From Minutocellus sp. GHC0000111 (taxonomy: Eukaryota), in contig OZ361256.1 in the NCBI GenBank assembly GCA_977018835.1, positions 2,480,001 through 2,544,000 on the forward strand: 64,000 nucleotides of DNA, given 5' to 3'. Shown in pieces: positions 1 through 64,000 of this stretch (position 1 is its first letter; the number at the start of each line of letters is the position of its first letter). Below the pieces are notes generated by a model that ran no database searches, was not told where the DNA came from, and was given only the letters and a program-made list of their open reading frames with translations. Made by a program: the position numbers and the translations under genes.

Positions 1-965
1 GCGCGGGTCTGCCGCACAATGTCCACCGCAAAGCGCATGCGGTTGGCAAAGTCCGGTCCGCCGTACTCGTCGGTGCGCTTGTTGGTCTTACGGACGAGGA
101 ACTGGTTGATCAGGTATCCCTCGCTGCCCATAATCTCGACGCCGTCGTATCCGGCCCGCTTGGCCAGGGTGGCGCACCGGACAAAGTCGGCGATGGTGCT
201 CTGAATGCCCGCCAAACTCAGCTCCTTGGCGGGGAAGGGCGATATGGGACTCTTGGTGGCCGACGCCGACACGGCGAAGGGGTGGATGGCGTACCGGCCG
301 GTGTGCAAGATCTGCATGCAGATGCGGGCTGGTTCCGTCGTGCTAGTACTGGAGCCCATTGGCCCACTGGGAATCCGCACCGAATGCACCGCGTCGGTCA
401 CCATCTTGTGACGTTCCATCTCCACCTCGCTGTCCATCTTGGCTGCGAAGGGTCCGACCCACCCGGCCTTGTTGGGGCTGATACCACCCGTCACCATCAG
501 TCCGACACCGCCCTCGGCACGAATTCGAAAGTATTCGGCCATGCCCGACAAGTCGTCGTGCGTCACGTCCGGTTTGAGCAGTGGCATCAAGAAGGAGGGG
601 ATGGAATGTCCCTCGAGGCCGGTGTGCATGCTCCCCATCAGAACACGGTTGGGCAAGGTTCCGATGTGCGGACCGAGGGATAGCGGTTCGAACATGTGAG
701 GAAAGTATGGGGCTGTATTTGTGCTTGATGTAGTATCGGCATCGTCGATGTCCACTTCGTCTGCTACAGCTGCTGCAGTGGAGGATAATGCCGGCAGAGA
801 CGCCTTGACACCAAAAGAACGACTGGGGGTCGTTGATGATGGATGCGTTGAGCATGTCAGGAACTGCTTCCTTGTGCCGGATCTCGTCGCGGCGACGCAG
901 GATGATGCGCCGCTTCTGGCATACAAGAGCCGCCTTGCAGCTACAGCCGCAGGGGACGAGGGCAT
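1..965 (-). CDS. fadH: 2,4-dienoyl-CoA reductase (FadH-type, old yellow enzyme family), 5' part; runs off the left edge
   Basis: Manual translation of the minus strand from ATG 965: MPSSPAAVAARRLLY... (transit-peptide-like), then LPNRVLMGSMHTGLE, RAEGGVGLMVTGG, MQILHTGRYA, AGYDGVEIMGSEGYLINQFL, TNKRTDEYGG, NRMRF. Absent from the ORF track because no stop lies in the window. Confidence 0.9.
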   Translation of the reverse strand, partial: MPSSPAAVAARRLLYARSGASSCVAATRSGTRKQFLTCSTHPSSTTPSRSFGVKASLPALSSTAAAVADEVDIDDADTTSSTNTAPYFPHMFEPLSLGPHIGTLPNRVLMGSMHTGLEGHSIPSFLMPLLKPDVTHDDLSGMAEYFRIRAEGGVGLMVTGGISPNKAGWVGPFAAKMDSEVEMERHKMVTDAVHSVRIPSGPMGSSTSTTEPARICMQILHTGRYAIHPFAVSASATKSPISPFPAKELSLAGIQSTIADFVRCATLAKRAGYDGVEIMGSEGYLINQFLVRKTNKRTDEYGGPDFANRMRFAVDIVRQTR

Positions 966-1283
966 GGTGGGGGTGCTTGGCTATGCTGTATTGGTAGTCA
1001 GGTGTAAAGTGATGGCATCAGAAGATCGGCGGCCATCACCATTTTTGTTCTTTGGCGCCGCATCGACGCGCCTCGCTTGATGGCTCTTCTAACTGTGTCA
1101 CGGCCAGTGACACGAAATGTGAGATGGCTGTGCGACCTGATTTCAGGGTCATTAAAAATCCACGTTATTTTAATAAGCAAGAGAGATTCGATTCGCGACG
1201 CCGGCGAAGGCAAGATGGCTGTGGCGAGCCAATAATTACGTGCCGGTATCTTGCCTCGGCGCTCCACCAGCAGCCGAGCCGCC

Positions 1284-2930
1284 ATGTCTAGTACCGACGA
1301 GGAAGACTTTGCCTTCGACCCGACGCCAGTGCTGACACCGCAGCGCGCCTCCAAGATTGAAGCCGACCTCCGAAGCAGCATGAGTTCCAGCCAGCACGGC
1401 ACTGCACCTACCGCCGCCGCCCAAGATCCCGGTGCCTCCATCACCTTTGGACCGGGCTCCAAACAGCACAGGCGCGTCCAGAGCGACCGTCCCGACGCCA
1501 TCTCCCGACCCAGCCTGGCGACCGCGGCCACCCGTCGCCAATCCGTGTCAGTAAATGATATCGCGGCGCGAGAGTCGGCCCTATCGGCCGCCGGTGCCTT
1601 TGGCATCACCCCGGTGGGAGCCGCCAACTACACCGGCGTCCACTGCCGCCGGGGGCTGCGCAAGATGCTCAAGAAGGAGCGCGGCCTCAAGAGGTTCAAC
1701 TACCAGCCGACCCCGGCATCGTCGCTGACTGCGCCGAGCGATGCCGATCTGGCCACGCTCAGCGAAGATTCGCCCCTCGTGGGTGGCGGTGGCACCCTCC
1801 GAAGCACCAAGTCCGACGACACAGATGGCGGCAGCCATCACGAGTTTGACGACGTCGGTGTGCTCAAGGAGATGATTACCGGCAAATCCATCAACATTTT
1901 GCTCTTCTTCATTCCTCTGGCTGTGGCCTCTCATCATCTCGGATGGTCACCCGTGGCGGTATTCTGGCTAAACTTCATGGCCATGGTACCCCTGGCCAGT
2001 TTGCTAGGTGACTTTACAGAAGAAGTTGCAGAACACACTAACCAGGTTATCGGCGGATTGGTCAATGCAACCTTCGGCAATGCCGTGGAAGTTGTAGTAG
2101 CCATCCAAGCTCTATTGGCGGGTGAAATTCGCATCGTTCAGGCCAGCATGATTGGCAGCATCTTTAGCAATCTATTGCTGGTCCTTGGTGGATGTTTCTT
2201 TGTCGGAGGTCTGTATTACAAGGAGCAGGCCTTCAATTCCACCGCTGCTACGGCCAACATGAGTCTATTGGCGCTCAGTAGTATGGCACTGGTGTTGCCG
2301 ACACCCTTTGGGGAGTATTATGATATTGAAGAGCATGAGGTTCTGGCTGTATCCAGAACAGCCGCATGCTTCCTCATGTTCATGTATCTGCAGCTGCTTG
2401 TGTTTCAACTTCGAACTCACACGCATCTGTTTGACGAAGAGGACGAAGCCGAGCCCGAGATGCACTTTTCTACCGCCACCAGTGGTTTGGTCGTTGTTAC
2501 CGTAATTATTGCCATATTGAGTGAATATCTGGTGGGAAGCATCGATGGATTTTGTACCGAATCGGGCGTCAGCCGAACATTCGTTGGTTTGATCATCCTT
2601 CCGGTAGTGGGAAATGCCGTCGAGCACGTTACCGCTGTCACTGCGGCGGCCAAGGATAAGATGGATCTGGCCATGGGAGTTGCCGTTGGCAGCTGTACTC
2701 AGATATCCCTCTTTGTTATGCCTCTGACGGTTATTGTGGGATGGTGCACTGGCATTGATATGACGTTGAATTTTCCTCACTTTGAGATCTTCTTGTTTAT
2801 TTTATCGGTAGTTATCGTAAGCATTTGCGTATCGAATCCCATGAGCAACTGGTTGGAAGGATCTTTGTTGATGACAACGTATCTAATGATTGCCACAGGT
2901 TTTTGGTTCGAGAAGGTGGTGGATTTTTAA
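1284..2930 (+). CDS. CAX: Ca2+/H+ antiporter (CAX family) with long hydrophilic N-terminus
   Basis: Alpha-1 repeat NATFGNAVE and GSIFSNLLLVLG; alpha-2 repeat VGNAVEH and VAVGSCTQI; about 10-11 hydrophobic segments. Confidence 0.93.
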   Translation: MSSTDEEDFAFDPTPVLTPQRASKIEADLRSSMSSSQHGTAPTAAAQDPGASITFGPGSKQHRRVQSDRPDAISRPSLATAATRRQSVSVNDIAARESALSAAGAFGITPVGAANYTGVHCRRGLRKMLKKERGLKRFNYQPTPASSLTAPSDADLATLSEDSPLVGGGGTLRSTKSDDTDGGSHHEFDDVGVLKEMITGKSINILLFFIPLAVASHHLGWSPVAVFWLNFMAMVPLASLLGDFTEEVAEHTNQVIGGLVNATFGNAVEVVVAIQALLAGEIRIVQASMIGSIFSNLLLVLGGCFFVGGLYYKEQAFNSTAATANMSLLALSSMALVLPTPFGEYYDIEEHEVLAVSRTAACFLMFMYLQLLVFQLRTHTHLFDEEDEAEPEMHFSTATSGLVVVTVIIAILSEYLVGSIDGFCTESGVSRTFVGLIILPVVGNAVEHVTAVTAAAKDKMDLAMGVAVGSCTQISLFVMPLTVIVGWCTGIDMTLNFPHFEIFLFILSVVIVSICVSNPMSNWLEGSLLMTTYLMIATGFWFEKVVDF

Positions 2931-3050
2931 TTCGAAATGCTAAACTTGGCAGGGCAAGAATCAAACTCTATGAAGCCTCACAAAACATCAAAAACTCATT
3001 GACCCCGGCCTATTTACAATAAGTTAAGTTAGACTGTGAAGTGTCAGTGG

Positions 3051-4547
3051 CTACCTGTAATGATGGCCACGGCCACGGCCGCGTCCCCGCCTACTTCCAC
3101 CGCCACTGCGGGTGTGATACCTGCCGCCGGTGTGTGACCTCGGATTGCGCAGCACCTCGACGTACTGCTCGGGCGTAATCGCCGGCTGCGGCCCATTGGC
3201 GTTGCCGGCCCGTCCAAAGAGCTGCGTCGGCCTCCCCGCGGTGGGATGGTGAAGGGACGTTTTGACCGTGCCCGTGGAGTAGTAGAAGTCGAGTTTGACG
3301 ACGTCTCCACTGCCATCATCGGCCGCCCGCTCGAAAAACTCCACGCGGCTCGCCTCCGAGGAACCCGTGAACGTCCAGCCGAACAGGGTCGGGTCGGGGT
3401 ACAGCTCTAACGGGACCCGCCCCCCGGCCGAGGTGTGCATGTAATCCGGTCGGAGGCCATTGTACCGGCCGGCGCCGCTGCTGGTAGCGCCTCCTCCCCC
3501 CTCCTGGCGGCCTCCTCCACCGATCTCCCTCATCATCGTCCCGCTCCGTTCCACCGCAGCCTCGACGTCCAGCTCCAGCAGGATCACCTGCGCCCTCTCC
3601 AGCTCTCGCAGCTCCCGCTCGTTGTCCCTCCGCATCCGCGCGTAGTTGTTCCTGGGACGGGGATTGCTCTCCCACCGTTCCTGGCCCCAACGCGCCTTCG
3701 CCTCGTCCCGGTCCACCCACTGCGGCTCTAGTCTGCGGCGAAGGTGCACGGCCCGCCGTTCCGCCAACGACAGGCACCGGTCGCGGCAATCGGCAAAGTG
3801 CGTCAGCGCGACGTGGACGACGGAGGCGTCGTCGGCCAGGGCAGCCATTTCGTCGTCGCTGCTACTAGTACCTGCACCAGCGCCATTTTCATTTTCGCCA
3901 AGCCATTCTTCGTGTGCCTGCTCCGTCTGGAGGATCCGGGCGCTCCGCTCGTCGGCCACGGCCAGGGCGACCGTGGCGCAGCCGTAGCCCAGCGCGTAGG
4001 TTTCGGCGGCGTCGGACCATCGGGGCACGGGACGCTCCGAGGCCATCCGGGACGCGAGGGCCGAGTGGACCTCGCTCAGAGTGGTGAGGACGCGGATTAT
4101 CAGGCGCCTCATCTCCATTGGCCTTTGATGGGGCCGGGGGCCCACCACGCCCCCGGCGGCATAATTTCCGGCGAACACGACCTCGTCGCCGGCGTCACCC
4201 GAGGAGTCGTCAGAGTCGCTGCTGTCCACGAACGCGGCGAAAGGATTGGGGCCTTCAAAATCGCCCTGCTGCTGGCCATGGTGGTTGTCGCCGTCGCCGC
4301 CGCTGCGATTACTAGTAGCGGGGGCGGTGGCGGCCGGCGGCGCCCTCTTCGGAGGGCGGTCCCACGCTCCCCTTCTCCTCTCGAGATGATCCCGCAGCGC
4401 TTCCAGGTACGCCACGGTGGCGTGCAGGTCTTCCGAGGAGGCGGCGGGGGAGGCGGCTGTATTGCCGCACGCGGCGATGGCGGATTCCCACGCTGCCACC
4501 GCTGAGGCAGAAGCGGACCGTGCGTTAGCGCTAGTGGCGTTGGCCAT
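3051..4547 (-). CDS. Hypothetical protein: helical/coiled-coil middle, compact C-terminal domain (GWTF..RVEFFE..KLDFYYSTGTVKTSLHHP..QLF..NPRSHTG), RG-rich tail
   Basis: 498-aa uninterrupted ATG ORF with coding-like GC-rich composition. Confidence 0.7.
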   Translation of the reverse strand: MANATSANARSASASAVAAWESAIAACGNTAASPAASSEDLHATVAYLEALRDHLERRRGAWDRPPKRAPPAATAPATSNRSGGDGDNHHGQQQGDFEGPNPFAAFVDSSDSDDSSGDAGDEVVFAGNYAAGGVVGPRPHQRPMEMRRLIIRVLTTLSEVHSALASRMASERPVPRWSDAAETYALGYGCATVALAVADERSARILQTEQAHEEWLGENENGAGAGTSSSDDEMAALADDASVVHVALTHFADCRDRCLSLAERRAVHLRRRLEPQWVDRDEAKARWGQERWESNPRPRNNYARMRRDNERELRELERAQVILLELDVEAAVERSGTMMREIGGGGRQEGGGGATSSGAGRYNGLRPDYMHTSAGGRVPLELYPDPTLFGWTFTGSSEASRVEFFERAADDGSGDVVKLDFYYSTGTVKTSLHHPTAGRPTQLFGRAGNANGPQPAITPEQYVEVLRNPRSHTGGRYHTRSGGGSRRGRGRGRGHHYR

Positions 4548-4590
4548 CGTGGCATAAGATGTGTAACTTTTTACAAATCCCTACCACTTG

Positions 4591-4633
4591 TTAGGGTTGA
4601 GAGGGTTAGGGAGAGGGTTAGGGTTAGGGTTAG
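4591..4633 (+). repeat. Interstitial telomere-like (TTAGGG)n tract with GAGAGGG variants
   Basis: ttagggttgagagggttagggagagggttagggttagggttag. Confidence 0.75.
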
Positions 4634-5258
4634 TCCCGCACGACTCAATCCAGGACTGCTCAAGCTAAATAAATAGCTATCCAAGACTGAACTAACTAAT
4701 ATGTCACACAGAAACGAATATGTATCTAGTAGTTCCCAGCGGAGCCAAAGTGGACCCTTGCGGTCTCGCGACGCTCCCACAAATGAACACCGCAGGGATG
4801 AGTAACCGAAGGACTACTCAGGCTGTCAGTGGTGTGGTCCCGAGGATGGACGCCCGTTAGGGGGGAGACTCCGATATCTATGATAATCAACTAGGTATGG
4901 CGACGGACAGACCGTATATATTGAACACGAATGCTAAAAAGTGTTCCAAGGTTAGACCAGGTTCTAGTATTATGGTATCTTTAGCAGTATCTTTTCTCGG
5001 ATCTTTTTCGACGCGAGTTCGCGACCCGACCCATGACATGTTTCGAGACGCGACTTTTTCTGCAGGCATTTCAGAGCAGCAGCGCAAGCAAGTCAAGCAA
5101 GATCTTCCGCAGGATTGCTTTTCTGCAACTCTTCTCATTCTCGATCGGAAGATCAGCAGAAGTTCCGAAGTAGCAACAAGCTTACTTCGTCGTCTAGCTA
5201 GTATCCCTGTAAGCTTCCACTCCTACTTCCTAATATTGAAGCACGTGTACGCATCACC

Positions 5259-6756
5259 ATGCCGAAGAAACTCATCTCCGTCGATCCCAAGAAGAAGCCA
5301 TGGGAGCAGGAAACGCCCCTGCACAACCGATGGCATCCCGATATCCCTCCCGTCGCCGAGGTCGGCGAGGGCGACGTGTTCCGCGTCGAGTGCGTGGATT
5401 GGACGGGCGGGCAGATTCGCAACGACGACAGTTCTGACGACGTCAAAAACGTCGATCTTTCCCAGGTGCACTACCTGAGCGGACCGATCGCGGTGGAGGG
5501 GGCCATGCCGGGCGACCTGCTGAAGGTGGACTTTCTCAATCTCGGTACTCTCGACGGAGACGAGTGGGGCTTCACCGGCACCTTTGCCAAGGAGAACGGC
5601 GGCGGTTTTCTCACGGACCACTTCCCGAGGGCGACCAAGGCCATCTGGGACATCGAGGGCGTGTACTGCAGCAGCCGGCACATCCCGGGCGTCAGATTTG
5701 CCGGCCTCATCCATCCTGGTCTAATCGGGACGGCGCCGAGCCACGAGCTTCTGGCCATGTGGAACGAGCGCGAGGCAGCTCTCGTGGCAGAGGAAGGGAC
5801 GCCTGCCGAGAAAACTCTCTGCGGATGCCTTGCCACCCGTCCTCTTGCTTGTCTGCCCGAGCCCAAGGGAGCTATGCTCGGCAAGCTTGGGCACTTCCTC
5901 GACAAGATGCGGCATGGGATAAGGTCGCGGGTGCAGCTGCAAGAACTGTACCAGGCCGGTAAGCAACCAATGTTTTGGGAGTACTTGTGTGTATGCCATA
6001 CACTGTGTGACTTACAAAGCATAAACTCAACTTGTATCTTTTCTCACAAAACTCTATATGAATTCATTTTTCCTTTCCCACTTTCTTTTTCTACGTGACA
6101 TTTAATCAATCTCCAAGAGAAAATGGTGGAAATTGTGATATAAAAACCTCAGCCGAGGTTGCTCGGTGTACTTTCCTGTCTTCGTTCCGGGCGCTAATCT
6201 CAGCATGGGAGACATGCACTTTAGCCAGGGCGACGGCGAGGTATCGTTCTGCGGTGCCATAGAAATGAGCGGCTTTCTCGACCTAAAAGTTGCCGTTATC
6301 AAAGGCGGGATGGAAATGTTACCAGTGGTTGGTCCCACCCCTCTCCACGTTCAGCCAATATTCGAGATTGGCCCATTGGAGCCTCGCTTCAGTGAGTGGC
6401 TAGTCTTCGAGGGGATATCGGTGGACGAGAAGGGCGTCCAACACTACCTCGACGCCACCATTGCCTACAAGAAGGCCGTACTACAGTGCATAAAATATCT
6501 AAGCCAGTTTGGATATTCGGAGGAACAGATCTACCTCCTGCTGAGCTGTTGTCCGTGTGAGGGACGTATCAGCGGCATCGTTGACGTCCCGAACGCTGTG
6601 TGTACTCTTGCCATTCCTCTGGCCATTTTTGATCGAGATGTCCGCCCTCCCAATTCTTTGGAGGCCCTCGCCTCCGGCGTCCGTGTCGTAGAGAACGTCT
6701 GTATCTCCGAGTTGGGTGGTGCTGTGCCGTTGGATCCCCGGCTTGAGGAAACTTAA
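5259..6756 (+). CDS. fmdA: Formamidase (FmdA/AmdA family); intron 5959-6117; apparent 1-nt deletion frameshift near 5906
   Basis: LHNRWHPDIP, VHYLSGPI, WGFTG, IHPGLIGTAP, ARTVPGR|ENGGNCDIKNL, GDMHFSQGDGEVSFCGAIEM. Intron is gtaag...caag. The homologous reading DAAWDKVAGAAARTVPGR lies in a different frame from the upstream ORF. Confidence 0.9.
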
Positions 6757-7075
6757 AGCATGTGTGTTTATATGCCAGATTATATCCTTAAATGTATACT
6801 GTGATTGATTAAAATGAATAGAATACATGGCATACCACTCAGGGCTTCGCTGAACACTTGGAGTTACCTCCCATTCGGGCTGGAATGATTGACGGGGCGC
6901 TGCCTCCGAAATGCATATCTGATTTGGCCACATTCTCCAGCTCGCATCCATCCTCCCCACCTCGACGATGGGCTATGCGTGCCGCGACCGTGATGCTGAT
7001 TTTGCTTCGAGAAGGTGGTGGATCTTTTAGATATATGACTCAAATTATACGCTCATTTCGCTCGTGGAAGAACGC

Positions 7076-9098
7076 TCACAATGTTCTAGTATTTTTTTTG
7101 CTTTTGCCAGCGTGGCTTTTCAGAACACAGGGGTTGCATTTTGCATCAGGTCCCTTTCTGCGCTGGTTTCTTGAGAATTCGCCCGTGGGTTTGGATGTTC
7201 CGCAGAGAGAGCATGTCCTCATGTGAGTGACAACCTTCTTCAGATTATTATCCGAGGTATCAGCCGCAACTTTTGCATCGCCAACCTGCGCAAGCTTATC
7301 CAGTTGCTGCTGTTTCCCCTTCTCTTCTCGTATTTCCAATTTTCGCTCCCTCCTCTTTTCTTCTTTCTCCTTACGACATTTCTCTTTCTCTAATTCTATC
7401 TTTTTTTCTTCCTCTCGCTCTAATCTACTTATGGTGCGGATAGTGTCCCACCCCCCAAGCGCAGGCTCTTCATCTACTGTACAGCCGAATTCGCCAATTT
7501 TATTGAAGATCTCATTCTTATCTTTCATTTCAAACTCCAAAAATGGTGCTTCTTCCCACCTATCTTCGACTCTTCCATACTTTTCTAGTAGCCAACTAAA
7601 ACGGCTTGGCCTGCTAAACTCCTCGTCCATCAATTGCTCAATCAACGGAGGAAATACTTCCGGATCAACATCGAATTCGCAAAATGGACGACCCAACTCC
7701 CAAAGGAAGAACTCACTGCCGTCAGAAGTTCTCTCTCTTACCACTGCTTCTCCTTCTTCGTAATAAAGCCTCATGTACTGCGCAAATATGTATTTGTCAT
7801 AAAAGTTCTTATCGACCAACGCTCGCAAGTCTCCCCAAGTAGGGCACAGTTCTATGTTGCAAAAATTATCGTATGTCAGCTTGGGAAGAATTAAAAGACT
7901 TTCGCCGTCCAGACAATGCTTACAACACAAAAGCGACTTCATGTCTTTCTCTTTTTCTTCTGGGCGTTCTTCGTAGGTTCTCAGTCGTTTCATTTTGAGG
8001 GCAAAAGCTCTGTTGTAAATTGCTTGTTTCAGGCGCCCTGAGAGGCCCTCTCTATAAGGTGCCGCCTTTAGAGAATCAATTTCTTTCTGGAGACCCTCAA
8101 GAGCTGCATCATCACAGTGCCGCCACTTCTCGCGCTCAACGTCTGCCTTTTTTTGCTTGCAACTCTTTCTCCTTTTCCCTTTTCTCATCTTTTGCCTGTT
8201 TCAAACGTTCGGACCCTGCTAAAATGGTATCTCGCCATTTCTTTTGTTCTTTTTCTTCCAAAGCAAACCATAGTGTCATCCTTGCTGGACTCGTTTTAAA
8301 TTCCCTGGGAGGATCAATCGTCCCATTTATCGGGAAGAACTCCCTGAAAACTTCGCGATAACATTCTTTCCACGTAGGCATGTCACTAAAATCGAGATTA
8401 TGCCAGTTCCACACACCTTCTTCAGGCTCCTTGCCCACTCCTTCTTTAGCCCGCCGCAGCTGTGGGACAATATCAGCCCAATGACTATCACTCCAGCCAC
8501 CGCGAAATAATTTCCCACTTTCCTGATAAACATCACTATTGCCATGCTTGGCACTTTCATCAACAAGTGTAGCAATACTATCGCGCGTCTCCGCTAGCGC
8601 AGCCTCAGCGACCTCAACTTCCTTCGTCGCAAGGTTCAACTGTCTTTGAGCCTGAAAGATCTCAGTTTCCACCTCATCATCGGTTTCATCTTTGATTTGG
8701 AGCAAGTCCTTGTTGCTGTCGGCTTCATCGTCCGTCTCCTCCTTGATCGCTGCCTTGTCTGCATCTTTCTCTACTTCGTCATCTGTCTCTTGCTTGAAGG
8801 CGAACGAAGGGACCTCGTCCGGTACCGCCTCGTCGTCAGTATCTTCGGCCTTGATAGCGTCAATATCCGCCTGGATCTTGATCACATTATTGCTGCCGGC
8901 CATTTCCGCTTTGATTCTCTTTTCATTGTCCGCGGCATCTCCTCCCTCTTCATCGTCGGTATCTGTTGCCATTGCAAGTGCGTCATCATTGTTCTCCGTC
9001 TTGATACCAACTTCATCATCGTTGTCGAACTTCTCTCTTTTGAGGGCGCGCGTTACGCCATCGCTCAGAGGTTTATCTGGCAGCGCCGATCGCTTCAT
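7076..9098 (-). CDS. Hypothetical, probably nuclear, protein: acidic (I/F)KxE-TDDE repeats at the N-terminus, coiled coils, C-terminal CxxC..FSxxQ..CxxC (Stc1-like) zinc finger; split by a frameshift in an A7 run near 8150
   Basis: ORFs 8136-9098 and 7076-8188 join as LQAKK-ADVEREKW if one A is removed. C-terminus reads CSLCGTSKPTGEFSRNQRRKGPDAKCNPC. Confidence 0.65.
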
Positions 9099-9399
9099 GA
9101 CTCTATTGTTGCGACCTCTTCAGGGCCACACGGCGCCGATCAACAACAAGAGAAAGAACAAGCAAGTCCAAGAATGAGCCGAGGCTTCTTGCGCAGGAGC
9201 GACGGAGCGCCGACGCGGCCCCGACGGCGGAAAGGCTCTCGATGTTTGAGCATTCAGCATCAGGCGAAAGCATAGCAAGCGACCATACCATGACGGCATT
9301 TCTCCTGCTCGGCCGCTCGTGCTCCATGGGAACGGTATCTGCTCTCGGCAATCGCCCCGGAACATCATTGAACGCTTGAACGTCGTGAGTACTCGGACA

Positions 9400-10863
9400 A
9401 TGCCCCGCGAGATCATCACCCTCCAGGTCGGCCAGTGCGGCAACCAGATCGGTTCCGAGTTCTGGAAGCAGCTGTGCCTCGAGCACGGCATCGCGCCCGA
9501 CGGTATCCTCAAGTCGCAGAGTGAAGGCGCCGCCGCCGACGCAGCATCGGCGGCGGCACCAGCAGCCAACCCCGCCGCTAATCCGCTCTTCCTCGACGGC
9601 CCGACCAACTTTGTGGACGACCGCAAGGATGTGTTCTTTTATCAGTCCGACGACGAGCATTACATTCCCCGCGCGTTGCTGATCGATCTCGAGCCTCGCG
9701 TCGTCAACAAAATCACCCATCACAGCCCGTACCGCGACCTGTTCAACCCGGAGAACTTGTTCATTGCCCAAGACGGCGGAGGTGCCGGTAACAACTGGGC
9801 CAGCGGATTCCGGCAGGGCGAGGAGCATCACGAGCAGGTGATTGACATGATCGATCGGGAGTCGGACAATTCGGATTCGCTCGAGGGATTCGTGCTAACG
9901 CACAGCATTGCCGGCGGTACCGGTTCCGGGATGGGCAGCTACCTCCTCGAGGCGCTCAACGATCACTTCCCCAAGAAGCTCGTGCAGACCTATTCGGTGT
10001 TTCCCAATTGGGATCAGAGTCAGAGCGATGTGGTGGTCCAGCCGTACAACTCGGTCTTGACGATGAAACGATTGACGCTCAACGCCGATGCCGTGGTGGT
10101 TCTGGACAATACGGCGTTGAATCGCATCGCCGTCGATCGGCTCCGGATTGAGAATCCGACGGTCGATCAGCTCAATAGTTTGGTCGCCACCATCATGGCG
10201 GCATCGACCACCACGTTGCGGTATCCGGGATACATGAACAACGATCTCATTGGACTGCTGGCCTCGCTCATCCCCACGCCCAGGTGTCACTTTCTCATGA
10301 CGGGTTACACCCCCCTCACATTGACCGATGCGACAGGCCAGTCCGATTCGGCCACTCGCATCCGCAAGACCACCGTGTTGGACGTCATGCGCCGTCTTAC
10401 CCAGCCCAAGAACATTATGGTGAGCGCCAACACCCGTTCGTCGGGTTGCTACATCAGCCTGCTGAACATTGTCCAGGGCAACGATATCGACCCGACCCAG
10501 ATCCACAAGGCCCTGCAGCGTATTCGGGAGAGACAGCTCATCAACTTTATACCGTGGGGACCAGCCTCGGTCCAGGTGGCGCTGGCCCGGACCAGCCCGT
10601 ACGTGACCAACCCGCACAAGGTCAGCGGCTTCATGCTGGCCAACCACACCAGCATGGCCGAGCTGTTCGATCGGCTCCTCGGTCAGTACGATCGCATCCG
10701 CAAGCGCAATGCCTTTTTGGACAATTACCGCCGCGAGCCCATGTTCGAGGACAACCTCGACGAGTTTGACAGTGCGCGGGAGACCGTGCAGGGTCTGGTC
10801 GACGAGTACCGCGCCTGCGAAAGACCGGACTACGTGGACTTTGACGGGACGGGGCAGCGATGA
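9400..10863 (+). CDS. TUBG: Gamma-tubulin
   Basis: [86 protein letters not shown]; no introns. Confidence 0.98.
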
Positions 10864-10988
10864 ACGTAGCGGCGTGCATTATATTTTTTATTTTCATCGG
10901 GTGCGACATAGAAATTTCTATTTGTAAATCTACTAAGGACCATTTGGGAGGGTCAACTTGATAATTAATAATTACTTTACACACTTCT

Positions 10989-13728
10989 TTAGACTGCAAG
11001 AGAATGAAAAAAGCATCGGACCATGATGAGGCAGAACAATAAGATGCACCCAAGTGGAATCATAAGAGTGTTGAGCATCTTGTCTAATGTCGCAAGGCCG
11101 GCAAGCGTCACGGCGATATCTCCGATTGCTCGGCCGAAGGTGCCGGTCTCTGTATTGATCAACCCGCTATTGCAAAAGCCCTTGGCCAAAGAGTGCGGCA
11201 CGACTTTACTTAGCATGCTCATGATGATTGATTCAAGACACTGTAGACCACAGAACCCGATTAGACAGCCATAAATATACTTGTGCGGACCGACACAAAA
11301 CACGCTGTATTGCCAATCATGCTCGTTGGGGCGCTCTCCAAATAGTTCTGGGAAGTCGATAAGAAGGACAATTCCCAATGCTGATATTGCCAGGAGGCTT
11401 GTTAGAATCACACGGTCCTCATACAATCGAGAACTATACAAATCCAAACCGGAACCGTGAAATTCTTGGCACAAAACATCATGAATGGTGATCTGCTTGT
11501 GCTCGATTCGCTGTTGGTAGATGCGATCTCCTCCGCTTCAGCAGAATCCTCGTTGTTATCATACTTTTCTGTGGGCGATTGTGCCAACAAGGGTTTCTCT
11601 TCGCCCACAGCCTCAGCACCATCATGTACAGACGACTCTCGGCTCGTCACGGGACTGTCGGCCTTGTCCTTCAGCTCGTTCAAGCCTAAGCGTTCCGGCT
11701 CCTTGAATGCAAGAGCGATGAGGAGGGAGAATAGGAGCCAAACTATGAACATGATGTATCCCGGAGCAGTCAGGCCATTGAAAATGAACGTTCCATGTGA
11801 AGTCTCAATAGTGAAATCAATGCTCTGGCAGATGGCCGCGAGGCCTGGACCGACGGCAGTTCCAGCTGCACTCAAGGTTACGAATGCGGCGCTTATCGCC
11901 GTCCGTTGAGCTATCGGCGAGACATCGGCAATGTACCGTCGATTAATTACCCTCGGTCCAACGAGGCCAACGCCAATGCGTCCAATCAATATCATCTCAA
12001 TGGACTTGAAGTGCAATGCGAGTCCATACAAAAGATTGCCGATGCAAAGACAAAATGCAGAAAACAGCAAGGGGCGCTTGAAGTTATGGCTTGTCCAAGC
12101 GCTATACAAGATCGTTGACGCCATTGCTGCCCACGGTGTACAGCCAATGACTAGCCCTGCTAGAGCTTTGTGCCCCCCGAGGGTCTCAATGTAGACAGCA
12201 CTTGTGGGACCTGCGACAAAATAGTTTGCCATGTAGAGAAATGTAGAAAACAGATTCAGTCCAAGAGGGAGGTAGTAATCGAGGCCTTGCTTTGTTTCCT
12301 TTTGGCCAAGCTCAACGCCATTCATAATAGGTGCACCCGCCTCTAAGAATCCCATGTCAACATCAACCAGCCCGCAAAGACCGTCTCTTGTGAGAGCATA
12401 GAACGCCATGTCCCAATCCTTGTCGTCTATGGCAGCATTTGCGACAACTGCCGGCTCGAGCGAGAGAGTATTTCCTACGGAACCAAGAACAACCAGCTCT
12501 TGAAGACTGCGGTGCGTTGCGTCCTTGATCCTCGTCAATGTCGCATCAATACAGGTAACACAGGGGTCGCTGCGGAACTTGACATACATAGCCTCTTCAA
12601 TATTCGCCATCGAAGACAGTTCTTGTTGAGGGACATCGCCATCGGTAATCGCGCATAATCTCTCAATATCAACCTTGAGGGCGCGTTGATAACCCCTTCT
12701 CCAGCTACCATAGACCGCTCGGAGGCCATCGTGAAACCACAAGCTTTGTAAGTGCGATGTTTTGCTTTTCCGTCTTGTCCGAACATAGTAGCGACACAAT
12801 GCCTTGCCGTCTGATTTCACGAGACGATCATGACGAGTCAAAATCTTTCGTAATGCCGAAACGTTCGATCCAACAAACAAGCACAAATCGGCAAGTCGAC
12901 CCCCCAGCGTTTTGTATTGGTCCAAGCTTCTCTCTGCATCTGCCAAGCCAATCAATTCTTTCAGTTCATCTGCGATTCGTCCAACCTCGGCCAGATAAAA
13001 TAGAACGGCCTTCTCAAGTTGCGAATCAATAAGAGCACAAAACTGGTACTGTTCGCTTCCCGGTTCTAACCAGTCACCCTCGACACCGCCTCTGTATGCA
13101 TTGGAGCCACTCATTGAAGAAGTGGCAGAAATAGAGCTATCAGATCGATTCCTCCCACCTCCACTGATGCCCGTAAAGAGACTTAAGGCACGCTTAGTCG
13201 GACTTAGCGGAACGAATCGGTCTCCCGTTCTTCTAATGGTGCCACCGCCAGTGCCGGCAGGAACCCTTCGCTTCGATGGTGATTGTGCCTTGGACTAATG
13301 TTGTTAGCGGGCTTCTGATTTTCGTTTGACCGACTTTCTGCTAGAACTTCCAATTCGGTCCCGATTGACCGATGCCGGCGGCTGCCACGAAAACTCCTCC
13401 TTCTCGGATGGCGTCCCAGGCCCGCATGTCCGCGTCGAATATCTACGAGCCGCCTCTCCATTGACCGAACTTGCGACATGAGCAGGGCAAAGTCCACGTA
13501 CTGGTCAGACCATTCTGGTCGCTGAGCACGCAGATAGGAGGCTAGAAAGGTATCGTCACCACCACTACCACTTGAATTATTGGAGGGGGGAATTCTTCCG
13601 CTGCTCCGCCGGCTTGCCGATTCCGGCATGTCTGCCGACATGGTGGGCCGAAGTCCAATCACATCTGGTGCTAGTTCATTAGGGGCGCCAATATCTGCCG
13701 ACTTGGATCTACTATGTGCATTCTCCAT
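10989..13728 (-). CDS. SPX-MFS vacuolar phosphate transporter (VPT/PHT5-like); intron or frameshift near 13295; out-of-frame junction near 11430 that looks like an internal deletion
   Basis: SPX motifs RPEWSDQYVDF, LIDSQLEKAVLFY and NVSALRKILTRHD. MFS part LNLFSTFLYMANYFV, INRRYIAD, GLTAPGY, LESIIMSMLSKV, NSGLINTETGTFGRAIGD. Confidence 0.85.
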
Positions 13729-13957
13729 GGCTTTTGGGTCTGTATTTGCGGCTGGTCAAGGAGGCTCTGCTCGAGAGTCCCCGCTGTTCGTGTTCGGCGG
13801 TGCGTATCTTCTGCCTTCCCTCCCACGCACGAAAAATGAGGCGAGTTGCACGCGATTGTCTGTCCGTCTGTCGGCCGCAGTCATAAAGCACGGCGGTCTG
13901 CTGCCAGCTAGCGCCCCACCTGCAAACCGGCCGCAATTTTCTGGTACGCCAAACGCC

Positions 13958-15154
13958 ATGCCATCGACTCTCGTTGGAATCAGCCCACCGACCGATGGGC
14001 TTGTCGAGTACATCAAGGAGACGGTGACCTCCATCGGAGAGACACGATTGCATTGGGCCGGCCAACATTCCATGTGCCAGGATGAAGAGAGGAACTATGC
14101 CGATACCCTTCTCCTCTCAGTCACATTCGTTGTTGCTGGTGACGATGATGAAGATGGCAATGACGCCGAAGAACGCCCCCTTTCGGTTATTGAAGCTGTA
14201 CAAAAGGCCTTGAATGAGAATAGTGGTGGCGATGATAACAAGAAATTACCGCCGCCTCTTCCAAACAACGACGATGCTGATAGCCAAAGTTATGTCGTGG
14301 AAATGTGGGCCTCGGCACCTGCACCATTGCCGTTGCGTCCAGCGATGACAGGATACGATATGCTCAGCAACATCAGTGGCGAAAGGTGGGATGACGAAGC
14401 ACCGCAGCTCATGCGTGAATTTGGCATCGTGCAGCAGGAGGATATTCTCAACAAGCAGGAAGTAGCAGAATTGCGCCAAATGGTGGACGGTGCAATCGCC
14501 AATGTGGAGGCATTGCTCGCCAAACACCGGCCCGAAATCAATGTTGGCGAAGATTCCTTCATCTTCAAGGAGATCGCCAGTCGCAACTTGGAGCGATTTG
14601 ACTTGAGGATGGACACCATACCCGGTGCGGCAGAGTATGTAGAACGCTGCATATTGGACAATGTGAAGGTCCAATCGTTGCTGCGGCAGTCTTTGAGAGA
14701 GCCAGAGGAGGTGGACTTTGACATTAGTGTCGTGTACAGCCGACCTGGTGCGATCAACCAAAGATGGCATGCGGATGGGAGTCATCAAAAGGGCGCCAAG
14801 GATGCTGGTGTGGAGGATATGGGCTGGAAGCATACCCTGGCGGATGCCTATGCCCTATGCTTGTTTATTCCCCTCATTGATTTGGATCATGAGGTTGGCT
14901 ACACGCAGTTTTGGCCGGGAAGTCATCGCCACAGGGATTTGGTGGGATTTGGCCCAGTGGCCGAGCTTACCAAGGCCACTTACGATGGCATTAGCAAGGC
15001 AGGAGGTGGATTGTGGTACGATTATCGATTGCTTCATCGCGGCATGTTCAATGTTTCGAATGTGGTTCGACCGGTGGTGCAGGTAATCTTCAAGAAGAAG
15101 TGGTACGTGGAGAAGGTAAACTATGGAAAAGAGAGTATCATTAGAGAGGGATAA
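13958..15154 (+). CDS. PhyH-like 2-oxoglutarate/Fe(II) dioxygenase
   Basis: PGAINQRWHADG (HxD), LFIPLIDL, GYTQFWPGSH, YDYRLLHRG, RPV. Confidence 0.8.
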   Translation: MPSTLVGISPPTDGLVEYIKETVTSIGETRLHWAGQHSMCQDEERNYADTLLLSVTFVVAGDDDEDGNDAEERPLSVIEAVQKALNENSGGDDNKKLPPPLPNNDDADSQSYVVEMWASAPAPLPLRPAMTGYDMLSNISGERWDDEAPQLMREFGIVQQEDILNKQEVAELRQMVDGAIANVEALLAKHRPEINVGEDSFIFKEIASRNLERFDLRMDTIPGAAEYVERCILDNVKVQSLLRQSLREPEEVDFDISVVYSRPGAINQRWHADGSHQKGAKDAGVEDMGWKHTLADAYALCLFIPLIDLDHEVGYTQFWPGSHRHRDLVGFGPVAELTKATYDGISKAGGGLWYDYRLLHRGMFNVSNVVRPVVQVIFKKKWYVEKVNYGKESIIREG

Positions 15155-15448
15155 AGTAAGCATATGTAGACTCTACGTAGATCTACACGTAGCTAGATCT
15201 AGATCTACGTGTAAGTGCATAAGTCATCAGGTCGGTGTTGAGTGTGTGTGTGTGGCTACGGCCAACCTCTCGCAATGTCAGTAGAACCCGGATGTACGTC
15301 CCAGCATACAGGGGCCCCTGTTGTGGCTGCTGCTGCGCAGTCCAACTCATTTATCCGACCGCGAAACGAATACAGAGGAGAGTATCACCTTCAGCAAATC
15401 TTGATCGTCGCTATCACAAAACGTATCTCTTTCCATAAATCCTTCACC

Positions 15449-16339
15449 ATGGCGTCTAGATGCTGCTCGAATTGCAATCGCTGGCTGAGCAAGGACTGCT
15501 ACAGCAAGACGCAGTGGACCAAGGGGGCCGGTATCTCCAGATGCCGAGGTTGCCTGAACAACGGCGGCACGCTCGACCCTACCCGCACCGCGCGGCAGAA
15601 CAACTCCAGCAAGGCGGCATTCACAACTCAAGCTTTGAGCAACCCCTTCGCGCAGGGTGCATTCCGTTGGGTGGCGAGGGGACGCTACACCGAGGGCACC
15701 AGGGCTGGAGAGGAGTGCGTGTGCAAATGGTTTAAGACGGGAGGCGTCGTGGAGAGTCATTTCTTCGACACGGACATTGCCACGGTGGAGGAGGCTGTCC
15801 GCCTCATCACGAAGTGGAATGCCCGCGGTCTGGTAAACAAAATGGTCCAAGTCAATCGTCCAGAGGTGTGGACATTTGAATAATACTCGGGAGCCCAGTG
15901 GGCCGGAAAGAAGGTCCTGCAGGAGCCATTCATCCAGAACTATCAAAAGTTCAACTCCAACACCGGGTGGTCCGACGACACGCTGCCGTGGCCACGTGTC
16001 ATGCAGGCCCTCTCGCACTTTTCGTACCATGTGTCCAACGGAGAGTCCGTCCTGTGCGACTTGCAGGGGGGCTTCTACAGTGATGGCGTCGTCCTCACTG
16101 ATCCCGTCGTGATGTCGACGTCGCGGCGATTCGGCCCAACTGACCTTGGAGCGGCGGGCATCAGCTCCTTCTTCGCGCACCACACTTGCAACGAGTATTG
16201 TAGATCCGAATGGAGAAAACCTCGTAACCAGACTCCATACTATACTGCCACCGCTGGAACCACGATGGAACAGGTTCCGACCCACCATTCCCGTCCCAGG
16301 ATGACGCTGAACTATCTTGGATCAATTCAAGAAAGATAA
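15449..16339 (+). pseudogene. Alpha-kinase (eEF2K/MHCK family) with N-terminal Stc1-like zinc finger; one in-frame TAA at 15881-15883
   Basis: FAQGAFRWV, CVCKWFK, then TFE*YSGAQWAGKKVLQEPFIQNYQKFNSNTGW, QALSHFSYH, LCDLQG, LTDP, FGPTDLG, HTCNEYC, all in one frame. Confidence 0.85.
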
Positions 16340-16635
16340 ATTTGTCACTGCCTACATGTAGCAGCCACGTACGCGTAGTTAATGTACCTAGGTACTAGCT
16401 ACACGTAATCGAGCATGCCCAATATAGAGCCAGATAAGAGCAAAGAGGGTAGCACGATGGATAGAAGGGGGAAGGGGAACCAACAGAGCATGTGATGCGA
16501 GTGTTCACTCTAATCTTGTGGCATGTACGTTTATCAAATTGTCATCTTGAAGAGATTGAACAAGTTCTAAAGTATAGCATAAGAGTAAATTGAGTTAATT
16601 AAGTTTATATGGTTTGCATGTACTTTTATCAGCAT

Positions 16636-18318
16636 CTACGTAATCTCCTTATCCGCAACCTTGTTGCCGGCCTCAGGATCTTCAGCTTGTCTCGCCGCAC
16701 TCTCGGTCAGTGCCAAATCCCTATCCTCACTTCCTACGACGTCTTCTTTGCCGTGAACCAGAGACGGCGCGCAAAAAAGACCAATCAGGGACACGATTCC
16801 AAGTAGCAGATACTGCAAACTCGGCGCACTGACACTGACATTATTCACCAAAACAGTAGCTATGAATGGTGATAGTCCGCCCGCAAGAGCGTGTGCGATG
16901 TCATAGCCAATTGAAACTGACGTTAGCCGATGTTGGGCTGGAAATGATTCACAGAGCCAGGCCGTCAGTGGGCCTCCCCAAAGCGAGAGCAGAATTCCCA
17001 TTGTAATTTGTGATCCAATGGCTCCAGCCACCTTTCCGCGGGATATAATGAAGAGACCAAACGGCCCGAAGATGGTAAGGCCAATGCCTCCGATGATCAT
17101 GACTCGGCGTACACCAAACTTATCAGATAACCAACCAGAAAGAGGCATCAGTAGGCACATGGTAAGAAGCAGCGACAATGCGTTGATACCAAATGCATTT
17201 GGTACCGGAGGTTCCACGAGACTATCCAAAAAAAATTGCCATCCACACGAATGTCAAATAAAATCCACCGGCCCATAGCATAGGGACCAATGTTGCCGAA
17301 ATCAACGATCGACGGTTGTCCTTGCTAAAAGCAGCTTTGATCGGGTTGATGTGGTTTGCCGAATCCTTGTGATTGGCAATCTCATCACGTTCACATTTGT
17401 AATGTAGATATCCTGCCGGAATGAGAATCAATATACCAGAAAGAAACGGAACACGCCACCCCCACTTGGCGAGGGCATCGTCGGATAGCCTCTGACGCAT
17501 AGCAAAGCTCACCAACACACCCAATAAGGTCCCCCAATTTGCCGCACACATCACCGCCGCGCCGTAGAATCCCCACCGTTCACGTGGGTGCCCCTCGACA
17601 GTAAAGACCAAGGAACTCATGAGCTGACCACCGACGCTCAGTCCTTGCGCCAATCGAACAATGATGAGAAGGACCGGTGAGATCCACCCGGCCATGTTGT
17701 ACGATGGAAGGCATCCCATCAGGAATGTGCTGATGGCCATGAGGCTAATGCTCGTTACGAGGGCATGCTTGCGACCATACGAATCGCCTTGCCATCCTGT
17801 GATGAGTCCACCGACTGCACAAAAAATGAAAAGGGAGGGGAGAGGTTCAATGAGAATGATGAGTCGGTCTCGAGTGAACAGGACAGATAACTATTACAAA
17901 TCAGCAAAGACTGCCGGTCGTAGGATTTAGGTGATCGCCGCTGCAAAGACCAGCTTGCGCCCTACCAAAAATGGGCATAAGTAATACAGACTGCTGGCCA
18001 GCAATACTTACGCGGCCGAGCAAGGAAGGCTCCGCCAAAGACGGCAAAGCTCTGGGCTAGAGCAGCATGTCCCGACTGAGGTGGGAAGAAAACATCCCCA
18101 ATGACGTCGGAGAAATAGCCAAAGATGGCAAAGTCGTACCACTCAAGGACATTGCCGGCCACCCCTGCGATGGTTGCAAGGGTGGTTCGGTTTCCGGCTG
18201 AAGATGTTTTGGTGAGCGATTCTGGAGGAGGCGGAGGGAGAGAGTGCTCGGGGAATGAATCGCTGTTGTCGGCAGCGTCATTATCTGATCCCTTCACGTC
18301 GTCATTTGATTTCCCCAT
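16636..18318 (-). CDS. MFS metabolite:H+ symporter (ProP-like proline/betaine transporter family); intron 17815-18011; +1 frameshift in a T8 run near 17230
   Basis: GNVLEWYDFAIFG, FLARP|LGG...GDSYGRK, RLAQGLSVGG, WGWRVPFL, LSDKFGVR, ESFPAQHRLTSVSIGY; intron gtaagt...tgcag. Confidence 0.88.
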
Positions 18319-18689
18319 TGTTCTGCAAAGGCAAGGGTGTCGAGGCGTTTCAGTGGTTGTTGTTGGCCGGTGGCCGTATCTTCCTTGGCAATAATATACC
18401 GTATTGCAGCACGCGTACGCGTGGCGCGGCCGGGCAGATGGCAGAGGCTGATGACTTTTAGAACCCGGATTCGATTCTTCGACTTTCTGTATGATTGGTA
18501 TGACGCACATTTTGTCCACATCACCTCTTTACAATAGCCCCTCCTTTTGGTCTGCGTCAGAACCAGCAAGCACTGCCGAATGAATCCATCATCTTCTCAT
18601 CTTTTGATCGACGCGACTGAGAAGTCGAATGAAGTGAAGAGATCAGCGTATTCCCGTAGAATTCCCAGGACTATACCACTAGTACCACC

Positions 18690-19285
18690 ATGCTTCTCTG
18701 CCGTCTTCACCCGGCGACCATCGGCCTGTGTCACTCATTGTTCGATGCCACGATCTGTACATTGCATCGCCAAACTGTACCAAGCCCAACTTCTCTCATA
18801 CGCAGGGATGCATGTATCTGGATCCAATCCCAACTGCATTCACTCCGGCAAGGCGGACAATGAACATCCAAACTCGGGCCGGCAAAGTAGGAGAAATTTA
18901 CAAGCAGCTGCGTTGGTTGGAAGAGAATGGCAAATTCACACCCTATTTGGGAGGTGATCGACTAACGCATGCTGATGTGACGTGGTTTCCAACGGCTGTA
19001 TTTATGGAGTTATTGCTTCCGTTGGTATTTGACTGGACACCGATATTTGTTGCTGGTGATGAGGATGAGGGTGATGGGGCTACAATAGCGGCAACAATTC
19101 GGCAAAAGGAATTCCCAAGGCTTGGCGGATGGTTCCGAAAATGTTTGGCTACTGACATGTGCTTTGTGGAAACTCGGCGAGAAATACGGGGCACTTTGTT
19201 GAATCAAAAGGAAAGGGGGCGATTTGCAGCTGTGAAGGATACCGTCGAGGCTCATAGCGAGGAGTTCAAGTGGAAATATGTCTGA
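18690..19285 (+). pseudogene. Glutathione S-transferase, C-terminal domain only (N-terminal thioredoxin-like domain missing)
   Basis: HDLYIASPN...EIYKQLRWLEE...PYLGGDRLTHADVTWFPT...FPRLGGWF. The only nearby ATG (18690) is out of frame and 38 nt upstream. Confidence 0.6.
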
Positions 19286-19491
19286 TCGACCGCGAACATA
19301 TCTGTTGTTGCAACTCTCACTCTACACTGTGTGGAGGTAGAAAATTCTAGGTATATGAATGTAATAAAATCCTATGTAAACGTTTACTAGTATCGAATTG
19401 CCATCTATCTTGAAGGGATAAAAAAGAAATTTATAATGGTGATATGTACAAAATGATTTAGATTGGACAGTTCGCTTAATCCTTAATGTCG

Positions 19492-20220
19492 TTACGCGCA
19501 TTTCATGGCCTCGGCCTCGTCCCTCTTGGCGGCGAGGAGGGCGCGCTTCTTGGCCTTCTTGGTTGTGGACTCGTAGACGGCGGCGATGTAGGATGATGTA
19601 AAGCTGCTGGCATCTTGTGCCTCAAGGACGGTATTGATGGCCAGCGATTGTTCCTGTTGCTGGCGTTGAAGAACAGTAGCAGAACGCAGATGCTCGAGGC
19701 CGCGGTAGCAACACTTTGACTCGTCCAATGTTTCTCCATGGTCAAGGCCATGGCTGCGCATGTGGCGGACGGTGCGCTTCATCTCCTTCTTTTGACGAAG
19801 GGAGTCGGCAGGGCCGTGCCAGGTGTCGTCGATTTCGTGTTGGGGCATTTGCCATATTCCAGGAATTACCAGGCAGCGGATGTTTTCGTTGAAGCGAACC
19901 GAGCGCAACAGTGATGGTGGTGAGGAGGGCGAAGGCGCTTGGCCTTTCTCCTGGCTTCTTCGGCACGAAGTGGGAGCTTTTCTTTCAAAATCTGCAGAAG
20001 TAGAAACGGTAGTCGATGAAGATGAGACGGAAGAATCATGAACGCATGGGTCCGCTTTATTGTTTGTGCGACGGTGAGCGAGACAGGAAATGGAATTTGC
20101 TGCATCAGTCATTGTCGTGCGCTCGTGTCCACGGTGGCATCTGACGGACTCGGCGCGGGTGGTAGCGTCGCCGGCAACGGTTGGATAGCTACAGAAAGTA
20201 GTAGAGGGCGTCATCACCAT
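19492..20220 (-). CDS. Diatom-type hypothetical protein (VRF..W..RGLE..VLEAQ..A..A..D family)
   Basis: SVRFNENIRC, DTWH, CYRGLEH, VLEAQ, RALLAAKRD pattern. Confidence 0.7.
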   Translation of the reverse strand: MVMTPSTTFCSYPTVAGDATTRAESVRCHRGHERTTMTDAANSISCLAHRRTNNKADPCVHDSSVSSSSTTVSTSADFERKAPTSCRRSQEKGQAPSPSSPPSLLRSVRFNENIRCLVIPGIWQMPQHEIDDTWHGPADSLRQKKEMKRTVRHMRSHGLDHGETLDESKCCYRGLEHLRSATVLQRQQQEQSLAINTVLEAQDASSFTSSYIAAVYESTTKKAKKRALLAAKRDEAEAMKCA

Positions 20221-20752
20221 GACGATTGAGAGATTATGAGATGGGAGGGATTATGTATTTGTGCGCTTGCTACTGCAATGATGATAATGAGCGTGAGATA
20301 TTCGGCGGACTTTGAGCAGGAGACGGGATAACGTTGGGATATCAATGTGGAATATCAATCGGTACGGCGTGTATGCCGGACTTGATCGGAAGAGTGACAG
20401 TGATCAACATCCACTTTCTTGAAATGTGGTCTACATTGAACAACGGGACGATCCCGAGAGGAACGAAGTGCCGGAAAAATCAAAAGCGGGAATGATCCCG
20501 TATGTCTTAACTTGAAAAATACACATAAACTCTCAGAACATTAAAGATTTCCCCGGAGTGCGTGCCATTAATCGCAGAACGGGGGACTCACATTTCGCCA
20601 AAAGTAAGTGAGAGCTCAATTTATATGAGGTGTAAAAGAAGAAGGAAAAGCTTCTATATTCTTACTTTCTAACGATACACATACATTTCCACATCTTCCC
20701 CCCTTTTAGACAAAGACAGGACCTCTCGCCGATTCGATCCAACTCCGACAAC

Positions 20753-20840
20753 ATGAGAGAAAAATTACGAGCGGGTGCTGCGAACGTGCGAACCTGCCAG
20801 GAGCGAACCCTCTCGACGGCCAGACCGGCAGAGTGGGGGG
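20753..20840 (+). pseudogene. TAZ: Detached 5' coding end of tafazzin (MREKLRAGAANVRTCQERTLSTARPAEWG), separated from the rest of the gene by the retrotransposon
   Basis: ATG at 20753 is open up to the element boundary. Joining to 29342 gives ...AEWG-LICGATAATTFVGAWYY if the G6 run is G5. Confidence 0.65.
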
Positions 20841-20887
20841 CGATGACACATCGAACACAGTGCCTCCCTCCGCTGATTCTCCCAACT
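20841..20887 (-). repeat. Split direct repeat B2 (element 3' terminus)
   Basis: 47 nt, 45/47 identical to 21174-21220. Confidence 0.9.
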
Positions 20888-20889
20888 TG

Positions 20890-21173
20890 CGGTAAATGAA
20901 ACTTAACTTTTCTTAGACGGGTTTGAGGGAATTTAAAAAACTAACTTACTGCTGAGAGAGAGAGAGAGAGAGAGACAGGCTCTGGGAGCCGGTACTGTAA
21001 GCTGACTTAGCAATTGCAACGGCAGCAATCGCAGATGGTTGTGGCTTGGTCAGTTGAGACGAGAGGAGGCGAAGGTGGTGGTCAGCAGAAAAACTGGGCA
21101 CTGCAGGAATGCAGTTTTAGTGCCTGCTGCTAACCACCGTCGCCAGCTCATCCCCACCGTGCGGCACCCACAA
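20890..21173 (-). repeat. Split direct repeat A2 (contains a (GA)n tract)
   Basis: Near-identical to 29071-29341. Confidence 0.92.
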
Positions 21174-21220
21174 CGATGATACATCGAACACAGTACCTCC
21201 CTCCGCTGATTCTCCCAACT
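21174..21220 (-). repeat. Split direct repeat B1, abutting A2
   Basis: cgatgatacatcgaacacagtacctccctccgctgattctcccaact. Confidence 0.9.
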
Positions 21221-21255
21221 CTGTGCAACTTAGTAGAACATGAAATGCAGTTTAA

Positions 21256-22596
21256 CTACGTGAACTGGAGCTGGCATTGGCGGTAAATGAAACTTCTTAG
21301 AGGGTGAGGTCCCTCTCCCCCTCCTCCTTTCCGCATAGCACAGATCGGCCAACAACAATGTGTGTCGTGCTTAGGTGAACAGGGCGAAGGGGGGCATTGG
21401 AGTCCCGAAGCCGGCATTTCGGCCAATGCTGTTGATGCAGGCGAAGGATTGGCGGCAATTTGGGGTCCTTGGGTCTTCGCGATGGCTCGTCGAGTGTGCG
21501 TGGGGCACGTTGAAAAGAAGGAACCTCGTTGGATCATGCGTGTGGAGACTCCGGATGTAAATTCTTGGACCTGGCGACGGATGTACTTGAGGAAGGCGTC
21601 ACTGGACCACCGCCCTACCAGCATGATTGTGTGCGTGGGAACATCATTTAGACACATTGCCATTGCTGCTCCGCTGCGAATGGAGTGTGATCCGAATTCA
21701 GAGGGATGGCAGCCCAGGACGTCCTCTCCAATCACTGTGGCCGACGCTCGGATCTTGTCAACTATTCGGGTGGCAGGAATGTGTTTTAACACGCCGTTGA
21801 CCACGAAGGCATTTACCGGCGTGTCGCTGTTGGTACTAGGGCACCCTAGGACTCGTTTCACCAGGGCAGCCCAAGCTCGAACTGGGCAGAGGGTGGCGTC
21901 GTGGGTGCAGTGTTGCGTAATCGTGACGTCACGCTCGTTGTGACACATGCGCCGTCGGCCGCGGTAGAACTGGACATTGCGGAGGCGGAGCAGCTTGGTC
22001 CTGCGCTCACCGCTGACTCTGGAGCATTCGCAAGACCTCATCGCGAAGAAGAAGGCGCCGACGGCTAGTTGCCCGACTGCACGGTCCTCTTCCGTTTCCC
22101 TGACGGAGGCGATCTCTCGGAGGAGCCGGCAGGTGATCGCCTTCTCCGGCCGCTCGGCCGGGTCGGACTGGCTGTGTCCTCGGAACTGCCGCTGTAGAAG
22201 GAATGAAGGCTGGCCGATGTCGTCTTTCCCTGGGTCCCTGCGCTGGTTGTGCCCCCCGGAAGGACGAGCATGCACATGTGAGACGGTGTCTCGGACTGTC
22301 GACGCAGCCAGTCGCGAAAACTTTGGCCCCGAAAAGCTGGCCTGTCGGACGGCGTGGGCAAAGGCGCCGAGAATGACTGTTCGGTCTCGGGGTGACACCT
22401 TGTCGAGGAAGACGTCGTCCCCGGTCCCGATGAGCTGCAGGAACTCAGTCCAGCGGCTCCACGCGAGAGCGTGCTTCTCGGCAGTGGCCGTTGTAACTGC
22501 TTCCTGACGGGCAGCGTCCGCGCCTGCGAGACAATCCAGGAAGTAATCTCGTTGGGCAGTGGTGCAATCCTGAAATTTGAGGGAAGAAGCTGACAT
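21256..22596 (-). CDS. Tyrosine recombinase of the retroelement (degenerate)
   Basis: GAFFFAMRSCE (R), LCPVRAW, GSHSIRSGAA (HxxR), GRWSS (W), FLKYIR (catalytic Y). Overlaps the end of pol. Probable short in-frame deletion before ERDVTITQH. Confidence 0.9.
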   Translation of the reverse strand: MSASSLKFQDCTTAQRDYFLDCLAGADAARQEAVTTATAEKHALAWSRWTEFLQLIGTGDDVFLDKVSPRDRTVILGAFAHAVRQASFSGPKFSRLAASTVRDTVSHVHARPSGGHNQRRDPGKDDIGQPSFLLQRQFRGHSQSDPAERPEKAITCRLLREIASVRETEEDRAVGQLAVGAFFFAMRSCECSRVSGERRTKLLRLRNVQFYRGRRRMCHNERDVTITQHCTHDATLCPVRAWAALVKRVLGCPSTNSDTPVNAFVVNGVLKHIPATRIVDKIRASATVIGEDVLGCHPSEFGSHSIRSGAAMAMCLNDVPTHTIMLVGRWSSDAFLKYIRRQVQEFTSGVSTRMIQRGSFFSTCPTHTRRAIAKTQGPQIAANPSPASTALAEMPASGLQCPPSPCSPKHDTHCCWPICAMRKGGGGEGPHPLRSFIYRQCQLQFT

Positions 22597-24775
22597 TCGG
22601 GAGATGGTAGAAGCAATTTCGTGAGGTCAGCATCATCAGAGAGATCGGTGTCACGAGAAAGAGAATCGGCCTCCGGATTGCGCTTCCCCTGGAACCACTG
22701 TGAGCACAGCATGGTGTTGGTCTCGATGAGCATGTCGGCTAGTTTCCGCGCCGTGGCCAGCTTGACCGCTACGTCGGCATCCTTCTCGCCGTGAGACACG
22801 AAGTTCGACTTCCTGAGCCATCCCTCGGCCGTGGTGCTGTCGGTCCCCGACAGCACGCAGGAGAGGGTTGGTAGGTTGCCCTCGATGTGGTCGATCCATG
22901 GGCCGATGACGGCGGCGAGGAATTCCAGGCAATTGAGGGTGAACCGGCCCCATGGCTCCTCGGGGAGGGCAAATCTCCACGCTCTGCCGGATGAGGACCA
23001 TCCGCCGATGCCGTGCTCGCAGGCGTCACTCATGCACTCGTGGGTGGGGCAACGGCACGTGAGGAGGTTCATGCTCATGCCATCGGCGGCCCTTCGGAGG
23101 AAGCGGAGCCACAGGTTGAGGTCTTCTGCATCCTCAGAGTCGAACCGTTGGCGGCCGTGGCGGCGGGCCTTCCAGAGCCGATCCCGAAGGCGGCTGAGGA
23201 AGTGTCGTGCGGCTGGAGTGATGCATCCGACGTGGTTTAGCCTTCCGACCAAGGTGTCCAGCTCTGATCTGGTGGCGCCGCGGGCTCTGAGGAGCCGAAG
23301 CATGTCATCGCGCCAGGCCAGGTGCTTGCTCCAAGGGAGCCTCAGCAGGAGCCGCCGGGCATCAGCATCCCACCCCAAGAGACACAGCACTTCGGAAGGC
23401 GTCCCCTCGGCGAGCAGCTTCTTGATGGAGGCAAGGTCATCTCTGGGCAGTGGCTCGCTGTCGGATGCCGGTCGGCCAAGCGCGTGAATGGCGAGGAGGG
23501 TGGCAGCGGATGTCCGATCCTTGTTGTCGCCCAGGTCAGGGGCTGCGGCGATGAGGTCATCGATGTGCGGCTCGACGATGCCATCCTTGTTGTCGGGAAG
23601 GGTCACGATCATGTCCAGGGCCGGCGCGAACGGTGCATCGTCGCCCTCCACCTTGGGGCGACCCAAGTGCTTCTGCTGGGGGCTGTGGAGCTCTGACGGG
23701 TCCCAGTCCGAGCATTGCAGGAGGGCCCTGGCCAGGTCGGCCGCCGATTCGGATGCATTGCACCATTCGCTCGGGCAAGGGCGGCCGCCGAAAGTCAGCC
23801 GGAGGGACATGAGGGCAACGCCATCCAGGGTGGTGATCGTTTTGACGGCCGTGCTGGGAGCCAAGTGGGCCCGGCGACACGCAGCCTTGAAATCGACCTT
23901 CTGCAGGAGGATGGGAGCACGGGGATGCTTGTGACGGGCGTCTGCGATGTGGTGGATCACTCGCCGGAGGGCATGGCCGAACACCACTGGCTGGTGGTCC
24001 TCCATGCGCACTCTGTTGTTGACGGACCGTGCGGCACCGATCTCGAAGGATTGGTCGTGAGTCAGGCGGTCCTTGGGCATGATCTCGCCAGCCTCGCTGA
24101 TCGTGTTCTGTGCTGCCAAACCCATCGGAGCCACCTCCGCTCCAGGAATGAGGGGCGCGACCTTTGCTGGCAGAGGGAGGGCGAAACCGCGGGTCACGTC
24201 GTCGAGAACTTGGTCCTTGAGCACCTCCGGCCTGTCCCTGGCCGATTTGTGGTTGCCTCGGCCGATGTTCTTTATCACGCTGTCCAGTCTGCTTTCGTCG
24301 CTCACCGGATCGAGGGCCCAGTCGGATCCACTGTCGAGAATGGAGCGGAAGCGGGGCCACAGCGGGTGCCGGCCAAGAATCGGCTCCAGAAGACTCAGGT
24401 CTCTGAACTCCGATCCCCCGGTTGGAGTGGCGACCCGCCCTGCGCCTCGAGTGCCCTGCTCAGAGAACGATCGCATTTCTTGAGGACCGACCAATTGTGA
24501 GCGGCGGCCTCCGTCAAGAGCTCAAATCTGAACTCCGTGGGCTTCGGTGTGGCCGACGGGGACTCGACTGCTAGTCGGACGCACTGTGCCAAGGTGGAAA
24601 CATCGAAGATGGGCTCTAGTTCCCACACGTGGAGTTGCATGAGGCGAGAAAAAGGTGAGACATGCACATGCTGCACGTTCACGAGCATGCGGGTCTGTCC
24701 GACCGTGGTGGGCCCATTGTGGGCGCTGGGCTGCCCCCCGTTTGTTGTAGGTGTTTCTTCACCTGTTGGTCTCAC
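22065..24775 (-). CDS. Reverse transcriptase / RNase H of the retroelement (frameshift near 24415; catalytic motifs mutated)
   Basis: GNHKSA, KDRLTHDQSF, KVDFKAACRR, LRLTFGG, PHIDDL (YxDD position), LGW, GRLNH; RNase H SDACEHGIGG, NCLEFLA, TDSTTA, NPEADSLSR. Confidence 0.9.
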
Positions 24776-25277
24776 TTGCCATTTTGGCGTGTCGGTTCTG
24801 CTTCCTTGCTGTGCGTAGGGGAACCAGGGGGGGACTGTGCTTCGGGTTGGGGCTGCTTGCCTAGGAGATCCTTCTCTCGCTGGCCTAGCCGGTCGAAGAG
24901 GTTGTCGGTGGCTTCCGCACCGCCAGCGTTAGTGGTGCTGGAGCCAGAGCCTGAGATGCTGTTGTCGGCGCAGGCATCACCGCTGGTGTTAGGGGGACCA
25001 GGACCCGACCGAAGGTCACTGCTAACGCCTCGGCCTTCTGCTCCGGTGTTAGGGGCACCGGAGAGCCTGGATTGGTTGCTGATGTCGTTGCGACCGCACA
25101 CGCCGGATTTTGGGGTGCCGGACAACCTTGGGCGGCTGGAGCCACCGGGGCGGATCGACGCCGACGTGTCTGGCTGCACTCGACGGCGCGCTTGGAGGGA
25201 CGAGCTCGGCCGGCTGGCCGAGATGTTTCTCCAGCATCCTCCGAGGGTGGGCCACGCCTCCGTGCCCACCCGATCCG

Positions 25278-27333
25278 TCATTCCTCCGCCTCCTCGTGCT
25301 TCCGATCGCATTTCTCGACGCACTGCTCGACGGGTCCTCTCTCCGATGCCTTAAGAGGCCTCTTGACATGCGACTTCTTGAGCTTGCACGAGGATCCGGC
25401 GCCGCAGACACCTGTCAGGATGAATGGAGGGCAGAATTTACGGCCATTAATTTCAGGTCTGTCCTCATAGGGCTCGGATTTCTTGCCATGCCGTTTTGCA
25501 AAGTTGCCGGGGTTGACATCGAACGTGACGAAGTGTTCGCACTGGTGGGCTCTGCCGCTGGCGCCGCCCGTCTTTTGCTTCTTTTTCGGACTGGTTCTTG
25601 GCTCTGATTTGTCGGAGTCGGAATCCGAGGAAGGGGTGGGAGCGTCGGCCGATTGGACGAGCTTGATGTGGCTGGGGTAGACGAAAGGATTCTGAGTCTT
25701 CATTGTCTTTTTGGACTCGTCGGCCATTGAGAAGCAAGAGAGGTCGTTGCCGGCGTCGTCGGGGGAACGGAGACAAGCTTTCCAGAATGCATGGATGGAG
25801 GCGTCGACATTGTGGAACATCGCCAGCCAGAACTTCTCGCCATGGCTCTCGGCGACGTCGCGGTGCTGGTCCTCGTGTGTCTTCATGTGACTGAGGACCC
25901 TGGCGACGTAGCGAGCGGGCTCGGAATCCTCTCCGGCAAGGAAGGAAATGCCAGCGCCGAAGGCCGAGATGTGACGTTTGGCACCGTCGCACTCGGTTGG
26001 GGACCGGTAGTTCTGCTTCAGAAGAGCCTTCACCTGAGTCGAGGTATATCCTTTCTTTTGAGAGGCGGCGAGGTGCAGGGGCGCATTGCTGCTGCTGGAG
26101 TTTGCCGGGCTAAAGGCGAAGACAGAGAAGCCATCGTAGATTTTCTTGTCGCTCTTCCCGAAGCCAAAGAGGCGGACGTAAGTGGTGAGGCCCTGGAGAG
26201 ATGTCCTGACTCCGGTCTTGCCCTTTACATGCAGCTCGAGGCCGACGGCTGCTTGCGTGAGGTTTGACTCTTCCAGCAGTGCTTTCAATCCTTCGGGAAG
26301 ATTCGAGTCGATCGCTGCTACATCATCGTCATGCTCGGTCGAGACCCGGCAGAAAGCGGCACAGGCCTTGAGGATGGCGCCATTCATCGAGTGCTTCTTG
26401 TCGACCTTGTCAGTGTAGGCCATGACTGCGCCGGTGAGGGAGGATGCTTCGGACGCGGCCCTAGTCATGGCGTTGGCCGCGGTAGTGACTGCAGAGTCGG
26501 TCGGGGCGCCACCGGCTGGTGGTCCGTCGCCACTGGCGCCAGTGATGTGCCGAGCGTGCATCTCACGGGCGCATGTCTTGAGAGCCGGGTCCGTCCGTCG
26601 TTGGGTGCAAGCTGACGGCCGGGATGTCACCTTGCTCGGACGTGGCGACGAACCACAGCCACTTGACGACGTGTTGAACAGCCTCATTGGAGCGAAGACC
26701 TGCTGCGCCATGACCCTCGTCGTCACCGCTGTCTGATGCGTCGTCGCTGCCGGCGTCCTCATCCAGCCGACGTTTGATGGCGGACAGGATGGCCCAAGGC
26801 GATGCCTCGTGCTCTTCCAGAACGTTCTGCAGAATCGAAGGTGGCAGTAGCACAAGGGACTTAAACTTCGTGGAGGCACTCCGGTGGCGGGTGTTGGAGC
26901 CTTCCTGGGTGAGACCGGTTAGGGCGGCTTCTGACGGTGCCCCCAGTGTGGCTTCCACCGATGGGGCTAGGACCTCCTTGTACCGCAAGAGGCTAGGTTG
27001 GGCCAACGCCATTGCCGGGGCTGCATCGTCGATCCCGAGGAGCCCACCCCACCTGAGGTCGGGCTGCATGGTGGTGCCTCCCTGAGCCACGGCATGGTGA
27101 ATCACCACGACTTTCCCTTCTGGATGGTGGGCCAGCATGGACAAACCCTCGGCGTCGCGGATTTGCTGCTGGATCGCTCGGGCATGGCTCTGGACCACAG
27201 CGGCCGTGGGGTCGGTTTCACAGACGTTGTCGGCGAGGAATCTCTGGAAATCTCGAGCTACGGCGGCGTCGGCCCCGGCCGGTGTCTCTTGTGCCAGCAG
27301 GACTGACTTCCAGGTGTTGAAAGATGAAGCCAT
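25278..27333 (-). CDS. gag-like ORF with C-terminal C-x7-C-x5-C-x5-H zinc knuckle; frameshift from a 4-nt duplication near 26590
   Basis: ORFs 26563-27342 and 25278-26879 join at HPTTD/PALKT. FCPPFILTGVCGAGSSCKLKKSH lies immediately upstream of pol. Confidence 0.7.
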
Positions 27334-27349
27334 GGTGATCAATGCTCGA

Positions 27350-28903
27350 TCACCTTGCCTGTCGCCTTCGGCGTCGGTCCTCTCGGCGCTGGATGTGGTT
27401 CAGATCGGCCTTGAGGGTGAGGATGCGGTCGGCGATGTTGGGCTCTCCAAAGGCGGATAGAAGGATGTTGAATGCCTGACGCGGTGGCTCTGATACCAAA
27501 ATATCGGCGGTGATATCTCGCAGGCGGACAGGTGCCTCGAGATCGTCGGGGCGCCGGTGAATTGATGCTCTTGGCCAGACGCGGTAGTGGGCACCCTCCC
27601 AGCGATTTGGATCGGCCGTGTCGTCTAGCCACCTCGGATAGACTCGATGGCAGGTGCCTGCCCAGCGGTGTGAGGGGGACGCCGTTAGGTCTGCCAGCCT
27701 TCCCCAGTATTCGTACGGGTTGACCTCCACTCGGTGTCCAAGAGGATTGCTGTCAGGCCGAGTGTGTCGGAGTCGAGCGCTGGTGAGGCTCTCGAATCCA
27801 CTGTCCCAGTTGATAATAGCTTCAGTGAGTTGGTCCGGTCGTAGGTGCTGCCGTCTCTGGAACGGGTGCGGCGAATCCAGCGGGAACTGGGTGATCAGGG
27901 CGAAAGGGCCGATGAGATCTCCTCGCTCCAATGCCACACTGACGCCAGCCCGCTCGGTTCGGTCGTGTGCGTCACGTGGGTAGAAGAGTGGCCTTACCTC
28001 CCACTCGAAATAAGTGAGCGGCAGCGTTGGTGGAAGCTCGCTCCCCCGTGAACCTGTGCAAGCGTACGGTGTCGGCTCTAGAGGTCTGCCCTCTCTGGCC
28101 GCGATGCGCCGTCTTTCTTTTCGGTCGGCCTGGTAGTGGAGGATGCACTGCGTGAGCCGGCAGAGCTGGGGCCAGATGCAATGGTGTTGCCGCGCTGCTG
28201 CTGCCGATGCCTCCGGACACCTTCGCCCCCGATGCTGTTGAACCACGACGCCTCCGTCTGCCCGTGGCAGTCGGTGCAGTGCACTGCTCAGGTCCAACTC
28301 AGTTGCCGTCTCGTGTGCCCGGCGGATCTCAGGCTCGGTAAGGCGCGTGGCTATCAGCCAGATGTTGACGAGGTACGTGGGCCAGTCCGGTGACACCAAG
28401 AAGGCTTGTTGCTCGAGGTACTCGGCGACCAGACCGTGCGCTGCTGGAGTGAGGTGTGAAACGGCTGCTGCTGGGGATGGCTGGTACCCCGTGGCTCTCG
28501 ATGGGAGGTGGCCTGTGGCGCGCTCGACGAGATCGGTGAGGTACTCGGTAACGTCGATTCGGCCCTCGGCAAAACTTTTCCACCAATCCAGTGAGTCTGT
28601 GGTCAGTCTCTCGGACGACGCCCTGGCTGTGAAGAAACTTCTGCGCCCGGGCCGAATCTGACGTCTGAGTCTGTCCCAGCCTCGTGGAAGGTCAGGAGAG
28701 TCTCCTCGGACGATGAGGTCTCTTGCCACTCCGAACAACACGTGATCCAGTTCCGGTCGATCTGGTTCGGCCATGCACTGTTCTGCCGTCGTAGAGACTG
28801 GTATCGGATCTACGTGCACTATCAACGGAGCTGAGCCGTGGCCGTTTGACTCCGGAGTCGACTGCGGTCTCTGGACTAACAGCAGTGGTGGTGTGTCGGC
28901 CAA
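27350..28903 (-). CDS. Additional 5' ORF of unknown function inside the retroelement
   Basis: 517-codon open frame between A1 and gag, same orientation as the other element ORFs; TTG start, first ATG about 43 codons in. Confidence 0.55.
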   Translation of the reverse strand: MADTPPLLLVQRPQSTPESNGHGSAPLIVHVDPIPVSTTAEQCMAEPDRPELDHVLFGVARDLIVRGDSPDLPRGWDRLRRQIRPGRRSFFTARASSERLTTDSLDWWKSFAEGRIDVTEYLTDLVERATGHLPSRATGYQPSPAAAVSHLTPAAHGLVAEYLEQQAFLVSPDWPTYLVNIWLIATRLTEPEIRRAHETATELDLSSALHRLPRADGGVVVQQHRGRRCPEASAAAARQHHCIWPQLCRLTQCILHYQADRKERRRIAAREGRPLEPTPYACTGSRGSELPPTLPLTYFEWEVRPLFYPRDAHDRTERAGVSVALERGDLIGPFALITQFPLDSPHPFQRRQHLRPDQLTEAIINWDSGFESLTSARLRHTRPDSNPLGHRVEVNPYEYWGRLADLTASPSHRWAGTCHRVYPRWLDDTADPNRWEGAHYRVWPRASIHRRPDDLEAPVRLRDITADILVSEPPRQAFNILLSAFGEPNIADRILTLKADLNHIQRREDRRRRRQAR

Positions 28904-28940
28904 TAATTACGAACTCGTAGAGTAGCACAAACCTAATGCT

Positions 28941-29070
28941 AAAACTAACTAACTACTGAGAGAGAGAGACAGGCTCTGGGAGCCGGTACTGTAAGCTGAC
29001 TTAGCAATTGCAACGGCAGCAATCGCAGAGATGGTTGTGTGTGTGTGGCTTCTTGCTTGGTCAGTTGAGA
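28941..29070 (-). repeat. Partial tandem copy of repeat A
   Basis: aaaactaactaactactgagaga...ggtcagttgaga, with slippage insertions relative to about 29109-29225. Confidence 0.85.
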
Positions 29071-29341
29071 CGGTAAATGAAACTTCTTAGACGGGTTTGA
29101 GGGAATTTAAAACTAACTAACTACTGAGAGAGAGAGAGAGACAGGCTCTGGGAGCCGGTACTGTAAGCTGACTTAGCAATTGCAACGGCAGCAATCGCAG
29201 ATGGTTGTGGCTTGGTCAGTTGAGACGAGAGGAGGGGCGAAGGTGGTGGTCAGCAGAAAAACTGGGCACTACAGGAATGCAGTTTTAGTGCCTGCTGCTA
29301 ACCACCGTCGCCAGCTCATCCCCACCGTGCGGTACCCACAA
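29071..29341 (-). repeat. Split direct repeat A1 (element 5' terminus)
   Basis: Near-identical to 20890-21173. Confidence 0.92.
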
Positions 29342-30484
29342 CTCATATGCGGTGCCACCGCAGCCACGACCTTTGTAGGTGCGTGGTACTACCGCCCCGT
29401 GGCTGATTTCTCCACAGACGGCACCGGTCCACGTCGCGACGCGGAAATCTTCTGCTCGGAGACCAACCCGTACATCCGAATGCACACTCCGCCGATATTG
29501 GAGGCTGCCCGAACTCTGTCGATTGGATTCACCACCATTGCCATACGATTATTTATCAACTCATATGGGAGCTTTGATATCGTCGACGATGACAACTATC
29601 AAAACTTTGTACAGACTGTTTTGGGCGAGGGGCGGGAAAACTCCCGGGGGCTCATCACTGTGTCCAACCATCGGAGCTTGTTTGACGACCCAGGTGTCAT
29701 GTCGGGCATATTGCCTTGGTGGATCACCCTGCGGCCCAAGTACAACCGTTGGGGGATCTGTTCGCAGGAGTACTGTTTCAATGATGTCCTGCCAGGGCTG
29801 ATCAAGGGATACATCGGTGCTGGCCAAGTCCTGCCGATATGTCGGGGAAAGGGGGTGAATCAAAAGCTACTGTTGGACTTTGCACGTCATCTGGCGGCAG
29901 GCGAGTGGTGTCACATATTCCCCGAGGGCGGCGTTTGGCAGCTCAAGGAGCTGGGAGGCCGGCGGGATATGGAGGGATCCTACGGCAGAGGTCGAGTGAA
30001 TGGGCCTGGCAAGTTGCGATGGGGCGTGGGGAAGCTCATTGCACATGCGCCGGTGAGACCTCGCGTTGTCCCCTTTGCTCATGCCGGCATGGAGAATCTG
30101 CTTCCTCAGGACCCCGAGAGTGGGATTACCATGCGCAAACGAAATATCATTGGAGGGGATCCTTTGCGAATATTGGTGCGATTTGGCGAGGAACTTCATT
30201 TCGACGATCTGATCGAAGAACACGAGGCAAAGCATGGCAAGTTGTGGACCTATGAGGCCACCACCGAATCCAAAAAGGAGGAGGACGATATCCGATACGG
30301 TGGATTGGGCGGAAGCAATCAGCGAGGCGAATTCCACAATCGATGGGATTCTTCGCCCGAAGAAAAGATACTGTACAGCAAGATTGCGTCTCGGATAGAG
30401 GAGCATCTGGACAAACTCACCAAGGAGGTTGTGGCCGAGCACGCTCGCAAGGGTGAGGAATTACGGATACAAGAGGGGAGGTGA
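29342..30484 (+). CDS. TAZ: Tafazzin (phospholipid transacylase), main body downstream of the insertion
   Basis: LITVSNHRSLFDDP (HxxxxD), RWGICSQEYCF, GQVLPICRGKGV, WCHIFPEG, WGVGKLI. Confidence 0.88.
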   Translation, partial: LICGATAATTFVGAWYYRPVADFSTDGTGPRRDAEIFCSETNPYIRMHTPPILEAARTLSIGFTTIAIRLFINSYGSFDIVDDDNYQNFVQTVLGEGRENSRGLITVSNHRSLFDDPGVMSGILPWWITLRPKYNRWGICSQEYCFNDVLPGLIKGYIGAGQVLPICRGKGVNQKLLLDFARHLAAGEWCHIFPEGGVWQLKELGGRRDMEGSYGRGRVNGPGKLRWGVGKLIAHAPVRPRVVPFAHAGMENLLPQDPESGITMRKRNIIGGDPLRILVRFGEELHFDDLIEEHEAKHGKLWTYEATTESKKEEDDIRYGGLGGSNQRGEFHNRWDSSPEEKILYSKIASRIEEHLDKLTKEVVAEHARKGEELRIQEGR

Positions 30485-30549
30485 AGATATATATCTTTAA
30501 ATATTGCGGGAAGGCTTACGCAACGAAGAAAAAATTGAAAGCATTTGGA

Positions 30550-31005
30550 TCAGTCGACTTTGTGGCCACAAAATTTCTTGACGGCCTTTCTCCACTTGCT
30601 CTTCTTGGTGAATTTGCACACGGCCAGCTTCTTGGCCTCGGTCTTGCATCTCTTCCGGATGCACCGGTCGATGTCGTTGTCGTCTCCGTTGGCCTCCTTC
30701 TTGCATTTTTGGACACAATTGCAAAATTCCTTCTTTTTGGATTTGCAGTTTCCACCATCGCTGCTGCACTGAACAATCATCTTGAGGCATATCCTTTCGT
30801 TGGCCTTGCTGCAGCATTTGCAGTACCCATCGCTGCCAGCTTGGATCTCAATCGTTCCCGACGGGCAGCCCTTCTTCCCGTCGAGATGGCGGCGGTGCAA
30901 TCGTGCAGCAGATTGGCTTGTCGCCAGCGCCGACGCTTCTGCTGACGCGACCACGATTGGGACGAGGATCAATAACAACAAGGAGGGCAAGGCTTTTGAT
31001 TTCAT
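30550..31005 (-). CDS. Small secreted Cys/Lys-rich protein
   Basis: Signal peptide MKSKALPSLLLLILVPIVVASA, RRHL motif, then 14 Cys in a basic domain of about 110 aa. Confidence 0.7.
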   Translation of the reverse strand: MKSKALPSLLLLILVPIVVASAEASALATSQSAARLHRRHLDGKKGCPSGTIEIQAGSDGYCKCCSKANERICLKMIVQCSSDGGNCKSKKKEFCNCVQKCKKEANGDDNDIDRCIRKRCKTEAKKLAVCKFTKKSKWRKAVKKFCGHKVD

Positions 31006-31471
31006 GATGTGAGCGAGAAATAATGAGCCGGGCATGCAGAGGCTACATGTAGAGTCAATATAGACTCTACATGTGTGTGCATGCGCGAGAAATTTCCATC
31101 GGTTCCCTGTGCGAGGTCCGGTTGAGGGAAACGAGCCGCCGGCAGTAGGTCTACGAGCATGTGAAATCTAATTCAAGTAGACCAAACCATCATCAATCCT
31201 GTCTGTCAACGGCAAGCAAGAGATCTCTGTTGGGTCGATTTGATATTTTTGATACGATACAATGTTTAGCCACTATTGCTCGGTCAAAACATTTTGTAGG
31301 CACTAATGATCATAGATGTCCAGCGGTCTGTGTGTCGGCGATCACTCGGCCGCCCGGCACTTGATGTATCCATCCGAGGGATGGCTTGATCCATCCATAG
31401 CCACTCTCTGTGCTAAGATACGCACGCACGTCGTGCCAAAGAAGACACCGCACTTTGCGAACGAACACCGC

Positions 31472-33763
31472 ATGAATGATAAGATGATGCCGGCCAACGG
31501 TGGTCGTGGCGGTGTCGGCGGCCGCGGTGGCCGCGGTGGCCGAGGCGGTCGAATGACGATGGCCGGCCGAGGCGGAGGCCCGGGAGGTCGAATGATGATG
31601 GCAGCAGGCCGAGGCCGAGGACCAGGAGGTCGCATGATGATGACTGGCCGAGGCCGGGGACCTGGAGGCAGAGGGCAACAGCAGCAGCACATGATCCAGC
31701 GCGTTCCGGTAATCCCCACCCGGCTGCACCACCTGCCCCGCCACCTCCTGTTCCGCGTTGCCAACTTTTTGGACGAGACCGACCGCGTCCACGCCCTGCA
31801 TCACGTGGGCATCCCCTACCGCCCCCCTCAGCCCGCCAACAACGGCCAGGAGGGCCAAGGCGGCCAGGGCGGCCAGCCGCAGGCGGCCCAACCGGTGACC
31901 AAGCAGCAGAAGAAGCAGGCCGAAATTCAGCGTCCGCGACAGGAGCGGATCCAAAAGAAGATGGCCGAGCAGCAGCAGAGGCGGAAGGAGGCCGTCGAGG
32001 CCGGGATGCCCAGTCAGGAGGGACTGGCCCAGAGCGGGATGAGCATGGGCGTCGACACGACGGGCGTCGCCGCGGCCATCGAGGCCAATGCCAGGGAGAT
32101 GACGGACATGGTGGCCCAGAGCTTCCACCTGGAGGACGACGGTGGTGGCGATGATGATAAGAGTGATAAAGACGATGAGAATATGGAGGTTATTGACGCC
32201 GATAACAATACCGGCGTCGATGCAGCAGCAGAGGAAAAGAAGAAGGAGAAGGAGATTGACGTCAATGAGAAGGGCATGCCCAAGAAGGAGGAGAAGGAGG
32301 AGGAAAGAGTGAGCGAAGAGGATGCCGCCGCTGCCAAGGCGCTCGTCGCGGCCGCCCGGGAGGCCGTCAACCAAACCGAGGAGGATGCAGACGCAAACGC
32401 CAATGCCAAGGCCGACGACAAGGCCAATGCCGACGCCAACGACCAGAAAAAGGACGCCAACGACAACACTATGCCAACAAAGGGACCCACCAAGCCGGCA
32501 CCGCTCCATGCCCCTCCTGATCCCGTCACCCTTCTGTCCCGCCTCAACACCCGGCGGCTCTATCAGAGGGCCAAGCACTACAAGTCCCACCCGGAGACGT
32601 ATGCCGCCAACAACATGGTGGCCGTCCCGACCAACAGGACCGTGGAGGAAATTGCCAACGACGATTGGGCCTACCTCATGGAATGGCAAAAGTGGCGCAA
32701 CCGGGCCATCATCCTCCGATACAAGAAGGACAAAAAGGGGGAGGACATCGACGAGGCCCAACTCCAACGGGATTGCGATCTCATTTCCAAGCCCAGAATT
32801 CCGACCAAGCACGAGCTCCTCATGTTCAGCCCGTGTCCCAAGGCCGTCACCGCGTTGGCCTCGTACCCCCGCAGCGGCAACTCCCTCTGCCGCACCCTCT
32901 TCGAGCGCTGCGCCCTCCGCGTGTCCGGCAGCGACATGCGCGGCGGCCTCATCGAGCACGACCTCGTCGGCGAGGCGGCCGTTTCGGCCCAGCGCGTCCA
33001 GTACGTCAAGACGCACTACCCCGAGCGCCGGGGGGCGCCGCAGTTCCGTGCCCGCCGCGTCGTCCTGCTGGTGCGCAACCCGTTCGATGCCATCCAGTCG
33101 TACTGGAACCTGATGGTGACCAACACCCACACCAACACGGCCGAGTTCAGCGACGAGCAGAAGGAGCTGGCCAAGAAGCTCTTTGCCGACGTGGCCCGGA
33201 AGGAGATTCAGGTGTGGAAGGACTTTCACGAGTTCTGGCTGTCCAAGGACATTGATCTGCTGTTGGTGCGGTACGAGGACCTGATCCGTAACACCTCCAA
33301 GTGCGTGAGGCGCATCATTGCCTTTACGCTCGAGGTCAAGAACATGGCCACCTTCTTCGGCCCACGAATCGATCGGGTCATCAACGAGGAGGACTTGGAG
33401 AAGCTGGGTTCGTACAAGCCCCGCTCCGGTGGCATCGGCAAGTCCCTGAAGAATTATCCCCCGGAGCTGATACAGGAGATGATGTCCGGCCTTTCCGAGA
33501 TTTTGACCCGGATGGGGTACGACGAGAATTTCCTCATCCCCGACAAGGAGCTGTGGGACAAGACCTTGCCCCTCGACGGATATGCCTGCCAATGGAACGG
33601 GACGAAGCCCGCCGAGGGAGAGGAGGAGTCCACCATCGTGATCAACGGCGGGCCGCTCGTCCGCACGCCCGAGTTGGACACCAACTGGCGCGAGGTGAAG
33701 AAGTCTTTGGGTCTGTTGAAGGATGTCAAGTGCGACTGCGCCCGTTGTCGTGCCGGGAGGTAG
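31472..33763 (+). CDS. Sulfotransferase-domain protein with N-terminal RGG repeats, F-box-like motif and acidic linker
   Basis: LASYPRSGNS (5'-PSB), VKTHYP, LLVRNPFDAIQSY (3'-PB), VRYEDL; N-terminal GRGG repeats; LHHLPRHLLFRVANFLD. Confidence 0.82.
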   Translation: MNDKMMPANGGRGGVGGRGGRGGRGGRMTMAGRGGGPGGRMMMAAGRGRGPGGRMMMTGRGRGPGGRGQQQQHMIQRVPVIPTRLHHLPRHLLFRVANFLDETDRVHALHHVGIPYRPPQPANNGQEGQGGQGGQPQAAQPVTKQQKKQAEIQRPRQERIQKKMAEQQQRRKEAVEAGMPSQEGLAQSGMSMGVDTTGVAAAIEANAREMTDMVAQSFHLEDDGGGDDDKSDKDDENMEVIDADNNTGVDAAAEEKKKEKEIDVNEKGMPKKEEKEEERVSEEDAAAAKALVAAAREAVNQTEEDADANANAKADDKANADANDQKKDANDNTMPTKGPTKPAPLHAPPDPVTLLSRLNTRRLYQRAKHYKSHPETYAANNMVAVPTNRTVEEIANDDWAYLMEWQKWRNRAIILRYKKDKKGEDIDEAQLQRDCDLISKPRIPTKHELLMFSPCPKAVTALASYPRSGNSLCRTLFERCALRVSGSDMRGGLIEHDLVGEAAVSAQRVQYVKTHYPERRGAPQFRARRVVLLVRNPFDAIQSYWNLMVTNTHTNTAEFSDEQKELAKKLFADVARKEIQVWKDFHEFWLSKDIDLLLVRYEDLIRNTSKCVRRIIAFTLEVKNMATFFGPRIDRVINEEDLEKLGSYKPRSGGIGKSLKNYPPELIQEMMSGLSEILTRMGYDENFLIPDKELWDKTLPLDGYACQWNGTKPAEGEEESTIVINGGPLVRTPELDTNWREVKKSLGLLKDVKCDCARCRAGR

Positions 33764-34233
33764 ATACCGGCCAATCCATACTGTTGATATGTTGTCTAGC
33801 TAGAGAGGCGGAGATAAGTGGAAATCAAAATGAATGGCGAACGACCGAATTTGGCATGGACAAATGTTCCTCGCTGTCGTCGAGATCGAGTAGTCTAGAT
33901 CTACCGGCACCGTTACCGTACATGTATCTCTATATAGCTAGATATTCATGTAGAGAGTGCAACTCTACCCACTTGCAGTGCACATCCCTAGTAGACCCTA
34001 CTGACACGGTCTTTTTGTGTGTACCGACATATGTAGATGTAGATCTGAAATCCTATGTACCGGTAGATCTAGCTTGATCTCTGTGTGTACATGTACATGT
34101 ATCAATCACCCACCAAAAATCCTCCACCTGCTCGGGGGTCTCCTTCTTTTTCCTCGATGACCTCCAGTTGCTTTCCCCCCTACTCGTAATCTTTTGTGGG
34201 TCAGCCATACATGTCGTCTCATTTCAAACAACC

Positions 34234-35593
34234 ATGCCCAAAACTGAGACGAACGGCGGCGGCGAACCAGACGCCAAGCGTCCCAAGGTGGACGATATCA
34301 AGGCACCGGCTATTAAGGTCACCAAGTCGAAGTCATGGGATGCCGAGCATACGCCGCAATCCTCGACCGAACGATCGGAACGCATGCGGTAAGTTCAACT
34401 TGTGGTGGAAAATGATCGTTTTATTTGTATCGTTGCAATCATGTTTGTTTGTCCATTCATTTGCTCAAACTAGCATCCATCCATTGCCCATTCTCTTACG
34501 CAGACGCTTCATCGAGGATCAGCAGCTACTCGCCTCGCAGTCTATCCCAACGGCGGCAACGCCATATGTGATGGAAACGCCCAAGCTGCCCGATGCGCAG
34601 AGGATGAAGATTCTGGTAACGGGCGGGGCCGGATTCGTCGGCAGTCACTTGGTCGACAAGCTCATGATGCAGGGCCACGAGGTCATCGTTTTGGACAATA
34701 TCTTCACCGGCAACAAGAAGAACGTGGAGCACTGGGTGCACCATCCCAACTTCAGCCTGGTAAGGCACGACGTGACGCAGCCCATCCTGCTTGAGGTAGA
34801 CCAGATCTATCACCTGGCCTGCCCTGCCTCTCCGCCGCACTATCAGTACAATCCCGTGAAGACCATCAAGACCAGCACGATGGGCACCATCAACATGCTC
34901 GGCCTGGCCAAGCGCGTCAAGGCCCGCATGCTTCTGGCCTCGACGTCGGAAATTTACGGCGACCCGACGATCCATCCCCAGCCCGAGACGTACTGGGGCA
35001 ACGTCAACACGTTGGGCCCCCGTGCCTGCTACGACGAGGGCAAGCGTGTGGCGGAGACCATGATGTACGCGTACAAGAACCAGAACAACGTGGAGGTGCG
35101 CATCGCCCGCATCTTCAACACCTTCGGACCTCGCATGCACCCCAACGATGGTCGTGTGGTGAGCAACTTCATCATCCAGGCCCTGCAGGGCAAGGATATT
35201 ACCATCTACGGAGATGGTTCGCAGACTCGCTCCTTTCAGTATGTGTCGGATCTTATCGAAGGTCTGGTGAAGCTCATGAATGGCTCCTACGATGGCCCTG
35301 TCAACCTTGGCAATCCCGACGAGTACTCGATCAAAAACTTTGCGGAGGAGATCAAGACAATGACCAAGTCAGATTCCAAGATCATCTACCTTCCCAAGGT
35401 TGCCGACGACCCTACTCAGCGGGAGCCGGACATTACCACCGCCAAGAGAGAGCTGGGTTGGAAGCCAGAGGTTCATGTGAAGGAGGGACTGGCAAAGGCC
35501 GTCATCTTCTTCCAGAGTGTCCTCGATCAGCACGGAGAGATCGTCCCAACAGGTCCGGAAGCGTCCAAGCCCAAGGGCGCGGCTGGAAAGTAA
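34234..35593 (+). CDS. UXS: UDP-glucuronate decarboxylase (UDP-xylose synthase); intron 34389-34503
   Basis: [61 protein letters not shown]. Confidence 0.96.
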
Positions 35594-36419
35594 GCGCATG
35601 CGCATGTCCATGCTCATGTCCGTAGCTGTGGGAAACGGTTGAATGTGTGATGAATGTGTGATCACAACCATCGAAAGCATGCCACACGGCGTATGTCCAA
35701 AAGTGAGACGGAGACACAAACCAATGGTTTTAGTGTATTTGCGGCGAATGCGATGGCATGAATGGCAGGTCTTTAACATGTAGCGAGAGCCTGCTATGAA
35801 GTTTGTCGTATTGCTCCAATTTGCGATATGCCAGTGCGATCGCTTCATACTACTAGACTAGCCAGTAGATCTAGTCGCTTATAAGATTGGCATTCGAATT
35901 ACAAGTAAATTTACACATGATTTTATCATTACATTTAAAATACTAGAGTATTGTACAGTGTATCGTAAAGTTTGAGACGCCTTCTGGATTTTGGTCAGAG
36001 CCCGAGGCGATTTACGGTATTTTGGAAGTGTGAGACTTTTGTGGACCTTCGGAGCGTTTTCATACCATCTGGCTCACGTAGATCTACATGTGCGATGACG
36101 AGCTGCCGCCGGACTCGTGGAAGGCAGTGAGAGCGTCCTTCATGCCAAGTGGCCAGGCTGCCAGGTGCAGCAGGTTGACGACGACAAGTTTGGAGCTGGC
36201 AATTGGCCGTCCTTCTGAGCATACCGGTACTGTAGATAGATCTACATGAAGCATGTATGAAACCGCGTTTTGTTGTTTGATACTACATGTGTCACTCTCG
36301 GCACCACTCTAAGCATGGGCAGTTCTAGTCGCGCATGGCATGTACTTAATGACAAACACTCTTTTTTATCGAGAACATGGCACAAGTGCGATTGTTATGT
36401 GTGTAGTTACATGTGCTCG

Positions 36420-36870
36420 AACCCACGGAATCAACGCCGAGGGCATCTGCATCCGTGGCCTCGAGTATCTCGTCAACCCCAGCGACATCCAAGACCGCCA
36501 GACTGCCAAAGAACGGCACTACGATGTCGTCCTCGACGAACAAGACCGTCAGTGGGACGTCGGTGTCTTCCCCACCGACTGGGATGCCATCGCCAAGGTC
36601 TCTCTCCGTACCTCCCAGGACCCTCGCGACAAGGCCCAGATGATGGGCGCCAAGGATGCCGTCGCTGCCCGACGCATCAACAAGACGACAGCGTCCGCCG
36701 CCCACAACAACAACGGCGGAATCAACAAGAGGCGCTCTAGTGTCCAGTCTGTGGCCTCGCATCGTCGTTCGAGCTCATTCTTGGGTTGTTCCGTTCCCGA
36801 GGAGGCCAACAACAAGAATTCTGAGGACGTGTCTACAATGACAAGTCAATTCGAGGAATTGTCTCCTTGA
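36420..36870 (+). pseudogene. 3' fragment of a diatom 'RGLE'-family hypothetical gene
   Basis: ICIRGLEY...HYDVVLDEQDRQ...AQMMGAKDA. Upstream sequence is a TA-palindrome-rich, non-coding-like tract with no VRF motif. Confidence 0.5.
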
Positions 36871-37092
36871 GTGCACCCTGCACCAGTCTCAATGGCGCAC
36901 CCCTCTTGGCGACAACAGACAAAATTCAATTCACAGGTTAGGAATTCATTTGGGCATGCAAAAGTCGAAATAATCTCAACTTAATACCAGTAATATATAT
37001 TACAAATCAGCAAAGAACCAGTAAGTAGAACATATTCATTAAAAATACATTGTGCATTTTCATGTATTTTAGATACGTAGGATAATAAAAAC

Positions 37093-38500
37093 CTAACAGA
37101 CTACAAAAGTATGAAGTGGCCATTCCCAGTAGGACCGTCCAGCTCCAAGGACCGGCCCAATCGCCAAGAGCGCTAGTGCATTGCCAGGATCCCACCCATT
37201 TTCGAGAAGAGCACCCAATGTCTGAATGCTCACGATGGTGATGCTGAACCCAACGCAAGTTGTGAAAGTCAGAGCAGTTCCTACGAGTGAAGGACAGGCG
37301 TAGGCGGCACAAAGGGACGAGAACTGCGCCGAGTCGGCAACCACGGCGGATCCCCATACCAAGAGATAAAATAGGAAAACGCCCTGACTCATACGTTGGT
37401 AGAATGGCGCCACCAGACAGCACACTAGGGACGTTAGGAGTGCCACCTCCGCAACGACCGCGCTTCCGGGTAATACCTTTCGTCCAGCTCGGAGACTCCA
37501 AATGCCAGCGATGGTGCAGGATACTGCACCGATGGCTATGGTAGCGAAGACCGTCAGGGCCACATCGCCAAGGATTACGCCATGAACATCGAGATGGCTC
37601 TCTACCAATATTGGAACATACGTCCAGAACGCGTACAGCTCCCACATGTGGCCGAAATATCCCAGAGAGGCGGCACGGAAGCGCGAGTCGGCCAGTATCT
37701 GTCGCAATGCTTCGATTCCCATGAGCTGTTGCTGCTGTTGCTCTTGGCATTGTCCTTGATGTTCCAAGTTTGCACGAGACGGTGATTCCTCCTCATCTTG
37801 TTGAAACACATCACTACTGCCCGACGATGCAGATGCGCCCTGATGTAATATTGCATCGTCATGGGATTTATGGCATGTGGGTGCTGCATCCGTTTCTCGT
37901 CGACCGTTGCTACAACAATATCTACTGGTACTGCTAGCACTTTCTCCTTTCACTCGATGCCGTGGTACCATCACGGCCCACATGACCAGGGCACCACTGA
38001 ACGCCACGGCCGATACAACGCCGATGGTCGTCCTGTAGGGCAATCCCGATCCGCCCTCCCCCTGCAGCCCACGGACCAGCCACGGAAAGGCCGTGCCCAG
38101 CGTCAGGGCACCGACCAGCACTCCCAACCGTGCTCCGAGGCCCTGGGGATATTCGGCGGAGGCAATCTTCATCCCCACGGGATACACCCCCGAAAGCATC
38201 GTCCCCACCAGCACCCTCAGAAAAATCCAGGCGGCGTAGCTGGTCGTCGTGACGCACAAGGCGTTCAGGACGGACCCCACGGTCGTCGTGGTCGCAAACA
38301 GTCCGGCGGGATTGCACCTATCCGCGACGGCAAAGTAGGTGAGCAGGAGCGTACCGGCGATGAATCCGCCCTGCACCGACGATACGAGGGAGCCACCTGA
38401 TGGTCGTCGAAGCCGACGTTGGCAATGACGGCGTTGGGGGCGAACCAGAGGGACGTGCCGGCGAACTGCGCGTATACGAGGGTGGGGAGGATGAGGCAGC
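37093..38500 (-). CDS. MFS transporter (bacterial-like subfamily); N-terminus not resolved
   Basis: AQFAGTSLWFAPNAV, VQGGFIAGTL, GVYPVGMKIA, LVGALTLGTAFP, GYFGHMWELYAFW, VVADSAQFS, GTALT. The frame stays open upstream of 38376 but has no in-frame ATG. Confidence 0.8.
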
Positions 38501-39189
38501 TGGCGCCGGCGTTTGTGTTGTGGCCGTCGTTGTCGCTAATTGTAGTAGTTGTGTTGTAGCAGCAGCAGCAGCAGCAGTGGCAGCAGCAGCACGTACGTCT
38601 GGCGCCCCTGACGGTGTCGATGTCGATGTGCTGCCCACCATTGCTGCTGATGATGACACGTGCTGCTCTTACTTGTCACCACCACTGCTACATGTGTGTG
38701 TATGCCTACCAAGACAAGTAGTTACAGCAGCAGCATGGACGTCATTGCAGGCAAAGGGATCTCATGACGGCTGTAGGTGGTGCTCCTCTCTCATCATCTT
38801 GCCACTCGTTCTCATCATTGAGCCAAAAAGTTTTGTTTCGGATCTTGTGAAAATCCGCTACATGTTTGGGTTGGGAAGAACCAGTATCCCCCCTATTATA
38901 GTGATTTGCTGTCATTTTGTTAGAGGGAATTTGAGGGAATCGGTTCTAATTTCCCCTCTTTGATTTTGCGGGGGTTGTTTCCCGAAAGTTGTCTTCGTCT
39001 TTTCGTCGTCGGGTTTGAGCTCACGACGACGACGGAGCACATCTTGTGTAGGCGTACCGAGGGTAAGCAAAGCCAAGATACTAGCTAGTACGCACACTGT
39101 GACTTGCACCAAAAGCGTGTGGGTTGCTGCAATAAAGCATCCTTTGCTTCAGACATTTTGGTTACAACCATTCGATCGACTGGAAAGCC

Positions 39190-42100
39190 ATGAGCGGCAC
39201 GGCCAGGAAGAGGAGGCAGCAGCGCCAGTCCCCGCCGGTGTCCTCCGATGACGACGATGATGATGATGACGATACTCATGAGGAAGAGGCAATGGAGGAG
39301 GAGAATTCCGACGAGGACAGCGGCAGCTCTGGCGACGACGAGTCTGAAGGCGAGGAAGACGAGGAAGACGCTGAAGATGACGAGGATGCTGAAGATGCAA
39401 ATGCGCAAATGCTGAAGAGCCCGCCGGGCTCCGGACCCGGCTCCGGCATGCGCCTCCGGTCGGGACGGAAGAAGCGCCGCCGGCGCAGCGCCGACGGCGG
39501 TGCTGCCGGCAATGCTACTGCTAGTACTGCCTCTGCCGCCGCTAGTACTCCGCGCAGGAGGGCAGCGGCCGCCGCGGCCATGTCGGCCAGCAGCAGGTCC
39601 CGACCGACGACCCGCAACACCCCGTCCCGCACTGCCCAGGCGGCAGCGGCGGCTGCCGAGTCGTCGACCAAGAAGCGGAAGCGCGGAACGACCACGGCGC
39701 GCAAGGCCCGCAAGACGGTCCGGATTGCCATCGTGGGTGATGAGGAGGAGGAGGAGGAGTCCGACTCCAGCAGCAGCGATGATTCGGAGGAGGAACAGGA
39801 GGAGCAGCAAAAGCCCAAGGCCAACGGCCGCCAAAAGGCGGGCCGGAAGCCGGCCGCCAAGCGACCCCGCAGGGGCGATGCGGATGATAACGACGACGAA
39901 GAGGAAGAAAGTGATGAGGAGATGGAAGAAATTGCCGCCACGTCCGAAACCCAACGGCTCCGTGCCGAGCAGACCGATTTGCGGGACCGCGAGGCCACGC
40001 GACAATTTCAGGTGCAGGACCGGTTGGAGTCCAACCGCGCCCAGCTGGCCACCGTCCGTGGACAGCGTTTGGTCCAGCAGGAGGAGCAGGAACCAGCACC
40101 ACCCGCCTTTCTCAGTCCACCGGCCGACCGCGCCGCGCTGGCCGAAGCCGCCGGGGCCGACAGCGAGCTCGACGAGGACGGTGGTACCGACGGGGACACC
40201 AGTCCCCTCCAGTCGGTCAGCCTCAAGCTGCCCCCCCGCACCGCCAGGAAGGCTCTGGCCCAGACGGGTAGCAGTGCCAGTCGCAGGCCCCGTAGGAACG
40301 GACGCGCTGCCGGTACGTCCAGCACTCACCTGTCCGGTCGAAAGGATCCCGTCGCCGCCGAGGCTGCCGCGACGTCCGGCAGGGCCGACCCGGTGGCCGC
40401 CGAGGCCGAAGCCGAGGCCGACGGTGATGGCGACGAGAGCGAAAGCGTCGAGGCTGCTGCCACCACATCCGCAGCCGCATCTCGTCCCGGCCTGCTCCGC
40501 CGGGCGTCGTCGGGCGTTGCCGCCCACCTGTGGAAGTTCACCGATACCATCCGCCCCACGGTCCGTCCCGGCGTGGGGAGGGTGGTGGTGCCGGAAGCCG
40601 AACGGCCGACGCCCGAGCAGGCTCGTGGTGCCGCCCATGGCGGTAGCGCCGAACTCGGTGCCACCAGTACCGGTACTACCGCCACCGCGACAGCGCAGCA
40701 AGCAACCCCGCGTCGCCGAGGCCTTCGGCACTATCCCGTGTTTTGGCTCCTGGCGTGGCTGGTCCTGCACACCGTCGTGGCCGTGCTGTCCGGTGGGGCC
40801 GTCGTCCGGCCCCTCTGGTCCTCCCTGCCGGAGACCAGCCAGAGGAGGTTGCACTTCTACCGATCGCTGATGGGACAGTACATTCCCCGCGGTGGTGCAG
40901 GCACCGCCATTGGCAAGGTGACGATTCCGGATGATGTGGAATTGGACGGTGAGGGCGAAAATGACAACGACGAGGAGGAACCCGCCCTGGAGCCCGAGGT
41001 CATCGAAAAGGTCGTCGAGGAGATCGTCTACGAAGACGAGCCAAATGACGACCTGTACCAGGCCGAGCTGCAGGCGCGAAAGGATGCAGCCATTGCTGCC
41101 CAGCGGCAGAAGGACCAGGAGGCCGCCGATGTCGCATCGGCCGCTGCGTTGGCCGCGCAAGAGGCCAGGAAGAAGCAGAGGGATGAAAGAAAGAGGATGA
41201 AGAAGAAGGAACAGGCAGCAGGAGAGGTTGATGCGGACGTGCTGCGCAAACTTCGAACGGCAGTAGATATCAGCAACAAGGAGGCCAAGAGCGTCGCGAA
41301 TCGAGTTGATACCCAGGCCAAGTCGTATGAGGAACTTGTTGCCGAAGGTGACGGCGCCGTCGCCGCACGTGGCACTAAGCTGCAGGCTTGGGAGGAGGCT
41401 CTGGAGAAGGCTGAGCAGGCTATTCAAAAGCTTGAGGCTGACATGGCTGGGGCGGCTTCCAACGGTTCTGCCGCCAATGTCGTCGAAGCGCTGAACATGT
41501 TGGAAACTGCATCTGTTCTCCCCGTCATGACTTCTCTCCTCGATCCTCGCACCGTGCCCATCCCCGGAGAAGCCTGCAACGGAATGGAATATGTTCCTGT
41601 TGGCGATGGCGTCACGGAGCTAGATGATAGCGCCACATCGACCTCTTCCACAGTAGCCCGCCGGCAAGCCGAGGAAGATGCCGAGGATGCGCCCATTCAA
41701 ATGGATGATTTGGAGCAAGCCAAGAAGGATTTGGTGCAGCTCGCCGATTCCACGGCGGAAAACATTATGAGCGACGATGGTATTGATGCGGTGCGACACT
41801 GGCTCAACAAGGAAATTAAGAACGCTGGCTTGGATCTTACCGCCAAGCTTGATAAGGAGGAAGAAGATACACATACTCTCAACAATGAACAGCCGGCACA
41901 AGCCGATGATGAAGTGGACGCCGCTGGACTCTCAGCGCAAGCCGTGAAAGAAATCATCAGCCACCGCCTTGGGCTTGATATTGCCGATGGCGACGGCATG
42001 TTCGATTTTGCATCCATTCGATCTGGCGCCACGGTAGTTTTTGCTGGCCCAAGGCGCACATCACCATCTCTTAAGGACAACCTACCTCTCCTCAATCGCC

Positions 42101-42630
42101 TTCTTGCTTCTGCCAAGCTTCGTTTCTATGGCCATCCTCCCGAGGCCGCCCTCAACCCCACGTTTCCTCCTAATGCACTCGGCCAGTGCTGGGCATTCGA
42201 AGCTGGCAAGGGGCCGTCGCCTGATGATGAATCCGGCAATGCCGTCGGCAGATATGCTACTCTTACCATTAATCTTTCCGAGCCTGTTGAAATCAAATCA
42301 GTAACCATGGAACACGCCCCGAGAGACCTCACTCCAACACCTGAGACGGCGATTCGCGATTTCCGTGTAATTGGCTACGAAGAAAGCGATGCCAAGGGCA
42401 CGCCGATTCCACTGGGATCGTTCAGGTATGAAATTGATGGGCCAAGGACCCTGCAAGAGTTTGAGGTGGAAAGTGAAGAAGGTGACGGTTTGCCGCCATT
42501 GAAGTCGGTAACACTCGCGATTGATTCCAACTGGGGTGCCGATTACTCCTGTTTGTATCGCTTCCGAGTCCATGGGGATCGATCAGTACCACTGCCGACG
42601 AGCTCGGTCCATTCGAGCTGTGAGGAGTGA
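39190..42630 (+). CDS. SUN-domain (Sad1/UNC-84) nuclear envelope protein
   Basis: Basic/acidic disordered N-terminus, single TM (VFWLLAWLVLHTVVAVL), coiled coil, C-terminal DFASIRSGA..PPEAAL..GQCWAF..VTMEH..SNWGADYSCLYRFRVHG. Confidence 0.9.
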   Translation: MSGTARKRRQQRQSPPVSSDDDDDDDDDTHEEEAMEEENSDEDSGSSGDDESEGEEDEEDAEDDEDAEDANAQMLKSPPGSGPGSGMRLRSGRKKRRRRSADGGAAGNATASTASAAASTPRRRAAAAAAMSASSRSRPTTRNTPSRTAQAAAAAAESSTKKRKRGTTTARKARKTVRIAIVGDEEEEEESDSSSSDDSEEEQEEQQKPKANGRQKAGRKPAAKRPRRGDADDNDDEEEESDEEMEEIAATSETQRLRAEQTDLRDREATRQFQVQDRLESNRAQLATVRGQRLVQQEEQEPAPPAFLSPPADRAALAEAAGADSELDEDGGTDGDTSPLQSVSLKLPPRTARKALAQTGSSASRRPRRNGRAAGTSSTHLSGRKDPVAAEAAATSGRADPVAAEAEAEADGDGDESESVEAAATTSAAASRPGLLRRASSGVAAHLWKFTDTIRPTVRPGVGRVVVPEAERPTPEQARGAAHGGSAELGATSTGTTATATAQQATPRRRGLRHYPVFWLLAWLVLHTVVAVLSGGAVVRPLWSSLPETSQRRLHFYRSLMGQYIPRGGAGTAIGKVTIPDDVELDGEGENDNDEEEPALEPEVIEKVVEEIVYEDEPNDDLYQAELQARKDAAIAAQRQKDQEAADVASAAALAAQEARKKQRDERKRMKKKEQAAGEVDADVLRKLRTAVDISNKEAKSVANRVDTQAKSYEELVAEGDGAVAARGTKLQAWEEALEKAEQAIQKLEADMAGAASNGSAANVVEALNMLETASVLPVMTSLLDPRTVPIPGEACNGMEYVPVGDGVTELDDSATSTSSTVARRQAEEDAEDAPIQMDDLEQAKKDLVQLADSTAENIMSDDGIDAVRHWLNKEIKNAGLDLTAKLDKEEEDTHTLNNEQPAQADDEVDAAGLSAQAVKEIISHRLGLDIADGDGMFDFASIRSGATVVFAGPRRTSPSLKDNLPLLNRLLASAKLRFYGHPPEAALNPTFPPNALGQCWAFEAGKGPSPDDESGNAVGRYATLTINLSEPVEIKSVTMEHAPRDLTPTPETAIRDFRVIGYEESDAKGTPIPLGSFRYEIDGPRTLQEFEVESEEGDGLPPLKSVTLAIDSNWGADYSCLYRFRVHGDRSVPLPTSSVHSSCEE

Positions 42631-42866
42631 AGTTGTAAGCACTCACATGCATGAATCGAGAGATAGACAGTAATAAGTATGTTGACCTCTCCGTGGAAGA
42701 TATTCTAGATTCATTTAATTGCTACGATCGTAGTGCTAACGAATATGTATTCATTTCTGGTAGCAGCTATAGCAACATGATTATTTTATTTCGCCCTTCC
42801 TTCATCAACTGTTGTAGTGGCTCTAAGAATCAAAGTGTTCTCAAAATCCGGGTCCAATCCTTTCCA

Positions 42867-54386: not shown

Positions 54387-55604
54387 ATGTCGTCGTCAAC
54401 AGTACCTTCAAGCACGACGAACCTCAGGGCCACGAAGGCATTACTGATATCTCTCGGCCTCTCTGTATTCCTTTGTCTGGTGGCTACCGGCCAACAGTAC
54501 TCGGCATTCCACATCCTCTCGACATTGTCACCGCCGATGCAGGTGCAACAGTATCGTGCTGCTACTAGTAAAGCCCCACCTGGACCAAATTCGACAACGA
54601 CTTTGAAAGAAGAAGCGACAACACACAACCATGCCGTTGACCCCCCGGCATTATCAGAACGACAAAATCAAACATATAATTTCACTGCAGCAGCATGCGT
54701 GGTCGTGAAGGACGCCGAGGCTTACTTTGAAGAATGGATAGACTATCATGTGGGGGCCATGAAGGTTGACCAGGTATATTTGTATGACCATTCAGTTGGG
54801 TTTGAATGGCAGCGCTGGTACATCAATTCGAGAGACGTTCCAATCTACAGCAGAACCGAAGTGATACACTACGAATTTACAGGGCGTAAGTATAACGAAG
54901 AGAAGGGAGCATACAATCAGAATGTGGTGTATAGAGACTGTGTGGACCGGTTTGGTAACGACGGCCCCAAGCATGATTACATGGCATTTTTCGATATCGA
55001 TGAATTTCTGGTCCCACAGGATGAGCGTTACTTCAGCATACACAGCATACTTGAAGAATATCTGCTGCCATACGGCGGAGCCTTGATTGTGAATTGGATG
55101 CTATTCGGGACGGCCAATAAGACTGCCTACTCTCCTGTGCCGGTTACCAAACGTTTTCAATATCGTGAAAGGGAACCTCACGGCATCATCAAAAGCATAG
55201 CCAAGACATCTGACTACAGGTCGCATAAGAATCCTCATTCGATAAAGCGTTTGGGCAATGCCACTGTTCGTACCACAAAGTGCCCAGGCTGCACCCACCA
55301 AGCAAGCGGTACAGGGGCGAGCGACCACGAACGCCCATCCAATGTAGCATTATTGTATCATTATCGCTACACCAGCACGAAGGAATACATTTTCAAGAGA
55401 TGCTTTCGAAGAAATTATTTAGGAAGCAGCAACTGGTGCAACAAAGAAGGCACAGGGTTGAAGGCAATTCCAGACGGTAAGGAACACATTCTTCCACAGC
55501 CAGGATCTGTTTACGATGATACTGCGTGGAAGTTATTGACCCAGCATGTACCAAAGTATCGTCTCTACGATGACTTTGGCTGGAAAGATTACAGTCGGCG
55601 GTAG
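54387..55604 (+). CDS. Glycosyltransferase family 92-like type II membrane protein
   Basis: N-terminal TM, CVVVKDAEAYFEEWIDYH, YLYDHS, YMAFFDIDEFL, NWMLFGT, LYHYRY. Confidence 0.82.
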   Translation: MSSSTVPSSTTNLRATKALLISLGLSVFLCLVATGQQYSAFHILSTLSPPMQVQQYRAATSKAPPGPNSTTTLKEEATTHNHAVDPPALSERQNQTYNFTAAACVVVKDAEAYFEEWIDYHVGAMKVDQVYLYDHSVGFEWQRWYINSRDVPIYSRTEVIHYEFTGRKYNEEKGAYNQNVVYRDCVDRFGNDGPKHDYMAFFDIDEFLVPQDERYFSIHSILEEYLLPYGGALIVNWMLFGTANKTAYSPVPVTKRFQYREREPHGIIKSIAKTSDYRSHKNPHSIKRLGNATVRTTKCPGCTHQASGTGASDHERPSNVALLYHYRYTSTKEYIFKRCFRRNYLGSSNWCNKEGTGLKAIPDGKEHILPQPGSVYDDTAWKLLTQHVPKYRLYDDFGWKDYSRR

Positions 55605-56058
55605 CATACATGTACGAGGATATAAATTATAGGCAAACCATTTATTTGCCGCGCCGATGGATAGTATAAGGAGTCGAGATGTAATATTTGATTTACGTAG
55701 CTTTATCATTGCATTTAAAAATCCGTTGGCCAAGTCACACTAGCTAGCCTGATCCCACGCTTCCCAGCGTCGACAGAGACCATGGCAGGTAAAAAGTATG
55801 ATAGGCTTTCAAACTGAATCCCACGCGTACACGAATGTATTAGCGTCAACAGAAATTCAATTGGCCACAGCTCTTCTTCTCTTGTGCTCCTAATATCAGT
55901 CGATCCCACGCTCATGTAGCGCCACAGAGAACGACTATTCAAATAAATGTATCATGCTCCAACAAATTCACGCTCCATCCCACGCACCCCGGCGTCAACA
56001 GAGACCAAGCGGAACAAAGTGAAACGTCATTCCTCCACAAACTTTATCTAGACTAGGC

Positions 56059-56697
56059 CTAGCTAGAGTAGCTCTTGGAGCTGCTCTTTCCAGCCTTACT
56101 GCCTCCCTTTCCAGAGCTTGAGCCCTTCGAAGATTTGCTCGATGACGAAGTCATGCTCGTGTCGGTATTCTTGGAAGTTTTGCTCTTCTTGCTACTCTTG
56201 CTGCCACTGCTGCTTCCGCCTCCTGTTCCACTCTTCTTCTTGCCACTGTCTCCGGTACCATTCTTCTTCTTATCACTGCGACCGCCATCGCTGCTCTTCT
56301 TCGTCTTCTTGTCATCGTGCGAATCACCAGTACCTCCACCGTACTTGTTGCCTCCACTGCCGCTACCGCCGCTGGATCCATGACCCTTGGAACTCTTGGA
56401 CCCTTCTCCCTTGGAGGACTTGGCAGTCTTGGAAGAAGATCCCTTGGCAGACTTGGACGACTTGGAGCTCTTGCTCTTCTTCTTGCCGAGCTGACGAGGC
56501 GTACGTTCGTGACGGTGGGCAGGAAGCTCAGCGAATTCGACATCTTGGCTATCACCAGCGGACGGCTGCTCGATGGCGTTGAAGAAGCCAGGAGCGACGC
56601 GACCCCCGCGGATGTTCTGAGCCTCAGCACCGAGAGAGAGGATGCAGGCCATAATGGCCACGGAGGCAAGTGCAGTGGGCGATGCGATACGAACCAT
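56059..56697 (-). CDS. Silaffin-like secreted Lys/Ser/Gly-rich protein
   Basis: Signal peptide, RQL site, then GKKKSKSSKSSKSAKGSSSK... with dense KxxK motifs. Confidence 0.75.
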   Translation of the reverse strand: MVRIASPTALASVAIMACILSLGAEAQNIRGGRVAPGFFNAIEQPSAGDSQDVEFAELPAHRHERTPRQLGKKKSKSSKSSKSAKGSSSKTAKSSKGEGSKSSKGHGSSGGSGSGGNKYGGGTGDSHDDKKTKKSSDGGRSDKKKNGTGDSGKKKSGTGGGSSSGSKSSKKSKTSKNTDTSMTSSSSKSSKGSSSGKGGSKAGKSSSKSYSS

Positions 56698-57223
56698 GTT
56701 TGCGTCTTTTCGTTGGATGAGAGGTGGAAACGGCACATCATGTGTGATACAAGTGTAATACGAGACGATCGGTCAAGGCGAGTTTCGTGAGCAATGGTAA
56801 AGAACGCACGGACAGCATAGCTGCAAGACACTGTGATTGTGGAAGCTCTGCACAACCAGCTCACGACAAATGATGGATTGGCGCCCTGCTCCTCCCTGCA
56901 ATACAGACCATCTGCTCATTTCACAACGACCAAAAACGAGACAAACCAATCTGACTCTGTCGAGATGACCAGCCGATCATGTGTTCCGCCGCAAATTAAT
57001 CCCTATCGTTCACAGGTGGAAGATAAGAGTTCTCCATACCTTGCTCACCTTACGTAGTCAATTCCTCTCAATGATTTCAGAACGAGAGTATCAACGCAAC
57101 AAATAATGAAACACCGAAATCCAACAGCAAAATCGGAGCAACCGCCACTTACGGGAAAAATCGAATTTCATCGCATTTCGTTCGGCCGGCTTGTTGTCGA
57201 GTGAGTCAAACCACTCGAGTGAG

Positions 57224-57967
57224 TCAAACCAGAGGCGCGCGAAGAACCAACCAAGCCAATCCGAGAGATTTGCGGCTGGCTCCATCTGCACTCATGCACA
57301 TATCAGTATGTAAAGCTCTATCAATGGCAATAATGGAATCCCTAGGAATTAGAGTAGTACCCTTGTGGTTATTGTTGCCACCTCCATTGCCACCGCTTCC
57401 ACCGCCACCGCCGCTCTTGTTGCTCTCACCAGTTTTTCCACCGTTATCGCCGCCGCCATTCCCACCAGATGCGTCGTTCTTCTTTTCACTATCATCCACG
57501 GCGGCCGAACCTCCCTTGGATCCGCCCTGTACACGGCAGAGTATTCACAAGACAAAGAATGCAGATTTGAGATGTTGCGGTTAATTGCCACCACTTACAT
57601 ATTGCAACAAACAACGCATCGGATGAATTTTTAATTCAAAAGGTCCAAGGAAAAGTAAAAGCAGATCTCTCTCATGGATGCAGTACCGGCATCTCACCTT
57701 TCCAGAAGAAGATCCCTTCGATCCTTTATTGGAACCGCTGGCACCCTTGGAACCTTTGGATCCTTTGGATGATTTCGATCCCTTGGACTTCTTCTTCTTG
57801 CCCAGCTGCCGATGGCGAGCTGCAGAGAGCTCAATGTCGTTCGTGTTGTCGTTGACATTCTTGGCGGCACCGACGCGAACTTGACGAGCCTCAACACCGT
57901 CGCCACTAAGGACGATACCAGCGACAGCGGCAAAAACGACAATGGCAGTTGACGAGAAACGAGTCAT
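57224..57967 (-). CDS. Second silaffin-like paralog; intron 57527-57697; C-terminus uncertain
   Basis: Signal peptide MTRFSSTAIVVFAAVAG, RHRQLGKKKKSKGSKSSKGSK, in-frame gtgag...acag intron leading into GGSKGGS..GGN-rich exon. Confidence 0.7.
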
Positions 57968-58614
57968 ATTATCTATATCTGGAACTCTGATATAATCGAG
58001 TGCGCTTCTCAACTTCACAACCAAGAGACGTGTTCTTCGCTCTGCATGTGTAGAAAAAGAGATGTGATGTGATGGATATTTTATTTTTGCAAAGAAAAAG
58101 CATGTGTGAGGCCGATTGCAGGTGCACAATATGCGACAAAAAGGTGGGAGCAGTGGAGAGGCTTTGGTATACATTCAAACTCTATTCAGCCCATTGCAAG
58201 AACGCCGGCCGCATGTTCTCCAGGACCTTATTCTCGAGCCCCAAAAGCATGCGATGCGGGCCCACCAAAATGGATTCATCATGAATTGTAGCTCTGCCAA
58301 CACCAGGAGGCCACGCGAATGTACGTGACGCCAAAGATCAGTTGGGGCTAAAACGGTTGCTATGCTGCAATGATCAAGCCTTACCTTCTTTATTGAATGA
58401 ATTGCCAGAGGGCTGGGGCAATATCATTCGAAGCCCCACGAACGATTGCGGTCACAAGTCACGCCCCCCTCCACAAATTTGGCTGCTTCCAAGATTTATG
58501 GTCGGCGAGGCCATGCACCTCGGCATTCCGCGCAGTTTCCGTTGAAGCTTGACACTTCGACTCGCTCGACTCGACTCGACCTACCAGCCCAGCCTCAATC
58601 CTCAATCAGCAACC

Positions 58615-59656
58615 ATGACGCTTCAAGCCGCGGTAGCAGGCGCCGCCGCCTCGGCGGCTAGTGCATCTTCGGCAGGATACAGCGCGATCGCGGCACCTCT
58701 TGCCGCTGCCATTATCCCCGCCACATTTGCACCACGACCAGCACAAGCCGCTGCCGCCAAAACATGCGCATCATCTGCCTCCACTTCCACCTCCACCTCC
58801 ACCGTCGGCAGCATCAGCAGCGAGCTCCTCGAGGCATGGTACTCCTCCGTCCCACAGTTCATGCGATTCGGCACGGCCGCCAGCCTCGGCAACATCTTCT
58901 TCTTTGCGGCCGACGTTGTCATCTACAAACACGTCGTGACCAAGCTCCTACCCCTCGAGGGTGAGGATGGTGCCGCGTCACCACCAATGGAATGGTTGCC
59001 CGACCTGTTCCATCGCAACAGGGAGAGTGTCAGCTTCTTTCTGGCGTATCTGGTCCAAATTTCGATACAGCATCTGCTCAATGCCTGGTTGGTGTACGGA
59101 CTGGACACCATATCGACGAGGGAAAAGTACTGGTCCACGCTGGGTGGCTCGTATGCTGCGTGAGTGATACAAGTATACAAGTATGCTTTGATTCGTTGAT
59201 TCAATTGTCACTGCTTTGATTATTTTTTGGAATTGCACCACCATCGATTTCTCATTCTATTCACAATTGCAACCTACTGCCATGCAATCATGCAGATACG
59301 CAACGACGCTGGTGGCGTCAACCATCATGAATGGGTATCTGCTAAGCCTCGGGTGGGACAAGAATGTGGCCTTCTGGGGAACCATATGCGGCTTTGGCGT
59401 CATCAATTATCTCTTATTGACGTTGGTAGTGACCGGAGACAATGATGATGGGGGCAAAGGTGGTGGTGGCGATATTAAGGCAAATAGAATACCACGTGGT
59501 GGTGGAGGTGGCGGCATCAATTCAAGAGCGGCGTTTGTGGGGAATGAAAGGAGAAGCAGGAGGATATGCTTCACATCGATTGACGACCTCGATTCCACGA
59601 GAGCAATGATCCCAGATGGTTGTATGGAAAATGCAGAGCGATCGACGATATCGTAA
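58615..59656 (+). CDS. Small multi-pass membrane protein (GtrA-like); intron 59160-59295
   Basis: QFMRFGTAASLGNIFFF, SFFLAY..QHLLNAWLVYG, INYLLL; the gtgagt...tgcag intron keeps the frame. Confidence 0.62.
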
Positions 59657-62461
59657 TACTGGTTCTATATTTTCCTTACTAATCTAAGCTAGCTATGGTT
59701 ACGAATCGTTGTCCTGCAAAGAAAGGAAAGGTTGAAAACAGAACAAAAACAAAATAAAACAAAACAACAGAAAGAAAAGCAAGACGATGAGATATATGCA
59801 TGATATCTCAGCACGGGGAAATTCGAATTGTCGCACTAGCATCTCCATTCCGTTGACAGCGTTGTTTAATTCATAAAAGAACATGAGTTCGGGTCGCCTC
59901 CAACGTGTAACTTCCAGAATCAGCTCCACCCCAACCTCCAATCAACAAACGAATGGCCCTTGAATTGAAAAAAATCCAAACGAACGGTATGGTGTCCATC
60001 GACGCACCTATCTTCAGCCAAGGTAGCCAGGCCAAGCATCTACCGGCGTAGGAGACCGGCATACAAAAATATCACATGGTATCGAACCGAATCGAGTCGA
60101 GTCGAAAGAAAGTGTTGAAAGAGAAAGGAGAGTAGAAGAGAAGGGGGTCAGAGCAATGCCACAGAGGGACTTACTATGCAAAGAGCAAGAACGAAGGAGG
60201 CGATCCCATCCACAATCAATGAACGAAAAATTGGATGGAAGATAGAAGTTGGCTCGTCGCAATGCGGATGCAGGAGGCGGAGGGCAGAGGACAGAGAGTG
60301 GAGGACGGAGGATGGAGGATGGAGGACGGAAGGAATCGATGACGAGGGATGTCCATAACGGAGAGCTGGATGCGAAGATCTTGACGAACAACGTAGGATG
60401 GATGGCGATGGCAAGGACTTGACTTGGTCGAGGAAGATTGTGCCTATTAAGACCGCTAACCGTTGCTACCGAACGGATAGCATACAGTAGTCCGGACTCT
60501 ATGGGTCATGGCAGGGACGTTTAGGACCAAACGTAAGTTGGCGATGTCTATGATTGGTTGAAGCCAGGGGCAGCCCTATGATGATGAGAAAATTGAATTG
60601 CCCAGCACCACAAAGCGCTCCCTGGAACATGAATGTTACGGTCCCATCAACGACTGCCACAGGACTTTGATGACGATGATTCGGGGGATGTTGATTGTGG
60701 ACTAGTTGGGATCACCATGGATGACGAGGAGGATGGGCGCGCCAGAGTACAAGAAGCGACATATCGTCACAACTGCATTGTTTCTCTAGCGACGTACGGG
60801 AAACACTCGTCGGCTGAAGCTTACCTAAAGGCCAAAGAAGGGATAGAAAGAGAGAGGGGGGGGGTGAGAGAATAATACCCAGTAAGATCAAGGAGGAGGG
60901 CTCCCAGTCACCACACTTGGGCGGGCTGTGACATAGTAGAACACACCCGATGATGAATGCCGCCGTTGTCCCCGCGGATGTACGAACGTCCCAACAAACG
61001 ATGCAGATAGGACTGCACTCCGCTAACAACCCAACAAGTGGTGTACGTAGGCAGAGGGCCACGGTCCAATACACACGGCAAAGAGCTGTTCCTGCCTGCC
61101 GAGTGGATCATTGAGACGTCAGAAATAATCCAGAGGGATTTCATCCGGGAACATAATCCAAACGATTTACATGTGGTCCCATGACAAAGTCAATAATGCA
61201 TCTTCGCCGCCGATCTTGATCCTCCACTATACTAGCAATTGCATCAGATTGTAGTCCGATTCCGCCCCGACGACCGCAATCCCCCATATAGACCAACGAA
61301 CTGTGCCACCATAGCACCATGCCACTTTTTTGACCAGCAATCCATCCAAAGTCAACGCAATACTTACAGGCCAAAGGCGCATCAAACAAGTCGAGTCAAA
61401 CAAGGCGAATCAAACGAGTCGAATCAAACAAGTCGAGGCGAGTCGAGTCGAACAAAAAGTTGCTTCCTACTCCAAGGAATCCCAGTCGTGCGATGCTGTG
61501 GTTAGGAACCTCCAGGAATGAAAAGACCGAGGGCACGAAGCCCACAGTAATTCGGATGAAACTTACCTATAGAAAGACACAGATACGCATTGATGAAAGA
61601 TGTCGGCAGCAGTGGAGCTGCCAATGGTCGCCGCTCGTTCGTCATTCTCGTTAGCTGATGACGATGCCAACCGTATCTTTTTGAAACGGCCGAATGTAGC
61701 AAATTGGACGACGTCGTCTGTCTCGATGATGTGCAAGAATATGTAAGGGATGGCAACCTCGCGTCGATGGAGGCCCGTGGTGTGTCCCTTCTCAATCAGA
61801 CTGGTGAATTGAGTCGCACAACCGCTGTCACTACTCTAGCAGAGGTAGCAATGACGGGAGCTCTTGCGGCGTCGTCGGCGGCACCAAGTGCAGTAGAGAA
61901 CATACGCCATGCATCTACCACGTCCCTTCGAATGGCCGACAGCCAGAGCCAGGCGCTCATTGCCACTCAGTATCTTACTGGTACCAAACCAAATGATCCG
62001 AACTGGTCTTTTTTTGATGAAACAAAGCTGAGCATCTCGTTTGGTTCGAGCGAGTCAAGTCTTTCATTTGGAACTTTCGGGAAACATACAGACTCACAAA
62101 AGGGGAAATGGAAAACCTCATTGGAAGTTTGCCTCCATGACGTCACGCCAATTGAGTGCATTTCTACGCAACGTACAAAATAGTAAGATATGGGGGAATA
62201 CTATTTATTTCTTAGGAAAGTTTTTACGGGGGGATACGGTTTGCCTATGGTTCGCACAATCGCTTGCCTGCGAACCATCCATCGATTTCTCTGACTCAGC
62301 GGCCGACCAACCGTGTCCATCGAACACATCAGACAGTGACGCATCGACCTGCACGCTGACCCGCACGCATCGCACCGCATTGCCACCCCACCCATCAGCT
62401 CACTTTTCAGTCTCTGCTACTCTTGCAACACCCTCTCTCCACCCCCAATACATATATAAAC

Positions 62462-63232
62462 ATGAAGCTCGCCATCCTCTCCGTTGCCGTCGCTGGTGCC
62501 GCCGCTGGTGCCGCCGCCTTCGCCCCTTCGGCCAATGTCGCTCCCGCCACCTCGGCTCTTCGCATGTCCGAGCCCGCCACCGAGACCGAGGCTCCCGCCG
62601 CCCCCGCCGTCGAGGGCGAGGCCGCCGCCATGCCCATGGCCGACCAGACCCAGGAGCTCAGCGCTGCCCCCGTCGTCCAGGCCCTCAACGGCTGGGTCCC
62701 CGACGAGTCCAAGCCCTGCCTCGGCCTTCCCGGCGCCTCCGCCCCCCTCGGATACTTCGACCCCCTCGGCTTCTGCAAGGGCCGCAACCTCGAGGGCGTC
62801 AAGCGCTTCCGTGAGGCCGAGGTCATGCACGGCCGCGTCGCCATGATGGCCACCGTCGGCTACCTCATCGGCGAGTCCACCCCCACCATCACCTACGGCA
62901 TGAACGTCCACCACACCATCGCCAACAACCAGATCCCCGAGGTCCCGGGAACCGTCCTCTTCCCCTTCTTCCTCGCCATCAACATTGCCGCGGCCCTCCG
63001 TGCCTCCGTCGGCTGGGTCGAGCCCGGCCTCGGTCCCCTCTTCACCCTCCGCGAGTCCTACTACCCCGGTGACCTCGGCCTCAAGCTCTTCAAGCCCACC
63101 GATGCCGAGAAGTTCGCCAACATGCAGACCAAGGAGCTCAACAACGGACGACTTGCCATGCTAGCGGCTGCAGGCATGTGTGTCCAGGAGCAGGTTAACG
63201 GCAAGGGTATCCTCGAGAACCTCGGATTTTAA
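62462..63232 (+). CDS. LHCX: Light-harvesting protein of the LHCX (LI818/LHCSR-related) clade
   Basis: Bipartite leader ...AAA-FAP, YFDPLG, FREAEVMHGRVAM, RASVGWVEP, YYPGD, MQTKELNNGRLAM; strong C-ending codon bias. Confidence 0.88.
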   Translation: MKLAILSVAVAGAAAGAAAFAPSANVAPATSALRMSEPATETEAPAAPAVEGEAAAMPMADQTQELSAAPVVQALNGWVPDESKPCLGLPGASAPLGYFDPLGFCKGRNLEGVKRFREAEVMHGRVAMMATVGYLIGESTPTITYGMNVHHTIANNQIPEVPGTVLFPFFLAINIAAALRASVGWVEPGLGPLFTLRESYYPGDLGLKLFKPTDAEKFANMQTKELNNGRLAMLAAAGMCVQEQVNGKGILENLGF

Positions 63233-63672
63233 GCAAAAAAATTCCGTCCGATTTGAGGAGAATTTTGTATTGTTCAGCTCGGGGTTGTCGTCCAACCTTG
63301 GAGAGGAGCAGTGCAGGGTAGCAATTTTGTAAACTATTAGTGCATAAATATTTCTATCAAATGAAGGATTCCTGTGTATACGTGATGTTTGCAGATGTTT
63401 GGTGTAGTATAGTACTTGGCCTGTTGCATAACGGTATGATTTGTTTTCTTTCCATTGCAGCAGATTTGTAAATTTTATCCTTGTTGCGGACGGGAGTAGA
63501 TTCTAAGATCTACTGGTGGCTTACCTCTGGACCCACAACTTTAGTTGGCGAGTGAGTCTACTCTTGATATACGAGTATACAACACAATGCTACATACATA
63601 ACCCTTCTAATAATATTACGATCGCTATGATGTACATGCTACATGCTACATACTACGCTCTCTATAAGACTG

Positions 63673-64000
63673 CTATCGCTTTGGAACATTGCCACTGGCG
63701 AATTGCGATGGGTCCGGCTGGACGGAAGCAGTTTTCCGTTCCTCTTCTACCGGCACAGCCGTGGCATCCTCCTCCTCACCTTCTTCATCAACCTCCTCCT
63801 CCTCTTCTTCCTCCTCATCAGGAGGCAAATCGGCACGACTGGCCGCCGTCGCAATAATCTCCTCGCACCTTTCGGCCGTCATGCCCACCTTGTCGACGTT
63901 GGACCAGAACACCTCCTCGGCCGCACGGTATACGGCCTCATCGGCTTGGTCGTAGTGTCCTTGAGACTGCTGCTGCTCTTGCAGCTCCTTTTCCTCCTCT
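63673..64000 (-). CDS. 3' end of a hypothetical protein entering from the right edge
   Basis: Open frame ..GHYDQADEAVYRAAEEVFWSNVDK..poly-E tail..NVPKR*. Confidence 0.55.
   Translation of the reverse strand, partial: EEEKELQEQQQSQGHYDQADEAVYRAAEEVFWSNVDKVGMTAERCEEIIATAASRADLPPDEEEEEEEEVDEEGEEEDATAVPVEEERKTASVQPDPSQFASGNVPKR

What the first reader, a model, noticed from the sequence alone, without database searches (positions are those of the whole stretch)
21500..25300. TpA->CpA/TpG hypermutation of the retroelement: candidate 'reverse-RIP' genome defence system
Seen: I find no TA dinucleotide between 23240 and 24272 (~1030 nt), while GC-rich host genes in the same window (gamma-tubulin, SMC5, UXS) use TAC codons freely. 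The 809-aa RT/RH ORF has only one Tyr, near its end. Family knowledge: positions that are normally Tyr read His or Cys, which is what TAY->CAY/TGY produces. Examples are RT YxDD = PHIDD, KAAYRR = KAACRR, LYSQWF = LCSQWF, YR MRSCEY = MRSCEC, AMAMYL = AMAMCL and VPxYTI = VPTHTI. These substitutions set the direction as TA loss. Inference: A:T->G:C transitions at TpA on both strands, confined to repeat DNA, are the mirror image of fungal RIP (CpA->TpA). They disable catalytic tyrosines without making stop codons, so the dead ORFs stay open. Candidate mechanisms are a TA-preferring DNA adenine deaminase, deamination of modified adenine, or pol-eta-like error-prone synthesis in heterochromatin. I know of no described pathway for this in diatoms.
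Basis: partly seen in the sequence, partly recalled or inferred. Interest (0 to 1): 0.92.

Follow-up and report, generated by a model that had tools for sequence, protein, structure and literature searches.

The report
TA-erasing mutation of diatom retrotransposon copies
In this diatom, dozens of young copies of a jumping gene have each, independently and on both DNA strands, had most TA steps rewritten to TG or CA, which likely disables them; the cause is likely a host enzyme that deaminates adenine in DNA, and the pattern has been reported only once before, in an unrelated alga.

Summary
Confirmed. 23240-24272 has no TA. It lies in an 8.5-kb Ngaro-type tyrosine-recombinase retrotransposon (20841-29342, minus strand) of a diatom. 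Across about 43 RT and 30 YR sibling copies, 46 of 56 common protein polymorphisms trace to an ancestral TA. At 24 unambiguous sites, 216 copy-sites became TG, 189 CA and 102 stayed TA. Copies assort independently, Illumina contigs agree, and relatives elsewhere keep their Tyr. So this is post-insertion, two-strand TpA hypermutation, about 240-fold above background, not artefact or CpG decay. It is not undescribed: the same TpA→TpG/CpA process is reported for integrated viruses in Bigelowiella natans (bioRxiv 10.64898/2026.01.13.699255). This scan has also noted it often in other diatom DNA. Added here: a 3' preference TAT>TAC>TAG≈TAA, sparing of the terminal repeats, and an unexplained excess of 2-4-nt tandem duplications. 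Likeliest mechanism: TadA/ADAT-type DNA adenine deamination (about 55%); the enzyme is not identified.

The parts
20841..29342 (-). Whole Ngaro-type tyrosine-recombinase retrotransposon, multi-copy, TA-depleted
   Evidence: Repeat layout, ORFs, depth far above the left flank in run X5
29071..29342 (-). A1 direct repeat (5' end); keeps most TA
   Evidence: 92.7% over 287 columns to A2, 17 gap columns; TA share 0.287
28940..29072 (-). Extra partial copy of the A repeat
   Evidence: 85% to 29108-29227
27350..28906 (-). First ORF, 518 aa stop to stop, function unknown, moderately TA-depleted
   Evidence: no Pfam hit; TA share 0.132
25278..27399 (-). Two frames (26563-27399 and 25278-26918), likely one gag-like ORF broken by a 4-nt duplication at 26589
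   Evidence: (table 4); no Pfam hit; 'gag-like' is inferred from position
22065..24521 (-). RT/RNase H ORF; one Tyr left; YxDD reads HIDD; N-terminus frameshifted near 24415
   Evidence: Model of intact relative P0005 (pLDDT 84) matches solved reverse transcriptases, best E 6e-10; Atlas RVT_1/RNase H
23240..24272 (.). 1033-nt stretch with no TA
21256..22626 (-). Tyrosine recombinase ORF; 4 Tyr against 11 in near-intact relative P0170; 60-nt deletion near 21935; frameshifts near 22252 and 21513
   Evidence: Atlas structure match to Phage_integrase, TM 0.67; weak PF00589 hits in homologs
21174..21220 (-). B1 internal repeat downstream of YR; keeps two TA that B2 lost
   Evidence: (D4)
20890..21174 (-). 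A2 direct repeat; both isolated substitutions against A1 are TA losses (one TG, one CA)
   Evidence: Alignment
20841..20887 (-). B2 repeat (3' end); both differences from B1 are TA→CA/TG
   Evidence: D4

Best explanation
After each copy of this retrotransposon inserted, A:T pairs at TpA steps were converted to G:C on either DNA strand, independently in each copy, likely by a host TadA/ADAT-type adenine deaminase acting on silenced repeat DNA, and this would cripple the copies. Shown: TpA specificity, both strands within single copies, independent assortment, about 240-fold excess over other substitutions, 3' preference TAT>TAC>TAG≈TAA, strongest loss in the RT core, terminal repeats and host genes spared. 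Inferred: A is deaminated to inosine, which is read as G at replication; one hit destroys the TA target, so Tyr becomes His or Cys and never Arg; targeting likely follows heterochromatin or RNA guidance; the effect is likely defensive. The mutation pattern itself is about 95% certain; the deaminase step about 55%.
For: At 11 YR positions where near-intact P0170 has Tyr, 31 copies show His 82, Cys 66, Tyr 49, Gln 1, Arg 0; Arg at CGN codons is kept 643 of 651 times. 46 of 56 polymorphic sites (minor count 3 or more) polarise to TA. Strands are equal: 216:189, p=0.20, and 30 of 31 copies with 6 or more scored sites carry both kinds. Pairwise similarity SD is 0.131 against 0.130 shuffled; 191 of 211 site pairs show all four combinations. 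DNA: 30 of 36 transitions among the 40 rows shown (of 103) fit TpA, with 10 CA↔TG swaps, also seen in Illumina runs X6 and X7. A roughly 90%-identical relative in X20 has TA at 13 of its 36 shown rows. 3' context: fitted hits per A are T 1.9, C 0.8, A 0.1-0.4, G 0.05-0.24 (LRT 28-40, 3 df), and direction counts agree: T>A 22:7, C>G 21:6, C>A 22:2, T>C 97:73. An engineered TadA variant has a YAY>YAR hierarchy (PMC12528748). Mettrop et al. saw the same change arise de novo in B. natans and propose ADAT2.
Against: No enzyme was identified and no genome is held. TadA-type enzymes prefer single-stranded substrate (recalled), yet there is no strand bias. The commonest non-TA change is A→G after A (13 of 142 sites, against 19 of 274 after C and 9 of 355 after G), and 3 of the 4 common non-TA sites are AA, a WA-like tail that fits polymerase eta. 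The excess of 2-4-nt tandem duplications is not predicted by deamination alone and also occurs in repeats that keep TA. The YAY resemblance is to an engineered enzyme. Most counts come from proteins, so silent sites are unseen. One TE in one window was tested.
Confidence: 0.55

Rival explanations
1. Error-prone patch synthesis in silenced repeats by a polymerase eta/iota/theta-like enzyme puts G opposite template T, mostly after a T, and also leaves short duplications.
For: Polymerase eta mutates WA hotspots, TA→TG included (PMC7884765). AA is the top non-TA context (13 of 142 against 9 of 355 for GA, p=0.003). 20 of 20 single-codon insertions are exact 3-nt tandem duplications (chance 16%).
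Against: TA is about 80% mutated against 0.6% per copy-site for AA, over 100-fold, far tighter than a WA motif. AA against CA is not significant (p=0.44). Transversions are only 0.04% per opportunity.
Confidence: 0.2
2. A modified base laid at TpA in repeats (oxidised thymine or modified adenine) mispairs or is deaminated, giving A:T→G:C, as 5mC decay does at CpG.
For: It would explain a symmetric dinucleotide target with no strand bias. Diatom TEs are CG-methylated islands (PMC9998398), and mild CpG decay is seen here (33 of 321 sites against 20 of 657, p=7e-6).
Against: No such TpA mark is known to me in diatoms (recalled). The rate is over 100-fold above CpG decay in the same copies, too fast for passive decay.
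Confidence: 0.15
3. ADAR-like editing of the element's RNA, or reverse-transcriptase error, fixed when each copy was made.
For: ADAR favours U 5' of the edited A (as stated in Mettrop et al.); each copy passes through RNA, which would give independent patterns.
Against: It predicts sense-strand A→G only, but T→C is as common within the same copies. TAG is the most resistant context, whereas ADAR prefers UAG (recalled). A1/A2 and B1/B2, which should be identical at insertion, differ by TA losses.
Confidence: 0.03
4. Ordinary CpG decay or family codon bias gives the CA/TG polymorphism and low TA.
For: CA↔TG swaps can also come from CG; 44 of 64 multi-carrier sites fit either origin before polarising, and 2 of 56 polarise to CG.
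Against: CG o/e in the element is 0.94. Outgroups and surviving copies show Tyr/Ile/Val/Leu/Thr, not Arg/Ala/Pro. 80 of 80 JGI relatives have RT TA o/e 0.28-0.87 (median 0.56; longest TA-free run 228) against 0.12 here. Relative clusters keep Tyr 87/87, 71/71, 36/36, 31/31, 11/11.
Confidence: 0.02
5. Base-calling or assembly artefact at modified TpA sites.
For: The window's sequencing method is unknown.
Against: Illumina-library contigs (X6, X7) show the alternative TG/CA state, not TA, at the swapped sites. An ENA copy (P0126) matches the window at 22 of 22 scored sites, though it may derive from the same sample. Host ORFs are long and intact.
Confidence: 0.01

Closest known systems
TpA-specific hypermutation of integrated NCLDV/virophage DNA in Bigelowiella natans (Mettrop et al., bioRxiv 10.64898/2026.01.13.699255)
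   Same: TpA→TpG/CpA on both strands, hundreds- to thousand-fold above background, on foreign-derived DNA; its TpA-poor CDS set is enriched in RT and DDE domains; enzyme unknown, ADAT2 proposed.
   Different: Here a diatom (stramenopile), not a chlorarachniophyte (Rhizaria); a multi-copy retrotransposon near saturation, not single-copy viral DNA caught de novo. The 3' hierarchy, spared terminal repeats and micro-duplications are not in the main-text parts and passages I saw (supplements closed).
Fungal repeat-induced point mutation (RIP)
   Same: Dinucleotide-specific, two-strand transitions in repeats, independent per copy.
   Different: Opposite direction (CpA→TpA; listings); it tends to make stop codons. 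Diatoms do carry RID-related DNMT4 (PMC9998398), a lead only.
TadA-derived adenine base editors (ABE8e-YA, ABE3.1)
   Same: A→G in DNA with YAY>YAR preference, as seen here for TA.
   Different: Engineered, Cas9-guided, and they also edit CA; here CA is mutated over 100-fold less than TA.
Ngaro tyrosine-recombinase retrotransposons
   Same: RT/RH plus YR, split direct repeats A1-B1-A2-B2 with the internal repeats downstream of YR.
   Different: A diatom lineage with no Pfam hits of its own; not placed on a tree here.

Membership tests
B. natans-type TpA hypermutation | A:T→G:C transitions almost only at TpA | tested here: met
   46 of 56 common sites polarise to TA, 4 more fit TA unpolarised; other A→G 0.1-0.6% per copy-site
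B. natans-type TpA hypermutation | Both strands | tested here: met
   216:189, p=0.20; 30 of 31 copies carry both kinds
B. natans-type TpA hypermutation | Rate orders of magnitude above background | tested here: met
   About 240-fold relative to other substitutions in the same copies, a rough protein-based figure
B. natans-type TpA hypermutation | Confined to foreign or repeat DNA | tested here: inconclusive
   True in this window; no genome held
B. natans-type TpA hypermutation | Ongoing de novo mutation, in some lines only | not testable with these tools
   Needs mutation-accumulation lines
B. natans-type TpA hypermutation | Same enzyme (ADAT2/3 candidate) | not testable with these tools
   No proteome or genome of this host
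Fungal RIP | C→T at CpA, raising TpA | tested here: not met
   TpA is lost
Fungal RIP | Homology-triggered, sexual stage, RID-dependent | not testable with these tools
   The multi-copy terminal repeats are the least affected part, which does not favour simple homology sensing
ADAR-type RNA hyperediting | A→G on the transcribed sense only; UAG preferred (recalled) | tested here: not met
Polymerase eta WA mutagenesis | AA and TA both hot, with a broad error tail | tested here: not met
   TA exceeds AA over 100-fold, though AA leads the tail
Ngaro YR retrotransposon | Reverse transcriptase/RNase H | tested here: met
   Fold of relative P0005 (65% identical) matches solved RTs; Atlas features
Ngaro YR retrotransposon | Tyrosine recombinase downstream of RT | tested here: met
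   Atlas structure match to PF00589; invariant H-S-x-R, W and Y columns
Ngaro YR retrotransposon | Split direct repeats A1-B1-A2-B2, internal repeats after YR | tested here: met
   definition from PMC4157794
Ngaro YR retrotransposon | No methyltransferase domain | tested here: inconclusive
   No Pfam hit of any kind; RT/RH and YR ORFs overlap, leaving little room
Ngaro YR retrotransposon | Groups with Ngaro references on a tree | not tested
   No named references at hand

The most novel reading that the evidence does not exclude
Diatoms and chlorarachniophytes share an old SAR-lineage genome defence, an A-to-G counterpart of RIP: a natural TadA/ADAT-type enzyme deaminates TAY in chromosomal DNA of silenced invaders on both strands, kills a whole transposon burst before it has diverged 0.3%, and its repair nicks leave 2-4-nt tandem duplications as a second scar. 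It would be a natural genomic DNA adenine editor.
Probability: 0.3. Interest if true: 0.88.

Novelty: new variant of a known kind. Interest (0 to 1): 0.7.

Why it matters
It extends a mutation process known from one preprint to a second SAR branch and from integrated viruses to transposons. It also gives testable fingerprints for the unknown enzyme: TAY over TAR, no strand bias, spared termini. If a deaminase is responsible, it is a natural DNA adenine editor, of interest for genome defence and base editing. Practically, it breaks motif-based TE annotation, consensus building and copy dating in such genomes, since copies look several per cent diverged while being very young.

Tried and rejected
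No whole genome is held, so the TE/gene/intergenic scan and the deaminase search were not possible. Viral contigs: 35 pattern hits, 0 relatives. Pfam found nothing on the five element ORFs or on P0005 and P0010. PDB sequence searches found nothing significant. The single-sequence fold of P0170 was unusable (pLDDT 40). A TACG (TadA tRNA-like) preference was considered rows and was not consistent; palindromic GTAC sites vary widely, so longer context matters and was not resolved. A UV TA photoproduct was rejected because its recalled products are not TG/CA. RNA runs X6 and X7 have flat, DNA-like cover and do not show expression. X16, X17 and X19 are low-depth pieces, mostly 95-99% alike, not outgroups. 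No earlier scan notes were found on this genome or protein. Rows left out: P0013, P0166, P0142, P0293, P0289, P0296 and P0300 (short contigs) were not counted as copies; P0126 and P0169 (likely the window's own locus) were kept and dropped; only 15 of the 31 members of the P0008 cluster were listed. Read laying showed 40 of 103 and 40 of 404 difference rows, chosen by the tool.
Full report
Observation. TA occurs at 23238 and next at 24273, so 23240-24272 is TA-free; the longest host gap is 342 nt. At the TA rates of GC-rich host DNA, 1e-4 to 3e-3 such runs are expected in 64 kb. The RT frame (818 aa stop to stop) has one Tyr and the six quoted motifs are present. TA as a share of TA+TG+CA is 6/265 in the RT core, 18/199 in YR, 24/309 in the gag-like frames, 31/234 in the first ORF, and 18/77 and 25/87 in the terminal repeats, against 0.226 in relatives and 0.194 in host DNA.

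What the element is. It spans 20841-29342 on the minus strand, in the order A1, ORFs, RT/RH, YR, B1, A2, B2, the split-direct-repeat layout given for Ngaro (PMC4157794, passages). A model of the intact relative P0005 matches solved reverse transcriptases. The Atlas model of the YR relative P0170 matches Phage_integrase proteins. The host is a diatom: named gamma-tubulin hits are diatoms or Parmales, apart from one longer 69% camel record. Runs holding the stretch include sponge and marine metagenomes. In X5 the element's summed depth is about 1000-3500 against 6 for a flank contig, so it is high-copy (depth is not a copy number).

Direction and specificity. No genome was held, so I used proteins of sibling copies on ENA contigs over 100 kb, inferred from shared contig lengths to be one assembly of this or a sibling strain. 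At the 11 Tyr of near-intact P0170, 31 copies show His 82, Cys 66, Tyr 49, Gln 1 and no Arg; Arg at CGN codons is kept 643 of 651 times. With the window's likely own locus removed (43 RT and 30 YR rows), 56 sites have a minor count of 3 or more. Of these, 46 polarise to TA, 4 fit TA unpolarised, 2 polarise to CG on distant outgroups, and 4 are other A:T→G:C changes, three of them at AA. At 24 three-state sites: 216 TG, 189 CA, 102 kept, about 1.6 hits per TA and roughly 240 times the other substitutions, which total about 0.3%. CpG decay is present but mild (33 of 321 sites against 20 of 657). The RT YxDD Tyr survives in 1 of 37 copies.

Independence and strand. Over 25 binary sites, pairwise similarity among 600 copy pairs has SD 0.131 against 0.130 in shuffles; 191 of 211 site pairs show all four combinations; 30 of 31 well-covered copies carry both A→G and T→C. 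This fits one burst from an intact master followed by separate, two-strand DNA mutation of each copy. It does not fit RNA editing or spread of already mutated copies. In the window itself, both isolated substitutions between A1 and A2 and both between B1 and B2 are TA losses.

DNA check. Majority contigs of four runs, two with Illumina libraries on record, differ from the window at 103 places, 40 shown. Of the 36 transitions shown, 30 fit TpA, including 10 CA↔TG swaps. A roughly 90%-identical relative in X20 has TA at 13 of its 36 shown rows, 10 rows are swaps and 13 are other changes (the tool chose the rows, so this is indicative). All 80 JGI relatives have RT TA o/e of 0.28-0.87, and five relative clusters keep every Tyr. 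The loss is specific to this host, not to the family.

Context. Surviving TAs are rich in 3' G (51 of 116 strand-sites against 777 of 3686 in host DNA, p=6e-8) and poor in 3' T (7 of 116). A fit gives hits per A of T 1.9, C 0.8, A 0.1-0.4, G 0.05-0.24, and direction counts at mixed sites give the same order. That matches the YAY>YAR order of an engineered TadA (PMC12528748, passages). Against it, AA leads the rare tail, as for polymerase eta at WA (PMC7884765, passages), but at over 100-fold below TA.

Second signature. The window copy carries at least 10 tandem duplications of 2-4 nt relative to majority contigs. In siblings, 20 of 20 single-codon insertion sites are exact 3-nt duplications, against one single-codon deletion; about 40 of 93 frame switches are not at the window's own breaks. 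They are about as frequent as transversions, whereas indels are about 3% of substitutions in Phaeodactylum (PMC6604790, abstract and passages). Without neutral host DNA I cannot say whether this is tied to the TA process; it also occurs in repeats that keep TA. It means the frames do not simply stay open.

Mechanism. Shown: post-insertion, two-strand, TpA-specific A:T→G:C change, graded from the RT core to the ends. Inferred: DNA adenine deamination by a TadA/ADAT-type host enzyme (0.55), error-prone patch synthesis (0.2), or a modified base at TpA (0.15). Targeting through silenced chromatin is plausible, as diatom TEs are CG-methylated islands and diatoms carry RID-related DNMT4 (PMC9998398, passages), but it is untested. 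A defence role is inferred from the loss of conserved residues.

Comparison. Mettrop et al. (bioRxiv 10.64898/2026.01.13.699255; I read parts 1-3 of 5, abstract through conclusion, plus passages; supplements are closed and may hold flanking contexts) report 231 de novo mutations in two viral regions of B. natans, 230 of them A:T→G:C and all of those at TpA, and propose ADAT2. The main text does not mention diatoms. Searches (listings and abstract openings only) showed no diatom report; the library lacks most subscription papers. Earlier notes of this scan describe the same process in other diatom DNA (319 notes hold the words). They are unchecked, came after my own reading was formed, and are not counted as support.

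Verdict. A real and strong feature; a new variant (diatom, retrotransposon, added context and duplication signatures) of a once-described kind; enzyme open. Interest 0.7.

Noticed in passing
window 21513, 22252, 22583, 22631, 24415, 24624, 24734, 25186, 26589, 29126; sibling copies: Short tandem duplications of 2-4 nt: 10 clear ones in the window copy among the 12 rows shown of 57. In siblings, 20 of 20 single-codon insertion sites are exact 3-nt duplications (chance 16%), only 4 in existing repeats, against 1 single-codon deletion. No neutral host control.
   Followed up: partly
RT copies P0139, P0155, P0125, P0130, P0001: Five separate in-frame deletions of exactly three codons (9 nt); unexplained.
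   Followed up: no
window 21935-21938: 60-nt deletion in YR private to the window; P0169, otherwise identical including frameshifts, lacks it, so it is likely another haplotype or strain of this locus.
   Followed up: partly
window 20755-20840 and 29343-30484: The element may interrupt the 5' coding part of an acyltransferase (PF01553, tafazzin-like) gene: an ATG-led open stretch ends at the left edge and the acyltransferase frame resumes at the right edge.
   Followed up: no
window 21309→29094 (X6), 20858→29090 (X1), 21242→20920 (X17): Contig joints between the terminal repeats, fitting recombined, circular or tandem forms of the element.
   Followed up: no
P0014: A 46%-identical RT from another sample has Cys/His at 3 of 6 conserved Tyr columns, the only one of 112 relatives with more than one; possibly another host with the process.
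   Followed up: no
L044:9-1172: Related RT fragment with CG o/e 0.18 and CA/TG 1.61, i.e. strong CpG decay without TA loss.
   Followed up: no
window 15242-16339, 31316-33763, 39136-42630, 49989-53768, 62360-63232: Ordinary host genes: alpha-kinase-like, sulfotransferase, SUN-domain-like, myosin, and a protein with an AFAP plastid-targeting motif (labels recalled except the sulfotransferase).
   Followed up: no
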